In this document: positions 1-64,000 of the stretch, one piece after another | How positions within the stretch are numbered: position 1 is the stretch's first letter | How the letters are laid out: every line of letters starts with the position of its first letter | Assembly (NCBI GenBank): GCA_001820875.1 | Contig: MHRF01000013.1 | Location: 73,992-137,991 of the forward strand | DNA: 64,000 nucleotides | DNA from: Candidatus Taylorbacteria bacterium RIFCSPHIGHO2_01_FULL_46_22b | GTDB lineage: Bacteria; Patescibacteriota; Minisyncoccia; Phycocordibacterales; DSPV01 | Reading direction: 5' to 3' | Program-made: the position numbers and the translations under genes | The notes under the pieces: generated by a model | Databases searched by the model: none | What the model was told of the DNA's origin: nothing | Seen by the model: the letters and a program-made list of their open reading frames with translations, nothing else

Positions 1-1186
1 GCGCGACAATTGAGGCATGCGAGGTAATTCCTCCCTCGTCGGTGACAAATGCCGCCGCTTTCTGCATGCCAAGTATGTACGAAGGTGCGGTAGTCGGCGC
101 AATTAAAATATCCCCCTCCTGCACTTTATCAATATCGTGAGCAGTCATAACTACTTTTGCCCGCCCTTGAATTCTTCCTTTGAAGGCAATGGCTCCTTTA
201 AGTTCCTTGGTTGAATTTTTTATTTCTAAATCAGCAACAGGGCCGTGCAACAGAGCGCTGTATGCTCCAAAAGAAATTAAACTCACATTTCCATATTCAT
301 ATTTCTCGATTTTTCCCTCGAGAAGATCATGAATGCTGTAATCCCTTAAATCCTTAAAAGGTAAATTGAAATGAGTAGCGACTTCCTGAAGAATCGGACG
401 AGCCAAATACATCAGTTCATAGAGAACATCCGTACGCAAGGTTCTATAGTAAACAAGTTCCTGTGCCACTGCCGCCAAAGTTTTAAGTTCATCAGGAATA
501 TGAGGTCGTTTAAACTCTTCCTTTGGTTTTTCCGCCTGAAGACGCTTCCGCTCGTCCTGTAATTCATCAATAGAAAAAGGGTCTGAAAACCCATCTCGCA
601 CTTTTACCCACGCAAATGTGCGTTCTACTTCCTCAATTGGCACACTGCTCCGAAGAGCTTCTTCAAAATAATTATGAACATTTTTCTTTGTCGGATAACA
701 AATATCTCCCATTATCTTTTCAAGATCTCCCTGAAGATATTTGGGGATCTCTGCTCGAAGCTGTTTGATATACAGGTGTTCAAATCCATGCGCAAACCAA
801 ACATGTGCTTTCAGCAAAGTAAGCACTTCATATAATGCAGACAGCTTGGCGACTGGCGTATCTTTTGACTCAATTAATTTACTAATCTTTTCTATTCCTT
901 CTGTACGATACGCTTCGCACTTTCTTACAACCTCAAAAAAAGTATTACCTTGATCAAGATACCTTTGAAGTTCAACAACAAAAAGATCCCAGATTTCTTC
1001 AGAGCGATACCAGACTCCTTTTTGAAAAAGCATCGCTGGCCACTCTGCACCTACTCCAAACTTTTGCATTCCCTCTCGCCGCGAACCACCGCGAAATTGA
1101 GAGAGCATAAAAGCCCCAAACGGTCTGTCTGCCCAATGCTCCCACTTATATTCTAAAATTTTCTTTTTTATCTCCTCCGGCGTCAT
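1..1186 (-). CDS. PEP-utilizer phosphohistidine-domain paralog P0, 3'-truncated by the window edge. N-terminal helical region plus C-terminal swivel domain (..FVTDEGGITSHASIVA at the edge).
   Basis: Manual reverse translation from the ATG at 1186..1184 gives MTPEEIKKKILEYKWEHWADRPFGAF... and stays open to position 1. The last codons encode AAAFVTDEGGITSHASIVA, the PEP-utilizers His motif. The stop of the next gene (1188) follows 1 nt after this start. Confidence 0.75.
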   Translation of the reverse strand, partial: MTPEEIKKKILEYKWEHWADRPFGAFMLSQFRGGSRREGMQKFGVGAEWPAMLFQKGVWYRSEEIWDLFVVELQRYLDQGNTFFEVVRKCEAYRTEGIEKISKLIESKDTPVAKLSALYEVLTLLKAHVWFAHGFEHLYIKQLRAEIPKYLQGDLEKIMGDICYPTKKNVHNYFEEALRSSVPIEEVERTFAWVKVRDGFSDPFSIDELQDERKRLQAEKPKEEFKRPHIPDELKTLAAVAQELVYYRTLRTDVLYELMYLARPILQEVATHFNLPFKDLRDYSIHDLLEGKIEKYEYGNVSLISFGAYSALLHGPVADLEIKNSTKELKGAIAFKGRIQGRAKVVMTAHDIDKVQEGDILIAPTTAPSYILGMQKAAAFVTDEGGITSHASIVA

Positions 1187-1187
1187 G

Positions 1188-2687
1188 TTAGAGGATTGAG
1201 ACCAGTCCGTGATCTGCGTTTACTTCCACCGTCATGCCGTCTTTGAGCACTTTGGTTGCAATTTTGGTACCAATTACACAAGGCTTATTTAATTCGCGTG
1301 CAACAATTGCCGCATGCGAAGTCACCCCTCCCTCATCAGTTACAATCGCCGCCGCTTTTTTCATCGCAGGAACATAATCAGGTCGTGTCATAACCGCAAC
1401 CAAAATATCCCCTTCATTCACTTTATCAACTTCTTTCGCGCTCTTTATGATTTTCACCGTGCCCACCACCTTACCCATGCAAGCCGTCAAACCACGGAAA
1501 TCATTCACGTGTGATAAATCAGTGGTCTTGAGTATAGTTTCTTTCACCTGATCGGCTTCTTTACCGACAAGCACCTCATGCCCTTCTGTATCCCAAAAGA
1601 ATACGCAATTCTCTTTGCGTTTTTTAAAATCTTCACTAGAAGGAGTGATGTCAAAAATCTTTCCTACTTCGCGTGGACTCATGTATTTAATCAGCTCAAG
1701 TGATATGTTTGTACGTTTACCTATTTCAGATAGAATCAGCGACCCATAGTGCATGGTCCACAGCGTTGCTTTTTTACGATCATCCTGCCATTTGGTAAAG
1801 TCTTCCGAGACCTTGAGCAGGAACTCAAGCTCTTTATCCTGCTCCACCAGCGACCAATACTTCTTCTTCTCTTCAATATGTCGCGCGGGAGTTTCTTCAA
1901 TTTTCTTCAGTGTTACATTTAAATCCTCCGACAATGCAAGCAACTTTTCAAGTTCTGTATTGAAATGTTCGACTGAAAGCACATATGCATCAACATAATT
2001 ATTATGAATCCAGAAAAATTCCTGTTGATGTCTCTGGAGTAGTTTTGTTCTCTGTGCAGGATCTTTCCGAACCGCAAGCGCAATCTTAATGAGCGATACC
2101 TCTGCTTCGTTGATAAATGAAAGGTGGACTGGCGCAGTCAAAATCGAAAATAACTCATTGAGCCTCATGGTGTCTTTAAGAGGCGATGCGTCGTATAACT
2201 TTTTGATATGAGCCGCGACAATCTCGTCAGTCCCTAATGCAAACCCGTCTATGGTTGAACTTGAACTGTTTCGAGAAAGCACTGTCTCGACAAACTCATT
2301 GTGAAGTGTAATAAGTTCTTTGTCGGTAAGTTTTGCCAGATCAGTCTCTCCAATATGCTCGCACAGTGCATAAAAAGCTTTTTCATCTCCATCCCATTCT
2401 GCAATAAACTTTGTGCTATAAGAAATGTCGCCGCCACCATTTTTTATGACTGCTGTATATATTTTCTTGATATCTTCCATCTCCATATACCAATCTGCCT
2501 TGCCGTTTTCAAAAAAACAGTAGTGTACATCGAAATTCGTCCCTTTCTTCCTCTCAATATGAAAATCAATCTGTGCCTCGGCGATAAAATGGATAAAATA
2601 GGGCGACCCATCAAATCGCTGGTGATACCACTCTTTTCCCGTCCATTTGGACAACTCTTTTCGAGTCAACCCTTGTATATACTCCAT
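1188..2687 (-). CDS. Array paralog P1: helical N-domain (motifs FFWIHNNY, WQDDRKK) plus C-terminal PEP-utilizer mobile domain
   Basis: 499-aa ORF. The C-terminus reads GDILVAVMTRPDYVPAMKKAAAIVTDEGGVTSHAAIVARELNKPCVIGT, with the catalytic-His motif of PF00391-type swivel domains. Confidence 0.85.
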   Translation of the reverse strand: MEYIQGLTRKELSKWTGKEWYHQRFDGSPYFIHFIAEAQIDFHIERKKGTNFDVHYCFFENGKADWYMEMEDIKKIYTAVIKNGGGDISYSTKFIAEWDGDEKAFYALCEHIGETDLAKLTDKELITLHNEFVETVLSRNSSSSTIDGFALGTDEIVAAHIKKLYDASPLKDTMRLNELFSILTAPVHLSFINEAEVSLIKIALAVRKDPAQRTKLLQRHQQEFFWIHNNYVDAYVLSVEHFNTELEKLLALSEDLNVTLKKIEETPARHIEEKKKYWSLVEQDKELEFLLKVSEDFTKWQDDRKKATLWTMHYGSLILSEIGKRTNISLELIKYMSPREVGKIFDITPSSEDFKKRKENCVFFWDTEGHEVLVGKEADQVKETILKTTDLSHVNDFRGLTACMGKVVGTVKIIKSAKEVDKVNEGDILVAVMTRPDYVPAMKKAAAIVTDEGGVTSHAAIVARELNKPCVIGTKIATKVLKDGMTVEVNADHGLVSIL

Positions 2688-2695
2688 AAATAAAA

Positions 2696-4627
2696 TTATA
2701 GCATTTTCCTTACAACACCTCTCTCTGCATCAACCTCAATCCTATCGCCAGTTTTTAAAACTCGCGTGATATCCCGCACACCGATTATACAAGGCACATT
2801 GAGTTCTCTCGAAATAACCGCCGCATGACTGGTAACTCCACCTTGTTCTGTAACAATTGCTACTGCTTTCTTCATGATGGGCACAAACTCCGGAGTTGTT
2901 TGATTGGTTACCAAAATCTCTCCTTTCACAAAAGACTTCATGTCTTCAGCAGTACGTACAATATGAACGTGGCCTGTGGCGAATCCACGGCACGCGGGAA
3001 CCCCCTTCCATTCAACTTCTTTTTTATGTTCTCGTGCACCTGCTTCGAAAAAGCCCTGTGCTGTGGCACCCTCGGCAATAAAATATCCTTCAGGAGTTAC
3101 TGCGTAGAAAGTTCTTTCCTTTCTCTGTGCGATCAACTCGGCGACATCTCTTCCTTCAAGCAAGACTGCTTTTACTTCCTGAAAAATCAAGAAGGTAAGA
3201 TCTGATTTTGAATATGAAACCCGACGGGAGAGCTCTTCGAGAAAAAGATCGTAATAATGCATGCCTATATATGATCCCTTTTTGCGTTCATCTTTCCATT
3301 CTGCAAAAAGCCATGCGACTTTGATCAATTCTCGAGTAAAATTCGACAGGTTAATCTTTTCGAAGGTATCATCGCGCTTTTTCTTAGCTACCTTTCTACC
3401 TCTGTTTCTCTTCTCCATAATTTCTACAAACGAAGATTTTGACGCTCGTAGCTCTTCAGACTTTTTTTGCAGTTCAGAATAAAAGAAATCAATAGTCAGA
3501 ACTTCGGCAACAAAATAATTGTTGTGTATCCAGAAAAAAGACCGCGTATGAGCTTCTAATTTCTTATATAACCTCGGCTGCTCTGCCTGCATTGTCTCAA
3601 GCGACGGCAAGTCAGTTGGGTACACTTTCTCAATCGCAGTAGCAATTTCTATAAGTTTCCACTCTGCTTCTAATGTATATGAATCAATCAGGGGATTTGT
3701 CAGTGTGCGGACGATTTCTGGAACATCTTTGGATACAACGCCTTTAGCAACGAGTTCTTGGGAAATAACACTTTCAAGCCAATCAATCTCTCCAGTGGAC
3801 ATAAAAGTGTCCGCCATATATGCAACTGAACCGGCTAAAAGGTACCCGATGTGGAATTGTTCAAATAAATCACAGAGATCCTCATCTGAAAGCATCTTGA
3901 AATTTGTCTGGTCAATCTTTTCTCTGATTTCATCATAGGACTGCCAATCTTTCCGCCATCCAATTTGTATATTTAAAAAAGGAATGCTTCCTTCTTTCTT
4001 GATTTTATCGACAATCCAATCGCGAACTTGCTGTACACTGTCCCAATCTAGAAACCAATTCCCCTCATTTCCTTCTTGGAACCCGAAACAATATCCATAG
4101 TGAGGTGAAAACCGTTCTGAAAATGCATGGAGTTCACTTTCAGATGCAGCAAAAAGGGTAAAAAGCTTAGAATGGAAATTTTTATTAAAATCAGAACTCG
4201 TCTTCCGTACTAACTCAATCGGAAAATCAGAAAGTTTCTTTGCTAGAGGTTTAAATGTCTCCTGTTTTCCAATAACTTTTACTTCTATATTAGGAAAATG
4301 GGATTGCAAATCCTCTCGAAGTTCATGCTGATCATGCCCAATCGCAACAGCGTCAGGTTTGTGCTTCGCGAAAATTTCCCAACTTCCCTGCACTCGGTCA
4401 CCAATAACAACTTGATCGACAAGCTTAGCGGCGGCAAGTGCCGCCGCCCGCTCTTCCATGGTTAAATTCGGTATTCTCTTTTTGAGTGTCTTGACTGCTT
4501 CATCATGCGCAACAACTGCAATTAGATAATCTCCTAATTTCTTTGCTTCACGCAAAAAATAATGGTGCCCAATATGTAAACCATCAAATGTTCCAAACGC
4601 CATTACTTTTTTATTTTTCTTCGGCAC
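2696..4627 (-). CDS. Array paralog P2, three-domain fusion: N-terminal HxGH cytidylyltransferase-like nucleotidyltransferase, then the helical domain (FFWIHNNY, WKDERKK), then a C-terminal PEP-utilizer domain
   Basis: 643-aa ORF. The N-terminus has MAFGTFDGLHIGHHYF (HxGH motif of the cytidylyltransferase/FAD-synthetase-like fold). The C-terminus reads IVTEQGGVTSHAAVISRELNVPCIIG. The annotated start at 4627 is GTG; the first ATG is at 4603 (MAFGTFDG..), which is the more likely start. Confidence 0.8.
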   Translation of the reverse strand: MPKKNKKVMAFGTFDGLHIGHHYFLREAKKLGDYLIAVVAHDEAVKTLKKRIPNLTMEERAAALAAAKLVDQVVIGDRVQGSWEIFAKHKPDAVAIGHDQHELREDLQSHFPNIEVKVIGKQETFKPLAKKLSDFPIELVRKTSSDFNKNFHSKLFTLFAASESELHAFSERFSPHYGYCFGFQEGNEGNWFLDWDSVQQVRDWIVDKIKKEGSIPFLNIQIGWRKDWQSYDEIREKIDQTNFKMLSDEDLCDLFEQFHIGYLLAGSVAYMADTFMSTGEIDWLESVISQELVAKGVVSKDVPEIVRTLTNPLIDSYTLEAEWKLIEIATAIEKVYPTDLPSLETMQAEQPRLYKKLEAHTRSFFWIHNNYFVAEVLTIDFFYSELQKKSEELRASKSSFVEIMEKRNRGRKVAKKKRDDTFEKINLSNFTRELIKVAWLFAEWKDERKKGSYIGMHYYDLFLEELSRRVSYSKSDLTFLIFQEVKAVLLEGRDVAELIAQRKERTFYAVTPEGYFIAEGATAQGFFEAGAREHKKEVEWKGVPACRGFATGHVHIVRTAEDMKSFVKGEILVTNQTTPEFVPIMKKAVAIVTEQGGVTSHAAVISRELNVPCIIGVRDITRVLKTGDRIEVDAERGVVRKML

Positions 4628-6017
4628 GTTTCAAAATCGTTACCACTCCCTTCTCCGCGTCCACCTCCACCAAATCGCCGGTTTGTAGAATTTTTGTCGC
4701 AATTTGTGTCCCAATAACAGCGGGTACATTCAACTCTCGAGCCACAACCGCAGCATGACTGGTAATTCCTCCTTCATCAGTTACAATTGCCGCTGCTTTT
4801 GCACATAAATGGACAATCTGTGGACGTGTCATACCCGTTACCAAAATCTCTCCCTTCTGAAACGCACTTACTTGTTCATTGTAATCAGATGTGACAAAAC
4901 TGACGACACGAACACGGCCTATGACCTTTCCCTTATTTGCAACACTCCCTTTGAAGGTGCTGACAGCACTAAAATCTTCAGCTACCAGCTTTTTATATTT
5001 GTCTGCCTCTTCACCAGTAAGTAAAACAGCCCAACGATTATTTAAAATTGACACATATCCTGACTTACGGCGTCGAATTTCTTCCATATCAATTTTTTGT
5101 CCCGAGAAAAACGCAATCATTTCTTCTACAGTAGCAAACTCAAGATCAGGCTGTTTGCTTCGGAAAACTAATTCCTCAAGGATTTTCTTAAGATGATAGC
5201 GAAGATGCATGAAATGATACCTTGTCCAAAATCGCAAACAACCAAGTTCTCCAATAAGTCTCCCTAGATTCAAAATCTCCGGCGGAACTGGAATGTCAGG
5301 CGTCTTCACACCTTCTTTTACAAAAGAAAGAATCTTTTCTCTATAATGATCCGCATCAAATGGTTTCTCTCCTTCTATTTCATTAAACCATCCATATTGA
5401 GTCACAAATTTTTGGAGTAAAATATTCTGTGCATCAACAGAAAGAATCGACCAACGCTTGTATGCCTCTTCAATTTCTTTTTCTTCCTGTGCCCAAGGTA
5501 AATCTTCCGGCCAATAAGTTGAGGCGCGCAATAACTTGTCTTTTTCTTGGTACTTATCAAGAAGAGTTGTTATTTTCTCTTCAAGAGATTTGACGTGCTG
5601 CGGATTACTGATAAACATGCGGGCCAAGGTTTTTAGCATTTGATTGAAGAGTGTCTGCACATCCACAAGTAAAGCCAAGGTCTCTTTTTCTTTCCAAACT
5701 TGTTTCCATGCCCACTCTTCCATTTCCTTTGCTTCAGTAAACAGCGTCTTCCGTACATCGGTTAATAAACTTTTTATTCTTTCTGGATCCTCCCAGACTT
5801 TTCTGAAATACTCGCCAGCTTGATTCATTTCCTCAACGTCAAAATACGCCCGATTAGACATATCAGGAGAGACAAGATAAATCACATTCTTGTATTCAAA
5901 CCCTGCAAAATCAAAAAAAGTTTTAGCAAAAAATCCTATGTGGGCAGCGGTATAGTACGGTCGAACAGCACGAGTTTCAAACATTCGCTTATATATTCTT
6001 TTTGCGTTCTGTTCCAT
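4611..6017 (-). CDS. Array paralog P3 (helical domain + PEP-utilizer domain)
   Basis: 468-aa ORF. The C-terminus reads IVTDEGGITSHAAVVARELNVPAVIGT. Confidence 0.85.
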   Translation of the reverse strand: MEQNAKRIYKRMFETRAVRPYYTAAHIGFFAKTFFDFAGFEYKNVIYLVSPDMSNRAYFDVEEMNQAGEYFRKVWEDPERIKSLLTDVRKTLFTEAKEMEEWAWKQVWKEKETLALLVDVQTLFNQMLKTLARMFISNPQHVKSLEEKITTLLDKYQEKDKLLRASTYWPEDLPWAQEEKEIEEAYKRWSILSVDAQNILLQKFVTQYGWFNEIEGEKPFDADHYREKILSFVKEGVKTPDIPVPPEILNLGRLIGELGCLRFWTRYHFMHLRYHLKKILEELVFRSKQPDLEFATVEEMIAFFSGQKIDMEEIRRRKSGYVSILNNRWAVLLTGEEADKYKKLVAEDFSAVSTFKGSVANKGKVIGRVRVVSFVTSDYNEQVSAFQKGEILVTGMTRPQIVHLCAKAAAIVTDEGGITSHAAVVARELNVPAVIGTQIATKILQTGDLVEVDAEKGVVTILKRAEEK

Positions 6018-6113
6018 ACAGATGATACTACCTTATATTAAAACTGTTTGACAATAGATATTATATCGTGTTATAGTGTAAATCGATCACAAAAACCTCC
6101 TCCGCAGTAATGT

Positions 6114-6599
6114 GTGAGGAACAAACTGAAAGGAAGTACCTTGAGCACTCCCCACAAAATCCTCTGTCTCTGCCTCGGAAATTCCGACCGAAGCCCAGTC
6201 ATGGCCGCCGTTCTGCACATGTATCTCACCAGTGCAGGCTACACTGACGTCATTGTCGAGAGCGCCGGAGTCGGTGATTACGCGAAAACAGGTGGCAAAC
6301 CTGCCCCATTTGGTGTCGCCGCCGCGAAATTCCTTGGACTTCACATCGGTGGCCACACACGTCGTCACGTTGAAACACTGAAGCTCGACGATTACGATCT
6401 CTTTGTCTGCGCCGCAGATGACGTTGCCCGAGAACTCCTCAAGTTCTGCGGCGATCGGAGCAGGATGTTCAATGCCAACGTAGCAAACCCCTTCCCAGTC
6501 CAGTTCCAACAGGACTACGAACCGTGCATGATCGCCATCCTTGGCGGCATGTACCGTGTCGTCGCCCGCTACTTCCCTCCCCAATCCTTCGAGATGTAG
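6114..6599 (+). CDS. Low-molecular-weight phosphotyrosine phosphatase / ArsC-family (CX5R) phosphatase-like protein
   Basis: P-loop motif ILCLCLGNSDRSPVMAA (C-x5-R-S) near the N-terminus. The gene is GC-richer than the flanking array. A more likely start is the TTG at 6151, preceded by AGGAAG. The overlapping minus ORF 6087..6584 lacks any motif. Confidence 0.6.
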   Translation: MRNKLKGSTLSTPHKILCLCLGNSDRSPVMAAVLHMYLTSAGYTDVIVESAGVGDYAKTGGKPAPFGVAAAKFLGLHIGGHTRRHVETLKLDDYDLFVCAADDVARELLKFCGDRSRMFNANVANPFPVQFQQDYEPCMIAILGGMYRVVARYFPPQSFEM

Positions 6600-6616
6600 C
6601 CGCCTCTTTCTTCATC

Positions 6617-6652
6617 AGCCCAACCGCTTGCGGTTGGGCTGACTCTTTTATT
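6617..6652 (+). terminator. Rho-independent terminator after the CX5R phosphatase gene
   Basis: Hairpin AGCCCAACCGC-TTGC-GGTTGGGCT followed by a T-run (CTTTTATT). Confidence 0.5.
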
Positions 6653-6925
6653 GCCTAGCGAGTGAGCAACCTAAATTTCAAGGAGCAAAGCGACTATGAA
6701 ATTGGAAGCACTCTTGTGGTACGGAGAGAAAAAGTATCTTCGTTTTCTCTCCCGAACGAGCGACCTAGATTTCTTACGAGCATAGCGAATGTAGAAATCG
6801 GAAGTACTCTCGTGGTGCGACGGCAACAAAGGGTTTAATATCTCGCCCGTGGGGGGGTGAAAGCATTCGCGAAGCGAATGCTTTTTGTGTCTAGGATTTG
6901 ACCTAGGGTTAATACCCTTTATTTC
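6651..6925. repeat. Intergenic repeat element, copy A. It is two tandem ~70-nt subunits, then a terminal hairpin AAAGGGTTTAATA/CCCTTT that is split by a ~70-nt insert.
   Basis: TTGCCTAGCGAGTGAGCAACCTAAATTTC...GTGGTGCGACGGCAACAAAGGGTTTAATA is nearly identical to 57638..57836 and partially matches 55046..55200. Confidence 0.65.
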
Positions 6926-8025
6926 CTCTCCAAGATTTTCACCGTTCCTTTCTCGCCATCAACTTCAACAATATATCCATCTTTTAGTACATGAGTTGCG
7001 TACTTGAGTGCAACCACACAAGGAATCCCAAACTCACGCGAGACTACCGCAGCATGGGAAAGTAATCCTCCTTGATTAGCGAGAATCGCAGACGCTTTTT
7101 CACACGCAGGCATAAATTCGGGTGAAGTTGTTTCGGCAACCAAAATATCTCCTTTTTCCATTCTCTCAAATTCTTTTGCCAGCGAATCAAATGTCTTTGG
7201 ATCAGAAACAATAACCTTAACCCGTCCAATAACTTTTCCTTTGCTTGCAGGAATACCCTTTAGAATCTGAATTTCAGAGGGAATTTCTTCTCCCGCCTGT
7301 TTTAATAACGTAAGAATATCGTCTTTGACTTGCGCTCCGGCATGGACCGTAACTGTATTACCTTCCCCAATAATCACCCTCGCTTCTTTCCTATCTCTGG
7401 TCACTTGCGAATCAACCTTCACTCCATCAAAAAGTTTGTAGATATCATTGACCCCGTAGTATTTGAGGTCATGTATACTCACACCAAACTGCTTTTCAAG
7501 CTTGCGAGACATCTGGCGGAAATATGAGTCCTCGCCAAACCAAGGATAGTTAAAAATCTCCACTCTCGAACGCTCTTTGAGTTTGTAATTCCTCATCAGA
7601 TTTTCTTGCATCACCGGATTATTTACGGAGAGTTTATATGCCTTATCGGTATAGAAAAACTCGGTTCGGTAAAAGAACGATGTCGCCAAGCACCAATGTC
7701 CAAGAAATTTCTCAACATTTTGTTTGGTAAGTATTTCGGGTTTCTTTATCTCCGAATCAAATATTTCTAAGAGCTTGTTGAGATATTCAACATGGGCATT
7801 GAAATATTCGTTAAACCGTTTAGTGTCGGCAAAAAACTCTGCGCCATCATCAAGCTGTGCTTCAAGTACTTTTTTAGGAAGCCAGCAGTACCAACTGTCA
7901 TCAATAGCAGTTTCCAGTGCATAGAAACCTTTATAAAAGCCCATCCATGCATCACTCATCAAAAAATCAATCCCCTCAAAGTGGAACAATCGTTGATACT
8001 GTTTTGATTCGTCTATGAATTTCAT
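6919..8025 (-). CDS. Array paralog P4 (shorter helical domain + PEP-utilizer domain)
   Basis: 368-aa ORF. The C-terminus reads ILANQGGLLSHAAVVSREFGIPCVVAL. Confidence 0.8.
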   Translation of the reverse strand: MKFIDESKQYQRLFHFEGIDFLMSDAWMGFYKGFYALETAIDDSWYCWLPKKVLEAQLDDGAEFFADTKRFNEYFNAHVEYLNKLLEIFDSEIKKPEILTKQNVEKFLGHWCLATSFFYRTEFFYTDKAYKLSVNNPVMQENLMRNYKLKERSRVEIFNYPWFGEDSYFRQMSRKLEKQFGVSIHDLKYYGVNDIYKLFDGVKVDSQVTRDRKEARVIIGEGNTVTVHAGAQVKDDILTLLKQAGEEIPSEIQILKGIPASKGKVIGRVKVIVSDPKTFDSLAKEFERMEKGDILVAETTSPEFMPACEKASAILANQGGLLSHAAVVSREFGIPCVVALKYATHVLKDGYIVEVDGEKGTVKILERK

Positions 8026-9455
8026 CTCTGTAATATTCTCACAATTCCCCTCTCGGCGTCCACCTCAACTAGGTCACCGTCCTTCAAAATCTGTGTAGCA
8101 ATTTTACAACCCACTAAACAGGGGATTTTAAACTCACGGGAAATAATGGCGGCATGACACGCCATGCCTCCCTCGTCAGTAAGAATTGCTCCCACTTTAT
8201 TCACCAACATAGTCATATTTGGGTTAGTCATTCCAGTAACCAAAACATGTTTCTTGTTTATCTTGCCCGCAATTTTATGAATTTCACTTGGGGTATCTAC
8301 TTTTACTAAAACAACTGTTCCTTGAAACTTCCCTTTATGTGCAATTGTTCCCTTGAACTCCTGTAATTCTTGGGAGGGCTGACTTGAATCAAGTATCTGT
8401 ATCTTTTTCTGTTCCGCCTCAACACCACTGACAAAACTTACGCCGTCGGCTTTATAGTGAAGCAGATATGCCCTTTTTCTATTCTGCAATTCTTGTCCTG
8501 AAAGCCAAACACTCGACTGTAGTAACCGAATCACATCTTCAACTCTTGAGAACATAACAAACTCTCTATGGGTTACTCCTGCTTTATCGGCAAGGTGTGA
8601 GAAGAACAGCATTAAAAAATAATGGGCTCCACCCCAACACGCTTTTAGTGTTAAGCGACAGAGAGAAGACTGCTGGATAAAATAAGTAATGTCTTCTGCT
8701 TCCTTAGATTTCAACAGAGTTAATATCTCTTGTTGTTCCTTTTTAAGTAACACCTTCCCATGCTTATAGTTTTCTACTTCCTTCTTTGCTTTCTTGAGCT
8801 CTTCTGGTGTAAGTCTATATTTAATTATCTTTGCACCTTCTGCTTCAGATTCAACATTAAAAAGCATGAGCGGATATTTCAAGGCGTGTTCTTGTATGCT
8901 CTCGTCAGTTGGATTCTTTGACAATAAAAGGACATCACATTTCTCTTGATACAGAAGATCGTCTTCTTTTGGTGTGGTAAGTGTAATATATGGTTGCAAA
9001 TAATCATCTCTATATTTCTCTTTCACAATTTCTGCGAGTTGCTCTTCCACAGGAGCCATTACTTCTTCTCGGGAACACATAAAATATGCGAGTACTTTGC
9101 GTTCAACAACACGATATTCTTCAAAATATTTTAAGAGTTCGTCATTAGAAAGCGAGGGATTGAAACTTAATCGTATGTTTTTGATAACATTCCAATACTG
9201 GTGAGCAGCTTCCTTTGCATCAGAAATAGTTTTTGAAGCAAAGAGAGGATTAAGAAATTTCTTTCCATCTTCATATACCACACTCTCTACATCATCCACA
9301 GGAAAGTAACATTCGAGGTAACCCTTGAGACTCCACATAATTTGTTCAGAAAGAACGTTTCCCGTTATATCCCGATGGAAAATATACCGCTCCGTCTGAA
9401 TATCATTTTTCAGTAACGGTTGTTCTCCTGTCCATGCTAGTTGAAATTTCTTCAT
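8022..9455 (-). CDS. Array paralog P5
   Basis: 477-aa ORF. The C-terminus reads ILTDEGGMACHAAIISREFKIPCLVG. It overlaps P4 by 4 nt. Confidence 0.85.
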   Translation of the reverse strand: MKKFQLAWTGEQPLLKNDIQTERYIFHRDITGNVLSEQIMWSLKGYLECYFPVDDVESVVYEDGKKFLNPLFASKTISDAKEAAHQYWNVIKNIRLSFNPSLSNDELLKYFEEYRVVERKVLAYFMCSREEVMAPVEEQLAEIVKEKYRDDYLQPYITLTTPKEDDLLYQEKCDVLLLSKNPTDESIQEHALKYPLMLFNVESEAEGAKIIKYRLTPEELKKAKKEVENYKHGKVLLKKEQQEILTLLKSKEAEDITYFIQQSSLCRLTLKACWGGAHYFLMLFFSHLADKAGVTHREFVMFSRVEDVIRLLQSSVWLSGQELQNRKRAYLLHYKADGVSFVSGVEAEQKKIQILDSSQPSQELQEFKGTIAHKGKFQGTVVLVKVDTPSEIHKIAGKINKKHVLVTGMTNPNMTMLVNKVGAILTDEGGMACHAAIISREFKIPCLVGCKIATQILKDGDLVEVDAERGIVRILQR

Positions 9456-10942
9456 TTGAGTATCGTCACTACTCCCTTCTCCGCGTCCACTTCGACCATA
9501 TCGCCGGTTTTTAGTATTCTAGTGGCATTTTTGGTACCAACTATACAGGGCACTTTAAGTTCGCGGGAGATAATCGCCGCATGCGCGGTTACTCCGCCCT
9601 GATCGGTGACTACCGCCGCCGCTTTTTTCATAGCAACAACAAATTCCGGCGTAGTTTGATTTGCAACCAAAATTTCACCTTCCTTAAATTCCGCAATCTC
9701 TTTCGTATTGCGAAGCACTCGGACAATTCCTGTAACTTTTCCGCGAAATGCGGAAGATCCATGCAATTCAACCACTGCTCCTAATTTTGGAAACAAGTGA
9801 TCAACTTTTATTTTTGAATTAATTTCATCTGCGTATAGAGGGTAGGAATCAGCCTTTGCATACAAAATCAAAATCCCTTCTGTATATCTTCGCGATACTA
9901 AATTCCAATCAATAGGAATTCCTTTCAAAAAGGCAAAAAATTCTTCCGGAAGCGTGTAAAAAATAAGTTTAGAATCAAAATTGTTTCGTTGAGCAATTAA
10001 GGCAAGAGACTCATAAAATATCGTGTTGGTGCGCAATACGCATTCTTTTCTTCTATCTTGAATATGACTGAACAATTCGGCAATGCGAAGTACGTTTTTC
10101 AAACGCTCTGAAACCCCGAATGTCTTGCATAACACCTCTTTTGCTTTGCGATGGGCGTTAGGCATACCCTGTTTTGCATGAAGAATATCTTCAACATCTG
10201 GTGATGACTCTGCGAGTTTGGTTGCTTCAAGACGAATATCAGAGGCACTCACTCGTTTGTAATCAAGATAATTTGTTCGTACCCAAAAATAATTTCTTTC
10301 TGCGGAACGAACCAGTGAAGCAATACTCTCTTCAGTTTCATGTTTTTGTATAGCTAGAGCAATACGAAGGATCACCATCTCAAAATCACTCACAAATGAA
10401 CTAAACACCGAAGCCGTGAACGTGGTAATTACTTCATGTGTCGCCCTTTCTCCCAATTCCCCAATAATAATTTGCTGCAGCCAGTCATCAGTGCCTGTCG
10501 TAAGAAATGCATCAACTACATACCCGTATGATGCTTGTTCGACTTCAAGCTCATAGAGATGTTTCAACAAATACTGGAACTGTTCCGGAGAAAGCTCCTC
10601 CAAACACACATCACCGATAGTATTGAAATATTCAGTAAATGCCCGATATCGTTTCTCCCATTCAGAGAAAAATACAGGTGCAAACGAACGGTCAACAATT
10701 GCCGCATCAAGTAATAGATTCCGCTTGTCTTGCATCTCACTGGTTGACCAAAACCAATCCCAGCTATCTCGAGCAGTTTTATTTTGATAGACAAGCCCAA
10801 ACGATTGCGCGTACGGAAACCGCTTTGATCCAAGCGAAAGTCCCATTGCCTGAATATGAATACCGAAAAGATACCCCGCATAACTTTTAGGGAACCATTC
10901 AGTCGACGTATTTATCTGCGCAATAATTTCCTCTTTGGTCAT
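9452..10942 (-). CDS. Array paralog P6
   Basis: The ORF track extends this ORF to 11032, which would overlap P7 by 94 nt. The internal ATG at 10942 (MTKEEIIAQIN..., matching the M-T-K-E-E start pattern of other paralogs) instead gives an ATGA overlap with the P7 stop. The C-terminus reads VVTDQGGVTAHAAIISRELKVPCIVG. Confidence 0.8.
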   Translation of the reverse strand: MTKEEIIAQINTSTEWFPKSYAGYLFGIHIQAMGLSLGSKRFPYAQSFGLVYQNKTARDSWDWFWSTSEMQDKRNLLLDAAIVDRSFAPVFFSEWEKRYRAFTEYFNTIGDVCLEELSPEQFQYLLKHLYELEVEQASYGYVVDAFLTTGTDDWLQQIIIGELGERATHEVITTFTASVFSSFVSDFEMVILRIALAIQKHETEESIASLVRSAERNYFWVRTNYLDYKRVSASDIRLEATKLAESSPDVEDILHAKQGMPNAHRKAKEVLCKTFGVSERLKNVLRIAELFSHIQDRRKECVLRTNTIFYESLALIAQRNNFDSKLIFYTLPEEFFAFLKGIPIDWNLVSRRYTEGILILYAKADSYPLYADEINSKIKVDHLFPKLGAVVELHGSSAFRGKVTGIVRVLRNTKEIAEFKEGEILVANQTTPEFVVAMKKAAAVVTDQGGVTAHAAIISRELKVPCIVGTKNATRILKTGDMVEVDAEKGVVTILK

Positions 10943-12348
10943 AGTATCCGTACAACTCCATGATTTCCTTTCACTTCGACCAGATCGCCAGTTTTCAACA
11001 CTTTGGTCGCAACTTTCGTGCCGATCACACATGGTTTGCCCATTTCTCTCGCCACAATAGCGGCATGGCAGGTAATTCCACCTTCATCCGTAACAAATGC
11101 GGCCGCTTTTTTCATGGCGGGCAGATATTCGGGACGTGTCATCGATGCGACAAGAATTTCCCCTTCTTTAATCTCATTGAGTGATTCAAGTGTAGTGCAC
11201 ACTCTCACCCGCCCGCGCACTGTTCCTAAGGATGCAGCCGTGCCACGCAATTCATCCCCTTCGTGTGTATGTCCTTTAGTTAGAACTAAGACGGCTGATT
11301 CATATTCTTTACCCGTTAAAATCAAGATTTCTTCTGGAACCGCGACCACACACATACCCGCACGACGTTTTGACAATTCTGTCGCACGAGATGGGAGGGA
11401 CTCATTAAAATCAGGAGGTAATCCATACCTCAAATCATTCAGAGGAATCACTGTGCGACGGGACAATTCCTCAAGAAGTGTTTCGAGCCTTTCAACTGCA
11501 AGCAGAATATATTTTTTCCGTTCATCCTGCCAATCAGTCACAAAAGAAAGCACCTCGAACCGATCCACAAGTTCGGAGGGGAGAGAAAGTTTTTCTATCC
11601 AATATTTTTTATCTTTCTCGTTTTGTATCTTTCCACCTTTCATACGAAGTAGAGCATTCGCCTCACCCGCAATTTCGTCAACTGTCATCCGCCTGCGACC
11701 CGCATATGAATTACGCATCCATCCCCATTTTGTAATATATTTTGATATCGCCTCCATTCGCTCCTTCTTTGGAAATTTTCCTATCGCTCGTAATTCTTCT
11801 TCTGCTTCTTGCGCAAAAGATAGTGAATCAGGATTTGTCAACGAGACAAACACCTCGCTGAGTTCTTTCTCATCTTTAGTAAAAGGCTTAAGGGCAACCT
11901 TCAAACGTACATCGCTTGGAATTGCAAGCGCTTCGATGATATGTGCTGCACCAACCGAATCCGTCAGTGCGCGCATGGTTTTCTGGATAAACGTATATAG
12001 CTCGGTATCCGACAACGTGGACAAATCAGTACGGTCTATCTCTTCAAGATTTTTTGTATGCGGTTCTTGCGAAACAACATAATTTTTGCGTACCTCCTTG
12101 AAATAATTCTTGTCTTTCTCCCATTTACCGAATGCAAAATCGTGCAATCGTTCAAGATCGCTGACTCGATAATAGAGATCACCGCCTTCAGTTTTTGAAG
12201 TAAACAACCCTGCAGAATACCCCACCCCCAATTCTTTTTTCATCTCAAAACCCGAAAACCACGCGACCATTAGAAACACCGGCGTAAGATTGCCGCTTTG
12301 GATATACCAATCATCTTTCAACAAAATGTCTAGTTCTTCTTTACGCAT
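10939..12348 (-). CDS. Array paralog P7 (motif WQDERKK)
   Basis: 469-aa ORF. The C-terminus reads FVTDEGGITCHAAIVAREMGKPCVIG. Confidence 0.85.
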   Translation of the reverse strand: MRKEELDILLKDDWYIQSGNLTPVFLMVAWFSGFEMKKELGVGYSAGLFTSKTEGGDLYYRVSDLERLHDFAFGKWEKDKNYFKEVRKNYVVSQEPHTKNLEEIDRTDLSTLSDTELYTFIQKTMRALTDSVGAAHIIEALAIPSDVRLKVALKPFTKDEKELSEVFVSLTNPDSLSFAQEAEEELRAIGKFPKKERMEAISKYITKWGWMRNSYAGRRRMTVDEIAGEANALLRMKGGKIQNEKDKKYWIEKLSLPSELVDRFEVLSFVTDWQDERKKYILLAVERLETLLEELSRRTVIPLNDLRYGLPPDFNESLPSRATELSKRRAGMCVVAVPEEILILTGKEYESAVLVLTKGHTHEGDELRGTAASLGTVRGRVRVCTTLESLNEIKEGEILVASMTRPEYLPAMKKAAAFVTDEGGITCHAAIVAREMGKPCVIGTKVATKVLKTGDLVEVKGNHGVVRIL

Positions 12349-13831
12349 GTTTCAAAATCGTGACAATTCCTTTCTCCAAATCAATCTCTATCGTATCGCC
12401 GGTTTTAAGGACTTTTGTTCCAATTCGCGTACCAATAACACAGGGCAGTCCAAGCTCTCGAGACACAATAGCGGCATGACAGGCAATACCGCCTTCATCT
12501 GTAATAATTGCTTTTGCCTTGCGCATCAGCGGGACAAACTCAATACGAGTCATGGAAGTTACTAAAATCTCTCCTTCATTAAAAACTTCGGTGTCCGGCT
12601 GATGAATAATCCGAACAACACCAGATACACTCTTCACTCCACCTCTACTCGCCACTTGGCCTTTCACTTCTGTGTCGTTCGATAGTGATGAATATACTTT
12701 GAAAAGCTCGTGCGCATCTGCGCCATAAAAAAGCTGGCGTTTCTTTCCTTTTTCCCAAACCGCAAACACACCTTCATTCCTCTGATCAATAATCTCTTTC
12801 GACACGCGCTCGCCAGTCTCTAGAAAATGTGCAAATTCATCGGACATGTAGGCGCTTAATTCTGAATAGCGCATGCCAACCTGCTGTGCAACATTAGTAA
12901 TAATCATCACGAGATAATAAAAATCTTTCATCATCCCTCGCTTGCGATAATCAATCCACAATATATTCTTCTCGGCAAACGCAAGATCTCTTTTGTCTTC
13001 ATCAGTCAACACAATATCTTTCATGTGCGATGTTCTCTCCTCATGCAGACGCGCAAAATTTTGTTGCATCGCATCAAATTCAGCTTGTATTCCCTCTGCT
13101 CCTTTCTCGGCTAAATATTTTTGTGCATCAGACAGAAGCGAAGCGGAAGTTATTTCAACCGCCTTGTAGAAATCCGACTTGAACCAGAAAAATTCGCCAA
13201 GATACTTTTTTACCAAGGCATCAGTACTTTCTTTTCTGGATAATTTCAAACAGATATTCAAAAAATACTCGCGCTCTATGTTGAGTATCGTCTTTGTCTC
13301 TGGATGAGAGAGCGTATTAAACAGATGATCGGCATCCGAAAGCGAAAGATGGTGACGTTCTGCAAACTTTGGAACTATGTCCGTGTGAATCACTCCACCT
13401 TTATCTTCTCCAATCGCACCGTAGTACCACCAATGAATGGAGTATTCGAGTAACTCGCGAAAGATCGGAGACAATTCTTTTGGGGATGCTTTTCCTCTAA
13501 CTTTAAAATATTTCTGCCAGACAAAATCAAGTCCTGCTTCAAAGTGCAAATGCTCTTTTATTTTTTCATCAAGCGTCTTTGGGTCTTTGCAATAGTCTTG
13601 ATATAACCGCTTGCCAGTATCCGCAATAATATGCCGTGCAATAATCTGATGGAAAGCAGTCGCATCCTCTTTCCATAAGTAACAGAAGGAGGGAGAAAAC
13701 GGTGAGTGATGAATCTTATCCGATTCTACGTATGCACCGAAAGCAATCTCACAAAACATAAAAGCCGCATTTGCCCGTGCAGAGTCAAATTCGTTACTTT
13801 TTAGATACGTAATTACCTCCTGTTTAGTCAT
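12341..13831 (-). CDS. Array paralog P8
   Basis: 496-aa ORF. The C-terminus reads IITDEGGIACHAAIVSRELGLPCVIG. It overlaps P7 by 8 nt. Confidence 0.85.
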   Translation of the reverse strand: MTKQEVITYLKSNEFDSARANAAFMFCEIAFGAYVESDKIHHSPFSPSFCYLWKEDATAFHQIIARHIIADTGKRLYQDYCKDPKTLDEKIKEHLHFEAGLDFVWQKYFKVRGKASPKELSPIFRELLEYSIHWWYYGAIGEDKGGVIHTDIVPKFAERHHLSLSDADHLFNTLSHPETKTILNIEREYFLNICLKLSRKESTDALVKKYLGEFFWFKSDFYKAVEITSASLLSDAQKYLAEKGAEGIQAEFDAMQQNFARLHEERTSHMKDIVLTDEDKRDLAFAEKNILWIDYRKRGMMKDFYYLVMIITNVAQQVGMRYSELSAYMSDEFAHFLETGERVSKEIIDQRNEGVFAVWEKGKKRQLFYGADAHELFKVYSSLSNDTEVKGQVASRGGVKSVSGVVRIIHQPDTEVFNEGEILVTSMTRIEFVPLMRKAKAIITDEGGIACHAAIVSRELGLPCVIGTRIGTKVLKTGDTIEIDLEKGIVTILKHA

Positions 13832-13861
13832 GTTGAAACAATGGCTTCATTGTTCCGTTTT

Positions 13862-13877
13862 TTGACGATTACGTCAA
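13862..13877. promoter_or_regulatory. Perfect palindrome TTGACGATTACGTCAA overlapping a -35-like hexamer upstream of P8; candidate operator
   Basis: 6-4-6 inverted repeat located 31-46 nt upstream of the P8 start codon, on the minus strand. Confidence 0.3.
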
Positions 13878-13879
13878 CC

Positions 13880-13953
13880 CCGTTAGAGATAGGTCGCGGT
13901 CAATTAGAGCCTGTAAATATGTGTTTTTCGAGCGGCCGCGATCTCTAACGGGA
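13880..13953. repeat. Long imperfect inverted repeat (CCGTTAGAGAT-aggt-CGCGG ... CCGCGATCTCTAACGG) enclosing ~35 nt
   Basis: The two ~16-20-nt arms are reverse-complementary. This is a structured element of unknown role in the divergent intergenic region. Confidence 0.35.
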
Positions 13954-13973
13954 TCAACAATACGGCCAAGATA

Positions 13974-14003
13974 TTGACTAATGGCAATATTTCGTGCTAT
14001 AAT
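13974..14003 (+). promoter_or_regulatory. Sigma70-like promoter (TTGACT-N18-TATAAT) for the histidine-phosphatase gene
   Basis: Consensus hexamers at 13974..13979 and 13998..14003. Confidence 0.45.
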
Positions 14004-14101
14004 ATAAGAAGTACGCAACTGAACCTTGAGAGCTAAATTGGGTCTTGCCGATCCGAGCTTTCTCTACCAAACAATATCTGAACCCCCAACCAACCTACTG
14101 A

Positions 14102-14776
14102 ATGAACTCAAAACTGAACCAAACCATTGTAGCAAGACTCCTCCGTGGAGGATTTGCACTTACTCGACACAACACCAAATTCACCTTCCTCCGACACGCG
14201 CATGCGGTCGCCGCAGATGGTGGTCATGACTCGGACCGACGTATCTCGAGCAAAGGACAGAAGCAGTGCGCTGCCATGAAATCCGTCTTTGAGACACGGT
14301 CGTTCAATGTGACTTATCGCTCCCCGCTCATACGTGTGTGGGATACGCTAGTCGCACTCAACATCCAGAGCCCCGAAGATACCACGATTAAAGAACTGGT
14401 CATCGAGTACGGACAAGAAACCCGTCAGTCGGGTGTGCTCGACGCCGCCTACGAAATCATGGGGAGCGTCGGACTCGCTGATATCATGAAGCACAAAGAA
14501 GTCGCCACAGCGATGGACGAGTTCGCCGCCCATGCACTGGCAAAACTCAATCTGCAAATCCAAGATGTGTCAGCGGACCGCGGCCAGAAATTCAACGTCC
14601 TTGTCGCCGGCCACGGGTGGCTCAATCCCATTCTCGCATATTACATGGCGGGAACAAATGAGACAGCTCGTCGCCATCTCCTCTACCACCCAATGGGCGA
14701 GTGTGAAATCATCGAGGTGGGAATCACAGAAGATGGGAGTCCTATCTGGAACCACATCCCCTGTCCCGCCGTTTAA
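14102..14776 (+). CDS. Histidine phosphatase superfamily protein (phosphoglycerate-mutase-like / SixA-like branch)
   Basis: N-terminal FTFLRHAHAV (RH catalytic dyad of the RHG motif) and a downstream VLVAGHGWL (second conserved His). The gene is GC-richer than the array and on the opposite strand. Confidence 0.6.
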   Translation: MNSKLNQTIVARLLRGGFALTRHNTKFTFLRHAHAVAADGGHDSDRRISSKGQKQCAAMKSVFETRSFNVTYRSPLIRVWDTLVALNIQSPEDTTIKELVIEYGQETRQSGVLDAAYEIMGSVGLADIMKHKEVATAMDEFAAHALAKLNLQIQDVSADRGQKFNVLVAGHGWLNPILAYYMAGTNETARRHLLYHPMGECEIIEVGITEDGSPIWNHIPCPAV

Positions 14777-14802
14777 CTCCGACCCGTTCAGTTCTCAAGA
14801 AG

Positions 14803-14843
14803 CCCGCGCGCGACCACCAATCGCCCGCGGGTTTTCCTTTTTT
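14803..14843 (+). terminator. Terminator hairpin between convergent genes
   Basis: CCCGCG...CCGCGGG stem followed by TTTTCCTTTTTT. Confidence 0.45.
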
Positions 14844-15135
14844 ATAAAAACGCTCGAGATGCAAATGGATAAAAATACTCTTTCAAGGCATCCCCACGTA
14901 TCTCATATTTGGGAGATTCCCGCACCGTGTCATCAATCACATCCTCTAAGAGAGAGAGTTCAGCTCCTCTTGCTTTCATTTCAGGCGCAGAGCTAAGTTG
15001 CTTGAGAATCACATGTGCTCGTACCAGACATTTCTCGGCATTTTCTCTATCCCCTTTTTCTTTCCAATCCAAAAGACGCGAGACTTCACTGCCTAAATTT
15101 GCGATCAAAAATCGTGGTGTGCGTACTACACTCAT
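14842..15135 (-). CDS. Hypothetical small protein (97 aa), co-operonic with P9
   Basis: ATGA overlap with the upstream ORF 15132..15476. No recognisable motif. Confidence 0.4.
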   Translation of the reverse strand: MSVVRTPRFLIANLGSEVSRLLDWKEKGDRENAEKCLVRAHVILKQLSSAPEMKARGAELSLLEDVIDDTVRESPKYEIRGDALKEYFYPFASRAFL

Positions 15136-15476
15136 ATAACTTTTGCATCTACAATTTCCTTTATTCTCTGCCGAATTTTGTCATCTTGAATATACATCTC
15201 TCTATTACCCAAAGATGGTTTGATATTGATAAGCGCCGTATATTCCAATCTCTCCTCTTTGGGTTTATTAAAGACAATATTGAAACCCCAAATATTCACC
15301 GCACTTGAGCCTGCATCAGTGAGTACGGTTGCCGCATCAATATGATATTCGCCTCCAAGCGCGACAACACCGTTTGCAATATCAATAGCTCCTTTTACCA
15401 TATCATCATAAAACTCCTTGCCGATTTCTTTGGCTTCGTCAATCGATATGGTATCTTTTATAATTTTTATATTCAC
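15132..15476 (-). CDS. Hypothetical small protein (114 aa), translationally coupled to P9
   Basis: Its start overlaps the P9 stop (ATGA at 15473..15476). No recognisable motif. Confidence 0.45.
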   Translation of the reverse strand: MNIKIIKDTISIDEAKEIGKEFYDDMVKGAIDIANGVVALGGEYHIDAATVLTDAGSSAVNIWGFNIVFNKPKEERLEYTALINIKPSLGNREMYIQDDKIRQRIKEIVDAKVI

Positions 15477-16960
15477 TCGGTTCTTTTTAGAACTTTAACT
15501 ATACCATTATTGGCATCAACTTCTACACTATCTCCATCCTTGAGAACTTTTGTTGCGATCTTGGTCGAAATTACACAGGGTTTTTTCATTTCGCGAGCAA
15601 CAATCGCCGCATGACAGAGGATACCTCCCTCGTCAGTGATAAACGCAGATGCTTTTTCCATTGCCGCAATATAAGACGGGAACGTCATCACGGTTACCAA
15701 AATATCTCCTCGCTTAACCTTATCAATATCATGCGGGGTCAAAACCACTTTTACGATACCCTGCACTTTGCCCGCAAACCCAACCTGACCTGATATCTCT
15801 TTAATATCTTTCAGATCTTCGTTTATAAAGTCTTGAATCTGTGCAAATTCATCTGCATCTTTCCCTTGGAGAATCAGCAATCCTCCTACATCTCGGAAAA
15901 GTGCCCAAGATTTTTTCCGCTCATCAATGCGTATCTTACTCAACAACTTTCCAACCCTCAAAGATTCCGAGATTTCTTCGGGTGATAGGTAAAGAATTTC
16001 TGCATAGCTGATCGATAGACGCTTAGCCGCCTCTTCAAGAAAAGGTATGGTATGAAAGAGAGCTTGATTAATGACATCTGTCCTATAAGTGCGCAGATAT
16101 ACATATTCTTTCACCATGTAAATCATTTTCCGATCGGTTTCCTCTACAGAAAACTTTTTGATGAATTCTTCAGCTAATTTTTCCACCTCAGCGGGCTTAT
16201 GTTCTAACATCTTTATTTTTTCTGGAATTTCCCCTATATCAAAGAGATGTTCCATTCTTTCCATAATATCTTTGGAACTAGGAGGCTTGCCTATCAACCA
16301 ACGTAGGGATAACCAGCTAAACCGTTTCAAATGGTCTTGAATACCCTTTAATAGCAATTTGTTTTCTCCTGTAATATCTTTTTTATCTCCTATAGATGAG
16401 AGTATCTTTAATAGCGAGAGTTGCTCAAACTGACCCTCATTAAGTTTGATTGGTTCAGACAAAACCTTCTTCCATTCCAAGATGTCACGGGAATCAGTGA
16501 CATACTTTTTGATAATCCTTGAGAGCTCACTGTCCAGAAAAGCGTCAAGCGATAGTACATACAGAAGAAAAACTGAAAATGCCCGTTGTCTGTCAGAAAT
16601 TTCCATGAGTACACCTGCGATATGCGTATGCGATTTCTGGCTTACGTCACTTGCATAAAGAGTGTTCGTATAAGCAAGGAGTTTGTTCCCCTCTTTCTCA
16701 CATATATCGCCCATATGCCACAGAAACGCTGGTCCCTCCTCTCTTAATCTCTTTAACTGTACTTCAGCAAAAGCTTCTCTACTCCCTTTACCAAAATAAT
16801 TGTCATCTTTGTAACTAGCGTAGATGTCATCAATAGGTACCGATAACACTTTATCTAGATATTTCTTGCAGGTATTAAAACAAGATGACGAGAGTGAAAA
16901 AGGCACATATGTCCTATTCACTATAAAATCCCATTCTCTTTTTTTCTTCCACGATTCCAT
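15473..16960 (-). CDS. Array paralog P9
   Basis: 495-aa ORF. The C-terminus reads FITDEGGILCHAAIVAREMKKPCVIST. Confidence 0.85.
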   Translation of the reverse strand: MESWKKKREWDFIVNRTYVPFSLSSSCFNTCKKYLDKVLSVPIDDIYASYKDDNYFGKGSREAFAEVQLKRLREEGPAFLWHMGDICEKEGNKLLAYTNTLYASDVSQKSHTHIAGVLMEISDRQRAFSVFLLYVLSLDAFLDSELSRIIKKYVTDSRDILEWKKVLSEPIKLNEGQFEQLSLLKILSSIGDKKDITGENKLLLKGIQDHLKRFSWLSLRWLIGKPPSSKDIMERMEHLFDIGEIPEKIKMLEHKPAEVEKLAEEFIKKFSVEETDRKMIYMVKEYVYLRTYRTDVINQALFHTIPFLEEAAKRLSISYAEILYLSPEEISESLRVGKLLSKIRIDERKKSWALFRDVGGLLILQGKDADEFAQIQDFINEDLKDIKEISGQVGFAGKVQGIVKVVLTPHDIDKVKRGDILVTVMTFPSYIAAMEKASAFITDEGGILCHAAIVAREMKKPCVISTKIATKVLKDGDSVEVDANNGIVKVLKRTE

Positions 16961-16970
16961 CGGATATTTC

Positions 16971-18020
16971 TTACGCTCGTTTTAAGATTTTTACAATTCC
17001 TGTATTTGCATCCACCTCAATTTCATCTCCGTCTTTCAAAGCTTTGGTAGCAATTTTGGTTGCAACAATGCAGGGTTTCTGTAATTCACGTGCCATAATC
17101 GCCGCATGACACACCACACCGCCTTCATCAGTTACAAATGCTGCTGCTCGTTTCATCGCTGGTAGAAAATCCGGCAGTGTCATGGGCGCCACAATAATAT
17201 CCCCTGATTTTATTTTGTCTATCTCGCGAACACCATATAAAACTTTTGCAACACCTCGAACAATCCCTTTGAACGCTGATTGCCCCTTAAACTCTTTGAG
17301 ATCTGCTTTCACATTAATCTCCTCAAATTGGATGTTAAATTTCTCTTCAACAAAAGAGCGTGACGCACCTACATACAACTCATTGTTTGTAAAGAAATAA
17401 CCTGAAGCTCTCTGTCTCAAGATTTCCAGAGAAGGCGGCGTATTATTCTCAATCTCTTTGATTTGCAAAACCGCAACTAAATCACCGAGTGCCGGATATA
17501 ATTTTTCAAGTGATTTTCTAATCGTCGCTTCCGATCCAGGCACAAAACGTTCCGTTTCCTTGCGAAGCTTCATGAGACTCGAAAATTGTTCACCCAGCTT
17601 GTCTTTATACAGATCAAAAAGCGAGGACTCCCACCCCCACCAGACTGCTTCAAACCATGTCCACATGGATTCATATGCTTGTAGAAACTCTACAAGCTCT
17701 TTGTGCGACAAAATGGGTTCGTTTTCGTATATATTTTTTATCTTCTCAAATACTTTCCGAAATGGAATCTCAATGTAAGAAAAACTACCAGTGCGTAGAG
17801 CTTCATCAATAAGCAACTGTTCAACCCACCGAATACCTTGCTGGTTGTAGAAACCTTGGATTACCTTTCCCGTATACTCAAAAATAATATAGGGTAAAAA
17901 AGGTTGTTGTTTTGTTGTCCAAATTTTAGGGTTGACTGCTTCAGCTCTCCACCACACCTCGATTGTGGCGAGTGTAAAATCTCTGGAGAAATACTTCGTG
18001 TATACCGGCCTCTTATCCAT
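16971..18020 (-). CDS. Array paralog P10 (short, 349 aa)
   Basis: The C-terminus reads FVTDEGGVVCHAAIMARELQKPCIVAT. Confidence 0.8.
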   Translation of the reverse strand: MDKRPVYTKYFSRDFTLATIEVWWRAEAVNPKIWTTKQQPFLPYIIFEYTGKVIQGFYNQQGIRWVEQLLIDEALRTGSFSYIEIPFRKVFEKIKNIYENEPILSHKELVEFLQAYESMWTWFEAVWWGWESSLFDLYKDKLGEQFSSLMKLRKETERFVPGSEATIRKSLEKLYPALGDLVAVLQIKEIENNTPPSLEILRQRASGYFFTNNELYVGASRSFVEEKFNIQFEEINVKADLKEFKGQSAFKGIVRGVAKVLYGVREIDKIKSGDIIVAPMTLPDFLPAMKRAAAFVTDEGGVVCHAAIMARELQKPCIVATKIATKALKDGDEIEVDANTGIVKILKRA

Positions 18021-19536
18021 TTGCTTTCTTGATTATTTTTACAACCCCCTTGTCCGCATCCACCTCAATGAGATCGCCGTCTTTTAGGACTTGGGTTGCT
18101 ACTTTTGTACCAACAATACAGGGCTTGCCAAATTCTCGAGACATTATGGCCGCATGAGAAAGCAATCCTCCTTCAACCGTTACAATAGCCCCTGCTCGTT
18201 TCATTGCAGGCACATAATCAGGACCAGTCATAGAACAGACTAGTATCTCACCCTCCTTCAGTGAGTACGAATCTTTTGGTGAAGATGCAATTTTTACTTT
18301 TCCTATCGCAACCCCACGCGAAGCGCTTTGTCCCTTAAATTCCATAATTCCAGCCTTAGAAACACTGAAAGAGTTTTCTATCCATTCACTCAATGCTCGC
18401 CCTTCATCTCCACTTGCAATCATCGACTCACCCGAAAGCAGAGCGAAGGTAAAAGCGTCACCGCGTTCCTTCAATTCAACTGGATTGATTTGTGCTTTTC
18501 CCTGCAACGCTCGTAGTATTTCTTCTGAAGTCAGGTGCTGTAATTCACCTGTGGTAATACTAAGACGTGATGCGACAAGTTCAAGTAAGGGTTTGAACTG
18601 TGCCCCCGCTCTCATCGCCTCATCTACACCGGCGGTTAGCACCCAGCCCAACCTTCGTGCCCACGCAATGTCTTTTATGAGTGTGGAATCACTCTGGAGC
18701 ACTGTGAGTAATTCCTCTGCTTTCTCTCTATTTTTCTTATGCATTTCTTGCTGAAGAGTAAAATCACGATGTGCCCCTTTCATAAGAGCATTCTTAATTT
18801 TTTCGATAAGTTCTTTCTTATCAAGCGGAGCAAGAGGCATGACAAAGTACGTCTTCATCCAACTATATTCATCAAGGTACGTGTTGAGCTTTTGTTGAAA
18901 AATACTATTGCTTTCAAAATCTTTCTCTTTTTCAGCGATACCCACCAGTTCAAAAAAATATCCTTGCTCTTCTTGAAAAGCTGCTTTTTTGACAGGAAAA
19001 ATCAAGAGTGTTAGAGCATCCGTCAAATCGATAATCTTTTCAACCTCATTCTTATGCGAAATGAGTCCTGACTTAACACGGTCAGTAAGCATGTTGTATT
19101 CTGAAATATACCAAGGTATGTAGAACCATGGAGTAATACGTATGAATGCTGCGTCGAATCGAATCCACAGTTCACCTAACTCCGTGTCAGTGATGTGAGT
19201 TCTCTGTATTTCTTTGTTAAAAGAATTCATCTTTTGTCGAAAGAATTGCATCTGTCCGACAGAGTTTCTCAACACATATTCAAGATAGTCTTCATTAAGA
19301 AGAGCTTCCCGAAGTTTCTGGAGCAAGGGAGATCTTTGAGAAAGTTTTGTATAACCATGACTTGAATTTGTAAAGAGATAATCGTAACGAAACACCCCAA
19401 ACTTTAAATCTTCTGGAAAATATTGATAGAGTCCTCGGGTGTGAAAATCAGACAGAAGTATGCAGTTCCCATTTCTTTGCTGAAATTCAAAATCCCATTC
19501 GCTTAGATTAAGGTCAGATTTTGTAAGTTTTTTCAT
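18013..19536 (-). CDS. Array paralog P11
   Basis: 507-aa ORF. The C-terminus reads IVTVEGGLLSHAAIMSREFGKPCIVG. It overlaps P10 by 8 nt. Confidence 0.85.
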   Translation of the reverse strand: MKKLTKSDLNLSEWDFEFQQRNGNCILLSDFHTRGLYQYFPEDLKFGVFRYDYLFTNSSHGYTKLSQRSPLLQKLREALLNEDYLEYVLRNSVGQMQFFRQKMNSFNKEIQRTHITDTELGELWIRFDAAFIRITPWFYIPWYISEYNMLTDRVKSGLISHKNEVEKIIDLTDALTLLIFPVKKAAFQEEQGYFFELVGIAEKEKDFESNSIFQQKLNTYLDEYSWMKTYFVMPLAPLDKKELIEKIKNALMKGAHRDFTLQQEMHKKNREKAEELLTVLQSDSTLIKDIAWARRLGWVLTAGVDEAMRAGAQFKPLLELVASRLSITTGELQHLTSEEILRALQGKAQINPVELKERGDAFTFALLSGESMIASGDEGRALSEWIENSFSVSKAGIMEFKGQSASRGVAIGKVKIASSPKDSYSLKEGEILVCSMTGPDYVPAMKRAGAIVTVEGGLLSHAAIMSREFGKPCIVGTKVATQVLKDGDLIEVDADKGVVKIIKKANG

Positions 19537-20894
19537 TTTTTAAGGATTTTAACAACCCCCTTGTCCGCATCCACCTCAATGAGATCGCCATCTTTGAGGA
19601 CTTTTGTGGCATTTTTTGTTCCCATAACACAAGGGATATTAAATTCACGACTCACGATGGCGGCATGACACGACAGCCCACCCTCATCTGTGACAATAGC
19701 GGCTGATTTTTTAAGAATGACCATGTAATCAGGGGTGGTCATGTTTGTCACTAGAATGTCACCGTGGTTTAACTTTCCGAAATCCTTATGACCCATAATC
19801 ACTTTGGCAATACCGGTAACTTTTCCCTTGCAAGCAATCTGACCTTTAATTTCCTTGATATCCTCCTGTATAGGACTTTCAAAATATGCGCGAATTTTCT
19901 GGTAATCCTTTCCTGTAAGAAGAATCTCCTCACTGTTCAAAAAACCGTGGGCAAATCCCTCTCGTCTTTCCTGTATTACTTTTTTGTCTGGTAACGCTTC
20001 ATCCGCAAAACCTGCGAGGACCTCCTGATAGGTAAGTGTATAAAATGATGGCAAATCTGCTTTCAATTTTTGTGCAAGCAACTGCGCCAAAGGTCTGAAG
20101 GCAAACCATATCTGCTGTGAAGATTCCTTGATTCTGTTTCGGCAGAAAATACCAACTTGAAGCCCGGTAAGTAAAAAGTGCTTTTCGGGTGAAGGCTTAA
20201 GTTCGTTTGAACCGACTTCGGACTTGAGCTCTGCACGTAAGTCCTCTTCAGTATAATTTTCTATAAGATTATAAGACGTTTTTATCCACGCAAATTTTTC
20301 AAGATGAGATTGTATTTCCTTATCTGTAAGTTTCCCCTGCATTTCCAATTTCTTCAAATTCCGTATTGATTCATTAATATAGTCTACATCGAGCTTTTTG
20401 TAAGAATACGAATATTCAAGAATGTCCGGTCGCTCCTTTGATAGCTCTTTCTCGCAAAAATTGGTAAGTGGCATTGCAAACACGTAGAAACCCTGAATTG
20501 TTTTCAAAACCGAGATGTAACGCTTGAAGAGCGATATAAGATCAGGGAGACTACTGTCCTCAAGAAACTTCACCTCATGAATAAAGCGATTATTTTCTTC
20601 TGCAAACTTATCAAATTTTTTGACAACAGTTAGAGGCCATTCGATGTCCTTGGAAAAAGCCTCTCGAAATTTATCAGAAAAAAGTTGAGTATCTTTTAAA
20701 TCGATAAGATACTTATCCTGAACCCATAATGTGTTCACATACTTCAAGATCACACCGGAAGCGATTTCCTGTGGTTGCATTAGCGCTTCCATTACTATGG
20801 CCTTCGATTGAAGAAAACCGAAACGCGTTACCGCAGGATCCCACTCTACAGTCTTTATTTTATTGAATATTTCCTCTGATAACTTTTCAATCAT
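19533..20894 (-). CDS. Array paralog P12
   Basis: 453-aa ORF. The C-terminus reads IVTDEGGLSCHAAIVSREFNIPCVMG. It overlaps P11 by 4 nt. Confidence 0.85.
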   Translation of the reverse strand: MIEKLSEEIFNKIKTVEWDPAVTRFGFLQSKAIVMEALMQPQEIASGVILKYVNTLWVQDKYLIDLKDTQLFSDKFREAFSKDIEWPLTVVKKFDKFAEENNRFIHEVKFLEDSSLPDLISLFKRYISVLKTIQGFYVFAMPLTNFCEKELSKERPDILEYSYSYKKLDVDYINESIRNLKKLEMQGKLTDKEIQSHLEKFAWIKTSYNLIENYTEEDLRAELKSEVGSNELKPSPEKHFLLTGLQVGIFCRNRIKESSQQIWFAFRPLAQLLAQKLKADLPSFYTLTYQEVLAGFADEALPDKKVIQERREGFAHGFLNSEEILLTGKDYQKIRAYFESPIQEDIKEIKGQIACKGKVTGIAKVIMGHKDFGKLNHGDILVTNMTTPDYMVILKKSAAIVTDEGGLSCHAAIVSREFNIPCVMGTKNATKVLKDGDLIEVDADKGVVKILKK

Positions 20895-20899
20895 ATTAG

Positions 20900-22357
20900 T
20901 TACTTAACTATTTTCACTACCCCTGTATCCGCATTTACTTCTACTATATCGCCATCCTTTAACACATGCGTTGCGATTTTTGTTCCAACCACACAAGGTT
21001 TTCTCATCTCTCGAGCCATAATCGCCGCATGACAGGTAATTCCACCCTCGTCCGTCACGAAAGCCGAGGCTTTCTCAAGAGCAGGCAGCAGGTTTGATGT
21101 GGTCATCGTAGTTACCAATATATCGCCTCGTTCGAATTTTTCGACATCTTTGCCAGTTTTTATGATTTTCACCGTCCCGCGAGCGCACCCTGCATACCCA
21201 GTCTTTCCTGAAAATTCAGTTACGGCGTCCTTTGTCATGTCCAGAAACGGATGGCTCTGCACAAATGATACCACTTCGGCTCCCTCAAGAATCCTATACT
21301 CATCTCCTTGAACGTGATATATCAAAAAATTCTCCAGACGGTTCTTAACATGAGAAACGTAATCAAATTCTCCCTTAAGTGCAGTGGACACTTCATCCGC
21401 TGACAGACAGATAAGACCTTCGTATGAGATGTTCAGCAATTGAGCTATCTTGTCGAGCACAGGCCGGACAATCGCGGCTGATTCATGCACAAAATCCCCG
21501 CGCTGGGTTCTCAAATAAACTACTTTTCGAATAATATCGACAACGTGTTTGTCTTGAACACTAAAACTCGAAATTGCTTTCTCAATCTTTTGTTCTCTTT
21601 CTTTTCGGTGAGCGAGTCGAATCTCAAGTTCATGAAGTGCTTTGGTTTTATTGATTCCTTCCAACCGTTTCAAGACGGTTTCTTTTGTCCACGCATCACC
21701 GATAAAATACCGCACGCCCAGCCACCCGTATTTCTGTGCATGATTCTCTGCGACAATTGGCAATTCTTCCTCTCGTATACCTGCAAGACGAAGGAAATCA
21801 TCTTGTTCATATTCTGCCGTAGTCAAACGATCCGCGACAGAGATGGTGTCATATAACTTTTGAGCTTCTTCTTTGTTTGCAGTATATTTCTTTACCAATT
21901 CCTCGGCAAATTCAACGAGCGGACGCTCAAAAAAAGTTATCTGATAAAATACTGTGTAATGAGACAGCGCTCGAGAGTAAACAAGGATTGCATCTGCAAG
22001 AACTTTTTTGTCTGCTGATTTGTCTCCAACATATTTTCTAAATAAGAGCGAGACTTCTCGTAATTTGTCTCCCGCTTGAAGACATTGCTCTATAAGACTA
22101 TTGATATATTGATTATTCGATACATCAAATTTATTTTTTACTTCCGCTTCTATTTCGAGCAGGTCACCTGCGAATTGATAAAAATAATGATTGACCTGCA
22201 ACCAACGCACAATAGTTTCCAATCCCAAAAGACTTCTGGATAATTCCCTATTTTGCATTCCCGAAATAATGGCGCTCGAGCCGAATGGCGGCTCTGCCCG
22301 TTCGCCAAAATACGTCAGGTCGCTTTCCTGTATACTTTCTAGGTCTATTTTCTTCAT
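20900..22357 (-). CDS. Array paralog P13
   Basis: 485-aa ORF. The C-terminus reads FVTDEGGITCHAAIMAREMRKPCVVG. Confidence 0.85.
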   Translation of the reverse strand: MKKIDLESIQESDLTYFGERAEPPFGSSAIISGMQNRELSRSLLGLETIVRWLQVNHYFYQFAGDLLEIEAEVKNKFDVSNNQYINSLIEQCLQAGDKLREVSLLFRKYVGDKSADKKVLADAILVYSRALSHYTVFYQITFFERPLVEFAEELVKKYTANKEEAQKLYDTISVADRLTTAEYEQDDFLRLAGIREEELPIVAENHAQKYGWLGVRYFIGDAWTKETVLKRLEGINKTKALHELEIRLAHRKEREQKIEKAISSFSVQDKHVVDIIRKVVYLRTQRGDFVHESAAIVRPVLDKIAQLLNISYEGLICLSADEVSTALKGEFDYVSHVKNRLENFLIYHVQGDEYRILEGAEVVSFVQSHPFLDMTKDAVTEFSGKTGYAGCARGTVKIIKTGKDVEKFERGDILVTTMTTSNLLPALEKASAFVTDEGGITCHAAIMAREMRKPCVVGTKIATHVLKDGDIVEVNADTGVVKIVK

Positions 22358-23415
22358 CTTATGATTCTCACGATTCCTTTATCTGCATCCACTTCCACTG
22401 TGTCGCCATCCTTGAGAATTTTGGTGGCAACACCAGTACCAATCACACAAGGTTTCTTCATCTCGCGCGCGACAATTGCGGCATGAGAGAGAATGCCGCC
22501 CGCGTCCGTTACAAATGCTGCGGCTTTTTCCATAAGAGGCAAGAATTCTGGACGGGTCATCCCAGTCACCAAAATATCTCCTTTTTCAAATGGAGCGTTG
22601 TATTTAAACGGATCAATAACCAACCGCACTATTCCACGAACATTTCCCTTATACGCAATTTGTCCTTTAATTTCTTTAATTCCAACTTTTGGCAAAACAA
22701 TCTTTTCCATTTCTGATACCTGCAAACCAGAAAAAAGTAGTGACTTCCCAGACTCAAAAAATTGAATTGATTGTCCAAATCTCTCTTCCAGAACACTCTT
22801 ATCTGGCAAAAAAGCACTTTTAAAGTACGCTCGAAATTCTTCTTTTGTTGTAGATAATACCAATTCCTTGGCAATTCCCTTTTCTTTACCAACTTGTTCT
22901 GCAATTCTCTCCATGAAATTTTCCTGTTCTCTAAATACAGGTTCTGAATACAAGCGTGCTTCTTCAAATATCGGCAAATACTTTTCCAAACCTTCAGGAG
23001 ACAAGTAATCTACAATGTATTTAACACTTAGATGCGGGATGTAGTAGTCTGCAATATTTTTCCAAAATTCCTCGTAGATTTTCGCATCTAGTTTTTTGTC
23101 TTCATTCTGTTTAAAAAATAACAGGACTCGCTCCGCATGTTCTTTCAACGAATCGGCGAGCTTTTTTGCGTTATGCGAGTCTCCATTAATCTGTGTAACT
23201 AATCGATCTCCTAAATTGTCTTTTTCTGCTTGGCTGACCCAGCAATCCGATATGCCTTTCCGATGAGTGTACACAACAAGTCCGTAGGCTGAATCTCCTG
23301 ATATACGATTCCCATCTGTCCATTCCCCTCCAAATTGTGAGCAGGAATGCAAACTCCACTTCCCCGACCATACTTTCACCCAGTCAGTGTGTTTTTTAAA
23401 AGAAGAAAGATCCAT
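22354..23415 (-). CDS. Array paralog P14 (short, 353 aa)
   Basis: The C-terminus reads FVTDAGGILSHAAIVAREMKKPCVIG. It overlaps P13 by 4 nt, and its start lies 4 nt after the stop of the ATP-grasp gene. Confidence 0.8.
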   Translation of the reverse strand: MDLSSFKKHTDWVKVWSGKWSLHSCSQFGGEWTDGNRISGDSAYGLVVYTHRKGISDCWVSQAEKDNLGDRLVTQINGDSHNAKKLADSLKEHAERVLLFFKQNEDKKLDAKIYEEFWKNIADYYIPHLSVKYIVDYLSPEGLEKYLPIFEEARLYSEPVFREQENFMERIAEQVGKEKGIAKELVLSTTKEEFRAYFKSAFLPDKSVLEERFGQSIQFFESGKSLLFSGLQVSEMEKIVLPKVGIKEIKGQIAYKGNVRGIVRLVIDPFKYNAPFEKGDILVTGMTRPEFLPLMEKAAAFVTDAGGILSHAAIVAREMKKPCVIGTGVATKILKDGDTVEVDADKGIVRIIR

Positions 23416-23419
23416 AGGG

Positions 23420-24370
23420 CTATTTCAACGTAGTAATCGGACGGGATTGGACGATGTAGAATTTGCCATCTTCGCGCGCCCATTCGATATCACAGGGGAA
23501 TTTGTAGTGATTCTCAATTTTGATGACAAGATCGGAAAGGGCAAAGATTTCTTCGTCAGAGAGGACTTGTTTTTCGCCTTCGGATGAAGATATATCGCGC
23601 CATTCATTGCCGCCATGTTCACCAGATTTTTTAAAGAGACCCCGTTCTTGTGTCACTACATTTTTATCGAGAATCAACCGGTCACTTTTATGCACAACAT
23701 AACTATCGGGTGTAATTTGCCCTGACACCACCGCCTCGCCAAGCCCAAGAGCCGCTTCAATGATGAGTTGATTTCGATCTTCTGTGACTGGGTGCACCGA
23801 AAATGCGATACCTGCTGCTTCGCTTTCAACCATTTTTTGTATCACTACCGCAACTGAAATCTTTGTATTATGCAATTCCTTTTCAAAACGATAAAAAACT
23901 GCGCGCGGAGTGAATAGAGATGCCCAACAATGTTGAACTTTTTCAAGGACATTCTTTTCAGTGGTATTAAGAAAACTGTCGAGTTGACCTGCCCATGCAG
24001 CGCTTGCAGAATCTTCGGCGGTTGCCGATGAGCGCACCGCGACAAATTTTGCTCCCAATCGCCCGAATTCAGCTCCGATAGTCGATGCAATATCCTGCGG
24101 CATTTTTGCTTCAAGTATCATCTCCTGAATCTTCTCTGACGCTTTCTCAACTGTATGAATTTCCTGATGATTAACGGTATGCAAAATCGCATCAATCTCA
24201 ACTCCCAAATCAGTCTCGGCAAGAAAACGCTCAAATGCTCCTGCAAGCACCACGAAACCCTCGGGCACGGGAATTCCCGCTTGGGTCATCTCGCCAAGCG
24301 AGGCGCCCTTCCCACCTGCAATCGCGGCATCTCCTTTATTCAATTGGTCAAATCTACGTACAATTTCCAT
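23420..24370 (-). CDS. Stand-alone ATP-grasp nucleotide-binding domain protein of the PEP synthase / pyruvate-phosphate dikinase / rifampin-phosphotransferase N-terminal type (PPDK_N-like)
   Basis: 316 aa. N-terminal AIAGGKGASLGEMTQAGIPVPEGFVV, then ...VAVRSSATAEDSASAAWAGQ..., ...IVQSRPIT. No downstream His or PEP-binding domain within the ORF. It is the first gene of the array. Confidence 0.8.
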   Translation of the reverse strand: MEIVRRFDQLNKGDAAIAGGKGASLGEMTQAGIPVPEGFVVLAGAFERFLAETDLGVEIDAILHTVNHQEIHTVEKASEKIQEMILEAKMPQDIASTIGAEFGRLGAKFVAVRSSATAEDSASAAWAGQLDSFLNTTEKNVLEKVQHCWASLFTPRAVFYRFEKELHNTKISVAVVIQKMVESEAAGIAFSVHPVTEDRNQLIIEAALGLGEAVVSGQITPDSYVVHKSDRLILDKNVVTQERGLFKKSGEHGGNEWRDISSSEGEKQVLSDEEIFALSDLVIKIENHYKFPCDIEWAREDGKFYIVQSRPITTLK

Positions 24371-24398
24371 AAAAACATACCTTTTGCAAGGTTGCTTA

Positions 24399-24426
24399 AT
24401 AGTACCTCACCACTGTAAATTTTCAA
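24399..24426 (-). promoter_or_regulatory. Candidate promoter for the array (-35 TTGAAA, -10 TACTAT on the minus strand)
   Basis: Hexamer-like matches 30-55 nt upstream of the ATP-grasp start. Weak match. Confidence 0.25.
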
Positions 24427-24531
24427 TCTGTATTATGCCAGCGATAGCGTATAAAACACAGATTTGTTCGCAAAAAACTACCAGTTGATAGTTCGAGAAT
24501 CATTACAAATTGGAGTACTAGATTTTGTTGG

Positions 24532-24560
24532 GTTGTAAGGAGTGCGCTTTTCGGTATAAT
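24532..24560 (+). promoter_or_regulatory. Promoter for the tRNA-Pro/tRNA-Ala pair (TTGTAA-N17-TATAAT)
   Basis: The -10 TATAAT at 24555..24560 lies 18 nt upstream of the tRNA start. Confidence 0.4.
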
Positions 24561-24577
24561 ATTCAGATTCAGTTATA

Positions 24578-24648
24578 CGGGGTGTAGTATAGTGGTAGTA
24601 TACACGTTTCGGGTACGTGAGGCCCGAGTCCGATTCTCGGCACCCCGA
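24578..24648 (+). tRNA. tRNA-Pro (anticodon CGG)
   Basis: Acceptor CGGGGTG/CACCCCG, anticodon stem CACGT/ACGTG with loop TTCGGGT, T-arm CCGAG-TCCGATT-CTCGG. The D-arm is slightly irregular. Confidence 0.75.
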
Positions 24649-24650
24649 TA

Positions 24651-24721
24651 GGGCCTGTAGTCTAGTGGTACGACGCGTCATTCGCATTGACGAGGCGGGG
24701 GTCCGATTCCCCCCAGGTCCA
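24651..24721 (+). tRNA. tRNA-Ala (anticodon CGC)
   Basis: Acceptor GGGCCTG/CAGGTCC with a G3:U70 pair, anticodon stem CGTCA/TGACG with loop TTCGCAT, T-arm GGGGG-TCCGATT-CCCCC. Confidence 0.85.
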
Positions 24722-24753
24722 ACATCTCGAATCAATTCAACTCGGTGAAAAAG

Positions 24754-25275
24754 TTACACTCCCGCTTGTATACCTCCGATTGCTGTATCAAAATTATGCT
24801 TGCTTGCGCGATCAATCAGTTCAGCAAGTTTTTGCTTCACCTTGTATGGATTGGCAATATGAATCAGCTTCACTTCGATATCATCTCCTCCAGCGGTATC
24901 GATCGCGAGTTGTCCTGTACCCATCACAATCTTCTCGACAAAATTCTGACTGGTGTGCACATCCGTAATTCTCCCGTAATCAACGCTCTGCACGCTCGTG
25001 GAAAGCCATCCCCGATGAATTAAGATGCGCTTGTTGGTAAATGCGTACGCATTTGATACAGGAATGTAAAAGGTGAAGTAAAAAAGCGCAATCGCAAAAA
25101 TAAGTACTCCAAGCCCGTATATCCAGACCGTGGCAAGCGATAGAAGCATCCACGCCGAAAGATGTATATAAATGTAACGCCAGCTAATTGAGAACTCAAA
25201 TTCAATATGCTCGTCCGAAGTAACTATTTTATTCCAAATTTTTTGGTATCGCATAACGGTTTTATAATACCACAA
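24754..25275 (-). CDS. Membrane protein with a bacterial PH-like domain (YdbS/YdbT-like)
   Basis: Two N-terminal TM helices, then ...KRILIHRGWLSTSVQSVDYGRITDV..., the pattern typical of bPH_2-type proteins. Confidence 0.5.
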   Translation of the reverse strand: MWYYKTVMRYQKIWNKIVTSDEHIEFEFSISWRYIYIHLSAWMLLSLATVWIYGLGVLIFAIALFYFTFYIPVSNAYAFTNKRILIHRGWLSTSVQSVDYGRITDVHTSQNFVEKIVMGTGQLAIDTAGGDDIEVKLIHIANPYKVKQKLAELIDRASKHNFDTAIGGIQAGV

Positions 25276-25327
25276 AAGCCATTGGGCTCGTCAAAAATTA
25301 AAAAGTACGCTACTATATCTTTTTAAT

Positions 25328-25400
25328 GGGCCCTTAGCTCATCTGGTAGAGCGCCTCATTTGCAATGAGGAGGTAAGCGGTTCGAGCCCGCTAGGGTCCA
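25328..25400 (+). tRNA. tRNA-Ala (anticodon TGC)
   Basis: Acceptor GGGCCCT/AGGGTCC (G3:U70), D-arm GCTC-ATCTGGTA-GAGC, anticodon stem CCTCA/TGAGG with loop TTTGCAA, T-arm AGCGG-TTCGAGC-CCGCT. Confidence 0.9.
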
Positions 25401-25558
25401 AAACGTACGAAAAATACCTGCTCTGCAGCAGGTTTTTTCGATGTTTGGGAAGCCGGAGCTATGTTTTGCCTTCAAGCAAAACAGGCGAGGCAGGGTCGTG
25501 GAATTTTGCTTGCGGCGGCAAGCAAAATATCCCTGACCAAAAACAGTCCACCCACTGC

Positions 25559-25586
25559 GGTAGGAAGAGAGACCGCTAGGGTCCCA
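25559..25586 (+). repeat. Partial duplicate of the tRNA-Ala 3' end (pseudo T-arm plus the 3' acceptor strand TAGGGTCC)
   Basis: GCGGTAGGAAGAGAGACCGCTAGGGTCCCA matches the tRNA's GAGCCCGCTAGGGTCCA at 16 of 17 positions, 175 bp downstream. Confidence 0.5.
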
Positions 25587-25594
25587 CAATGAGC

Positions 25595-26575
25595 TTAATT
25601 TGCAAGTGCTAGCATCAGCACATGATCCAAAAACTCCGGTAATCCAGAGCCGATTGCACCAAGTGCTTTTGGCATCAGTGATTCCTGCGTCAGCCCTGGC
25701 AGTGTATTTGATTCAAGATAATAAATCCCGCGTTTAGGGGTAACCATAAAATCAGAACGGGAGTAGTGTCGAAGACCAAGCGATTGGTGTGCCACTGCTG
25801 CCAATCGCTGGATTTCACGCATTTCTTCTGGAGAGAAGTTGCCTGGGCAAATTTCCTCTGACCGGCCGGAATACTTCGCCTCGTAATCAAAAAACTCTTT
25901 ATCTGCGGGTGGTCTAATCTCAATCGGCAAAAGTGAATATATATCTTTTCCGCGGAAACGTTCCACCACCCCACAGGTGGCTTCTTTTCCTTTAATAAAT
26001 TCTTCAATCAAAATAACATCTGCATGTTTAAGGGCCGTGTATACACCTGCTTCAAATGTACTAAAATCCCGTGCCACACTCATACCCACTGATGATCCTA
26101 AATTTGCTGGTTTGATGATTACAGGAAGCGGTAATGATCTGAAGGTAGAAAGAATTTGTTCTCCAATATTCCCCTGCTCTTTGCGAATCACCGCATGCGC
26201 AGGAGTTTTAATGCCTTCTGTCGCCAGACGCCGCTTTGCAGAAATTTTATTCATCGCAAGCACCGATCCGAATACATCCGATCCCGTATATGGAAGCGAG
26301 AGTTGTTCAAGAATCCGCTGAACCTGTCCATCCTCGCCATACTCACCGTGCATCGCATTAAACACTACATCAACACCCGTCAGAGCTTGTGCAGGATTTT
26401 TTTTCGTTCCCACCACATGCCACGCGCCATTTTTATCAATCACAATATCTCGAGCTGTATATTTGCCAGCATGCAAATTATTCAGCACAGATTCACCAGT
26501 CTTAAGCGAGACCTCGTGTTCGCTCGACGGACCGCCGCGCAAAACTGCAACTGAAATTTTTCGCTCTGGTATCAT
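25595..26575 (-). CDS. ddl: D-alanine--D-alanine ligase
   Basis: 326 aa. MIPERKISVAVLRGGPSSEHEVSL..., then an ATP-grasp body (...KPANLGSSVGMS..., ...LPGLTQESLMPKA...). Confidence 0.85.
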   Translation of the reverse strand: MIPERKISVAVLRGGPSSEHEVSLKTGESVLNNLHAGKYTARDIVIDKNGAWHVVGTKKNPAQALTGVDVVFNAMHGEYGEDGQVQRILEQLSLPYTGSDVFGSVLAMNKISAKRRLATEGIKTPAHAVIRKEQGNIGEQILSTFRSLPLPVIIKPANLGSSVGMSVARDFSTFEAGVYTALKHADVILIEEFIKGKEATCGVVERFRGKDIYSLLPIEIRPPADKEFFDYEAKYSGRSEEICPGNFSPEEMREIQRLAAVAHQSLGLRHYSRSDFMVTPKRGIYYLESNTLPGLTQESLMPKALGAIGSGLPEFLDHVLMLALAN

Positions 26576-26640
26576 ACCGCTAGTATATCAGGAAACAAAA
26601 CAACAAACAGTGAAAAACTTTTTTTGCCCGTTTTGTATAA

Positions 26641-27123
26641 TTAGAAAATCACACTCAAAAGAAAGGTGACAAAAAATACAGTCGCCAAAATTGAATTAAT
26701 AACCACACCAACTGCCGCACCCAGCACCCCGAGCGTTGCTGCGCGAAATGCATGTTTATGGTCATTGTGTATCAGAAACTCTGATGCAAGAATCGCCCCG
26801 AACAAGCCAAGTAACCCTCCAAATGGTGGGAGTAACAAAGTTCCGACAAAAGCTCCAATAATCCCAAACAATATAGAGCGAAGGGAAGCTCCCCCGTATT
26901 TTGCGCCTAAAGCTCCAGACAAGAGGTCAACCAAAAAAGAAATAACGTATAAGGAGACCAGAATAAAATAAACAGTGAGAGTAAGGTGCGTGAATTGATC
27001 TACAAATCCAAACAGAGTTGCAACAATAAGCATGTAGAGCATTGCGGGCACACTTGGAATGAGTGCGAGTAATACGCCACAGAGCAACAAGCAGGAAAAG
27101 ACTACTATAAGAAGAATCTCCAT
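26641..27123 (-). CDS. Small polytopic membrane protein (DUF456-like)
   Basis: 160 aa, four hydrophobic segments, Gly-rich GALGAKYGGAS and PPFGGLLGLFGA. Confidence 0.5.
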   Translation of the reverse strand: MEILLIVVFSCLLLCGVLLALIPSVPAMLYMLIVATLFGFVDQFTHLTLTVYFILVSLYVISFLVDLLSGALGAKYGGASLRSILFGIIGAFVGTLLLPPFGGLLGLFGAILASEFLIHNDHKHAFRAATLGVLGAAVGVVINSILATVFFVTFLLSVIF

Positions 27124-27321
27124 GTGTGTATGGTCTCAAAGAAATACACGTAAAGCAACCGGCTGATATGTAATAGTATCTTGCAGGAACACACAGAAGG
27201 CTGTAGGATAAAAGCCGGTCTGGTCTTGGGGTTGGGAACAATTCTTGGTCATCTGGCTTAGGGGTTGGCAGTGGAGATGGTCCAAGATAGACGCGGAGTT
27301 CGCTCTTCGCGCGCGGCGGGT

Positions 27322-27379
27322 GGGCGGCTCGATTTGACGCTTTGTTTCTTTGGGGCGTCAGACGAGCCGCCCTTTTTTA
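27322..27379 (+). terminator. Orphan terminator-like hairpin (GGGCGGCTCG...CGAGCCGCCC + T7)
   Basis: 10-bp GC stem with a ~31-nt loop followed by TTTTTTATTT. There is no plus-strand CDS upstream. Confidence 0.3.
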
Positions 27380-27446
27380 TTTGAAAATATTGACAAATCC
27401 TAGAAATCTGGTAATACGTATAGCAGACCTTACGGAACAACCTTTT

Positions 27447-28322
27447 ATGAAAACATCCCTGAACCTCGTCGTAGCCGCACTTCTCGCGGTTTTCATCAAC
27501 ATACCCTCGCCTGCTTCGGCCGGCGGCGGGAAGTACCAACTCGTCCTTACCCCAGCAAACCCGTGGGTGGGGCAGTCCTGTTCCCTCTTCATTGATACCC
27601 CAACGGGGATCTCAACGTGGGGCGACTGGATCGCTCTCTACCCCATCGGCAAACCACTCCAGTCGCAAACCGTCTACAACTTGTTGGGGCACAGAGACTG
27701 GACCATTGGTACCACATTCCATACCGCGGGTGACTGGGTTCTCCAATACATGGGAGGCGATGGCGTCGGCTTGTCTGAACCCATTATCTTCACTGTCAGG
27801 TGGCCTGATAGGTCAATCTATCAGGTCTCGGTCAGCACCAACCGAGTTGTGGTGGGTACGCAAGTCCGATTCGCGTGGAAGCTACTGCAAACGAACTTCA
27901 GCCGCACAGGCGACACCGTCGGCTACTACAGTCACGCCGATCCCAATCGCGTCCTGACAGATGTCATTACGCGGGCGAACACCGAGGGGAGCTACTACTT
28001 CCCCATGTCTCGACCAGGGACGTACCACTTCGGGTACTTCATTGGCGGAACTGCTGATAGAATTGCCGGCGAACCAATTGTGGTCACCGTCTTACCAATA
28101 CCGGTTCAACCCGCACTCGCCAAAACAGGTTCCACCACCACCATCGGGTGGTTTGGTCTATCGGGAGCAACTTACACGTTGCTCTCGACCACGAACCTGA
28201 ACACACCACTTGGTGGTTGGGAAAACATCGCCGTGCGGGATGGAGCGGGCGGGAATCAAACCGTCTCACTCCCTTCGCACGATCAACAGCGGTTCTACAC
28301 CGTGGTTGAGTCGTGGCCATAA
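27447..28322 (+). CDS. Secreted hypothetical protein
   Basis: Signal peptide MKTSLNLVVAALLAVFINIPSPASA. A TTGACA/TAATAC promoter-like pair lies at 27390..27417. The ORF-track start at 27342 falls inside the upstream hairpin. Confidence 0.55.
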   Translation: MKTSLNLVVAALLAVFINIPSPASAGGGKYQLVLTPANPWVGQSCSLFIDTPTGISTWGDWIALYPIGKPLQSQTVYNLLGHRDWTIGTTFHTAGDWVLQYMGGDGVGLSEPIIFTVRWPDRSIYQVSVSTNRVVVGTQVRFAWKLLQTNFSRTGDTVGYYSHADPNRVLTDVITRANTEGSYYFPMSRPGTYHFGYFIGGTADRIAGEPIVVTVLPIPVQPALAKTGSTTTIGWFGLSGATYTLLSTTNLNTPLGGWENIAVRDGAGGNQTVSLPSHDQQRFYTVVESWP

Positions 28323-28328
28323 CCACGA

Positions 28329-28931
28329 TCAGTTCTTCTTCAGTCGCCCAGGCTTTTGCTTGGGCGCCTTCTTTTTTACAGAATTTACTCTGTGCGATAA
28401 GAGACGCGGGTGGGTGCGCAAATGCCCTCGGGCGCGAGATAAAACTAATTTCACTGCATTAAGCGACTTGCCTGAAATCTTTGCAATTTCAGCAAAGGAA
28501 AGCTGGAGTCGATAATGCATCAATACAATCTCACGTTCATGTGGTGCCAAATCTGATACCGCTTTCCATAAACTTTCAAAATCCGAACGCTGTTCAGCTT
28601 CAATTTGGGTATCGTCAGGGATAAGTTCAGCAAATTCGATTGAAAGAGACGGGGCACGACGATATTGGTTCACCAATATATTGTGGGCAATGGTCAGCAG
28701 GTATGTAAGGTACAAGTGCCCGCGCGAAACATATGACGAAAGATGCGTCAGTGCGCGATAAAAAGTCTCTTGCATAAGTTCATCCGCTAAATCGCTGTTG
28801 CGATTTGTTTTGTACCAAAAATAATCAAAAACTTTTCGGGCATATTTTTTAAATAAAAGAGAGAATGCCGCCCTATCTTCCTTAGCGGCGCGCACAAGTT
28901 CCGCATCAGTTTTTGCCGCACGTGCAATCAT
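28329..28931 (-). CDS. RNA polymerase ECF-type sigma factor (sigma-70 regions 2 and 4) with a basic C-terminal tail
   Basis: ...FYRALTHLSSY..., then region 4 HEREIVLMHYRLQLSFAEIAKISGKSLNAVKLVLSRARGHLR. Confidence 0.75.
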   Translation of the reverse strand: MIARAAKTDAELVRAAKEDRAAFSLLFKKYARKVFDYFWYKTNRNSDLADELMQETFYRALTHLSSYVSRGHLYLTYLLTIAHNILVNQYRRAPSLSIEFAELIPDDTQIEAEQRSDFESLWKAVSDLAPHEREIVLMHYRLQLSFAEIAKISGKSLNAVKLVLSRARGHLRTHPRLLSHRVNSVKKKAPKQKPGRLKKN

Positions 28932-29380
28932 TATCGCGAAGAAAAATTGTTGCGGCGGCGCGCAGACTTCGTATGTGCAACTGCCACATGTTTTTTATAG
29001 CGAAACACCGATGACGTCCGATAGGCAGGCTGGCCGCGACTGTTCCCTACTTTTGCATAATTCTTCATAGACTCATTCTCGCACACAACAGTTCTATATG
29101 CACCGAGAACACAAAAGCCCCCGTACGGGGGCTTTTGTTCTCAATTACTCTGTAGCTTCACCTTCTTCCTCTCCTTCTGGTTTCGTCTCTTCGTCCATGT
29201 TCGTGATTACTTTTGTTTGTGCACCACTTTCGGTGCCCGCTGGTAAATACGACCAAACAAACCTTTCACACAGAAATGCTAGCACGATACAAACGGGTTT
29301 CCAAGCCCTTAAAAGGAAGACCTTCTAGGCGAACTTAAGGTGTTATCCACAGTTATACCCTGTTTTGGATTACACTCCGC

Positions 29381-30034
29381 TTACTTAGATGTTTTTCCTT
29401 CCTGACGAAAGAGTACGTATGAATACACAAGAGACCAAACTACCGCAAGAACCACGAAAGCTATCACAATGAAAAAAGATTGTGCAGGAAATAAAATTCC
29501 AGAAATTGAGGAGAAAATACCGGCAATAATAAATAGTGCACCTCCAATCCGATGTGTTTCTTTCCACACATAATCAGAGGAAAGCGTCCATGGCGTTCGA
29601 ATACCGAGAAACCAATTCCGCTTCGTCCGCGGAAGAATCGAACCAATAAGGAGAAAGAGGATACCGATTGCGGGAGCAGCAAAACGGCTGAAATTAAATT
29701 GCCATCCTAAATTCCAAACAATTGATAGAAGGTAAAAATATGCGAGAAGCAGTAAGATGGAAAAAACCATCAAATTATATTCTCTTCTAAAATCAGACAC
29801 ATTTTGTTTAAGCGGATCAATCTTGGGCAGAACTTCAAATAAGACTCCGAATACAAGTGCCAGTATCGGAATTAGAAAGAGCCCTATGAATTTCCCACCA
29901 TAACCGTCCACTCCTCCCTGCGCATTCCAATGGATAGCAAGTTGATCAGGCATAAAGGGAAAGAGGTAGATCGCCGTCACCCACAAAACCAAAACGGTGG
30001 CCGCGACAAGTATATAAAAGAGTTTTGATGACAT
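29381..30034 (-). CDS. SdpI/YhfL-family membrane protein with an N-terminal DUF1648-like segment
   Basis: ...LAIHWNAQGGVDGYGGK... motif followed by multiple TM helices. Confidence 0.55.
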   Translation of the reverse strand: MSSKLFYILVAATVLVLWVTAIYLFPFMPDQLAIHWNAQGGVDGYGGKFIGLFLIPILALVFGVLFEVLPKIDPLKQNVSDFRREYNLMVFSILLLLAYFYLLSIVWNLGWQFNFSRFAAPAIGILFLLIGSILPRTKRNWFLGIRTPWTLSSDYVWKETHRIGGALFIIAGIFSSISGILFPAQSFFIVIAFVVLAVVWSLVYSYVLFRQEGKTSK

Positions 30035-30075
30035 ACAAAAATTATATCACAAACTATATCCGCTTGCGGGCAGAT

Positions 30076-31164
30076 TTAGCGCCTCTGCAACTTAAGTACC
30101 GGCTGGATTCCCGACTCCTCGACAGAAAATGTGGTCCTACCAATCAAAGCCCCCGTCTCTGTTTCCACATCCACCCGCCACAACCCCTTAGTTAAACTAG
30201 TCCCAACGGAATAGCCACGATACCCCGCATCCCGTCCCCCAGAAATATTGAAAGAAACTTCTTCCATCGATATCCACACATCAGAAATTGGATCAAAACG
30301 AGACCATTGATGCGTAATGCGAGTGGTAATTCCGGAGGGTGCAAAAATGGAGCTAAATGCAACTGCCGAGGGAGATGTCGAAGAAGCTAGATGGAAAGTG
30401 GAATCAATCGTGCGGAAGGTATACCACTTTGCTGGTTCATATGTCAGCACATAAGAGCCTGATGTGTCCCGCGCAACCGAGTGATAAATTCCGATTTCTT
30501 TAAGCGAAAGTGGAAGTGGAGGAATCAAGTTCTGAAAATATAAAAAGTTAAATCCTGCGTATAAAAACAGAACGCTCATCCAAATCCCCACTCGACTTTG
30601 TTCAAATCTTTCTCGCGCAAAAAAACGTGTCAGCCGGCCAACCAGTATGATAATCCCAAGACTCACCAGTCCGCTTATGATGAACGCAACAGTGCCAACC
30701 TGATGCATAAGAATCGGCACCGCAAATGATGTGTACAAAAATACCGCCACAAAAAATGCTGAAAACTGGAGTGTGAGCTTTCCATATCGACTTCTGACTA
30801 ATTCATTGCCAATGATAAACAAAACAATAATAACAATGAACGGCCAGCTGACCGAGAGCGATGCACTTCTAGAATAGAATACAAGCGATCCGCTGAATAC
30901 CGCACCGAAAGAGAATTGCGCCACCACCGGCAACCACTGTGCTACTCGCGCGGCTCCCCGAGAGAAAAGAGATTCACGTTCACGTTCAGTATCAAACGAG
31001 TTATACACCACGAGACAAAACGCCGCGATGCACAGGTAACTGATGAGAATGATATTGTCGAACAACAAATCAACACGACGTAAGGTAAGTTGGTCGATAA
31101 TCGCTCCTGCAAAGAAAGCGCCCGTTTCAAGATGACGCCTGTATTTTTTGATAAAAGATCTCAT
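30076..31164 (-). CDS. Hypothetical polytopic membrane protein with a C-terminal extracytoplasmic beta-rich domain
   Basis: 362 aa. Six predicted TM helices, then a ~150-aa soluble C-terminal region. Confidence 0.5.
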   Translation of the reverse strand: MRSFIKKYRRHLETGAFFAGAIIDQLTLRRVDLLFDNIILISYLCIAAFCLVVYNSFDTERERESLFSRGAARVAQWLPVVAQFSFGAVFSGSLVFYSRSASLSVSWPFIVIIVLFIIGNELVRSRYGKLTLQFSAFFVAVFLYTSFAVPILMHQVGTVAFIISGLVSLGIIILVGRLTRFFARERFEQSRVGIWMSVLFLYAGFNFLYFQNLIPPLPLSLKEIGIYHSVARDTSGSYVLTYEPAKWYTFRTIDSTFHLASSTSPSAVAFSSIFAPSGITTRITHQWSRFDPISDVWISMEEVSFNISGGRDAGYRGYSVGTSLTKGLWRVDVETETGALIGRTTFSVEESGIQPVLKLQRR

Positions 31165-31256
31165 CGTAATAGATAGCAGTATCTTACCAAATAAATCTCA
31201 CCTACCCTCTCGTCCTATCCCCACGGACAAGCTCGCGGGGTATCCTGCGAATCAAT

Positions 31257-32372
31257 CTAGCGTGCATCCACACCGATTGCCTCGCTGATTGAGTTATATG
31301 TATCACGATCAAGTAGACGAACGAGACCTCTGTTTATTTCAGAGACAAGCTGCGGCCCGACAAATACAAGACCTGTAATAAGCTGTATAAGCGATGCGCC
31401 TAGGCGGATTTTCCGGTACGCATCTTCTGCACTAAACACTCCCCCACACCCAATGATAGTTAATCTCCCTTTACTTGCCTTATACGCCCGCGCAATGAGG
31501 TGATCCGAATGTTTCTGCGTTGGAATCCCGCTGAAATTTCCGCGGGGCGCACTATTAATCTCTGCCGGCACAAATGCGGAGTCTTTGCGGTCATGCAACA
31601 AATTGCCAACAATAATCCCCTGCACAGGGAATTCAAGAACCACTGCGATAAGCTGGTCAAATTCAATCTCTGTCCGATCAATGGGCATCTTGATAAACAG
31701 AGGTTTTGAAAGTCGGAGTCCGGTGACAGCCATCAACAGTTCGCGGAAATCCTCCGGCGCGTAAAATGAAATAGATGTGTTGAGATTCGGACAGCTTATA
31801 TTCAATTCGTAATAAGAAAAAGGGGGGTTCGATTGCTCGGCCTTTCTAAATGTCGAAACAATATCAGCGATACCAGTCTCGAGTGTCTTTAAATTCGCCG
31901 TGTTAGTAATTCCAATACTTAAACCCACAGGAAAACGAAATCTCTTATTGGAAAGCCTGCCGAGGACTGCACTAATGCCATCATTTTTAAATCCTTTATT
32001 GACCAAAAGTGACCTTGATTTGACCAACCTGCCGAGACGAGGAGTTGTATTGCCTGCGTACGAAAGATTGGTGATAGTCCCAACAGTCTGGAAACCAAAA
32101 CCAAGCGAAGGGAGCACTTCCATTAGCTCTGCATTGTAATCAAACCCAGCGGCTAAACCAACCGGACTCCGAAAGGAAATGTCTGCAATAGACTCTATGA
32201 GTTGTGGATATTGGGAAACAAAGAGAGACGACATCAGTTTTCTGGTGAGAGAAAAATCTCCAAGCAAAACGCCAAGCCGTACCATAAGACGATGCACTGC
32301 CTCTGAATCAAAGCGAAATAGTATCGGCCGAACTATATACCGGTATAAGAGTGACGAGAAAGTGTTTACCAT
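31257..32372 (-). CDS. pyrD: Dihydroorotate dehydrogenase (quinone-type, class 2-like)
   Basis: ...GLAAGFDYNAELMEVLPSLGFGFQTVGTIT..., ...ELNISCPN..., ...IGCGGVFSAEDAYRKIRLGASLIQLITGL..., matching DHOD family motifs. Confidence 0.8.
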   Translation of the reverse strand: MVNTFSSLLYRYIVRPILFRFDSEAVHRLMVRLGVLLGDFSLTRKLMSSLFVSQYPQLIESIADISFRSPVGLAAGFDYNAELMEVLPSLGFGFQTVGTITNLSYAGNTTPRLGRLVKSRSLLVNKGFKNDGISAVLGRLSNKRFRFPVGLSIGITNTANLKTLETGIADIVSTFRKAEQSNPPFSYYELNISCPNLNTSISFYAPEDFRELLMAVTGLRLSKPLFIKMPIDRTEIEFDQLIAVVLEFPVQGIIVGNLLHDRKDSAFVPAEINSAPRGNFSGIPTQKHSDHLIARAYKASKGRLTIIGCGGVFSAEDAYRKIRLGASLIQLITGLVFVGPQLVSEINRGLVRLLDRDTYNSISEAIGVDAR

Positions 32373-32582
32373 TCTCTTAGGTTACCGCCAATACAACAAA
32401 AAGCCAACAAAACCGAAGGAAAATTGACAAGGAGGTGAAAGTCTTGTCCTATATTGACAAGTTTTTGGGGGTATGTTAGTATCTTCTCTTGTCTGGGGAG
32501 AGTGGCTCTGAAGTTCAGAGACCAACGTCAAACCAGCGTTCCTACAACTACAACCAAACAGAGGCACAACACAGCATACCGT

Positions 32583-33128
32583 ATGAAACGAAACACACTG
32601 ATCGCCATTGTCAGCACCGGCATATTGATGACTACCCTCGCCTTCGCCGGCGACGCTCCGACGACTGCACCGGCCACGACGGGCGCGAAGATTGAGACTC
32701 CGAAGCCTACGCCGCCCGCGAATCTCCAGATCGCCGCGACCCACTTGGACCTGCAGATTAGTCCCGAGATCGCCTTGCGCATCATGGACGTCGAGAAAAC
32801 GACCGCCGCTGGCGTCACGGACAAAACGGCCATGAAAGGCAGCGCGGTGTACGTCTTCGCCCATCAACTCCGGCGCGTCAGCATTGAAAACGGTCAGCAT
32901 TATACGCTCCATTATTCGACCGCTTCCAAGCCTGCGACGGCCATGATTGACCTGGCGAAACTCAACGTGAAGGACGCCAACGGCGCCGAGAAGCTTGTCG
33001 CGATCACTACGACCGGCACCATTACCATCGCCGACATGAGTGAGCGCACGAAGATGACCACGGCATCCACGGCGACTTCGCCGGCGAACCAGCAATTGGC
33101 GGCGGCACCGAAGACGGCCACCCCATAG
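32583..33128 (+). CDS. Secreted Ala/Thr/Pro-rich hypothetical protein (GC-rich gene)
   Basis: Signal peptide MKRNTLIAIVSTGILMTTLAFA. The sequence is clearly GC-richer than its neighbours. The antisense ORF 32382..33095 is a shadow. Confidence 0.55.
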   Translation: MKRNTLIAIVSTGILMTTLAFAGDAPTTAPATTGAKIETPKPTPPANLQIAATHLDLQISPEIALRIMDVEKTTAAGVTDKTAMKGSAVYVFAHQLRRVSIENGQHYTLHYSTASKPATAMIDLAKLNVKDANGAEKLVAITTTGTITIADMSERTKMTTASTATSPANQQLAAAPKTATP

Positions 33129-33146
33129 TCCCTCTGTCCTGCCCCT

Positions 33147-33186
33147 GCGGCGCTTCCTCTGGAAGCGCCGCTCTCTTTTTTATAAT
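33147..33186. terminator. Bidirectional terminator hairpin
   Basis: GCGGCGCTTCC-TCTG-GAAGCGCCGC followed by CTCTTTTTT, between convergent genes. Confidence 0.55.
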
Positions 33187-33199
33187 CTTACTCTACCAC

Positions 33200-33760
33200 T
33201 CACCTATTTATAAGACTCTCTGCAAATTCAATTAAATGAGTCCCTACCAATACTGCGTCTGCTGACTGATCAATATCAGCAACTGTTTGTATATTGCTTG
33301 CCTGACAAAGCCATTCAGAAAATTCCGCACGCGCATCTTTGAATGATTCTTTTTTAAGTCCGCCCGAAGCAAGATCGCGCGAGTTCCAAACAGCGCGCTG
33401 TGATAGCGGGATTGACTTGAGTTCAGCAAGCGAAAGAGGTTCAATCAAACATTTTGATGTGTAGACGCTTGGCATCCGTCCCACTACCAAAACAAAGTCC
33501 GCACCGCACTCAATTGCACGGCGTATATCAGAATCTTCTTTATGTATCCCCTTTGCTAAAATCGGCTTCTGGGTCAAACCTCGCGCTTTCTCAAGTAATT
33601 CAAAAGACCCTCCCCAACGCGGATCCGTGTGGATTGAAATCATATCTCCTATTTCTTCGGCAACTCTAAAGAGATCTTCCCAAGATCTGTCAGATATAAA
33701 TCCAAACGGAGACACTGTTTTTACTTCAGCAATAATATCTATAGGATGCTGCTTCATCAA
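33200..33760 (-). CDS. Indole-3-glycerol-phosphate synthase-like (TrpC family) short TIM-barrel protein
   Basis: IIAEVKTVSPFGFI, ISIHTDPRWGGSFELL, PILAKGIH, GADFVLVV align with IGPS motifs (IAEFKrkSPSkG, LSVLTDekyFqGSfe, PvLrKDF, GADAILLI). At 186 aa it is shorter than the canonical ~255 aa. Confidence 0.5.
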   Translation of the reverse strand: MMKQHPIDIIAEVKTVSPFGFISDRSWEDLFRVAEEIGDMISIHTDPRWGGSFELLEKARGLTQKPILAKGIHKEDSDIRRAIECGADFVLVVGRMPSVYTSKCLIEPLSLAELKSIPLSQRAVWNSRDLASGGLKKESFKDARAEFSEWLCQASNIQTVADIDQSADAVLVGTHLIEFAESLINR

Positions 33761-33798
33761 AAGAAGTATACCAAGGACGCCCTCTTTCTGTTTATAGG

Positions 33799-34518
33799 TT
33801 ACATTCCCGCCAATTGAATGATTACATACAGCGTACCGATGCCAACGACAGTCATAAATGTTGTCCAGCGTACAGGGTGCTCATGATGGCTTTCAGGCAA
33901 CAGATCACTTGCACCGATATAGAGAAAAGAACCTGCAAACAGAGCCAGCACGATACCCAAAGTCATTTCCGATACACTGAAAAATAATGTCGAGAGAATA
34001 CCCAAGAGAGGAGCGCAGGCGTCTACCAAAAGCCAGCGAAATGCTTGTTTCGCTCCACCCCCATTTTTGAGAATAAAATTTACCGTGTTGATCCCATCAG
34101 AAAAATTATGTGCCAAAACAGCAACGGCGACCACCGCTCCAAGTGTCGTTGAAATTTGAAAGGCAAAACCAACACCAATACCATCTAAAAAACTGTGCAG
34201 GGACAAACTCAACGCACCAAAAACCCCTCTGCGCGGTCGAGTAGTTGCCTCATCGTGAGAGTGATCATGCAACAAAACTATCCGATCAATTAACATATAC
34301 GCGACAAAGCCTATGGCAATCAAAGAACTCACCGCCGAGATTGAAAAATATGAAGTGCCAATCTCCATCGCCTCCGGTATCAGATCAAAAAACGCAACGC
34401 CAATCACTGCACCGGCGCTAAATCCTAGTATCAAATGCAAACGATCTTTGAGCCGAAGCGCAAACAATCCGCCTAATATCGTAGTACAAAATGTCGCCAG
34501 TGCAATGAGATACAGCAT
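33799..34518 (-). CDS. zupT: ZIP-family zinc/iron permease
   Basis: Eight TM helices with the LAHNFSDG signature and a His-rich loop (HDHSHDE). Confidence 0.75.
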   Translation of the reverse strand: MLYLIALATFCTTILGGLFALRLKDRLHLILGFSAGAVIGVAFFDLIPEAMEIGTSYFSISAVSSLIAIGFVAYMLIDRIVLLHDHSHDEATTRPRRGVFGALSLSLHSFLDGIGVGFAFQISTTLGAVVAVAVLAHNFSDGINTVNFILKNGGGAKQAFRWLLVDACAPLLGILSTLFFSVSEMTLGIVLALFAGSFLYIGASDLLPESHHEHPVRWTTFMTVVGIGTLYVIIQLAGM

Positions 34519-34524
34519 AAAAAA

Positions 34525-34956
34525 TTATTTTGTTACACATTGTTTACAACGGCCAAAATACTCCAAAGAGTGTGAATTGATTTCTTTGAAAAACTTCGTG
34601 TGACGCGCAAGCGTCCGCTCAAGGTTCTGCACATGACAATCAGCGATGTCTTCAATCTTTCCGCACTCGCGACAAATCACATGATGGTGATGCCAATCAC
34701 TTTCTACCAGTTCATAGTGGGTATGTGCATGTCCAAGATCAACTCTCCGCACCAGACCTGTATGGGTAAATGCTTCAAGTGCACGGTACAGCGTTGCTTG
34801 GTCAAGTTTTCCTTTCACCAGCTTCAACAATTGAATGATGCTCAATGGTCTTCCTGCTTCTTTCAACACAGACAAAAGCAACGTGCGCCCTTGGGTCGCC
34901 TTGAACTTCTTGTCGCGCAGGAGTTTTACACAAGCATTTTCATCTTTTCGCTTCAT
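34525..34956 (-). CDS. zur: Fur-family metalloregulator (Zur-like)
   Basis: Winged-helix N-terminus, HHHVICRECG...C..QC metal sites. Adjacent to the ZIP transporter. Confidence 0.75.
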   Translation of the reverse strand: MKRKDENACVKLLRDKKFKATQGRTLLLSVLKEAGRPLSIIQLLKLVKGKLDQATLYRALEAFTHTGLVRRVDLGHAHTHYELVESDWHHHHVICRECGKIEDIADCHVQNLERTLARHTKFFKEINSHSLEYFGRCKQCVTK

Positions 34957-35001
34957 GTATCTAGTATTACATAAACGCGAAACTTATGCAATTAGGGTTA
35001 T

Positions 35002-35027
35002 GAGACTCGCTAGAGTCTAAACTCTAG
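35002..35027. promoter_or_regulatory. Nested inverted repeats (AGACTC-gcta-GAGTCT and CTAGAG-tctaaa-CTCTAG); candidate Fur/Zur-type operator
   Basis: Palindromes in the divergent intergenic region between zur and the plus-strand ORF at 35092. Confidence 0.3.
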
Positions 35028-35091
35028 ACATTTCCATGCAGCTATCGTATAGTCTCAAACGGAGGAATATCCTCTAGAAAGGAGGTGTGGT

Positions 35092-35619
35092 ATGCACTTT
35101 GCATCAGGACATACCCGCACAGTTCTCTTGATAGGAGGGGTGGCAATCAAGTTTGCCAGTCTCTTCCAACCGCGTTACTGGTTACATGGACTGAAACGTC
35201 TCCGTCTTTTTGCACAACGAAGAGAAGTCGGGGGCAGACTTCGACACTATCACCCCAACCCGTTAGCGGGAGGAATTCTCTATTATTTCTGGGGAATGCG
35301 TTCCAATCTACTTGAACGAGATATCTGGAGGGACTGTCAACATTTGCCACTTGCCCCAACATACGTCAGTTTCTGGGGATTGGTGAATATCCAACGACGA
35401 GGAACACCTATTCAAACCCACGAACTGGCGCTGTGCCCCTTCCGTGATCTCGCACAAGAACATCCCAACTGGAGTGATTTGCATAAGCCGGAACACTTCT
35501 GTTGGATCGGAGACCGAATTTGTCTGATTGACTGTGGTGGACCGGAACTAGGTGAGGCGCTTCGTGCCTATCGAAAAATACCTGTTGCGACAGGGAGGTT
35601 GCGAACTCAAACAACGTAA
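35092..35619 (+). CDS. Hypothetical protein
   Basis: 175-aa ORF preceded by the RBS AGGAGGTG. No recognisable motif. Confidence 0.45.
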   Translation: MHFASGHTRTVLLIGGVAIKFASLFQPRYWLHGLKRLRLFAQRREVGGRLRHYHPNPLAGGILYYFWGMRSNLLERDIWRDCQHLPLAPTYVSFWGLVNIQRRGTPIQTHELALCPFRDLAQEHPNWSDLHKPEHFCWIGDRICLIDCGGPELGEALRAYRKIPVATGRLRTQTT

Positions 35620-35625
35620 ACTCTA

Positions 35626-35662
35626 GCCCGACCTCCACAACGTGGTGGTCGGGTGTTACTTT
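35626..35662 (+). terminator. Rho-independent terminator
   Basis: CCCGACC...GGTCGGG followed by a T-run. Confidence 0.5.
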
Positions 35663-35663
35663 T

Positions 35664-36575
35664 TTATTTTTTTGTCTTAGGAGATTTTACCGCAGGATCG
35701 GAAAGTTTTTCGCCATACACCCCTTTCAGGAGATGGAGATCCTTTTTAGTTGATGTAAGCAGTTCTATATTTTTTGATTCAAGTGCGCGTAAAAATGCGG
35801 ATGACTTTTTATCTTTCGGCAGCAATTTCTCGTAGATTGTGCGGAGTGCGGCAACATCTTTTATAAAACAACTTCCACCTGCTCCCCGCCCACTCTTGTG
35901 CACTGGCTGCGCGTATCGATTTGAAATCAAAGGATCTGCACGAAGAGCTTGCTGGATCGGCGTCCAATCGGCGCCAAGCTTTTTAGCAAGATCGTACATC
36001 ACGTTAAAGAAAATGATTTGCACATATCCACTTGCATTGTGAGAATACTTGATCACTTCTGCCTCTGTGCTGGTACACGTGAGCGAAAAAGGTGAAGGAA
36101 GCAAGATTGAGTGTACTTTTTTTGCAGCTGCACGATAATCAGCATTATCCACAGGTAAACCGACAATATTGGCAAAGGGATGAGCTACATCATATGCCGC
36201 AGTGGACTCGCTCAAAAATTCAGGCGAATAGAGAACCTTTTTATTGGGGAATGCCTTCTGCAGACGAGCGGTTGATCCCGGAACTATAGTTGACTTGATT
36301 ACCGCAATTTTTCCCTTCCCGATAAGTTTGAGGCCTTCTTTTACCACGTCTAAACTAAATCCTTTTGGAGTAGTTGGGGTTGGTACTGCTATAAACGTAA
36401 TATCGCAATCTTTGATTTTGCTCTTATTGCCAACATATTGTGGCTCAAGACCATAACGAACAGTTATAAAACCGCTCTGTTCGAACGCATCTGCATAGTG
36501 TCTCCCCACCCATCCCTGCCCAATAAAACCGATAGTAAGATTTTGTTTTTTCATAAAAAGAGTGCGAACGTCCAT
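35664..36575 (-). CDS. UDP-glucose/GDP-mannose dehydrogenase-family protein lacking the C-terminal UDP-binding domain
   Basis: Rossmann N-terminus IGFIGQGWVG, then ...IAVPTPT..., and the catalytic-Cys motif GGSCFIKD. Only 303 aa. Confidence 0.6.
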   Translation of the reverse strand: MDVRTLFMKKQNLTIGFIGQGWVGRHYADAFEQSGFITVRYGLEPQYVGNKSKIKDCDITFIAVPTPTTPKGFSLDVVKEGLKLIGKGKIAVIKSTIVPGSTARLQKAFPNKKVLYSPEFLSESTAAYDVAHPFANIVGLPVDNADYRAAAKKVHSILLPSPFSLTCTSTEAEVIKYSHNASGYVQIIFFNVMYDLAKKLGADWTPIQQALRADPLISNRYAQPVHKSGRGAGGSCFIKDVAALRTIYEKLLPKDKKSSAFLRALESKNIELLTSTKKDLHLLKGVYGEKLSDPAVKSPKTKK

Positions 36576-36597
36576 TCTACCAGACCTTTCTTTTCAG

Positions 36598-37245
36598 TCA
36601 AAATTCAGCAACTGACCCTTCCCCCATAGATACAAATTCTATACCATCTGACAGGAGCACATTTCCGACAGCTCGCACCGCAATATAAGGCGGCATGTCA
36701 GTTCGAATCATCCCATCATGCACGGGGAAACACTTCTTTGGCTTGATTGCTTTTGCATACTCAATCGCCTCGGAGATTTTCATCCATGGAGCAACAACTG
36801 GCAATGCGAGAATTTCAACTGGTTTTTCGGGGTTGTAAAAAGCATCTCCGGGATAGAACAAGCGACCATCAATTAGAAATCCAGTATTTTCAACGGAAGG
36901 AATTGTTGGATAAATAACAGCGTGATCATGTCCATGCCCTTCAAAAGAAATCCCCTCCTGCATCAGTGAATCACCGTGCGAGAGTTTTGTAAAAGTGATT
37001 CCCTCTTGTTCAAGAAGTTTTCCGACACTGGCATTAGAGATGACCTGTGCGCGGGGATTGTTCTTGAGAATCTGCTTGAGAGAATCGGTATGAAGATGAT
37101 CTTGATGTTCATGTGTAATCAAGACGATATCAATATTCCGCTCGAGTGCCTGTTGTTCCACGCTGTACATTCCCGGATCGGTCATAATTCTTTTTCCACC
37201 GGTTTCAATAACAAGACAGCAGTGACTAATTTTCTTTATTTTCAT
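36598..37245 (-). CDS. MBL-fold metallo-hydrolase
   Basis: THEHQDHL (HxHxDH) motif. Confidence 0.7.
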   Translation of the reverse strand: MKIKKISHCCLVIETGGKRIMTDPGMYSVEQQALERNIDIVLITHEHQDHLHTDSLKQILKNNPRAQVISNASVGKLLEQEGITFTKLSHGDSLMQEGISFEGHGHDHAVIYPTIPSVENTGFLIDGRLFYPGDAFYNPEKPVEILALPVVAPWMKISEAIEYAKAIKPKKCFPVHDGMIRTDMPPYIAVRAVGNVLLSDGIEFVSMGEGSVAEF

Positions 37246-37283
37246 AGATACAGTATAGCGCCAACAACGTGCAACAAAAAGTA

Positions 37284-37850
37284 TTACCCAAGTAGTTTGC
37301 TTGCCACGAGGCCGATAAGCACGAGGCCGATGAAATTAAAAACCAGAGAAAGAGGAATGAAAACAGACATTCGTGCTTTGGAAAGCCCTAGAAGGCTCAC
37401 CCCAAGTTCGTCTGGGAGCGGCGAAGCGATAATGAGACCTCCGGCAAGAAACGTCAGCCAGCGGAATAATCGCAGTTTAAAAAGTTTGGTAAATCTCCTG
37501 AATCTGTGCTGCTCCCTCCACAATTCAATAAGGTGTTCGGATAATCTATCTCGGATAAATCTAAAGATAACCAGATCGCCAATCAATGATCCAAACGCGC
37601 CGAAAAAAGCGGTTTCCCAAATACCGTTGGCATGTGCCATCTCTCCAAGTACTACCATAGCAGGAGCAGTGGTAAATACTGACGTGAAGAATAGGCCTGC
37701 GACAAAACTTCCGAGGAAACGAAATTCTCTCGTGGAAGCGATCAATTGATCAAGCGCTCCCGTCTGTTCAATCAAAATCGCAACGAGAATGCTTAGGATA
37801 ATTATCCCAACATCTTGTAAGAGGAAATTATTGTGTCTTCTTCTTTTCAT
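37284..37850 (-). CDS. Hypothetical membrane protein
   Basis: 188 aa, 4-5 hydrophobic segments. Confidence 0.45.
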   Translation of the reverse strand: MKRRRHNNFLLQDVGIIILSILVAILIEQTGALDQLIASTREFRFLGSFVAGLFFTSVFTTAPAMVVLGEMAHANGIWETAFFGAFGSLIGDLVIFRFIRDRLSEHLIELWREQHRFRRFTKLFKLRLFRWLTFLAGGLIIASPLPDELGVSLLGLSKARMSVFIPLSLVFNFIGLVLIGLVASKLLG

Positions 37851-37855
37851 ATTTT

Positions 37856-38428
37856 TTATTTCTCCATCAATTCAAGAATCTTTCTCGTGGTGTTAAGATT
37901 ACGTACCGTTACCTCCTGATACACTTTCTTTGATGAGAGTTTGATCATTGCAGTCCTCGAAAGATCACTTGTCTTCGCCGACCAAAAAAGCACACCTTTC
38001 TTGTATACCACTGTCTCAATCCCCTGTTTGGGATTCAAACCTTCAAGAATCTTCGGCGTATCAACCGTGTGCCGTAAAAACAATACATTGTATTTCATAT
38101 CTGATCCCGTCTCCCATGATCGTGGAATATTTGTGACAATCTGCTTCATTTCATTATACGTTCGTATGACTACTTTTGAAACACATTTGAAACGTCTTTT
38201 TACTCCTTTTTCTATTTTTTCCTCAAGTTTTCTCGAGTTTTTCTCATCTGTCTGGAAAATAACATTGCCACTCTGTATATAGGTCTGTACGCGAGAAAAT
38301 CCAAGTTTCTCAAACAACTCGCCCAAATCTTTCATCTTGATAATACTGTTTCCTCCTACATTTATTCCACGCAAGAGGGCAACGTAAGTTATTTTGTTTT
38401 TAATTTCATACATCTTCGTCAGATGCAT
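37856..38428 (-). CDS. DUF1697-family protein
   Basis: N-terminal VALLRGINVGG signature. Confidence 0.55.
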   Translation of the reverse strand: MHLTKMYEIKNKITYVALLRGINVGGNSIIKMKDLGELFEKLGFSRVQTYIQSGNVIFQTDEKNSRKLEEKIEKGVKRRFKCVSKVVIRTYNEMKQIVTNIPRSWETGSDMKYNVLFLRHTVDTPKILEGLNPKQGIETVVYKKGVLFWSAKTSDLSRTAMIKLSSKKVYQEVTVRNLNTTRKILELMEK

Positions 38429-38867
38429 CTAATACATTTTCAAAGAAATTCAGACTTGCGGTTGTTCCCAAAAACTGACTAAATGTTTTAGCCAGTCCCG
38501 CTCTCCCTAAACTCGCTAGCAAATCATGTGCAACCCATTCAGTCATTATTTTCGGATTATTTCTAGCTTCTTCTGTAAATTGCCGACCACCAATTTTACT
38601 TGGTTCCGTAAATTGATCGAGGTAATCAGTAGTAACGTGCATGGACAGAAGCGGTGTGCATAATTCTCTCAACTCAATCGAACTTGATCTCAAAACTTCA
38701 GGGTCCCAGTTAGTCTCTAAAAGATCAGTTACTGCTCTAAATTTTGAGACAAACTTCAGCAAGAGTTCGCGTGTATCTCCTAATCCTGCTGCCTCGTAGG
38801 CTTCCCTCGACGGAAAAATTCTCGGTTTCGGAATTCTTGGCCCAATTTCTAGTGAGTTTTCGTTCAT
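38406..38867 (-). CDS. Hypothetical protein
   Basis: 153-aa ORF with no recognisable motif. Confidence 0.4.
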   Translation of the reverse strand: MNENSLEIGPRIPKPRIFPSREAYEAAGLGDTRELLLKFVSKFRAVTDLLETNWDPEVLRSSSIELRELCTPLLSMHVTTDYLDQFTEPSKIGGRQFTEEARNNPKIMTEWVAHDLLASLGRAGLAKTFSQFLGTTASLNFFENVLDASDEDV

Positions 38868-38879
38868 AAAAATTTATTA

Positions 38880-39611
38880 CTAAACCCCCGCTGCCATAAA
38901 GCCGCCATCAACTACAAAATCTTGACCATTAACAAACGACGCTTTGTCGCTAACTAAAAAACAGAGCAGTTCGCCGATTTCACTAGGTTGACCAACGCGT
39001 CCCACAAGTGCGCTTTTGGCAGTCTGCCAAACCGCATCTGTCCATGTTTTGGTAAACGCAGTCTCGGTAAACCCCGGGGAAACTGAATTAACTGCAATGT
39101 GTGGTGCAAATTCCCTCGCTAAATCTGCCGATAAATTTTTAATTGCTGCCTTGCTGATTGAATAGGGAGCGCGATTGGTACCCCCAGCCATATCATGTCC
39201 GCGCACCGATGCGATATTTACAATTCTTCCTGATTTATTTTTCTGCATATGCGGAATAACTGCCTGACAGACATGAATAATTCCAAGTACATTTACATTG
39301 AATGCATCAAGCCAATCCGCATCGGTTGCTTCAAGAAACGGTTTAACCTTGGGAATACCTATGCAATTAATAAGTCCATCAATCCGACCAACTCTTTTTA
39401 TAAGCGTTTCAATTGAAGCAAGCACTGCATTTCTATCTGTTGCATCAAAAGCGATAAAATCAACATTAAGTTCCTTAACAAGATCTTTTAACTCTGCACT
39501 CTCGGTTCGTCCATGCACAATGACACGTGCACCATAGGAAACCGCGAGCCTTGCCGTTGCTCCTCCTATTCCTCGTGCACCAGTTATTAAAATAATTTTA
39601 TCCTTGAGCAT
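38880..39611 (-). CDS. SDR-family oxidoreductase
   Basis: ILITGARGIGGATA (TGxxxGxG), NIASVRG, YSISKAA (YxxxK). Confidence 0.75.
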   Translation of the reverse strand: MLKDKIILITGARGIGGATARLAVSYGARVIVHGRTESAELKDLVKELNVDFIAFDATDRNAVLASIETLIKRVGRIDGLINCIGIPKVKPFLEATDADWLDAFNVNVLGIIHVCQAVIPHMQKNKSGRIVNIASVRGHDMAGGTNRAPYSISKAAIKNLSADLAREFAPHIAVNSVSPGFTETAFTKTWTDAVWQTAKSALVGRVGQPSEIGELLCFLVSDKASFVNGQDFVVDGGFMAAGV

Positions 39612-39639
39612 ACAAAAATTGTATCAGTCTGCACCAAAT

Positions 39640-40536
39640 CTACCAACCTCCAGACGCACCGCCGCCACCTGATGATCCGCCACCAAACCCTCCAAAACTA
39701 CTACCAGAGCCCCCAGATGTCCCTCCGCCCCCAATCCACCACGGGGCTTTGGCGCCGCGCGAACGCGCGGCGCCAAATGCAGATGAAACAATGAAATCAA
39801 ATAGCAGCCCAAATCCGCCAAGCGCAATCATAAGCGCGATTGCTAATCCAATACCTAGTGAGAAAACATACCCTCCAGAAAGACCCGCGATTATGCCAAG
39901 CACACCTCCGAGCCACCAGCTCTTGCTCCTTCCTAAAATTGCGCCAAGCCACTGAAAGACAAAAACAATCGCAACGAAAAGAACAATAAAATTCTCATTC
40001 AACAATCCCCAAAATGATCCGCTAGGGATCTCGGTCGCAATATATTCGTACTGCGAAGCCTTAATCAGATTTTCAATTCCTGCCTGTATGCCTCCTGAAT
40101 AATCATCTGCTTTGAACCGTGGGAGAATATCTTTTTGAATAATCTGGTTTGCGGTTGCATCCGGCACGGCTCCCTCAAGGCCATATCCAACTTCAATGCG
40201 CACCTTGCGATCGTCTTTGGCAACCAACAATAAAATTCCATTATCCTGATCTTTCTTCCCTATTCCCCAATCCGCAAAGAGAGAGACCGCATAGCCTTCT
40301 ATCGTATCTCCTTCAAGAGAATTAATCGTCACAAGCGCAATTTCATTGGTCGTACTTGCCTCAAACGCACGCAATTGCGTTTCAAGCAGCTCTATCTCAT
40401 CAGTAGTCAATAAATTTGCAAAGTCATTTACGAATCCAGTTGGAGTAAGGCTTGTGTATGCATGCAAGAACTGTGGCAACACAAAATATCCCAAAAGGAT
40501 AAGGGAGAAAACCGGTAGTGTAAGACGTCCCCGCAT
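39640..40536 (-). CDS. TPM-domain (TLP18.3/Psb32/YgcG-like) protein with a TM segment and a Gly-rich tail
   Basis: ...TGFVNDFANLLTTDE..LETQL..FE.ST..E..., then a C-terminal GGGGTSGGSGSSFGGFGGGSSGGGGASGGW. Confidence 0.65.
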   Translation of the reverse strand: MRGRLTLPVFSLILLGYFVLPQFLHAYTSLTPTGFVNDFANLLTTDEIELLETQLRAFEASTTNEIALVTINSLEGDTIEGYAVSLFADWGIGKKDQDNGILLLVAKDDRKVRIEVGYGLEGAVPDATANQIIQKDILPRFKADDYSGGIQAGIENLIKASQYEYIATEIPSGSFWGLLNENFIVLFVAIVFVFQWLGAILGRSKSWWLGGVLGIIAGLSGGYVFSLGIGLAIALMIALGGFGLLFDFIVSSAFGAARSRGAKAPWWIGGGGTSGGSGSSFGGFGGGSSGGGGASGGW

Positions 40537-40540
40537 GGGG

Positions 40541-41128
40541 TTAAATTTTTACCTGTGGAACAATTTCAGCTCCCGCCGCGGCCTCAAAATATGCTCGTTC
40601 ATCAAATCCAAAGAGTGATGCGAGAATATTATTCGGTACCCTCTTTACCTTCAAATTGTATGTTCTGACAAGTTCGTTGAACCGGTTGCGTTCAACACTT
40701 ACACGGTTTTCGGTTCCTTCAAGTTGTGCCATCAAGGTCGAAACTGTTTCAGAAGAGCGAAGTTGCGGGTAGTTTTCGGTAATCACCAAGAGCCGACCGA
40801 GTGCGCTTTCCATCTGACCTGCGGCTGCTGCTTTCTCGTCAACAGTCCGTGCACCTGCATACTGTGACCGCGCTTCGGCAATCTGACCAAACACCTCCTG
40901 CTCCTGTTGCATAATTCCCTTTACCGATTCTACCAAGTTAGGAATCAAATCGAATCGGCGCTGATATTGCGCTTCCACCTGCGCCCACTGGGTATCAACT
41001 CCCTCATTTGTACTCACCAAACCGTTATATGCAAAAACCAACCACAAACCAGCGACAACAATTACGATTAAAACAATCAGCCAAACCTTGCTAAATCCGC
41101 GCGAAGCGGACAGAGAGAAATTTTTCAT
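40541..41128 (-). CDS. LemA-family protein
   Basis: N-terminal TM, then YNGLVSTNEGVDTQWAQVEAQYQRRFDLIPNLVE, the LemA signature. Confidence 0.7.
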   Translation of the reverse strand: MKNFSLSASRGFSKVWLIVLIVIVVAGLWLVFAYNGLVSTNEGVDTQWAQVEAQYQRRFDLIPNLVESVKGIMQQEQEVFGQIAEARSQYAGARTVDEKAAAAGQMESALGRLLVITENYPQLRSSETVSTLMAQLEGTENRVSVERNRFNELVRTYNLKVKRVPNNILASLFGFDERAYFEAAAGAEIVPQVKI

Positions 41129-41223
41129 GCCCTTATTTTAATAAAGATGTAAATAAATGCAACTTTAGAAAAGAGAAGAGCCCGACTGCATGCAGTCGGG
41201 CTCGAGGGAAAGACGGGCTGGAA

Positions 41224-41751
41224 TCAGTCCAGCCTGATTCGGGGCTGGTTGTTCCCGTACCACCGCTCAGGGCGTGCGCGCGGCACAAGTTCCTCTTTCG
41301 CGAAAGGTCGCGTAGCCGCCAGAGCTTGCTCCGAAGGAAGCATCAGGGTTCCCAAAGCTTGGCGCTCTTGTGCCACAGCCTTGATAGTCCGCAAATTCCC
41401 TACACGTTTTGCCCTCCACGTATCGTTGCAAAAACAAGCAAACATGCGGCCGACCGCACTTTTCACGACCGCGACCGTCGGCGCCAACATCATGACCTCC
41501 ACCGGAACAATACTTTCGTCCTGAAGAAGCTTAAGGTGGCGGGCGAGCTGTGCTCCGAATGGTCCCATCTTATTAACGGCGCTGCGGGCCGCTTGAAGCG
41601 CCTTCCGCGGCTCCTTGATTCCGTTGAACGGAAATGTGGGTCCTGCACCATGCCGTTGAGCGCGCCGCTCGGCATGCGCAACCACATAGTGTGGGGTTCC
41701 CGGTGCGAATTGGTTGACAGATCGTTGTTTCATATTAGAAATGTACTGCAA
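41224..41751 (-). CDS. Hypothetical protein (GC-rich gene)
   Basis: Chosen over the overlapping plus ORF because a tandem hairpin plus T-rich tract (41168..41225) is oriented as a minus-strand terminator. Confidence 0.35.
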   Translation of the reverse strand: MQYISNMKQRSVNQFAPGTPHYVVAHAERRAQRHGAGPTFPFNGIKEPRKALQAARSAVNKMGPFGAQLARHLKLLQDESIVPVEVMMLAPTVAVVKSAVGRMFACFCNDTWRAKRVGNLRTIKAVAQERQALGTLMLPSEQALAATRPFAKEELVPRARPERWYGNNQPRIRLD

Positions 41752-41861
41752 TCTGAATTATGTCGGTATTGGTGATGTTGCCAAAACAAAAGCAACCCTT
41801 CGATAAAGGATTGTATCATAGAATATATACTAAGTCAATCTCTGAAATTTAACTTAAACCA

Positions 41862-42608
41862 TTAGTTCGAAACCACTTTAAATTTGAGTACGTAACTCTC
41901 CGGAACAGGATCACTGCCGGATTTGCGAGGTGGGTTGATCTCCTCAATTGATATTCGATAGGAATCGAAAGCAAGTGGCACTTCGTCCGATGCCATATTT
42001 CTAGTTTCCGTATCAGTATTGCTCTTGAGAGTAACATTTACTGTAATTCCGCCACCTTCCATACATTGTTCATCAATAGGACAGCGGCTTTCCTGCACAA
42101 CACTATTGAGCGTGATACGGACGCCATTAATCACCGCGCTCTTTCCTACTCCAACTTCGCCAATCGTGGGATCGCCTGCATCCCCTTCCAATAACTCTAA
42201 TCTATCAACAGAAAAAATATTTCCTTCGGTAAAAGTTCCAAACGCTTTGACATTTTTTCCAACTAATTCACCGAGTGTACTGCTTTCCTTAATCACCAGA
42301 GGCATTACGTAATTGACTTCCGTTCCCCCTCCAATTTCCGGCGCCGGCAGAATTAACGTAAATCCTTCCGAATTCTGCCGAAGCATCCCTTTTATAAAGG
42401 GTTGCTGATTAGGACATGCACTAAACTGACATCGCGGTGCAACACGCCCGACATGTGAACCATCCTGACACATCAGTGCTTCCTTCGTGCATGTAACAAA
42501 TTCGCCACGGGTCTGATCTTTAAATAAGAATGCGAAAAAAGCACTTCCTACTAGGAAGACACTGACAAATGCCCCAAGAATAATTTTGGTACGCAACGCA
42601 ATTCTCAT
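41862..42608 (-). CDS. Exported hypothetical protein
   Basis: N-terminal TM/signal, Cys-rich mature region. Confidence 0.5.
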   Translation of the reverse strand: MRIALRTKIILGAFVSVFLVGSAFFAFLFKDQTRGEFVTCTKEALMCQDGSHVGRVAPRCQFSACPNQQPFIKGMLRQNSEGFTLILPAPEIGGGTEVNYVMPLVIKESSTLGELVGKNVKAFGTFTEGNIFSVDRLELLEGDAGDPTIGEVGVGKSAVINGVRITLNSVVQESRCPIDEQCMEGGGITVNVTLKSNTDTETRNMASDEVPLAFDSYRISIEEINPPRKSGSDPVPESYVLKFKVVSN

Positions 42609-42614
42609 GCGAGA

Positions 42615-43727
42615 TTATTGTACCAAGTTCCCAATGAGGAATCCTGAAAGCTCGCTTGCAGGACGCGGCTGCCCTCCATGTTGTCCTGAAAATTCTGCTG
42701 TTCCATCAGTTCCGCAAAGACTTTTAATCGCCGCTTGCCCTCCGGGGTGCCGGCTGATCCAAGAAGTCAGATCGTATACTTTTCCACTAATGGTCGCCCA
42801 GCAACTCGCGCTCGTATTATGTGTCTGCACTTGCGCAAATGTATACGTCTTCACGTTTGACTGTGTTGAAGAAGTTGATGTTGCAGTCGTTGTAGTTGCA
42901 GTGGTTTGAGTTGATACAGTCGAACTGCTGCCCGCGCCAAACAACGCGCTTAGCAATGTGAGTATGTTCGCGCGATTCTGCAGCACGTTGGAAGTACTCG
43001 TTCCTACTTGCACCTCAAGTGCCTCCCCGAGTGCTTCTTTGTTGTCATCTGCAGAAAGATTAAAGAAGAAACGATACCACGGGAACTTTACCTTTACTTT
43101 TAAGTCGTCCGAGACCGAGACGGTCATCGGAAGGTTTGAGTTAAACAAACCAAACAATTTTGCCGGACGATGAAATTCAACCTTCACTCCGCTGTCGTCA
43201 ATCTCTACTTCTGACAATCGGTCATGAGAGAGCAGAACACCTTGTGCAAAATGTTCCAAATCCTGCTGTGTTTGAATTTGGAGCGTGCTTTTTAAAGCAA
43301 GCATTGCTTCCTGCTTCTGACTATCATCGAAACCGCGTACCGATCGCGCTTCTATCCTGATGTGATTCTCGTCTTCATCTGAATCGTCGGAATCAGAACG
43401 AGATGAGTCATTTGAATCTTCCACGCTGTCAGATGCGGAGCTACTTGAGCTCTTCCATCTCCTCTCCTCTTCAGATTTTGATACAGAAGATGAATTGCTG
43501 CCTCCTGCCTTCACTTGGACAGTGCCGTCTTCAATCTCGATTTCTACTTCAGTTTCTTGTTCGCCTTCAAATTCGCCACTAGAACTGCGTGTTTGAGCCT
43601 CCAAACCAGCCTGTACATTTAATTGTAGGTTGGTGTCATCCGACCCCTTGGCACTCACTGACAGGCCAAATCCTTGCAAACTAAAACTAAAAACTAATAT
43701 AAAAAGTACCAATGAAATTTTACGCAT
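42615..43727 (-). CDS. Secreted protein with an acidic Ser/Asp-rich central region and a C-terminal cytochrome b5-like heme-binding domain
   Basis: Signal peptide MRKISLVLFILVFSFSLQGFGLSVSA. The C-terminus has ...YTFAQVQTHNTSASCWATISGKVYDLTSWISRHPGG... (HPGG heme-ligand motif). Confidence 0.6.
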   Translation of the reverse strand: MRKISLVLFILVFSFSLQGFGLSVSAKGSDDTNLQLNVQAGLEAQTRSSSGEFEGEQETEVEIEIEDGTVQVKAGGSNSSSVSKSEEERRWKSSSSSASDSVEDSNDSSRSDSDDSDEDENHIRIEARSVRGFDDSQKQEAMLALKSTLQIQTQQDLEHFAQGVLLSHDRLSEVEIDDSGVKVEFHRPAKLFGLFNSNLPMTVSVSDDLKVKVKFPWYRFFFNLSADDNKEALGEALEVQVGTSTSNVLQNRANILTLLSALFGAGSSSTVSTQTTATTTTATSTSSTQSNVKTYTFAQVQTHNTSASCWATISGKVYDLTSWISRHPGGQAAIKSLCGTDGTAEFSGQHGGQPRPASELSGFLIGNLVQ

Positions 43728-43910
43728 AACTGTAAACTACTTATTAATGATAGGCATACAGCAAAGGGTATTAAACCCTTTGTTGCCGTCGCTCGTTCGG
43801 CAATAATACATGACGAACCATAGCTCTGTCTATTACCAAAATCTAACTCTTGCATTTAAAAGAGCCCCATCAGAATCGTGCTGACTCTGATGGGATTGAG
43901 GTTGTTGTTT

Positions 43911-44735
43911 TTACTTCACGAGCCGAAAGAACTTCGCAGTAGCGTCAATTGCCACTGTTGTGGAAACAAAACCATTGCCAACGGGCGCGGCCGAGTAACC
44001 GAAAGAAGTGTACGGTCCGGTAACTTCTGCCGCCCGCACGAGAGCGTACCCTCCGGAATACACATTTGTGTTCCATGAAATCTTCACACTACTCGGATTG
44101 AGTTGCACAATCGTGAAATTGGTCCCTGAAGGAACAATGGGGGGCGATAAAGGGAGCGCAATCCATTCGACAGCATCAATCCAACAATCGGCAAACCCGG
44201 CGGACCCGTGCGTCATGGTCCATACCAGTTTGATTGTCGAGTTCGTGATCGGACCAATGTTGTTGTAACTCACCTTCGTCCACCCGTTCTTCGGTGTGTT
44301 GATCGGGAGTTGGCCCAAAGTGGTATTGCCAAAGACAATCGCTGTACTCAAATAATCCCCACTTGACCATGATCCTTTGTACCAAAAAGAAAAGTTGTGG
44401 CGAAGTGGTATGGACGTCCCTGGTGAATAGTCATTGGGGCGAGTGATGTACAGATTTGCGCGATTGCCAGAACCGAATACCGACAAGAGGTAGGAATTGA
44501 CCCCTAGGTTGTTGGTGTGGGAGGCACTATTTTGGGCTTGTTCATAATACACAGACCCATCTTGCCCAATCTGTGTGTTCCAATTTGGATCCGTCAGGAT
44601 ATTCCCTGTAAAAGGAGGGAGACCCAAGAACTGCGCAGGCCCAGGAGGAGTTGATTGAGCACTTGCTATCTCAGCCATCAGCAAAGTGGCAGCGAGCGAC
44701 ACGGCAAGTGGAACCAACCGTAATTTTTTCGTCAT
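43911..44735 (-). CDS. Secreted hypothetical protein
   Basis: Signal peptide MTKKLRLVPLAVSLAATLLMAEIASA. Confidence 0.5.
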   Translation of the reverse strand: MTKKLRLVPLAVSLAATLLMAEIASAQSTPPGPAQFLGLPPFTGNILTDPNWNTQIGQDGSVYYEQAQNSASHTNNLGVNSYLLSVFGSGNRANLYITRPNDYSPGTSIPLRHNFSFWYKGSWSSGDYLSTAIVFGNTTLGQLPINTPKNGWTKVSYNNIGPITNSTIKLVWTMTHGSAGFADCWIDAVEWIALPLSPPIVPSGTNFTIVQLNPSSVKISWNTNVYSGGYALVRAAEVTGPYTSFGYSAAPVGNGFVSTTVAIDATAKFFRLVK

Positions 44736-44877
44736 ACAGTGGAGACTTTCTCTTGTTTCTTGTTTTTCCGTAAAGAATCCAGATTCTGAAGAACCCTGAT
44801 TCTGTCATAGATGCCGTATGAAAGAAGCCGCCATTACAAAGACAATTAGCCTTGTCTTTTCAATTTTAAAAGGATTC

Positions 44878-46218
44878 TTAGCAATGACTGCCAGCAACAA
44901 AACCAGTCGTCCACCCGAGCTGAAGACTATATCCCCCCGACGGGCGATCGATATTGAGTACATCCCCTACTAAAAATAGATTGGGGAGTTTGCGGGATTC
45001 CATGGTTTTAAAATTGACTTCAGTAAGAGAAACGCCTCCAGAAGAAACAATCGCTTTCTCCGCACCAAGTAAACTCTTAACATGTAATGGAATCGATTTA
45101 AGCAACAGTGTGAGTGTGTTGCGATCCTCACTTCGCACACTGTGATTGACTGTCTCGCCGTCAATCTGTGCAATTGAAAGTAGAGGTGTTACAAGCGCCG
45201 CAGGAATCAGAGAGTTTAAACTATTCTTGAGTTTTTTATTACTCTCTGCCACAAGTAGTGCCTGTAATTTAGCTTTGAGCGCTCCATGATTGAGTTTAGG
45301 AAATAGATCCAACACAATTTGCACTTCGCCATACTGCAGAAGTTCACCGACCTCTCTGCTCATATGTAACACGGCTGGACCACTGATGCCAAAATGAGTA
45401 AATAGGAGTTTCCCTGTGTGCACTCGTCGCTTTTGCTTGGGACCTAAATCCTCTTGTTTTTGGCCGTCCTGAAAGATAGTTAACTTGATATCAGACAGCG
45501 TTATTCCTCCCAATTTTTTAGCCCATGCATCAAAAAGAGCGATCGGCACCAACGCAAAATTATTTTCAATAATCGTATGTCCAAGTTTCTTCAGCCACAT
45601 AAACCCTTCTCCAGTTGATCCAGTCTCTGGACGTGAAGTACCGCCGGTTGCCACCACACATGATTTTGCAGTGGTTTCTGTTCCGTCTTTCAACTTGATG
45701 CGAAAATTTTTTGTAGTATGGTCAAAAGATATTCCCGAAACAACTGCATTGATTTGTACTTTCACCCGAGTCTCACGTATATAATCCACGAGTACATCCC
45801 AAACCGATTGTGATTTATCTGAAACCGGAAACATCCTGCCTTCCGCCTCTTCTTTGGTCGGCATACCGCGGCCATTGAAAAACTCAACGGTCTCTTTGAC
45901 CGCAAATTGTGAAAAAGCGGAAAAAAGGAACTTACCATTGCCTTTATATTTTGCAAGCATCTCTCTGACATCAGTCTTGTTGTTCGTCACATTGCATCGT
46001 CCCCCACCGGTGATCAAAAGCTTCTTACCAAGTGTGGAATTTTTTTCAAGCAACACCACCGATCGGCCACGCTCTGCTGCTCGCCCAGCGGTCATCATGC
46101 CGGCAGGACCGCCGCCAATCACCACGACATCGTATATCTTATTATTTTTTTCTTGCATAACAACCATAACGACAACATCCTTAAATACTCCAGTTTTTAA
46201 GGGTGTTATTTCGTACAA
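44878..46218 (-). CDS. HI0933/BaiN-like FAD-dependent flavoprotein
   Basis: YDVVVIGGGPAGMMTAGRAAERGRSVVLLEKNSTLGKKLLITGGGRCNVTN. The probable start is the internal Met (MQEKNNKIYDVV..). Confidence 0.7.
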   Translation of the reverse strand: MYEITPLKTGVFKDVVVMVVMQEKNNKIYDVVVIGGGPAGMMTAGRAAERGRSVVLLEKNSTLGKKLLITGGGRCNVTNNKTDVREMLAKYKGNGKFLFSAFSQFAVKETVEFFNGRGMPTKEEAEGRMFPVSDKSQSVWDVLVDYIRETRVKVQINAVVSGISFDHTTKNFRIKLKDGTETTAKSCVVATGGTSRPETGSTGEGFMWLKKLGHTIIENNFALVPIALFDAWAKKLGGITLSDIKLTIFQDGQKQEDLGPKQKRRVHTGKLLFTHFGISGPAVLHMSREVGELLQYGEVQIVLDLFPKLNHGALKAKLQALLVAESNKKLKNSLNSLIPAALVTPLLSIAQIDGETVNHSVRSEDRNTLTLLLKSIPLHVKSLLGAEKAIVSSGGVSLTEVNFKTMESRKLPNLFLVGDVLNIDRPSGGYSLQLGWTTGFVAGSHC

Positions 46219-46490
46219 CGAAAAGACTCTAGAAAACGTGCGAATGTCTTTCCATATGGAGATAAAGTATGTTCGACAAACCTACTTCTGTATTTTTTAT
46301 TAACTAATCCTGCTGCATAGAGACGTCTCAAATGTTCGCCGATTGTTTTTGGATTTGCCTCTAAAATTTCTATAATACGCATGAGGCTCACGTTGGGGTT
46401 ATCAGCTATCGTTAGGAGAATTTCGATGCGATAGTGGTTTGCCATACCCTTAAGGTGTCGCTCCATTTGTTTTGCTGTCTTTAATTTCAT
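46206..46490 (-). CDS. ArsR/winged-helix transcriptional regulator
   Basis: 94 aa with a wHTH core. Confidence 0.5.
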   Translation of the reverse strand: MKLKTAKQMERHLKGMANHYRIEILLTIADNPNVSLMRIIEILEANPKTIGEHLRRLYAAGLVNKKYRSRFVEHTLSPYGKTFARFLESFRCTK

Positions 46491-46606
46491 TATAAGTTAT
46501 ATTACACTATATCCTTAAAAACTCCAGTTTTTAAGGATATGTCTTATTTAAAACAGGTGTAATCGGATTACAAATCAGGTACTTCGAGTACACATACGTG
46601 CTCTCC

Positions 46607-48103
46607 TCAGAGTTCCAAATCAAGAGTCTCGTCAATCCGAATCTTCTCGACAAAATCTTTTACGTGAGAAACGAGAATCATAGCACCCTGAAAACTGTCG
46701 AGTGCAGTGGCAATCAAAGGAATGTGGCGAAAGTTTATATGATTAGTCGGTTCATCAAGAATCAGAAGTCCAGGACGCTCAAGTACGAGTCGAGCAAACG
46801 CAACCAAGCCTTTCTGCCCTTCCGAAAGACTTCCTACCTTGCTACGAATTGCTTCCGCGTCAATGAGAAATCCTGCCGCGGTACTTCGCATTTTTTCCTC
46901 ATCTGCTTTGGGCATTACTTCCATTAAAGAGTTGTAGACCGTATCCTCGAAATTAAGTGTCGAGAAATCCTGACGGTAATATCCAATTTTCACCTCCTCC
47001 GCAATCTGCACTCCTTTTGCAGTCCGCTTGGCGATTGATTCAAGCAAGGTGCTCTTGCCAATTCCGTTGGGACCACGAAGCAACAAGTGTCCTCCGCGGC
47101 GAAGTGTTACCTGCACCTTACGCGTCACCACCACATGCTTCTTATTCATCACAGTGAAAGAAGAAATATTCACGAGTTCACCTCCTATATCATCCTGTGC
47201 AGGAATGCTAAATGGCCTGATTATCCTATCCTCTCGGCGCACATCCACTTTCTCTTCTTCAAGAATTTCTGCCTTTTCCCTCATCCGTTTGGCAACCAAA
47301 CGCATCTGGCCTCCTTTGTGAGCAAAGAAGTTGGCCTTGTCTTTATTTTCCTGTATTTCTTTTGCAAGCTGGGCATTTTTCCGATTTTCTTTTTCAATAC
47401 GAGCAGAAATCTCTTTCACCACGTCTAAATAGTTTCCAGAATATTGCTCGACTTTACGCGTATGCACATCTAAATAGAGGACTCCGTCGCTAAATGCATT
47501 AAGAAATGCTGCATCGTGAGAGATCACCATAACTGTCTTTTTGTAATTAATGAGAAATTGCGTCAGGTGGTCAATACCTGCTTTATCGAGATTGTTTGTT
47601 GGCTCGTCCAATAGCAACAAATCAGGATCAGCAATGAGCGCAGAGGCGAGCAGAAGGCGAGCTTGTTGGCCTCCAGAAAACGATTTAACAATCCGATCGT
47701 GCACTTTTTCATGACCACGAAGATTCACTACCTCGAGCACTTCATCAATACGCGGATCAATATCGTACACTTTTTCTGCAAAGCACTTTTGGAAAAAATC
47801 GCGTACGGAAATAGTAAGATCTTCGCGCGGGATTACTTGGCGCGAGAGCGCAATCGAGAGGCCATTCGATATATGTATCTTCCCCGATTCAGGATGCAAG
47901 CCACCAGTGATCAACTGGAATATAGTGCTTTTACCTGCACCATTTTGACCCATGAACGTAATTTTGGTTCCTCGGCGTACAGTAAAATCAACCTCGTCTA
48001 ATATAGGTTTTCGAGGTCCATATTCAAATGAGACTTTCTCAAACGAAACAACACTTTCTGATTTACCTTGGAGCTGGCGGTCAGGTTTTGCCATACGAGC
48101 CAC
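46607..48103 (-). CDS. ABC-F family ATPase (two tandem ABC domains, no TM domain)
   Basis: Two Walker A motifs (GQNGAGKST, GPNGIGKST), two signature motifs (FSGGQQAR, LSEGQKGL), two Walker B motifs (LLLLDEPTN, LLILDEPTN). Confidence 0.8.
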   Translation of the reverse strand: MARMAKPDRQLQGKSESVVSFEKVSFEYGPRKPILDEVDFTVRRGTKITFMGQNGAGKSTIFQLITGGLHPESGKIHISNGLSIALSRQVIPREDLTISVRDFFQKCFAEKVYDIDPRIDEVLEVVNLRGHEKVHDRIVKSFSGGQQARLLLASALIADPDLLLLDEPTNNLDKAGIDHLTQFLINYKKTVMVISHDAAFLNAFSDGVLYLDVHTRKVEQYSGNYLDVVKEISARIEKENRKNAQLAKEIQENKDKANFFAHKGGQMRLVAKRMREKAEILEEEKVDVRREDRIIRPFSIPAQDDIGGELVNISSFTVMNKKHVVVTRKVQVTLRRGGHLLLRGPNGIGKSTLLESIAKRTAKGVQIAEEVKIGYYRQDFSTLNFEDTVYNSLMEVMPKADEEKMRSTAAGFLIDAEAIRSKVGSLSEGQKGLVAFARLVLERPGLLILDEPTNHINFRHIPLIATALDSFQGAMILVSHVKDFVEKIRIDETLDLEL

Positions 48104-48166
48104 TCTAACACAAAATCATGTTTCTGTGATCGGATGTGCCAAAACTAATACCGAAATTCGACACAC

Positions 48167-48556
48167 CTAACTCTGGAACTCAACCTCAAACGGATACATT
48201 CCCATCCCACATGACCCTTTGAGGATCCCAAGTTTGCCGGTACCAATATCAATATCTGTCAATCCTGTTTGAGGAAGAATCTTTGAGATATTCATACTGG
48301 GAATCCGAATCGAGGAAGAACAATCAAATGTCCCGCTGGTGTTAAACCGAAGAATAGTGGGTATGCCAGCTTGGGCGACATTTTTACGCGGAAAATATCC
48401 GCCCTTAGCCTTAATCTCAATAATCTGCACGCCATCCACAATAGAAACATTATTCATGTTGGGCACTTGTTCAACAGAAGGATTGCTGTCAGCAAGAATA
48501 TACGCCCCTCCAATCAGAACAATTGCGACAACAACTGATATAACCGTTGCTTTCAT
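48167..48556 (-). CDS. Small exported protein, possibly metal-binding
   Basis: Signal/TM N-terminus, conserved Cys pair. It lies directly downstream of the copper module. Confidence 0.45.
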   Translation of the reverse strand: MKATVISVVVAIVLIGGAYILADSNPSVEQVPNMNNVSIVDGVQIIEIKAKGGYFPRKNVAQAGIPTILRFNTSGTFDCSSSIRIPSMNISKILPQTGLTDIDIGTGKLGILKGSCGMGMYPFEVEFQS

Positions 48557-48569
48557 ATAGACAAGTATA

Positions 48570-49601
48570 CTAGAAAACGAATACCGGCGGTATGATCCCG
48601 ATTACCACCAAACTATTGATAAGGTTGAAGAGCGCAAACGCGATCACCACCAGCCCCGCCGATTTGAAGAAAATTCCTGACTTCGAACTATTTTTCATAC
48701 TAAACGAACTGAAACTCACCAGTGCGAGCACCGGAAATGTTCCAAGTGCAAATGCAAGCATAGTCAGTCCACCCGTAAGAAAACTTCCTGTGGAAAGTGT
48801 GTAGAGTTGCATTGATTGTGTAAACCCACACGGCAGAAAAAAAGTAGCTATACCAACGAGGAGCGGAGTAAATGTGTGATTAAGCTTGGATACTCCGTGA
48901 GCATATTTTGAAACAAACTTCGGCATTGAAGGCTGAAATTTTTTTGCCCACACAAATACATCCAAAAGATTAATACCAAGTATAAGCATCACAATACCCA
49001 CAACGAGACTCAGAACAAATGTAGCTGATGTATTAAGCGTAAATACAGCGCCAAGTGCACCAATAACACCTCCAAGTACAAAAAATGAGATGATGCGGCC
49101 TCCATGGAACATCAATTGCGGTTTTATCCTGTCCCCCTCTCTTGCAAAAGTGGCCGACATCGAAAGCACCAACCCACCCACCACTGCCATACAAGTTGAA
49201 AGCGAAGCGATGATGCCTACGACAAACGCAGTGCCATAAGTTACATTGCCGGAATTTACGAGATTGACGATCCCCATCTTCTGAAGACCTACGAAGAGCG
49301 TAATAAAACCAAGCGCTATTGGTAGAGCGATTTTAAACTCCTGCCATCTCACTGTGCGTTTCTGTTTTTCAACGGAAATGGTATAGCCGTGGGACTTGAG
49401 CGGAATAGTCAATTCTTCTGCAATTCTTTCCGGTGTTTTTTCTCCAAAATCTCCTGTTACTTCTATAGAATGCTTATTGAGATTTGATTTTACATACGTA
49501 ACATTCGGCAAATCTCCTATCTCGCTTTCGGTCATCAGTACACATGCATTGCAGTGCATGCCGTGAACGTGGAAAGTATATTTTTGAGTTTGTGTAGTCA
49601 T
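48570..49601 (-). CDS. Heavy-metal-associated (HMA) domain fused to a polytopic membrane domain
   Basis: N-terminal HVHGMHCNACVL (GMxCxxC ferredoxin-like metal-binding fold), then ~8 TM helices with a conserved LPCGF. Confidence 0.6.
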   Translation of the reverse strand: MTTQTQKYTFHVHGMHCNACVLMTESEIGDLPNVTYVKSNLNKHSIEVTGDFGEKTPERIAEELTIPLKSHGYTISVEKQKRTVRWQEFKIALPIALGFITLFVGLQKMGIVNLVNSGNVTYGTAFVVGIIASLSTCMAVVGGLVLSMSATFAREGDRIKPQLMFHGGRIISFFVLGGVIGALGAVFTLNTSATFVLSLVVGIVMLILGINLLDVFVWAKKFQPSMPKFVSKYAHGVSKLNHTFTPLLVGIATFFLPCGFTQSMQLYTLSTGSFLTGGLTMLAFALGTFPVLALVSFSSFSMKNSSKSGIFFKSAGLVVIAFALFNLINSLVVIGIIPPVFVF

Positions 49602-49603
49602 GC

Positions 49604-51931
49604 TTATAGTTTTTTAGCTTTAATACGAAGTGAATTCGATACAACCGATACCGACGACATGGCCATGGCGAAACCGGCAAAGACAGGATTCAATAACCAA
49701 CCAAAGACAGGATAAAAAGCTCCTGCGGCAAGGGGTATTCCTACGACGTTGTAGATAAACGCCCAGAAGAGATTCTGCTTAATGCCACGCATAGTGATCT
49801 TCGAAAGCTTAATCGCCTTCACGATCTTGGAAATATCTCCGCCAAGAAGCGTGATACCAGCTGACTCTATTGCCACATCAGTTCCGGTCCCCATGGCGAT
49901 ACCAACATCTGCTTGAGCGAGTGCTGGAGCATCGTTTACACCATCACCCGCCATTGCTACCACTCGACCTTGTGACTGAAGCTCTTTTATCTTTTCGAGT
50001 TTGTCTTTCGGGAGCACATGAGCTACCACATCATCAATACCAACGAGCGATGCAATGTATTTTGCCGCCTTTTCATCATCGCCGGTAAGCATAACTACTT
50101 TGACTCCTAGAGCATGAAGATTTTTTACTGCCTCGATTGATTCAGATTTGATTTCATCAGCCACCATTACAAAACCGAGAACCTTTTCTTTGGTAGCGAG
50201 AATAACTGGCGTTTTGCCCTGCGAAGTAAACTCGTTAAGTTTTGTCGCATCAAAGGATACTTTTAGATCACTTATGAGTTTTGCATTGCCGACAAAGTAT
50301 TCCGTGCCGTTAATTTCCCCCTTAAGCCCTTTGCCTTGTATCCCTTCAAAGTCCATTGCTTCGGAGATAAAAATGCTCTGCTCCTCGGCATAGTTAACGA
50401 TCGCATGAGCAATGGGATGTTCTGATTTTTTCTCAAGCGATGCCAGAATCGATACGAGTTCATCGTCTTTTTGGTTTGAAAGGTTTTGAATATCGACGAG
50501 CGTCGGCTTGCCTCGAGTTAATGTACCTGTTTTATCAACCACAACAGTATTTACCTTATGTAATTTTTCAAGAGTTGCGGCATCCTTGATAAGGATCCCT
50601 TCTCTCGCTCCCTTACCAACCCCCACGATTATTGCTGTCGGTGTGGCAAGACCGAGTGCACAAGGGCAAGCGATGACGAGTATTCCTACGAAAGAGACGA
50701 GGCCAAAGGAGAGAGCTTGTGAAAAACCTAGATACTGTGATCCGATAATGAGCCATGCACCGAGAGTTAGAAATGCAATCACTAGGACAATCGGTACAAA
50801 GACTGACGAAATTTTGTCTGCGAGAGCCTGTATCGGAGCCTTGCTTCCCTGAGCTTCCTCAACCATCTTGATGATCTGGGCGAGTAATGTTTCTGATCCA
50901 ACTTTTGTTGCTTTAAATGTAAAAGATCCACTGGTGTTGATTGTTCCGGATACAACACTGTCTCCGATCTTTTTCTGCACTGACATCGGCTCACCTGTAA
51001 CCATAGATTCATCAACAAAAGAACTGCCGAGAGTGATAACACCGTCCACTGGAATCTTTACGCCAGGCTTAACGATGATCAGATCACCTTGCTTGACGTC
51101 ATTTACCGATATTTCTATTTCTTTACCATCACGTATAACGAGTGCGGTCTTGGCTTGCAGATTAAGAAGTTTTTCTATAGCGTCGCCCGTCTTTATTTTC
51201 GATCGAGCTTCTAAGTATTTGCCAAGCGCGATAAAAGTAATAACCACGATCGTCACATCGTAGTATTGATAATCAACATTTATAAAAGGCCGGAGTGTTT
51301 CCTCAAGGGCAGTAACTGCAAAACTGTATAAAAAGGCGGCTGTAGTTCCAATACCAATGAGCGTGTCCATGTTTGCCTTGCCGTATCGGAGAAATCTATA
51401 AAAACCAAGTAGGTATGGCTTACCAAGGACAAAGAGTATATAGGTCGCCATCAGAGGCAGGAGATGATGAAAAAACTCTTTTACCACATAACCCATTTCT
51501 GATACGACACCGTACTCCGCAAGAATATCCCAGCCCATGACAAAAGCGGCAAAAATCGCAATAGGGATGGCTGAAAACACTTTTGTTCGCATGCCCGTAA
51601 CCTCGGCTAACTTTTCCTTTTTAGATTGATTTATTCCTAAATGAGCCGCATGTTCATCTGCTGACATACCCATCTCCTCTGCTAATTGACCGCCATCCTC
51701 ATGTGAAGTTTCCTGATCCAAAAAGAGAGAGTAGCCCAGCGGCTCTATTTTCCTTGAAAGCTCCTGTACACTTGTTTTTGATTCATCAAAAGCCACTTTT
51801 GCTTTTTCAGTCCCATAATTCACTTCAGCAGAGTGGACCCCTTCAGTTTTCTTGAAAGTTTTCTCGATAATGCCTGCGCATGAAGCACAGTGCATTCCTT
51901 TTATTCTGTAAGTTTTTGTTGGATGATTCAT
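49604..51931 (-). CDS. copA: Copper-translocating P1B-type ATPase
   Basis: N-terminal [17 protein letters not shown] motif ([11 protein letters not shown]), phosphorylation site DKTGTLT, hinge [10 protein letters not shown]. Confidence 0.9.
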
Positions 51932-51936
51932 ATTTT

Positions 51937-52206
51937 TTATTTGCGCTTAAGACCATATACTTTAAGTATCTCTTTGACCGCCGTACCTTCTTTCCCCTTT
52001 TTCATTTGATGCACCACGCAAGTACTTAAATGGTTTTCCATTAACACATCTTCAATACCTGACAGAGCTTGTTTAACCGCAGATGTCTGTGTAATCACAT
52101 CAATACAGTAGGTGTCTTTTCTAAGCATCTCCTGCAATCCTCTGACCTGTCCTTCGACAATCTTAAGGCGGCGGACAAGTTTTTGTTTAGTTGGACTCAT
52201 GGGCAT
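51937..52206 (-). CDS. csoR: CsoR/RcnR-family metal-sensing repressor
   Basis: 89 aa with the conserved C...H...C pattern (YCIDV...HLSTC). Confidence 0.7.
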
Positions 52207-52334
52207 TAAAAATATTTAGTAATAATTCAATTACCACCAAGTATACCCCCTAGGGGTATTAGTGTCAACTGTGGATAAAAACCTTCTACACAGAGAGTTT
52301 TACTTCAAACCAGTGAAATTTTATCTCAAGTCCC

Positions 52335-53036
52335 CTACTTGGATACCTGATCTAAAAAACTAAAGAGAAATTTATTCATTTCAGAATAATCACATTTCCT
52401 CAACACTTCGGCAGTTTGTATAAAAGGCAAATTTTTATATTTTTCCAATTCATCAGCATTGTTCTGAATCATTCCTTCAATAGCTTCGGGAGTAAACTCA
52501 AAATGACACTGGAAACCCCATATCTTCGGCGTATAGCGGACTATTTGGCGCGGACATCCCTCGCTCATCGCTAACACTTGTGATTCGGGAGTAAGCCCTG
52601 GCATATCACCATGCCAGTGCCCTACCATAAATTTTACCGGAAACGTCGAGAATATCGGATCTTGTTTTCCATCTTCAGTAAGTGTCAGAGGAAAAACTCC
52701 GATTTCTCTGTGGGGGCTATGATCAAAATGTGCGCCAAGCGCTTCTCCAATAAACTGCGCGCCAAGGCATACCCCAAGCAAAATCTTTTTCTCCTTAATT
52801 GCTTTCTTGATAAAAGCAATTTCTTTTTTTGCATCAAAATGCGAACATTCCTCAAGGGTTGTAGCGGGAGATTGTGGTCCTCCCATCACTACCAAAAAAT
52901 CAAAATTACACTCGGTGGGAAAAGTGTCGCCGTTATACAATCTGGTGTAAGTCATCTCGCAACCCTTCTTCTTCGCCCATGTTTCTATCGCCGCAGGAGA
53001 TTCAAAACTTTCATGCGTGACGAAATGGATCTTCAT
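52335..53036 (-). CDS. Class I glutamine amidotransferase-like protein
   Basis: LGVCLGAQ nucleophile-elbow motif, HFE near the C-terminus. Confidence 0.7.
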   Translation of the reverse strand: MKIHFVTHESFESPAAIETWAKKKGCEMTYTRLYNGDTFPTECNFDFLVVMGGPQSPATTLEECSHFDAKKEIAFIKKAIKEKKILLGVCLGAQFIGEALGAHFDHSPHREIGVFPLTLTEDGKQDPIFSTFPVKFMVGHWHGDMPGLTPESQVLAMSEGCPRQIVRYTPKIWGFQCHFEFTPEAIEGMIQNNADELEKYKNLPFIQTAEVLRKCDYSEMNKFLFSFLDQVSK

Positions 53037-53049
53037 ATCTCACTCGGAA

Positions 53050-53370
53050 TTACTTTACCTCTTCCCACTCACCTGTTTCATTTTGCACAGCAATTTGCTC
53101 TCCAAATACAGATGCTCCGCCCTCATAATACACAGCAGAAATGCAAGTGACTGTCTCTACGACATTCGGAAAGTTTCCCCTCCTTGTATATAAATATTCA
53201 GTTTTTTCACCTGCATTTTTACCTTTAACTTCTGCCTCAAGAAAATAGAGTCCTTCCCCATCAGACATCTCGCGAATAAATGTGGCCCCTTCGGCAAAAC
53301 GTGAGATAGCTTCCATCACTTCGTCTCTCGTTAAAATCCGTTCAGGTGCCCTTTCAGGTGAGTTGTTCAT
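53050..53370 (-). CDS. Hypothetical small protein
   Basis: The ORF track extends this ORF to 53550, but the first 60 codons look non-genic. The internal ATG at 53370 gives a 106-aa product. Confidence 0.35.
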   Translation of the reverse strand: MNNSPERAPERILTRDEVMEAISRFAEGATFIREMSDGEGLYFLEAEVKGKNAGEKTEYLYTRRGNFPNVVETVTCISAVYYEGGASVFGEQIAVQNETGEWEEVK

Positions 53371-53680
53371 AGATATATAGTATAACAAAAAGACTCGAGT
53401 TGAAATATGAAAATCAACTATACTTGTGCTACCATTCGAAATGGAAGGATGCCAAATGAAAACGACCAAAAACCGAGAAAAGAAAGCAGGTTCCAGAAAG
53501 TGCTCTGTTCGGAGCGCAGGAAGCGTCAACTTGTTCGCAATTTCCTGCATAACTCAAACCGCCGCGCAATGTCCTACTCGAAGAGCAAGGGTAGCCCGCT
53601 ATTTTTGTCCCGAGCGCTAATCTTTGCTCGACCTCTCCAAACTCCCTTCGGGGAGTTTGTCTTTTTAATAGTTTAACTTA

Positions 53681-54982
53681 TTACTCAAGCGTGTTAAGGA
53701 CGGCACGAGTCTTTGGTCCAACACTCCCCAGAGGTTCAATCCCCTTTGCGTTCTGGAACGCAATAACCGAAACACGTGTGATTGCTCCAAAGTAACCTGT
53801 TGGTTCAACAGTAAAATATCCTGTGCTCTGAAGCAGAAGTTGAAGTTTGCGCACATCTTCCCCACGCGATCCCTGTTGTAAATTCATTGTGAATACAAAC
53901 GATTGTCCTGCGATTGGATTACTAGACGCGTCGAGAGCCGCACGAGTCTTTGGACCTACCACACCAATAGGATCGATACCTTTCGCATTCTGAAATGCGA
54001 TAAGTGATTTTTCAGTGAGCGGGCCGAAATATCCAGTAACCTCGGCTGAAAAGTAGCCTAAATCTTTGAGCTGCTGTTGCAATATTTTAACGGCTTCTCC
54101 GGTCGAACCAAAAGACAGACTCGAGGAATTACCTTTAACGGGGAGGGGTAGGAATTTTGCTGAAGCAGTAAGTGCTTTTCTGGTAAGTACATCGGCAATT
54201 CCACTTGGTGCGAGTCCTTTGGCATTCTGGAAGCGTCTAACCGCTTCTCGCGTCACAGAATCATATGTATCAGTAATTTCACCTGCATAATAACCAAGTG
54301 ACTCTAATTCACCCTGAAGAATCTTAACCTCTTGATCGATCATCCCTTCTTGAAGAATTTTCGGCGCAACAACCTGTTCCTCCGCCTCTAGACCTCCTTC
54401 ATTTGAATGCATGACATTCACGCTCGACTGACCTCGGGACTGGCCACCTGAAGCAGAGAGCAGTGTCTCATAGGGATTGAGGGTAGTTCGGTCAGGAGCA
54501 CGTATCTCGAAGTGAAGGTGCGAAACTGTTGCTTCTGCATTTCCGCTATCCCCAACCCAACCAATAATTTGTCCTTTAGTGACTGCTGTTCTGCGCGCGA
54601 GACCTGATGCATATGCGTTTGACTCCCCTCCCTGTCCATCATCGGTCCCCGGAGTATCGTTATTGAGATGGAGATACCGATATGAATACCCTTCCGAATC
54701 ACGAATCGTTATTGAATATCCCCACGATGCCTGCGGAATCGCAATATAAGTAATGGTGCCGTCAGCGACTGCTACCACCGGCGTCATCTTATCCGCAATA
54801 ATATCGATGCCCAGATGCTCTCTTGCTCCACCCGCACGAGGCTCTGCAAAATCGTTTCTGAAGCTATACTCGCCACTTACCGGAAAGATGATGGTACGAA
54901 CTTGTGCACGTGCTGTTGAAGCAATAGAAGAGGAAACAAGAAAAACAATCACCGCAAGGAAAAAGAGCGTGTGAAATCTCAT
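53681..54982 (-). CDS. M23-family peptidase with three peptidoglycan-binding repeats
   Basis: Signal peptide, then HLGIDI...HLHFEIR (M23 HxxxD / HxH), then three ~60-aa repeats (..LGYY..E.TG.F...T..AV..FQ.AKGL...G..G..T...L). Confidence 0.8.
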   Translation of the reverse strand: MRFHTLFFLAVIVFLVSSSIASTARAQVRTIIFPVSGEYSFRNDFAEPRAGGAREHLGIDIIADKMTPVVAVADGTITYIAIPQASWGYSITIRDSEGYSYRYLHLNNDTPGTDDGQGGESNAYASGLARRTAVTKGQIIGWVGDSGNAEATVSHLHFEIRAPDRTTLNPYETLLSASGGQSRGQSSVNVMHSNEGGLEAEEQVVAPKILQEGMIDQEVKILQGELESLGYYAGEITDTYDSVTREAVRRFQNAKGLAPSGIADVLTRKALTASAKFLPLPVKGNSSSLSFGSTGEAVKILQQQLKDLGYFSAEVTGYFGPLTEKSLIAFQNAKGIDPIGVVGPKTRAALDASSNPIAGQSFVFTMNLQQGSRGEDVRKLQLLLQSTGYFTVEPTGYFGAITRVSVIAFQNAKGIEPLGSVGPKTRAVLNTLE

Positions 54983-55045
54983 ACTAGTACAGACGTTTTG
55001 GTCTCCTGAAGCTTACCTGACTAATGCAAAAATCTTGTACGTTTA

Positions 55046-55200
55046 TTGCCTAGCGAAGTGAGAGAAGTGAAAAAATCCTTTTTTCACTTCCGAACAAGCG
55101 ACGGCAACAAAGGGTGTTCATACCCCGCCCCTTGGGGCGGATGAGGGCGCGCCCTGCGCGCTCCTCATGCGGGGCTTGCCCCGAGATAAATACCCCTTTA
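55046..55200. repeat. Degenerate copy (C) of the intergenic repeat family, with GC-rich internal palindromes
   Basis: TTGCCTAGCGA...CGAACAAGCGACGGCAACAAAGGGTGTTCATA...ATACCCCTTTA shares its ends with copies A and B. Confidence 0.45.
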
Positions 55201-56220
55201 TAGTGTTCCGAAACGGCGGCGATCAAAAAGAAGCGAGAAAAATGCGAGCACAGCAAAGATAAACGGAATCCAGTAGTCTGGTAAATAGAGACGAGCTATG
55301 TTCCAGTAACTTATCCATTGAATAGAGACCGTTCCGTTCACGGTGGCAACGTTATCAAGAAGTGTTTGATCTTGTGTTTGCACAGCTTTCTGCCAATCTT
55401 GTGCGTATTTGATATTCCGATCAGCCTCATTGAGCTGGAGCGTGTATGATGCATTTTCATTTACGAGCTGTTTCTTCAGCGATGCCACATTGTCGGATAC
55501 AGATTGTATCTGGATCAATAGTTGAGGTGTTTCAGTTTGTGCGCGCAACGTTACTAACTGCTGTGTATCAGCGTCAATTTGTGACTGCAGCGACTGCACT
55601 TTGCTTGCATGCGCATTGACGAGCTTTTGGCGCGCAGTCTTGTAATCCGAAAGCGTGGTATCTGCCTGCTTTTGCTGTTCTTCAATATTCTGCTTTTGCG
55701 GCAAGAGATTTTGCGATGAAATATTGATTGTAAGAAAACGGCTAGGAACCAAACTTTCGAGTTCGGCACGAAACGCATCATACTTACCTTGCGGTAAGGC
55801 AAAACTGACCGATCCATATTTAGGAGAACTTGATTGCTGGTCAATACGGCCATCATATCCTCGCACGGTAGTTTCCACTCGGCGCGTCAATCCCTGCACA
55901 TCACGCGTACTCATAGAAGTGTTGTAATACACTTTCAAAAATTCTCTGGTGTCGGTCACGGGAACATCGGGATTGGGATACGGGTACGGATAGTAGAGAC
56001 TACCATCCCGAGTAGGCGCGCCGGCAGCGGTCGGGTATGACACACCCGAATTTGGAGAATCTTCCATCACTCCTACACTAGTGCCCATCGGCACCGCATA
56101 CCGCATGCTCGGACGAGCAACTGCGACAAAAGTGCCAATCGCAAGAATGGTTAATACAATGGTAAGCCACGAAACACGTCGCGGCCAAAATTTACGAGGA
56201 GTATTTTGATTGTCGGTCAT
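55198..56220 (-). CDS. DUF4349-like membrane-anchored coiled-coil protein
   Basis: N-terminal TM, a long Q-rich coiled coil, C-terminal TM. Confidence 0.55.
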   Translation of the reverse strand: MTDNQNTPRKFWPRRVSWLTIVLTILAIGTFVAVARPSMRYAVPMGTSVGVMEDSPNSGVSYPTAAGAPTRDGSLYYPYPYPNPDVPVTDTREFLKVYYNTSMSTRDVQGLTRRVETTVRGYDGRIDQQSSSPKYGSVSFALPQGKYDAFRAELESLVPSRFLTINISSQNLLPQKQNIEEQQKQADTTLSDYKTARQKLVNAHASKVQSLQSQIDADTQQLVTLRAQTETPQLLIQIQSVSDNVASLKKQLVNENASYTLQLNEADRNIKYAQDWQKAVQTQDQTLLDNVATVNGTVSIQWISYWNIARLYLPDYWIPFIFAVLAFFSLLFDRRRFGTL

Positions 56221-56445
56221 ATAGTAATCCTAACACATAATTCTTTAGTACTTATCAAGACGTCCGATTGGAATCTTCCTTACAACGGATACTTTGTACC
56301 GTGAATTTTGAACTTCCTGAGAAAAGACTTGCCAAAACAATATTTTATGTTATTGTTCAATCCGAACAATATTCACTGTACGAAACGCCAAAGAACGTAC
56401 AGTGACAACCAGCTCTTTGGCAAAACCCAGAAAGGACCCGTTGGT

Positions 56446-56976
56446 ATGCGAAAAGCAAGACAACTTTATCTAAGTCCAGCCCAGGATTTCCTCGACAATC
56501 TAGCCCTCGATGATATCGCCAGAGTAATGCAAAAACTCTGTTCGGAGAGCGAGGCTCCGGACAAAAAAGGTGGAGTTCTCGCGGTTGCCATTCGAAACAG
56601 GCACACCGGGGACACCTCCTTTGAATCAATCACCGTCGGCGATGCTGGAAAACGTTGCGTGGAGTTCGCAAAGAACGCCGCGGAAAAAATCCATCGTTTG
56701 ATGGGGCGGCGCGATGACGGATACAAAGACATCGCCGCCTCAAAAAGCGCCAATCCCAATCATCGGAACAAGCGCCTTCGAACTTACGGCGGATGTCTGG
56801 TCTTCATCGACGGTGGCGACGAATACTACATTTCTTTTTCGGGCGCCCCCGCTCACGTGGACGAAGTGCTGGTATTCGTCATCGGAGAAAACGAGGACTT
56901 AACTCCACCTCGTGGGTACAAAAACAGACTGATACCCCGAGCTCGTGAGCTCTTGGGAACGTTGGAATTTGATTGA
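56446..56976 (+). CDS. Hypothetical protein (GC-rich)
   Basis: The ORF track starts at 56308. The ATG at 56446 is preceded by AAAGGA and is the more plausible start. Confidence 0.4.
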   Translation: MRKARQLYLSPAQDFLDNLALDDIARVMQKLCSESEAPDKKGGVLAVAIRNRHTGDTSFESITVGDAGKRCVEFAKNAAEKIHRLMGRRDDGYKDIAASKSANPNHRNKRLRTYGGCLVFIDGGDEYYISFSGAPAHVDEVLVFVIGENEDLTPPRGYKNRLIPRARELLGTLEFD

Positions 56977-57071
56977 CCCATCACTCTTTCGCCGCGCGGC
57001 AACCTGTAAGGTTGCCGCGTTCTTTTTATGCTCTTGAATTTGTTGGATCTGACTCCAACTCCAGTTTGCAC

Positions 57072-57629
57072 CTAAATTTGCACGAGTTCCGTCGTTTTGA
57101 TACTGCCATCTTCTGCGGATTCGTCGTAGCGCTCAATGCTAAAGCCATGCCCCCGTTTAAAGGCGGAAAATATCGTGCCAGATTCGACAAAACTACACTG
57201 CACGCGTCCGATCACAATCCCCTCATTCTGCAGTTCACTGGTCGTGGTGCCTGTACAACCCATTGCCACTCCAAGATCATAGCGCTTTGACTTGCCGTCG
57301 TAAGTCGTAATATCGGCAGCGATCTTCTGCTCGTAAAAAAGGAAGTCGTCGGGATTTGTAATAGTAGGATCCGCCTTCTCGATGCTCCAGCTTACTTTGC
57401 GAACCGTCGTAGCATCATAATTTCGAAACGGATTGAGAGAACCACCAGTGATGTAGAAACCGAGTTGGCCTACAAGCCAGATCGGCGGCGCACAATCGTC
57501 CCCACCTTCCACATTGACTATAGGTTCTCGGTGGCAGCCATAGTGGATAGTCGAACCGATGAAACGCACGCCAGCAAAAAGCCCAAGTGCGATAACGACG
57601 AAAATAATGGTTTTAAGAGTTTGGTTCAT
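57072..57629 (-). CDS. Exported hypothetical protein
   Basis: N-terminal signal/TM (MNQTLKTIIFVVIALGLFAG). Confidence 0.5.
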   Translation of the reverse strand: MNQTLKTIIFVVIALGLFAGVRFIGSTIHYGCHREPIVNVEGGDDCAPPIWLVGQLGFYITGGSLNPFRNYDATTVRKVSWSIEKADPTITNPDDFLFYEQKIAADITTYDGKSKRYDLGVAMGCTGTTTSELQNEGIVIGRVQCSFVESGTIFSAFKRGHGFSIERYDESAEDGSIKTTELVQI

Positions 57630-57637
57630 ATTTTTAT

Positions 57638-57836
57638 TGTCTAGCGAGTGAGCGACCTAAATTTCAAGGAGCAAAGCGACTATGAAATTGGGAGCACTCT
57701 TGTGGTGCGGAGAGAAAATGTATCTTCTTTTTCTCTCCCGAACGAGCGACCTAGATTTCTTACGAGCATAGCGAATGTAGAAATCGGAAGTACTCTCGTG
57801 GTGCGACGGCAGCAAAGGGTTTAATACCCTTTATTT
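57638..57836. repeat. Intergenic repeat element, copy B (two tandem ~70-nt subunits plus an intact AAAGGGTTTAATACCCTTTA hairpin)
   Basis: Near-identical to 6651..6840. Confidence 0.65.
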
Positions 57837-58160
57837 GAGGCCTTCTATTCCCATCGAACCTGCCGCGAGCGCCATAGCGATGACGAGAACTGTAGCAACA
57901 GCAAACGCTCCGACGGTTTTAAGGAAAAGTTTTACTCCCTCTTCGCGATGACCGTCGAGAAACATGATGACCGGTTGGTAGAAAAAGAGATATGCCATCA
58001 GGGCTACGGAGAGCACAAATACGGCGAGGAAGCTCATCGGCAAAAAGATCGTCTCGCTGACAACGCCCTCCAAGAAGTTTGAAGCGTTAAAAACCGTCGT
58101 TACGAGCACGACGATATACGAGATGGCAAAGAGTGCGTTGTAAATTGGATTTTTTGTCAT
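57831..58160 (-). CDS. Small membrane protein
   Basis: 109 aa, 3 TM helices. It lies downstream of the HTH gene. Confidence 0.45.
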   Translation of the reverse strand: MTKNPIYNALFAISYIVVLVTTVFNASNFLEGVVSETIFLPMSFLAVFVLSVALMAYLFFYQPVIMFLDGHREEGVKLFLKTVGAFAVATVLVIAMALAAGSMGIEGLK

Positions 58161-58171
58161 AGATTCAAAAA

Positions 58172-58378
58172 TTATTTCTGCTTAAATTCAATAATATCTC
58201 CCGGTTGGCAATCCAGCGCTTTGCAAATCGCCTCCAAGGTCGAAAATCGAACCGCTCTCGCTTTTCCATTTTTCAATATGGAAATATTGGCCATCGTGAT
58301 CCCCACCTTCTCGGTGAGTTCCGTGACACTCATTTTTCTCTTAGCGAGCATTATGTCGATGTTGATGATAATTGACAT
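58172..58378 (-). CDS. XRE-family (YozG-like) helix-turn-helix transcriptional regulator
   Basis: 68 aa. LAKRKMSVTELTEKVGITMANISILKNGK is an HTH_3-type motif. Confidence 0.7.
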   Translation of the reverse strand: MSIIINIDIMLAKRKMSVTELTEKVGITMANISILKNGKARAVRFSTLEAICKALDCQPGDIIEFKQK

Positions 58379-58398
58379 GAGGGTTTTTAGACATACTC

Positions 58399-58896
58399 TT
58401 ATACTGTGAGGTCATTTTCGGATTTAATATCAATAGCATTTTGCAAAAGCTTCTGTAGGACTGCAGCAAAAACACTGGTGATCAAGGGCGCAAAGATAAA
58501 GATGAGTCCAAACAGTACAGCACCAGGGGCGTCATCTTTATCGGCAACATAAATTATATAGGGCATTCCCGCGGCATAGAGCATGCTAATCGTAAATGCG
58601 TAGTACTTAATATTTTGTATGGCCTTTACCGAAAGCTCCGAAAATGCGGTACCCTTGTCGATGTAATTCAAAAGCAGAATACCCTGATAGAGTCCGATGA
58701 AAAAAGGTATGGCCGCTGCACTCATAACAAGTAAAACAGGAAAATACATTCCTGCATTTCCCGAGATCATCACTCCTGCAATGATCACACACAGCCCAAG
58801 CACAGCGAGCCCGATCAGATAAATTACTACTTTCAAGAAAAGTGTCGACCCCTGTTTCATAGATATAAGCTTAATCTTGTATTTATCGTTTGTCAA
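58399..58896 (-). CDS. DUF2975-like membrane protein (typical partner of YozG-like regulators)
   Basis: 165 aa, 4 TM helices, directly upstream of the HTH gene. Confidence 0.5.
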   Translation of the reverse strand: MTNDKYKIKLISMKQGSTLFLKVVIYLIGLAVLGLCVIIAGVMISGNAGMYFPVLLVMSAAAIPFFIGLYQGILLLNYIDKGTAFSELSVKAIQNIKYYAFTISMLYAAGMPYIIYVADKDDAPGAVLFGLIFIFAPLITSVFAAVLQKLLQNAIDIKSENDLTV

Positions 58897-59206
58897 TAAA
58901 TACCTGCTCGTCCTACAGGTGCCCTTTTAAGCGAGCAGGTTTTTATTTTGAGAACTCCTCCGTTCTCAACGCGCCAAACGTCCTAGAGGGGCGCTGCTCT
59001 CCGCTACGGGAAAAGTCCCTTTTTCCCGACCCCTTTCCCCATCCCACATTCATACCCGCGGCAAGCCGTCGGGGTGCTCTGCGGGATGAATATATTATTA
59101 TCGTTTATGGGGATATCTAAACGTAAATACCCTTTTGTGGAGTCTGACCCCAATTCCTTGAACTTTTTGACTTCGGTTTCGATACTCCTCGGAATGTGTA
59201 GGAAGC

Positions 59207-59827
59207 TCACAAAATTACGTTCTCTAGTTCCTGCACATTATCAACAATGTAATCCGGATTTCCTGCTCTCAATTTCAACTTACTGGTAAAACCCCAAGTA
59301 ACAGCAATACTTTTAATTCCTACTTTCTTGGCAACATCTATCTCATGATTACTATCTCCAACAAAAAATGTATCTTGCAGATTTAAATTGTATTCTTTAA
59401 TTATTTTCTGAACGGGTTCCAATTTATCATTTGCATCTGTGATAATTTCACTAAAAATATTTTCCAGCCCATACTCTTTTACCTCAGGAAGTAATGTCTC
59501 GGGAAAATCGGAACTTACGACGGAAAGAAAATAACCTTTGTCTTTAGATTTGTGTATGAGTTTTACCACTTCAGAAAATACGGCTACTTTGGGACAGTCT
59601 TTGTCTAATTGTAATTCCTGAAATAGCTTTGACCGCTCCTCTTCGTTATAACCTTCTGGTAAATATTTTTGATAAAAAAGAGCAGGTGGCTGTCTCCAAT
59701 CTTCTCTGAATTCTTCCAAGGTTATTTCTGTAACTCCATATCTTTTGAATATCCTATTAACAATCCATAGCTGACAAGTTAAAGTGTCTCTTACGACACC
59801 GGACCAATCAAAGATAATATTTTTCAT
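59207..59827 (-). CDS. HAD-superfamily hydrolase
   Basis: Motif I IIFDWSGVV, motif IV FVGDSNHEIDVA. Confidence 0.65.
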   Translation of the reverse strand: MKNIIFDWSGVVRDTLTCQLWIVNRIFKRYGVTEITLEEFREDWRQPPALFYQKYLPEGYNEEERSKLFQELQLDKDCPKVAVFSEVVKLIHKSKDKGYFLSVVSSDFPETLLPEVKEYGLENIFSEIITDANDKLEPVQKIIKEYNLNLQDTFFVGDSNHEIDVAKKVGIKSIAVTWGFTSKLKLRAGNPDYIVDNVQELENVIL

Positions 59828-59924
59828 CTTGGATATATTTACCCTTAGAGGGTTAATTTTTTCTATGTCGTAGCAATGCCTCTAAATATGACACTTGTCA
59901 GAGTCCGAACCTATCTCAAACTGG

Positions 59925-59995
59925 CTGCGGGTCAGGGACTCGAACCCCAATAACTTCCTTCAAAGGGAAGTGTCCTACCATTAGACGAACCCGCA
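59925..59995 (-). tRNA. tRNA-Gln (anticodon TTG)
   Basis: Reverse complement: acceptor UGCGGGU/ACCCGCA with the U1:A72 pair and G73 discriminator typical of bacterial tRNA-Gln, anticodon stem CTTCC/GGAAG with loop CTTTGAA, T-arm TGGGG-TTCGAGT-CCCTG. Confidence 0.8.
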
Positions 59996-60231
59996 ATGTT
60001 TCACTTGGGACTTGGATTTTCTAAGGTTTTTGAACCAACCTAAAAAATCAGTCGCCCGCAATATTTATCGTGTATTCCTCTGCTATTCTCTGCTCACTAT
60101 TCGCTCTTCTTTACTACAAGATATAGCTTACTGGTCTCTCACAAAATTTGCAAAGCACACTTGCAATTTCCCTAACGAGTCGTAACATCAAACACGGAAC
60201 AACGAGAACCTCAAACACATGGAGACCTCAT

Positions 60232-61290
60232 ATGGCTATTTACAAACACAACGGCTCAATAGTTGTGCTGAATGCCGGCAGATGTTTGACCAACTTAACC
60301 GTCAACACCCTGACGATTGAGAACACCAACTTGAAAACTGAAGGTATCCTTGCCTACAGGGAATTCGGGACACCGCATGAAATTAGGTGGCAAGCGGCCA
60401 CCGAAGTCATTGGCGGCGAGATCGGACAATGGCGCCTGCGTAAACAAAACGGCGAAATGATTGCTTCAGGTCCGACCAACACGGCACTAGAAGGATTCAT
60501 CACGGGCATCCTTAATACGCTAGCCCGTGAACATCCTCAAGTGGTAACAAAATCGGCTTCCTCGGAAACAAATGGATCAAAGGAACCCGCGCTGACACCT
60601 GAACCACCGCCAGACACTAGCTTCCCAAAGAACTGGGCAGGAAGAGCGATCCCAAACATTCCAACTCGTCGCAAATACAAACCAAGGACGAAAGAAGGGC
60701 ACTCTGCCACTGGAAAGCGAAAAGAAAACTGTGCAGAAACCGAATCTGATGACTCCCCTCCCCGACGGAATCCGTTCGACGAAGCAACGGAGTCGGTACA
60801 GGCACATCACTATTCAGGATCGGCGGCTAGGGATGCTCTCCCAAAACACAACCCCCCATCGACAAATCATGAGGAGGAGGTTGAGGAAGAAGTGGAGCGC
60901 CCGAATAAACATCGGAAATCTCACGCGGCAGACGAAGGGACAGCACCGGCACGAGCATTACAGTATCAAGGACCAAAAGTTACATACCAAGGTTCATGTG
61001 TCTGTGAACAAGTTGCAGAAAGCAGTTCCCGAACACCCTTCGATTGGCACGCGCTCACCGAAGGAAAATTTCCCGCCCGATGTTTCGAGTGCAGCTGTGG
61101 CCGACATTGGTGGCAAAATTGGCCGAACGAAGTCTTTTGGGTGGAAGTTTTGGATGAAGACGCGTGGATTCTGTTGACGCAATACAGCGGTGTACTCGTC
61201 ACCTCGATGGCTCACACACCTGATGGAGTGTACTTGCTTGAAACTCTGCTCCGTACAGGAGACGACAATTACACTGTACAGAGACCGTAA
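60232..61290 (+). CDS. Hypothetical protein (GC-rich, low-complexity acidic/Pro-rich middle, C-terminal Cys cluster CxC...CxxCxC)
   Basis: The ORF is open from 60148 (TTG). The first ATG is at 60232, and the ORF is followed by a strong terminator. Confidence 0.45.
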   Translation: MAIYKHNGSIVVLNAGRCLTNLTVNTLTIENTNLKTEGILAYREFGTPHEIRWQAATEVIGGEIGQWRLRKQNGEMIASGPTNTALEGFITGILNTLAREHPQVVTKSASSETNGSKEPALTPEPPPDTSFPKNWAGRAIPNIPTRRKYKPRTKEGHSATGKRKENCAETESDDSPPRRNPFDEATESVQAHHYSGSAARDALPKHNPPSTNHEEEVEEEVERPNKHRKSHAADEGTAPARALQYQGPKVTYQGSCVCEQVAESSSRTPFDWHALTEGKFPARCFECSCGRHWWQNWPNEVFWVEVLDEDAWILLTQYSGVLVTSMAHTPDGVYLLETLLRTGDDNYTVQRP

Positions 61291-61295
61291 CACTA

Positions 61296-61337
61296 GGCCG
61301 CCCGCGCACATGCGCGAGGCGGCCTCGAATTTTTATT
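61296..61337 (+). terminator. GC-rich hairpin terminator (GGCCGCCCGCGCACATGCGCGAGGCGGCC + T-run)
   Basis: Near-perfect ~14-bp stem. An identical hairpin recurs at 61769..61798. Confidence 0.6.
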
Positions 61338-61379
61338 CAGCAAAGTACACTTGCAATTTCTCTCACGACCCGTAGCATC

Positions 61380-61760
61380 ATGATCAGAACGACAAGAACC
61401 CCTGATCCAATGAATCTCATGAAACAAATATTCGAATACCTTAATCCTCCCATCCTGCTTATCACCGGCGTCACACTACGCAAGGTGTTCGTAGAAGACA
61501 TCCTGCAATCAAACGGATTTCTGATTGCGAACGGGTCGCTTGCAATCACCGACTTTGGCCAAACATACTCGTACACATGGACTGCACAGATATCAATCAA
61601 CGGGTTCAAGGGAGATGACTGGTGGACCATCACACGGACTAAAGGGGGAAAACTCTCCAGTGATCCCGCCGCATCTAGTAAGTTAGCCGAGAAGATGAGC
61701 AAGACACTGAATCCACTCGCACTCAAGAAATTCCCCATCGAACTTGAAGGGATTGATTAG
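61380..61760 (+). CDS. Hypothetical small protein
   Basis: 126-aa ORF whose 5' region repeats the 5' region of the preceding unit. Confidence 0.4.
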   Translation: MIRTTRTPDPMNLMKQIFEYLNPPILLITGVTLRKVFVEDILQSNGFLIANGSLAITDFGQTYSYTWTAQISINGFKGDDWWTITRTKGGKLSSDPAASSKLAEKMSKTLNPLALKKFPIELEGID

Positions 61761-61768
61761 CATTTCGA

Positions 61769-61812
61769 GGCCGCCCGCGCACATGCGCGAGGCGGCCTCA
61801 ACTTTTCTATCA
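61769..61812. terminator. Second copy of the GC-rich hairpin, placed between convergent genes
   Basis: Identical stem sequence to 61296..61324. Confidence 0.5.
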
Positions 61813-61822
61813 AAAGACTCGT

Positions 61823-63118
61823 CTAAGAATACACAGCTCGAATTCGTTTGAGCGCCACGAGATATGCCGCCTCGCGCAAAGACACTTTTTGTTTTACGGA
61901 TTCCTCATATACCGCTTCAGTCGCAAATTCCATTTTCTTCTGTAATTTGTTAAATACTTCTTTTTTGCTCCACTTTTCACTTTGCATATTCTGTTCCCAC
62001 TCAAAGTAACTGACCGCAACCCCACCTGAATTTGCGAGTATGTCGGGAATCACCGTAACTCCTTGCTTGCTAAGCATCTCATCTGCCTCTTGCGTCAGTG
62101 GACCGTTCGCCATCTCAAGTATAATTTTCGCCTGAACTTTTGGCGCATTTTCTTTCGTAATCGCATTTTCAAGCGCCGCGGGAACTACGATATCAACTGG
62201 GAGCGTCAAAACTTCGTCGCTCGTAATCGTCTTTCCTTTTACTTTTTTCTGATTTGAAATGTCGCAAACCGAACCCACGCAATAACATCCAGCCAGCATC
62301 CCACTTTTTTCCTTACATCGCTCAACTTCATCAATACTCGAGATTCCTTCGGGAACATACATACCTCCTTTTGAATCGGAAAGTGCAACAATCTTGCATC
62401 CCATATCAAAAAGATACCGCGCCAAGAAACTCCCAACATTGCCAAACCCCTGAATCGCAACTGTCATGCCTTTGGGATTCTTCTTTAATTTCTTCAATAT
62501 GACTGCGAGAGCATAACTGCCTCCAAGACCTGTCGCTTCTGTGCGGCCTTCCGATCCTCCATCTTCAATTGCTTTCCCCGTAATAACTGCGGGAGTCTTA
62601 TTCCCCACATATACTGCATACTCCTCCGCAATCCACTTCATAATCTGTGAGTTGGTATTCACATCAGGTGCAGGCACATCAAGTGTCGGGCCAATAACCG
62701 GAGAGATCTTCCTTCCGAATTCTCGGGTCAGTCGTTCAAGTTCTCCTGCCGAAAACTCCTTCGGATCAACGATTACCCCTCCCTTCCCTCCGCCAAACGG
62801 AACATCAATCACGGCATTCTTCATCGTCATCCAAAATGAAAGTGCTTTTACTTCGTCAGTATCTACTTGAGAATGGTAACGAAGCCCTCCTTTATAGGGA
62901 CCACGAAGATTGTTGTGTTGCACACGCATTCCTTCAAAGGTTCTAATCGTCCCGTCATCCATTTTCACCGGAATCGAAACCGAAATCACCCGATCGGGAC
63001 TTGAAAGTCGAGCGAGGAGCAGAGGATCAAGCGCGAGCTTTTCTGCCGCTTTGTGCAACTGCCCCTGCGCCCTCTGCCACGGGTTATTGCTAGCAATCTG
63101 CTTATGTAAATCGTTCAT
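61823..63118 (-). CDS. gdhA: Glu/Leu/Phe/Val-family dehydrogenase (glutamate dehydrogenase)
   Basis: KGGLRYH, GGGKGG, and a Rossmann GFGNVGS motif. Confidence 0.85.
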   Translation of the reverse strand: MNDLHKQIASNNPWQRAQGQLHKAAEKLALDPLLLARLSSPDRVISVSIPVKMDDGTIRTFEGMRVQHNNLRGPYKGGLRYHSQVDTDEVKALSFWMTMKNAVIDVPFGGGKGGVIVDPKEFSAGELERLTREFGRKISPVIGPTLDVPAPDVNTNSQIMKWIAEEYAVYVGNKTPAVITGKAIEDGGSEGRTEATGLGGSYALAVILKKLKKNPKGMTVAIQGFGNVGSFLARYLFDMGCKIVALSDSKGGMYVPEGISSIDEVERCKEKSGMLAGCYCVGSVCDISNQKKVKGKTITSDEVLTLPVDIVVPAALENAITKENAPKVQAKIILEMANGPLTQEADEMLSKQGVTVIPDILANSGGVAVSYFEWEQNMQSEKWSKKEVFNKLQKKMEFATEAVYEESVKQKVSLREAAYLVALKRIRAVYS

Positions 63119-63211
63119 AGAGGAAAATAGTATATCACCCCTTCACCATTTTGTTCCAAAAGAAAAGGCGGGTCCGAGAAAACGGAACCCGCCCTGCTTG
63201 CGATGCACAAA

Positions 63212-64000
63212 TCAAGAAACGACCCTTTTTTGCGCATCTCTGATTTTCTTTGCCAGTTTGACCAACCCTTTGGCAGCTTCCTCAAGCTGTTTGCACATAT
63301 CCGTCACTTCACGAGGAGGCCGGTTCTGCGCCAAACTGTCGAAGACATTTTCTGGAAACCCATTCGCGACGAGTGTGTCGGCAGTAATACGAGGAACAAG
63401 TCTCTCGATCTGCTCACGAACATCAGAAGGTTTGCGTGGCCTTCCGCGTGAGCGATCCGGCACCAACTCGTTGACTACTTCTTTCAGCTTCAATAATCGA
63501 AGCTTGGGTCCAGCAAACTCAAGTGCTTTCCTGTACTGCTCCTCCTGCTGTTCAGGAGGCAACATGGCAAGTTGCTGTCCCATTTGGAACGTTAACCGTT
63601 GCCCACGAGGGAGAGTTGGGTCAAGCAATGCTCGAAGAGGAAGGACGAGTTTGACCAAGCTCATGTGTGAGTAAACCCATGCGTCTGATTTACCCGCACA
63701 AAGCTTTTGGAGTTCAACGACACTTGCACCCCCTTCCTTCTCCTTCACAAGTCCCAGAGCAATGTCCAAGTGAGACATTGACTCACGTCCAACATTCTCT
63801 GCAAATGACTTGCGGTGCTGAACGCGGCTGTTAGGAATTTCTTCCCTGCTTCTGACAATTGCATCAAGGTACGGCAATCCAACTAGTTGGGCGGCACGCC
63901 ATCGACGTTCACCTCCAATCAACTCGTGGTCGTGATCGGGATCTCCCTCGATCTTGATCACTTCCACCGGAACACGCTGTCCCTCTTGCCGCATACTCTC
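63212..64000 (-). CDS. ParB/Spo0J-like N-terminal-domain protein, 5'-partial (start lies beyond the window end)
   Basis: The ParB box GERRWRAAQLVGL is present. No stop is reached at the window edge. Confidence 0.55.
   Translation of the reverse strand, partial: ESMRQEGQRVPVEVIKIEGDPDHDHELIGGERRWRAAQLVGLPYLDAIVRSREEIPNSRVQHRKSFAENVGRESMSHLDIALGLVKEKEGGASVVELQKLCAGKSDAWVYSHMSLVKLVLPLRALLDPTLPRGQRLTFQMGQQLAMLPPEQQEEQYRKALEFAGPKLRLLKLKEVVNELVPDRSRGRPRKPSDVREQIERLVPRITADTLVANGFPENVFDSLAQNRPPREVTDMCKQLEEAAKGLVKLAKKIRDAQKRVVS

What the first reader, a model, noticed from the sequence alone, without database searches (positions are those of the whole stretch)
2696..4627. One array member is a three-domain fusion: HxGH cytidylyltransferase-like nucleotidyltransferase + helical domain + His swivel domain
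The N-terminal ~140 aa (MAFGTFDGLHIGHHYF...) carry the HxGH motif of the cytidylyltransferase / FMN-adenylyltransferase / pantetheine-phosphate adenylyltransferase fold. This is fused in frame to the same helical + PEP-utilizer module as the other paralogs. A nucleotidyl-transfer domain attached to a phosphohistidine relay hints that this paralog couples phosphorylation with nucleotidylation, or acts on a nucleotide or cofactor substrate. It also gives a clue to the chemistry of the whole array.
Basis: partly seen in the sequence, partly recalled or inferred. Interest (0 to 1): 0.65.

Follow-up and report, generated by a model that had tools for sequence, protein, structure and literature searches.

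The report
Nucleotidyltransferase fused to dikinase subunit
In a tiny-genome Candidatus Taylorbacteria bacterium, a small FAD-synthase-like enzyme is genuinely fused to one of at least 15 phosphate-carrying kinase subunits that share a single ATP-binding partner, which hints that this gene bank phosphorylates small molecules and that one product (possibly vitamin B2) is then nucleotidylated.

Summary
ORF 2696..4627(-) is one uninterrupted frame. It encodes an HxGH cytidylyltransferase-fold domain, an RPH-like helical domain and a phosphohistidine swivel domain. The AF2 model has pLDDT 93.5. The same fusion occurs in three allelic variants from independent assemblies of Candidatus Taylorbacteria (OHA17686.1), so it is not an artefact.

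The array is a one-to-many version of the two-component small-molecule dikinases (PpsAB, CreHI, HpeHI; split rifampin phosphotransferase). One stand-alone ATP-grasp gene (23420..24370) serves at least 15 'H-type' paralogs.

The fusion itself is unique among 1.84 billion representative proteins, and close orthologs of the kinase part lack the NTase. However, the three closest stand-alone NTases (62-66% identity) all lie inside equivalent arrays in sister CPR genomes. The NTase is therefore a conserved array member that became fused here.

More distant relatives sit in housekeeping contexts, or are fused to or clustered with riboflavin kinase. This marks the family as RibL-type FMN adenylyltransferase.

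The most likely mechanism is alcohol to phosphate ester (dikinase) to NDP-ester (NTase). Riboflavin to FMN to FAD is the leading candidate but is unproven. The H paralog next to the NTase differs between genomes, so an incidental fusion remains a serious rival.

The parts
2696..4627 (-). Fusion ORF. 643 aa from GTG 4627; gene callers use ATG 4603, giving 635 aa. Identical to OHA17686.1 from Candidatus Taylorbacteria.
4262..4627 (-). RibL-type HxGH nucleotidyltransferase domain. The HIGH motif is encoded at 4565..4576. No Cys residues and no C-terminal ISST/KSS motif.
   Evidence: Pfam and NCBIfam; Foldseek 3glv_A TM 0.83; all family-invariant residues retained; forms a clade with the array-embedded P0014, P0015 and P0016
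3014..4261 (-). About 15-residue linker plus the RPH-like, mostly helical substrate-binding domain. Contains FFWIHNNY and the W-K-D-E-R-K-x-G motif, encoded at 3281..3298.
   Evidence: Foldseek to RPH-Lm. A profile alignment places WKDxRKxG on RPH Y665-R666-E667-x-P-K670-x-G672. The orthologs' N-termini align from 'KQETFKPL' onward.
2696..3013 (-). Phosphohistidine swivel domain (PEP-utilizers). Motif GGVTSHAAV, with the catalytic His encoded at 2825..2827 (His593 in the 635-aa frame, His601 in the 643-aa frame).
23420..24370 (-). Stand-alone ATP-grasp (PPDK_N) component. It is the first gene of the operon and the presumed common phosphoryl donor for all H-type paralogs.
   Evidence: Pfam PPDK_N E 3.7e-98; NCBIfam PEP synthase N-terminus 5e-101 and RPH 3e-86
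1..23415 (-). Array of at least 15 H-type paralogs (variable helical domain + swivel). Coordinates: <1..1185 (cut by the window edge), 1188-2687, 2696-4627, 4611-6017, 6919-8025, 8022-9455, 9452-10942, 10939-12348, 12341-13831, 15473-16960, 16971-18020, 18013-19536, 19533-20894, 20900-22357, 22354-23415.
   Evidence: all 14 complete paralogs keep GGxxxHAA; many 4- or 8-nt gene overlaps
15132..15476 (-). DUF5674 protein, a conserved accessory gene of these arrays.
   Evidence: also present in L015-L019 and L011
14842..15135 (-). 97-aa protein with no Pfam match. Homologs follow DUF5674 in sister arrays.
14102..14776 (+). His_Phos_1 (histidine phosphatase superfamily) gene on the opposite strand inside the array. 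Its position is conserved in L015-L018.
6114..6599 (+). Low-molecular-weight phosphatase (LMWPc) gene on the opposite strand inside the array.

Best explanation
This is a genuine, lineage-specific gene fusion in Candidatus Taylorbacteria (Parcubacteria, CPR). Its two partners are:
(i) a short RibL-type HxGH nucleotidyltransferase, which in sister genomes is a separate gene embedded in the same kind of array;
(ii) one 'H-type' subunit of a two-component small-molecule dikinase, made of an RPH-like helical substrate-binding domain and a phosphohistidine swivel domain.

Proposed mechanism, step by step:
1. The single stand-alone ATP-grasp protein (23420..24370) binds ATP.
2. The swivel His (His601 in the 643-aa frame) attacks the beta-phosphate. 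The gamma-phosphate is lost as Pi, giving His~P plus AMP.
3. The swivel domain returns to its own helical domain and phosphorylates a hydroxyl of a bound small molecule: R-OH becomes R-O-P.
4. The fused NTase condenses that phosphate monoester with an NTP: R-O-P + NTP gives NDP-R + PPi.

The leading candidate for R is riboflavin (riboflavin to FMN to FAD). That would make the protein a non-orthologous analogue of bifunctional RibF.

Shown here: the domain architecture, the fold, retention of the catalytic motifs, the reality of the fusion, the conserved linkage of the NTase to the array, and the RibL-type family assignment.

Inferred: that the ATP-grasp protein serves this subunit, that the two domains act on the same molecule, and the identity of R.
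For: Architecture and fold.

Split-RPH logic: one PPDK_N gene heads the operon of H-type genes. HpeHI, PpsAB and CreHI are described as two-component RPH homologues that use a His~P swivel mechanism (PMC12167813). The H-domain motif WKDxRKxG aligns with RPH R666/K670. All paralogs keep the catalytic His.

Linkage of the NTase to the array:
- P0016 (66% identity) lies inside an array and overlaps the next H gene by 4 nt, in four contigs.
- P0014 (65%) is the last gene of an array that begins with PPDK_N.
- P0015 (62%) lies between two H genes.
- These three plus the window form one clade in an NJ tree.
- More distant relatives (P0017, P0035, P0048 and 16 metagenomic loci) have no swivel gene nearby.

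FMNAT assignment of the wider family:
- P0175, a Parcubacteria protein, has this NTase fused N-terminally to a Pfam Flavokinase domain, in the same N-to-C order.
- L036 carries a flavokinase - EamA transporter - NTase operon.
- P0205 is an NTase-EamA fusion and P0256 a TruB-NTase fusion.
- JGI and NCBI name several relatives 'FAD synthase/synthetase'.
- All family-invariant residues are retained in the fusion, including HxGH and the G(H/Y)DQ segment (G97, D99 and Q100 invariant).
- An RibL-type enzyme with a degenerate ISST motif is an active FAD synthase (PMC11423594).

Need for flavins: the window encodes an FMN-dependent DHODH and an FAD-dependent HI0933-like oxidoreductase. Parcubacteria were reported to lack ribK/ribL/ribF while keeping the flavoenzymes murB and trxB (PMC4508563).

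Established knowledge: kinase-NTase fusions such as RibF and HldE are a recurrent way to make NDP-linked or dinucleotide products. HldE domain II is among the best NCBIfam hits.
Against: - The fusion is a singleton. No other NTase + H protein appears among the best 150 hits (the only hits listed, of 4,890 with E <= 0.001) from 1.84 billion representatives.
- The four closest orthologs of the H part (54-61% identity) lack the NTase and are preceded by another H paralog. A 42% ortholog stands alone, with neither an NTase nor an ATP-grasp gene within 10 kb.
- The H gene next to the stand-alone NTase differs in L015, L019 and L024. No specific NTase-H pairing is conserved.
- The NTase lacks the C-terminal phosphate-binding ISST-like motif.
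- No FMN riboswitch is present.
- No evidence bears on what the helical domain binds.
- The absence of a canonical flavokinase from this genome could not be checked. Only 64 kb is visible and the last homology search was uninformative.
- The relative orientation of the active sites could not be examined.
Confidence: 0.5

Rival explanations
1. The fusion is incidental. The NTase is simply the cell's FMN adenylyltransferase, or another housekeeping NTase, whose gene happens to lie in this tightly packed operon. Loss of its stop codon joined it to whichever H paralog lay downstream. The two domains would then act on unrelated substrates and gain nothing from being fused.
For: - Genes in the array overlap by 4-8 nt, so a stop-codon loss readily creates a fusion.
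- The downstream H paralog differs between genomes.
- Orthologs of the fused H part function without an NTase.
- Relatives of the NTase are found fused to many unrelated domains: GT2, VTT, PAP2, VIT1, RNase_T.
- The fusion is unique.
Against: - The clade of closest NTases is found only inside such arrays, in 4 of 4 cases with context. More distant relatives are never found there, in 0 of about 20. This argues for a functional link at least to the array.
- The fusion is maintained intact in three allelic variants.
- The chemistry of the two enzyme classes is naturally sequential.
Confidence: 0.3
2. Xenobiotic or antibiotic inactivation bank. The paralogs are RPH-like resistance kinases against diverse host or competitor compounds, and the NTase adds a second modification (nucleotidylation) to a phosphorylated toxin.
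For: - RPH is the only solved structure that matches the helical domain.
- The substrate-binding domains are extremely diversified (21-28% identity), as expected for a detoxification or defence repertoire.
- CPR genomes are reported to be rich in resistance-like genes, including rph (PMC8651080).
Against: - The NTase belongs to the RibL/HldE/TagD biosynthetic superfamily. Known resistance nucleotidyltransferases have a different fold (established knowledge).
- Its relatives associate with flavokinase.
- There are no PADLOC hits.
- The ATP-grasp and swivel domains are closer to PEP synthase than to RPH.
Confidence: 0.1
3. The NTase domain is catalytically dead or regulatory. Having lost the ISST-type motif, it would only bind a nucleotide or flavin and modulate the dikinase subunit.
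For: The C-terminal phosphate-binding motif is absent, and the domain is only about 114 aa.
Against: - HxGH and all 17 family-invariant positions are retained.
- Stand-alone members of the same clade, and a homolog in a housekeeping context (P0035), also lack the motif.
- EhFADS is active despite a degenerate motif (PMC11423594).
Confidence: 0.08
4. Assembly or frameshift artefact that joins two separate genes.
For: Sister genomes have separate genes.
Against: - The identical 635-aa protein occurs on 8 contigs from several sources.
- Two single-substitution variants and a partial sequence also exist.
- An independent contig is 99.99% identical across the junction.
- GC content is uniform across the ORF: 0.43 in the NTase part versus 0.41 in the rest.
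Confidence: 0.02

Closest known systems
Two-component small-molecule dikinases: HpeHI (Rhodococcus), PpsAB phenylphosphate synthase (Thauera), CreHI (Corynebacterium)
   Same: The architecture is split in the same way. There is a separate ATP-grasp protein, plus a protein carrying an RPH-like helical substrate-binding domain and a C-terminal swivel domain with the catalytic His (PMC12167813). The expected reaction is the same: ATP + R-OH gives R-O-P + AMP + Pi.
   Different: - Here one ATP-grasp gene serves at least 15 H-type paralogs instead of a 1:1 pair.
- The host is a reduced CPR genome with no aromatic-catabolic genes.
- The residue at His-2 is Thr in this protein, as in PEP synthase, not Met.
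- One subunit carries an N-terminal nucleotidyltransferase, which is not reported for any characterised member.
Rifampin phosphotransferase (RPH; PDB 5fbs, 5fbt, 5fbu, 5hv1)
   Same: It is the only solved structure covering both the helical and swivel domains (Foldseek E 1e-15). The profile alignment spans RPH residues 653-866, including the R666/K670 region.
   Different: RPH is a single chain with its own ATP-grasp domain. Identity is only about 16%, and no NCBIfam RPH cutoff is reached (83 versus 999 bits). RPH has no NTase domain.
Archaeal RibL FAD synthase and Entamoeba EhFADS (RibL-type FMN adenylyltransferases)
   Same: The fold is the same small HxGH Rossmann type, and the G(H/Y)DQ segment is family-conserved (G97, D99 and Q100 invariant; its presence in M. 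jannaschii RibL is recalled from memory and was not tested). Relatives are annotated as FAD synthase and are fused or clustered with flavokinase. Like EhFADS, the domain lacks the two RibL cysteines and has a degenerate ISST motif.
   Different: The activity is untested. The domain belongs to a distinct short clade found only in dikinase arrays, and here it is fused to a dikinase subunit.
Bifunctional kinase-nucleotidyltransferase enzymes: RibF (FMNAT + flavokinase), the Parcubacteria RibL-flavokinase fusion P0175 (TSC60688.1), and HldE (heptose kinase + adenylyltransferase)
   Same: The domain logic is the same: an HxGH NTase joined to the kinase that makes its phosphate-ester substrate. The N-to-C order matches RibF and P0175.
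   Different: The kinase partner here is neither a flavokinase nor a PfkB kinase. It is a phosphohistidine-relay dikinase subunit that needs a separate ATP-grasp protein.
PEP synthase (PpsA)
   Same: The ATP-grasp protein and the swivel domain score best against PEP synthase models (339 and 126 bits). The full GGxTSHAA motif is present.
   Different: The PEP/pyruvate-binding TIM-barrel domain is absent. Scores are far below the equivalog cutoffs (598-740 bits). The helical domain is RPH-like.

Membership tests
Cytidylyltransferase-like (HxGH) nucleotidyltransferase superfamily | Rossmann-like alpha/beta fold of about 110-150 aa | tested here: met
   AF2 pLDDT is above 90 over residues 1-110. 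Foldseek matches: 3glv_A TM 0.83, rmsd 1.7 A; TagD 2b7l TM 0.80; HldC; Fom1 CyTase.
Cytidylyltransferase-like (HxGH) nucleotidyltransferase superfamily | N-terminal (H/T)xGH motif | tested here: met
   FDGLHIGHH, with HIGH at residues 18-21 of the 643-aa frame. Pfam PF01467 scores 60 bits against a cutoff of 21.
Cytidylyltransferase-like (HxGH) nucleotidyltransferase superfamily | C-terminal ISSTxxR / RTxGISTT-type phosphate-binding motif | tested here: not met
   The domain ends after the last beta-strand (…EVKVIGKQ). There is no (Y/F)(H/K)SS motif, unlike P0017, P0048 and P0175. The motif is also missing from P0014-16, P0035 and the active EhFADS.
RibL-type FAD synthase (FMN adenylyltransferase) | Closest sequence family is RibL-type, with flavin-related genomic associations | tested here: met
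   Homologs are named FAD synthase/synthetase by JGI and NCBI. Associations: RFK fusion P0175, RFK-EamA-NTase operon in L036, and EamA and TruB fusions.
RibL-type FAD synthase (FMN adenylyltransferase) | Two conserved cysteines of archaeal RibL (air sensitivity) | tested here: not met
   The NTase domain contains no Cys. EhFADS also lacks them.
RibL-type FAD synthase (FMN adenylyltransferase) | FMN + ATP -> FAD + PPi activity | not testable with these tools
   Requires an enzyme assay.
Two-component small-molecule dikinase (PpsAB/CreHI/HpeHI type) | H component made of an RPH-like substrate-binding domain and a C-terminal swivel domain with a catalytic His | tested here: met
Two-component small-molecule dikinase (PpsAB/CreHI/HpeHI type) | Separate ATP-grasp (PPDK_N) component encoded with it | tested here: met
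   23420..24370(-), PPDK_N E 3.7e-98, same strand and same gene string.
Two-component small-molecule dikinase (PpsAB/CreHI/HpeHI type) | One H component per I component, and a phenolic substrate in an aromatic-catabolism context | tested here: not met
   There are at least 15 H genes for one ATP-grasp gene. No aromatic-catabolic genes were found in the window.
Two-component small-molecule dikinase (PpsAB/CreHI/HpeHI type) | ATP-dependent dikinase activity (AMP + Pi products) that requires the His | not testable with these tools
   Requires biochemistry.
Rifampin phosphotransferase (RPH) | Single chain of ATP-grasp + RIF-binding + swivel domains, reaching the NCBIfam equivalog score | tested here: not met
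   There is no ATP-grasp domain in this ORF. NF041857 scores 83 bits against a cutoff of 999.
PEP synthase / PPDK | C-terminal PEP/pyruvate-binding TIM-barrel domain | tested here: not met
   Only the mobile domain matches. The protein ends 6 residues after the swivel domain.
Bifunctional RibF | FAD_syn-type FMNAT plus a Flavokinase (PF01687) domain | tested here: not met
   FAD_syn is only a weak partial hit, and the protein has no Flavokinase domain. A tblastn search of the window with a flavokinase domain also found none elsewhere in the window.

The most novel reading that the evidence does not exclude
The array may be a bank of substrate-specific 'phospho-trapping' dikinases. It would let a transporter-poor, biosynthesis-poor CPR cell capture diffusible nutrients and cofactor precursors, all powered by one shared ATP-grasp subunit.

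On this reading, the NTase-H fusion is a non-orthologous replacement of RibF: a riboflavin dikinase plus an RibL-type FMN adenylyltransferase. It would supply the FMN/FAD pathway reported missing from Parcubacteria since 2015.
Probability: 0.2. Interest if true: 0.85.

Novelty: new variant of a known kind. Interest (0 to 1): 0.62.

Why it matters
Two-component RPH-like dikinases were recognised as a subfamily only in 2025, and so far only for phenolic catabolism. Here a roughly 1-Mb-class CPR genome devotes at least 24 kb to one ATP-grasp subunit and at least 15 highly diverged substrate-binding/His-carrier subunits. That is a one-to-many wiring not described in any paper I could find.

The nucleotidyltransferase is the only component with an informative enzymology. 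It is conserved in such arrays and fused to a subunit here. Its superfamily acts on phosphate monoesters, and its wider family is tied to flavokinase. This turns an array with no known substrate into a testable hypothesis: phosphorylate, then nucleotidylate.

It also offers a concrete candidate for how Parcubacteria make FMN and FAD despite lacking recognisable ribK/ribF. If the riboflavin idea fails, the fusion protein is still the natural entry point for finding the array's substrates.

Tried and rejected
- **Other fusions.** A HMMER search of residues 1-535 against 1.84 billion representatives found no protein combining both parts.
- **Split form next to the H orthologs.** I looked for an NTase gene beside the closest H orthologs. 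The upstream genes in L008-L011 are all other H paralogs. The lone ortholog P0006 has neither an NTase nor an ATP-grasp gene within 10 kb.
- **Metagenome scan with the NTase domain.** It returned only more distant relatives (35-56% identity), none near a swivel gene. This served as a negative control but found no new array-type members.
- **Active-site orientation.** The question of whether the NTase site faces the swivel domain could not be addressed, because model coordinates and PAE are not exposed.
- **Flavokinase in Taylorbacteria.** Only 5 hits were found and none was informative. The window has no flavokinase and no second NTase.
- **FMN riboswitch.** An Rfam scan of the window and four related loci found only tRNAs.
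- **Defence system.** There were no PADLOC hits for 8 array proteins.
- **Vestigial ribosome-binding site.** A CAGGAG sequence in the junction looked like a leftover RBS. I rejected this because the other array genes show no Shine-Dalgarno motif upstream.
- **Literature.** Searches for CPR/Parcubacteria PEP-utilizer arrays, for DUF5674, and for CPR riboflavin kinase found nothing.
Full report
**1. Observation**

ORF 2696..4627 on the minus strand is a single open frame. It is 643 aa from GTG 4627, or 635 aa from ATG 4603, the start chosen by public gene callers.

Pfam finds three domains:
- CTP_transf_like at residues 10-119 (E 2.8e-16);
- a weak FAD_syn hit;
- the PEP-utilizers mobile domain at residues 568-637 (E 1.2e-26).

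NCBIfam adds TIGR00125 cyt_tran_rel and, more weakly, HldE domain II and TagD.

An AlphaFold2 model was built on a 78-row alignment of NTase homologs, H-domain orthologs and the window's own paralogs. It is confident throughout, with mean pLDDT 93.5 and pTM 0.84. Only the roughly 15-residue linker dips, to about 74.

By Foldseek against the PDB, the N-terminal domain superposes on the RibL-like protein 3glv_A (TM 0.83, rmsd 1.7 A), and on HldC, TagD and the Fom1 cytidylyltransferase. The remainder matches rifampin phosphotransferase RPH-Lm (5fbu, 5fbs, 5hv1; E about 1e-15).

The NTase domain is about 114-122 aa rather than 140.

**2. Not an artefact**

- The window's protein is identical to OHA17686.1 / UniRef100_A0A1G2M1B9 from Candidatus Taylorbacteria. 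It is recorded on 8 contigs from several sources.
- Two further 635-aa variants differ by one residue each, and a partial read-based copy also starts with the NTase.
- An independent ENA contig (L001) is 99.99% identical across the junction.
- GC content is uniform across the ORF.
- The GTG start is supported by homology: MPKKNKKVMAFG... here versus MAKHTKKVLAFG... in P0014.

**3. What the array is**

The fusion lies in a co-directional string of at least 15 genes (<1..23415). Each encodes a divergent, mostly helical domain followed by a conserved swivel domain that retains the GGxxxHAA catalytic-His motif. The paralogs are 21-28% identical to the fusion.

The first gene of the string (23420..24370) encodes only the ATP-grasp nucleotide-binding domain, PPDK_N (E 3.7e-98).

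This is the split architecture of the two-component small-molecule dikinases HpeHI, PpsAB and CreHI. In 2025 these were shown to be two-component homologues of RPH. In them the swivel His is pyrophosphorylated from ATP on the ATP-grasp protein, loses the gamma-phosphate, and transfers the beta-phosphate to a hydroxyl group bound in the helical domain (PMC12167813).

A profile of the fusion's orthologs aligns to RPH-Lm residues 653-866. It places the family motif W-K-D-x-R-K-x-G on RPH Y665-R666-E667-x-P-K670-x-G672. From memory of the RPH literature, R666 and K670 are required for phosphotransfer.

Differences from the characterised systems:
- The ratio of ATP-grasp to H genes is one to many (1 to at least 15).
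- The host is a CPR bacterium with no aromatic-catabolic context.
- The ATP-grasp and swivel domains are closer to PEP synthase than to RPH.
- In the fusion and five other paralogs the residue at His-2 is Thr rather than Met.

**4. How the fusion arose, and what is conserved**

The fusion is unique. A HMMER scan of residues 1-535 (NTase + helical domain) against 1.84 billion representatives found H-domain relatives covering only residues about 124-533 and NTases covering only residues 1-130. No protein had both.

The closest orthologs of the H part (P0002-P0005, 54-61% identity) begin exactly where the linker begins ('...KPL..KL.DFP'). In each case they are preceded by another H paralog, not by an NTase.

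The NTase, however, is not a random passenger. Its three closest relatives are stand-alone genes embedded in equivalent arrays in sister CPR genomes:
- P0016 (66% identity) lies between H genes and overlaps the next one by 4 nt, in four contigs (L015-L018; L012 is the same locus in Candidatus Paceibacterota SMAG_U8138).
- P0014 (65%) is the last gene of an array that starts with PPDK_N (L019).
- P0015 (62%) lies between two H genes (L024).

In an NJ tree these three and the window domain form one clade.

By contrast, more distant relatives lie in housekeeping neighbourhoods. P0017 and P0035 sit in greA-aspS-NTase-serS, and P0048 sits next to dnaE. None of these loci, nor any of 16 further metagenomic loci, has a swivel gene nearby.

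The H gene adjacent to the NTase is a different paralog in each genome. What is conserved is therefore 'NTase within the array', usually near its distal end, rather than a specific NTase-H pair. In Taylorbacteria the NTase reading frame has become continuous with the N-terminus of the downstream H gene.

**5. What the NTase does**

The wider family is RibL-type:
- Many homologs from CPR and DPANN genomes are named FAD synthase or FAD synthetase by JGI and NCBI.
- A Parcubacteria member (P0175, TSC60688.1) has this NTase fused N-terminally to a Pfam Flavokinase domain. This is the domain order of RibF.
- Locus L036 carries a flavokinase - EamA transporter - NTase operon.
- P0205 is an NTase-EamA fusion and P0256 a TruB-NTase fusion. 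From memory, riboflavin transporters RibN and ImpX belong to the EamA/DMT family, and truB-ribF is a classical gene neighbourhood.

The fusion's NTase keeps all 17 positions that are invariant across 18 family members, including HxGH and the G(H/Y)DQ segment, in which G97, D99 and Q100 are invariant.

It lacks the C-terminal (Y/F)(H/K)SS motif and the two RibL cysteines. So do its stand-alone clade members, the housekeeping-context P0035, and the experimentally active Entamoeba RibL-type FAD synthase.

I therefore consider the domain a probable active nucleotidyltransferase. FMN adenylyltransferase is the most likely activity, though a changed substrate in the array-specific clade is not excluded.

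**6. Mechanism proposed**

Every characterised member of the HxGH superfamily (RibL/RibF-N, TagD, CCT/ECT, HldE-II, PPAT, NMNAT) condenses a phosphate monoester with an NTP. RPH-type dikinases make phosphate monoesters from alcohols. Kinase-NTase fusions such as RibF and HldE are a recurrent solution.

The simplest reading is sequential: R-OH to R-O-P on the H domain, using His601~P charged by the shared ATP-grasp protein, and then R-O-P + NTP to NDP-R + PPi on the fused NTase.

Riboflavin is the leading candidate for R, for three reasons:
- the family associations listed in section 5;
- the window encodes an FMN enzyme (DHODH, 31257..32372) and an FAD enzyme (HI0933-like, 44878..46218);
- Parcubacteria were reported to lack ribK/ribL/ribF and riboflavin transporters while keeping the flavoenzymes MurB and TrxB (PMC4508563).

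My probability estimates:
- about 0.75 that this is a real, functional NTase fused to an H-type dikinase subunit of a shared-ATP-grasp system;
- about 0.45 that the two domains act sequentially on one molecule;
- about 0.2-0.3 that the molecule is riboflavin.

**7. Rivals**

- Incidental fusion: a stop-codon loss in a tightly overlapping operon. This is the main rival, because the adjacent H paralog is not conserved and the H orthologs work without an NTase.
- A xenobiotic-inactivation bank, a dead or regulatory NTase, and an assembly artefact are progressively less likely, for the reasons given in the rival entries.
- No known defence-system model matches.
- No riboswitch is present.

**8. 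Novelty**

The protein exists in public databases only as an uncharacterised 'PEP-utilising enzyme mobile domain-containing protein'. I found no paper describing CPR arrays of H-type subunits with a single ATP-grasp partner, DUF5674, or an NTase-dikinase fusion.

It is best classed as a new variant of a known kind, the two-component RPH-like dikinases. It has two unusual features: one-to-many wiring and a conserved, here fused, RibL-type nucleotidyltransferase.

**9. Limits**

- Only 64 kb of the genome is visible, so the absence of a canonical flavokinase or of a second NTase could not be tested.
- The geometry between the active sites could not be inspected.
- Substrate identity is entirely inferential.

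Noticed in passing
window 1..1185 (-): A 15th H-type paralog (MTPEEIKKKILEY...GGITSHASIVA) runs off the start of the window, so the array is longer than the window shows. Its ortholog follows the stand-alone NTase in L024 and is followed there by an AdoHcy hydrolase gene.
   Followed up: partly
window 14102..14776 (+) and 6114..6599 (+); L015-L018 2635..3312 (-): Two phosphatase genes (His_Phos_1 and LMWPc) sit on the opposite strand inside the array. The His_Phos_1 gene holds the same position in sister arrays. They might reset phospho-His or phospho-Thr on the swivel domains, or hydrolyse products. Public gene calling on L001 instead annotates a 165-aa ORF with no Pfam match on the other strand, which overlaps the LMWPc gene.
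   Followed up: partly
window 15132..15476 (-) and 14842..15135 (-); L019 7327..7999; L015 1762..2578; L009 1725..2024; L011 2149..2343: DUF5674 and a protein of about 97-108 aa with no Pfam match (motif LGSEVSRLL...YF.PFA.R) are conserved accessory genes of these arrays. No literature on DUF5674 was found.
   Followed up: partly
L036 4216..6097: An operon of flavokinase (127 aa), EamA-family transporter (318 aa) and RibL-type NTase (137 aa, with the YKSS motif). It is a compact candidate for a riboflavin uptake-to-FAD module. It also suggests that the EamA protein, and the NTase-EamA fusion P0205, is a riboflavin transporter.
   Followed up: partly
L020 4925..7685; L023 5235..9613: Housekeeping RibL-type NTases of CPR genomes lie in a conserved greA - aspS/asnS - NTase - serS neighbourhood. 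This contrasts with the 2015 report that Parcubacteria lack ribL.
   Followed up: no
P0161 (983 aa): A protein with two PEP-utilizers domains, apparently a tandem fusion of two H-type subunits. Several other H-type relatives (P0124, P0164, P0196, P0219) carry N-terminal extensions of 80-115 aa with no Pfam match.
   Followed up: no
L013 (Candidatus Nanoarchaeia) and L014 (Methanosarcinales), match at 10001 onward: H-type relatives (29-37% identity) also occur in archaeal MAGs, with no ATP-grasp gene detected within 10 kb by tblastn.
   Followed up: no
L002-L007, gene at about 10001..11575 / 6011..7585: The 42%-identical ortholog P0006 of the fused H domain stands alone next to glnS/gltX in Rifle-aquifer CPR contigs. 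There is no array, ATP-grasp or NTase within 10 kb, so its phosphoryl donor must be encoded elsewhere.
   Followed up: partly
window 9452..11032 (-): The longest ORF for this paralog overlaps the upstream gene by 94 nt. The ATG at 10942 (MTKEEII...) gives the 4-nt overlap typical of the array and is the likelier start.
   Followed up: no
window 24578..25401 (+), 59922..59995 (-): tRNA-Pro(CGG), tRNA-Ala(CGC) and tRNA-Ala(UGC) lie immediately upstream of the array's first gene, and tRNA-Gln(UUG) lies further on. Nearly all protein genes in the window are on the minus strand, with negative GC skew throughout.
   Followed up: no
window 31257..32372 (-), 44878..46218 (-), 42615..43727 (-): The window also encodes flavoproteins and a haem protein: DHODH (FMN), an HI0933-like FAD oxidoreductase, and a protein with a C-terminal cytochrome b5-like domain. 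The organism clearly needs flavin cofactors.
   Followed up: partly

Follow-up and report, generated by a model that had tools for sequence, protein, structure and literature searches.

The array of phosphotransfer genes in the 64-kb window (the whole stretch of DNA analysed here) is interrupted by a small gene on the opposite strand, whose predicted product has the fold and the cysteine P-loop of low-molecular-weight phosphotyrosine phosphatases (LMW-PTPs), combined with an asparagine in place of their general-acid aspartate. This phosphatase gene is a conserved opposite-strand partner of dikinase arrays in ultra-small Patescibacteria, and is best explained as a conserved accessory to a split dikinase system for small molecules, with transcription of its own.

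Results

Gene coordinates and transcription signals

The gene and the signals surrounding it are located as follows.

4611..6017, minus strand: divergent neighbour, a swivel-domain paralogue of 468 amino acids and first gene of the next sub-operon (PF00391, E=1.7e-23)
6048..6077, plus strand: predicted sigma-70-like promoter driving the phosphatase gene (TTGACA and TATAGT spaced by 18 nt, the -10 box preceded by TG; 11/12 consensus matches)
6129..6136, plus strand: Shine-Dalgarno-like AAAGGAAG, read from the sequence, 4 nt ahead of TTG 6141
6141..6599, plus strand: gene of a divergent LMW-PTP-fold cysteine phosphatase of 152 amino acids (Pfam LMWPc, AF2 model, Foldseek, homologues)
6615..6652, plus strand: predicted intrinsic terminator serving the phosphatase gene (stem arms TCAGCCCAACCG and CGGTTGGGCTGA ahead of a T-run)

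The mechanically called open reading frame extends from 6114 to 6599 on the plus strand and takes GTG 6114 as start. TTG 6141 is the likely start codon, because it is preceded by the Shine-Dalgarno-like site and the same start placement is seen in the homologues, in which AAAGGAG-type sites precede starts located 5-10 amino acids before the C-x-C motif. Public gene calls of this family often start at an internal Met21 and lose the P-loop, as in P0001 and several representatives of 127-132 amino acids. The predicted promoter sits in a 123-bp divergent region common to the minus-strand gene 4611-6017 and is overlapped by a weaker promoter-like site of the minus strand (6054-6025, 9/12). The terminator hairpin (6615-6642) has a stem of 12 bp, 8 of them GC pairs, with CTCTTTTATT after it, and is conserved with compensatory changes: in the orthologue alignment it is kept in 13 loci with 94% of the cells paired, both sides have changed in 6 of 9 pairs, and the observed value was reached by none of 500 shuffles. 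As judged from these signals, the phosphatase gene is an independent transcription unit with its own predicted promoter and terminator.

The first-pass annotation had considered that the plus-strand frame might be the antisense shadow of a minus-strand open reading frame at 6087..6584. The latter has no Pfam match, and of 16 orthologous loci only 4 keep its frame open, while the other 12 have 1-6 stops in it; it is therefore the minus-strand frame which should be regarded as the shadow and the plus-strand gene as real.

Fold and active site

The Pfam LMWPc profile (PF01451) matches the phosphatase frame with E=1e-10 and 42.4 bits, above the gathering score of 23.2, in an alignment covering only profile positions 1-100 of 144; the proposal of a plus-strand CX5R phosphatase gene is thereby confirmed. 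The complete LMW-PTP fold, with a four-stranded parallel sheet, the P-loop after beta1 and a C-terminal helix, is predicted by the AF2 model (pLDDT 94.6), for which Foldseek returned full-length matches to Wzb, YwlE, YfkJ and bovine LMW-PTP (TM 0.74-0.81 over ~150 columns). The best 50 structural matches of the model are all true LMW-PTP-fold enzymes, and no PTS IIB domain is found among them. At the sequence level, 34 homologues were retrieved with 40-60% identity.

Two segments of the protein are expected to form the active site.

6165..6194, plus strand: active-site segment C9-L-C11-L-G-N-S-D16-R17-S18 (alignment A2, hhalign)
6486..6497, plus strand: D-loop equivalent N116-P-F-P, family consensus NPWP (hhalign of A2)

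The P-loop CLGNSDRS is encoded at nt 6171-6194 and corresponds to the pattern C-X5-R-(S/T), from C11 to R17 and S18. In alignment A2, which contains 33 family members, C9, C11, G13, N14, D16, R17, S18 and P19 are invariant, and the conservation of the CX5R motif, on which the first assignment had been made to depend, is thus borne out. The invariant Cys9, two residues before the nucleophile, is an extra residue that creates a C-x-C motif. In canonical LMW-PTPs, the second P-loop Cys protects the nucleophile by forming a disulfide; hhalign places D16 opposite this invariant Cys of the canonical CTGNTCRS, so that the family carries an invariant Asp16 where the pattern C-x-G-N-x-C-R-S has its second Cys.

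The D-loop is altered as well. In LMW-PTPs the Asp of this loop (DPY/DPF) serves as the defining general acid/base (PMC7772506); its position is occupied here by Asn116 in 33 of 33 A2 sequences, with P119 also invariant. The assignment is based on an hhalign comparison of A2 with 24 canonical sequences, in which NPWP aligns to DPYG (probability 99.95), and on the occurrence of NPWP at the same sequence position as DP[YF]G (150 representatives). Rare family members, at least two (P0044 and P0048), have DPWP with the Asp, and since one of them (P0044) occurs in the same gene context, Asn at this position is not obligatory. The change of the general-acid Asp to Asn had not been mentioned in the first-pass annotation.

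The dikinase array and its second phosphatase

The following further genes of the array are relevant here.

6919..8025, minus strand: convergent neighbour, a dikinase subunit of 368 amino acids with predicted substrate-binding and C-terminal swivel phosphohistidine domains (PF00391, E=2.8e-24)
14102..14776, plus strand: second opposite-strand phosphatase gene, His_Phos_1 superfamily (His_Phos_1 E=3.7e-7, above the gathering score)
23420..24370, minus strand: free-standing ATP-grasp (PPDK_N) subunit heading the array (PF01326, E=3.7e-98)

The best fold matches of the 368-residue neighbour (AF2 model, pLDDT 96.6) are to rifampin phosphotransferase (5fbt/5fbu/5hv1, E~2e-12, 283-370 columns), and the resemblance extends beyond the swivel domain; because the neighbour folds like the substrate-binding and swivel part of this enzyme, the array is read as a split dikinase. 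The PPDK_N subunit matches the N-terminal third of the PEP synthase and RPH models. All paralogues whose translations were inspected retain the motif GG-x-[TLA]-[SCA]-H-A-A (e.g. GGLLSHAAV), and there are 13 occurrences of the DNA stretch surrounding the histidine codon (family D3). With a separate ATP-grasp subunit, an RPH-like plus swivel subunit and the GG-x-T/S-x-H-A-A motif, the array is, as judged from domain content and structural models, a two-component dikinase in which one ATP-grasp subunit would serve ~15 alternative subunits. The two-component dikinases HpeHI, CreHI and PpsAB show the same division of labour and use a His~P intermediate (PMC12167813; PMC4844700). The array takes up about 23 kb of a tiny patescibacterial genome for one ATP-grasp and ~15 swivel-histidine subunits.

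The first-pass annotation had described two phosphatase superfamilies as interrupting this phosphotransfer array, which agrees with the LMWPc and His_Phos_1 assignments. Its designation of the other insert as SixA-like is not supported beyond a generic His_Phos_1 membership, as the gene at 14102-14776 gave no match to a SixA model and only weak NCBIfam cobC/PspA matches far below the cut-offs. In locus L001/L006, the His_Phos_1 and LMWPc genes are immediate neighbours. PADLOC returned no defence match for the phosphatase, two array subunits, the PPDK_N subunit or the His_Phos_1 protein.

Conserved gene pairing

A relative of the phosphatase gene adjoins a PEP-utilizers (swivel-histidine) gene on the opposite strand in all 15 species-representative genomes compared. 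The pairs are convergent, except in L019, where the contig ends, and a PPDK_N (ATP-grasp) gene or domain is present within the fetched flanks in 13 of the 15 loci. The same pairing recurs in four more distant variants, P0044 (with DPWP; the same record as L017), P0138, P0094 and P0098, while the context of P0066 is uninformative, its contig being 1.3 kb long. Moreover, an archaeal-looking contig carries an LMWPc-like gene immediately upstream of a PEP-utilizers gene of 360 codons. The association is not universal, as one cluster of a PPDK_N and three PEP-utilizers genes has no LMWPc gene within 10 kb. A full-length orthologue of the 368-residue neighbour is adjacent in only 4 of the 15 loci (L004, L007, L010, L012), and a fixed one-to-one partner paralogue is unsupported; the adjoining paralogue differs between genomes, so that no specific protein partner can be named.

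Base composition and the adjacent repeat

The phosphatase gene has a GC content of 0.562 and a GC3 of 0.65 and is the most GC3-rich gene of the window, in which 61 greedily called open reading frames (a few shadow frames among them) show a mean GC of 0.446 and a mean GC3 of 0.42 (sd 0.075). It is thus GC-richer than its surroundings, as had been noted at first pass; the array genes have GC3 values of 0.34-0.43 at a GC of about 0.41, and the His_Phos_1 gene is also GC-rich (GC3 0.60). The GC excess is a family trait, being found in all 17 loci examined at overall locus GC contents of 0.32-0.57. Replication-strand composition was rejected as its cause on principle, G+C being strand-symmetric, and a comparison of plus- and minus-strand gene composition across the loci is confounded by the AT-rich array genes.

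A repeat element occupies most of the region between the phosphatase gene and its convergent neighbour.

6646..6840, plus strand: dispersed structured repeat of 195 nt (96% identical over 195 nt to 57632-57826)
6841..6918, plus strand: extra segment present only in this repeat copy (hairpin AAAGCATTCGCGAAGCGAATGCTTT; repeats the element's terminal GGGTTAATACCCTTTATTT)

The succession of a terminator and a repeat of ~200 bp after the gene had been recognized correctly. The repeat consists of two degenerate hairpin units of ~70 nt flanking a 10-bp palindrome GGAGAGAAAA..TTTTCTCTCC, and the chance expectation for its core was 0 in 100 shuffles. A copy of 91.6% identity with non-homologous flanks occurs in the unrelated metagenome contig L024, and the repeat is absent from orthologous phosphatase sites. 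The intergenic gap to the PEP-utilizers neighbour amounts to 25-72 bp in 13 of 15 loci compared with 319 bp here, and the repeat should therefore be regarded as a separate, dispersed insertion outside the conserved module; its independence from the gene is a further point absent from the first-pass annotation. The extra segment extends up to the stop codon of the neighbouring gene, and its repetition of the element's terminus is seen as a match of query 307-325 to subject 219-237. No Rfam family was found for the repeat or the intergenic regions, and a sub-threshold match to Ref64 (E=0.017, 25.9 bits, gathering score 44.3) was taken as chance.

Discussion

Judging by their homology to rifampin phosphotransferase and HpeHI, the swivel subunits would pass phosphate from ATP to His~P and further to the substrate, and each alternative subunit would combine a variable substrate-binding domain with a C-terminal swivel domain whose His carries the phosphate. 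We tentatively propose that the protein is a dedicated phosphatase which discharges the phosphohistidine of the array and serves as its off-switch. Cys11 would attack the phosphohistidine of charged swivel domains to form Cys~P, whose hydrolysis would release phosphate, so that the carriers would be discharged or reset and the array opposed. As phosphoimidazole is already a good leaving group, little acid catalysis should be needed and Asn may be tolerable in place of Asp; hydrolysis of Cys~P may be aided by Asp16 of the P-loop or by the conserved Asp125. It is the synteny with swivel-His proteins that suggests His~P as the substrate, and the same synteny, with PEP-utilizers adjacency in 15/15 genomes and four distant variants, favours functional antagonism between the gene and the array, one of the two readings offered at first pass. 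Because two unrelated phosphatases have been recruited to the same arrays, one common substrate, the swivel His~P, is simpler to assume than many products. The antisense position of the gene in the array, together with a separate promoter and terminator, suggests from gene geometry that transcription reading through the array and expression of the phosphatase would disturb one another.

A literature search found no phosphohistidine phosphatase of the LMW-PTP family, and to our knowledge none is known. YwlE cleaves the P-N bond of phosphoarginine and yet keeps the Asp, so that the loss of this residue is not a proven signature of P-N substrates. The literature searched on dikinase arrays of Patescibacteria, PPDK_N/PEP-utilizers architectures and phosphohistidine activity of LMW-PTPs does not describe the pairing, and a search on D129A kinetics yielded nothing usable.

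The conserved synteny fits equally well with an enzyme that strips the phosphate which the dikinase subunits add to small molecules, either completing a pathway or reversing a modification. The two-component dikinase AcvAB is encoded together with AcvF, which dephosphorylates its product (bioRxiv 10.1101/2022.04.28.489975), and LMW-PTPs hydrolyse aryl phosphates, while known two-component dikinases phosphorylate phenols (PMC12167813). We nevertheless consider such a role rather unlikely, since AcvF is a HAD enzyme co-transcribed with its kinase, whereas the gene described here faces the array from the other strand and has a separate promoter and terminator, one small enzyme would have to accept the products of ~15 divergent substrate-binding domains, and the loss of the general-acid Asp should cripple the hydrolysis of aryl and alkyl phosphates with their poor leaving groups. 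It seems improbable that the protein is a non-hydrolase in a new ATP-driven phosphorelay from the ATP-grasp subunit over the swivel His~P to Cys11~P, in which Cys11 would take the phosphoryl group, be stabilised as thiophosphate by the Asn, and hold it or pass it to an acceptor other than water in the manner of PTS IIB. A resemblance in fold between PTS IIB-cellobiose and the LMW-PTPs, which van Montfort et al. are said to have described in 1997, would fit such a relay; but the best 50 structural matches are confined to LMW-PTP-fold enzymes, PTS IIB being absent, and no conserved downstream candidate for a phosphate acceptor is found in the homologous loci. The replacement in 33/33 sequences of the general-base Asp for Cys~P hydrolysis should stabilise Cys~P, the C9-x-C11 pair is invariant and the PTS offers an established precedent for phosphate transfer from a His~P to a Cys~P (PMC5025809), but members with Asp (DPWP) occur in the same context, and Asp16 and Asp125 could stand in for the missing base.

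It is quite improbable that the gene codes for an ordinary housekeeping protein phosphatase, directed at phosphotyrosine or phosphoarginine, and stands next to the array without functional significance, even though Wzb, YwlE, YfkJ and eukaryotic LMW-PTPs are its best matches in both sequence and structure. A neutral position would not give adjacency in 15/15 genomes and again in distant variants, the defining D-loop Asp is missing, and the scores against the Wzb/Etp equivalogs lie far under the cut-offs (NCBIfam NF007520, 32.4 bits vs 243; NF008486, 18.9 vs 247). The capsule/BY-kinase context of Wzb/Etp is absent from the phosphatase loci, where the neighbours are dikinase subunits, and the genes with Pfam annotation in the homologous loci include no BY-kinase or McsB-like gene. 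Recently acquired foreign DNA in a permissive spot of the array, in line with the landing site for foreign DNA that had been suggested at first, would account for the contrast in GC to the array, the top GC3 of the window and the adjoining dispersed repeat. This origin is very unlikely, as the GC excess is seen in all orthologues, the repeat is missing from their sites, position, orientation and terminator hairpin are conserved at 40-60% protein identity, and a protein divergence of 40-60% is expected for vertical descent with the array. Finally, a thioredoxin- or glutaredoxin-coupled arsenate reductase of the LMWP-type ArsC class would share the superfamily and the CX5R loop, weak matches to ArsC structures were obtained, and one homologous locus contains ArsP_1 and an HTH_5 regulator 5-7 kb from the gene. 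Such a function has next to no likelihood: the ArsC model TIGR02689 gives 13.4 bits vs a cut-off of 157.6, no ars operon is adjacent to the gene at any homologous locus examined, and the redox cysteine triad of ArsC is not conserved in the family, in which invariance is limited to C9 and C11, several members lack the Cys of 'VCA' and a second downstream Cys is not conserved. Of the original assignment to an LMW-PTP/ArsC type, the LMWPc superfamily therefore stands, and the ArsC type does not.

The separately transcribed phosphatase partner offers a first handle on the control of such arrays. If it acts on phosphohistidine, the LMW-PTP fold would join the short list of phosphohistidine phosphatases, and a natural Asp-to-Asn 'substrate-trap' active site would be explained; if the relay were true, a PTS-like His-to-Cys relay made from dikinase parts would exist in Patescibacteria and possibly in DPANN archaea.

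Comparison with known systems

The phosphatase resembles Wzb/Etp, YfkJ, PtpA and YwlE in its full-length fold and in the P-loop framework C-x-G-N-x-x-R-S-P with Cys, Arg and Ser, but differs from all of them by NPWP in place of DPYG, Asp in place of the second Cys and the extra Cys of the C-x-C motif. Its genomic partner is a dikinase array, rather than a BY-kinase/capsule locus or McsB. The proposed job, dephosphorylation of a phosphohistidine carrier domain, would by analogy be that of SixA, PHPT1, LHPP and PGAM5, and a member of the SixA superfamily (His_Phos_1) has been recruited to the same arrays as the LMW-PTP-fold protein; however, SixA and the other phosphohistidine phosphatases have unrelated folds, and the catalytic residue is Cys here vs His. 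Cdc25 has the P-loop C-E-F-S-S-E-R with an acidic residue just before the Arg and no canonical acid loop, but the likeness is confined to the logic of the active site, as Cdc25 is a eukaryotic enzyme of the rhodanese fold acting on pThr/pTyr-CDK. In PTS IIB, a Cys in a P-loop-like turn is phosphorylated by a phosphohistidine protein (PMC5025809), likewise with no general-acid Asp, but PTS IIB hands the phosphate to an IIC-bound sugar, a partner for which the phosphatase locus has no counterpart. AcvF of the AcvAB/HpeHI pathways is likewise a phosphatase genetically coupled to a split ATP-grasp plus swivel dikinase (PMC12167813); it is, however, a co-transcribed HAD enzyme with a small-molecule product as substrate, whereas the protein described here has the LMW-PTP fold and is encoded in an opposite-strand unit that accompanies ~15 kinase subunits.

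Results

The phosphatase gene and its signals

The phosphatase gene interrupts a minus-strand run of PEP-utilizers paralogues, and the features of the locus are listed here by window position.

Features of the phosphatase locus and the surrounding array
4611-6017 and 6919-8025, minus strand: flanking genes, both with a C-terminal PEP-utilizers mobile (swivel phosphohistidine) domain (PF00391, E about 1e-23)
6048-6077, plus strand: near-consensus promoter TTGACA-18-TATAGT, 11 of 12 consensus matches
6114-6599, plus strand: ORF with a Pfam LMWPc match, between the two flanking genes
6615-6642, plus strand: terminator of the phosphatase gene, a 12-bp GC-rich hairpin followed by a T-run
6646-6840: 195-nt repeat, with a second copy at 57632-57826 (96% identical)
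14102-14776, plus strand: His_Phos_1 gene interrupting the array, GC3 0.60
23420-24370: stand-alone PPDK_N gene, head of the array (E=3.7e-98)

The first-pass annotation had proposed a GC-rich, plus-strand phosphatase gene with a low-molecular-weight-type P-loop, followed by a terminator and a repeat of about 200 bp, and all of these features are borne out. The product of 6114-6599 matches the LMWPc model with 42.4 bits against a gathering score of 23.2 (E=1e-10), its closest solved structures are LMW-PTPs (5jnv, E=1e-6), and its 34 relatives at 40-60% identity, all of about 143-160 aa, come from Patescibacteria assemblies. The most likely start is TTG 6141, as judged from the AAAGGAAG site 4 nt upstream and from the homologues, most of which begin at ATG codons with AAAGGAG-type sites, 5-10 residues ahead of the same C-x-C motif. 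The suspicion that the gene might be an antisense shadow of the minus-strand ORF 6087-6584 was turned around: this ORF has no family match in a Pfam search and its frame stays open in no more than 4 of 16 orthologous loci, so that it is the shadow of a real plus-strand gene.

The family is small, with 22 matches at E<=1e-30 and 298 at E<=1e-10 among 1.84 billion cluster representatives. The public call of the window's own protein (P0001, 132 aa) begins at the internal, invariant Met21 and loses the P-loop, and the same truncation affects the representatives P0041, P0046, P0048, P0052, and P0058. Since such frequent starts omit the P-loop from public annotation, the proteins resemble weak or partial LMWPc hits.

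The GC content of the gene is 0.562 and its GC3 of 0.65 is the highest in the window, where the 61 called ORFs average 0.42 (sd 0.075). Each of the 17 loci examined shows such an excess (+0.012 to +0.165 in GC; +0.06 to +0.41 in GC3 relative to the array genes), which is a trait of the family and no sign that the gene was recently transferred to this genome. The real genes with the three highest GC3 values in the window, 6141-6599 (0.65), 14102-14776 (0.60), and 27342-28322 (0.62), all lie on the minority plus strand; as G+C is strand-symmetric, skew cannot account for them.

In an alignment of the terminator with the orthologous sites of 12 loci (A5), the hairpin CAGCCCAAyC ... GrTTGGGCTG is conserved, with 94% of cells paired and changes on both sides in 6 of 9 pairs, the observed value being reached by none of 500 shuffles. 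Protein identity between these genomes is about 50%, yet the stem is conserved in its nucleotide sequence, which exceeds the needs of a generic terminator.

The 195-nt repeat consists of two degenerate hairpin units (77% alike) flanking a 10-bp palindrome, and at both window sites its terminal small hairpin directly adjoins the stop codon of the following gene. By inspection, the inner stem stays paired through a few base changes between copies, which also occur on other contigs.

Further copies of the repeat
L024:13867-14069: 91.6% identical over 203 nt, unrelated Patescibacteria contig, non-homologous flanks
L026:897-1015: unrelated contig, non-homologous flanks
L019:3719-3811: more distant copy, likewise on an unrelated contig with non-homologous flanks

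No Rfam family matched the repeat, which may represent a MITE-like element or an unrecognised small RNA. Since the orthologous intergenic sites lack it, we conclude that its insertion took place behind the phosphatase terminator and that it does not belong to the conserved module.

Fold and active site

From the family alignment, AlphaFold2 produced a model of high confidence (pLDDT 94.6, pTM 0.90) that superposes over its full length on Wzb, YwlE, YfkJ, and mammalian LMW-PTPs (TM 0.74-0.81, about 150 columns). The residues C9, C11, G13, N14, D16, R17, S18, P19, N116, and P119 are invariant in the 33 aligned members. When the family profile was compared with that of 24 canonical sequences (CTGNTCRSPM ... 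DPYG; probability 99.95), D16 fell opposite the second P-loop Cys and N116, in the motif NPWP (NPFP in this window), opposite the invariant Asp; among the 150 best library representatives, NPWP and DP[YF]G likewise stand at one and the same place in the sequence. Catalytically competent LMW-PTPs are defined by the D-loop Asp, which serves as general acid/base (PMC7772506). The family thus retains the nucleophile and phosphate cradle and lacks the canonical acid. A few members carry DPWP (P0044, P0048), so the change from Asp to Asn is not absolute.

The dikinase array

One PPDK_N gene is followed on the minus strand (1-24370) by at least 15 tandem PEP-utilizers paralogues reaching position 1 and beyond, with divergent N-terminal domains and a conserved C-terminal swivel His; the motif GG-x-[TLA]-[SCA]-H-A-A is present in all paralogues that were read in translation. 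Two plus-strand genes interrupt the array, the LMWPc gene, which divides it into sub-operons, and the His_Phos_1 gene, which in the homologous locus L001/L006 is the immediate upstream neighbour of the LMWPc gene. Two phosphatase superfamilies are thus present as first annotated, except that no SixA-specific model matched the product of 14102-14776. The 368-aa neighbour (6919-8025) gives a confident model (pLDDT 96.6) with rifampin phosphotransferase (RPH) as top fold matches (E about 2e-12, 283-370 columns), covering more than the swivel domain alone.

Paralogue 2696-4627 (minus strand) fuses a cytidylyltransferase-like/FAD-synthetase-like N-terminal domain (PF01467, E=2.8e-16; PF06574, E=2.7e-7) to a swivel-domain protein, and a DUF5674 protein (15132-15476, minus strand, E=4.6e-25) stands beside the His_Phos_1 interruption. 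Immediately upstream of the array head are tRNA-Pro(CGG), tRNA-Ala(CGC), and tRNA-Ala(UGC) (24578-24721 and 25327-25401), followed by genes for a bacterial PH-domain protein and D-Ala-D-Ala ligase. In another Patescibacteria genome, a Fic-domain gene (L001:6908-7960) lies between paralogues of the orthologous array.

Conservation of the pairing

A scan of one genome per species yielded 15 loci, annotated with HMMs made from the window's own genes. The relative adjoins a PEP-utilizers gene on the opposite strand in all 15, convergently except in L019, where the contig ends and that gene lies divergently upstream. The two convergent genes are 25-72 bp apart in 13 of the loci, compared with 319 bp in the window. 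The fetched flanks of 13 loci include an ATP-grasp gene or domain of the PPDK_N type, which either stands alone (318-335 aa) or is fused. The loci carry taxon labels that include Paceibacterota, Vogelbacteria, Moraniibacteriota, and 'Saccharibacteria'. The association is bound to no single paralogue, and the DPWP member P0044 (same record as L017) shows the same pairing, as do three distant variants.

Distant variants with the same pairing
P0138: P-loop GNHDRSP, D-loop NPWQ
P0094: P-loop GNHDRSP, D-loop DPHG
P0098: P-loop GNTCRSP, D-loop NPWQ

On the archaeal-looking contig L035 (markers L7Ae, S28e, EF-2, TrmB), a 208-aa protein with a faint LMWPc match (FVCTGNQGRSP ... IPNAYG instead of DPYG) is encoded directly upstream of a 360-aa PEP-utilizers protein on the same strand (9373-11083), and the pairing may extend to DPANN archaea. 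The association is not universal, as one cluster of PPDK_N and three PEP-utilizers genes has no LMWPc gene within 10 kb.

Discussion

The opposite-strand pairing in 15 of 15 loci decides between foreign DNA and function, and the phosphatase is very probably real and conserved as a functional partner of the array. The earlier idea of a landing site for foreign DNA is hardly credible given this pairing, the consistent GC excess, and the conserved terminator hairpin. An ArsC-type enzyme, also suggested initially, is more improbable still, the respective models scoring far below their cut-offs and a conserved cysteine triad being missing. A housekeeping pTyr/pArg phosphatase unrelated to the array is improbable as well. 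Linkage to phosphohistidine-bearing proteins looks obligate. The gene forms an independent transcription unit antisense to the array.

The leading, if tentative, reading is that the phosphatase acts on the swivel His~P, the feature common to the array subunits. Cys11 would accept the phosphate and water would then free it; the Asp could be dispensable, because a phosphoimidazole leaving group should need little acid catalysis. The second, unrelated superfamily (His_Phos_1) in the same arrays likewise argues for a shared substrate rather than for 15 separate products. Dephosphorylation of the products, modelled on AcvF of the AcvAB pathway, appears less likely, as the gene is a separate opposite-strand unit, the array subunits are diverse, and the canonical acid is missing. 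A phosphocysteine relay is rather unlikely: transfer from His~P to Cys~P occurs in the PTS (PMC5025809) and Asn would stabilise Cys~P, but no acceptor is conserved in the loci and Asp-bearing members occupy the same gene context. From the gene geometry, read-through from the upstream sub-operon would cross the LMWPc gene in antisense, so that expression of the kinase may exclude that of the phosphatase and vice versa.

Fold and P-loop are known, whereas the altered catalytic residues and the conserved genomic partner are new; searches of the accessible literature found no description of either the LMWPc/dikinase pairing or the LMW-PTP variant. The array, with one charger and many substrate modules, is probably the larger discovery of the window, and the pairing offers a directly testable way into this unexplored kinase array.

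Compared with canonical LMW-PTPs, the family is alike in fold and in the Cys, Arg, and Ser of the P-loop, but carries D16 instead of the second P-loop Cys and N116 instead of the D-loop Asp. The array has the architecture of two-component small-molecule dikinases, which operate via a His~P intermediate (PMC12167813; PMC4844700): HpeI is an ATP-grasp subunit and HpeH combines an RPH-like substrate-binding domain with a swivel His domain (PMC12167813), the same split as between PPDK_N and the 368-aa neighbour.
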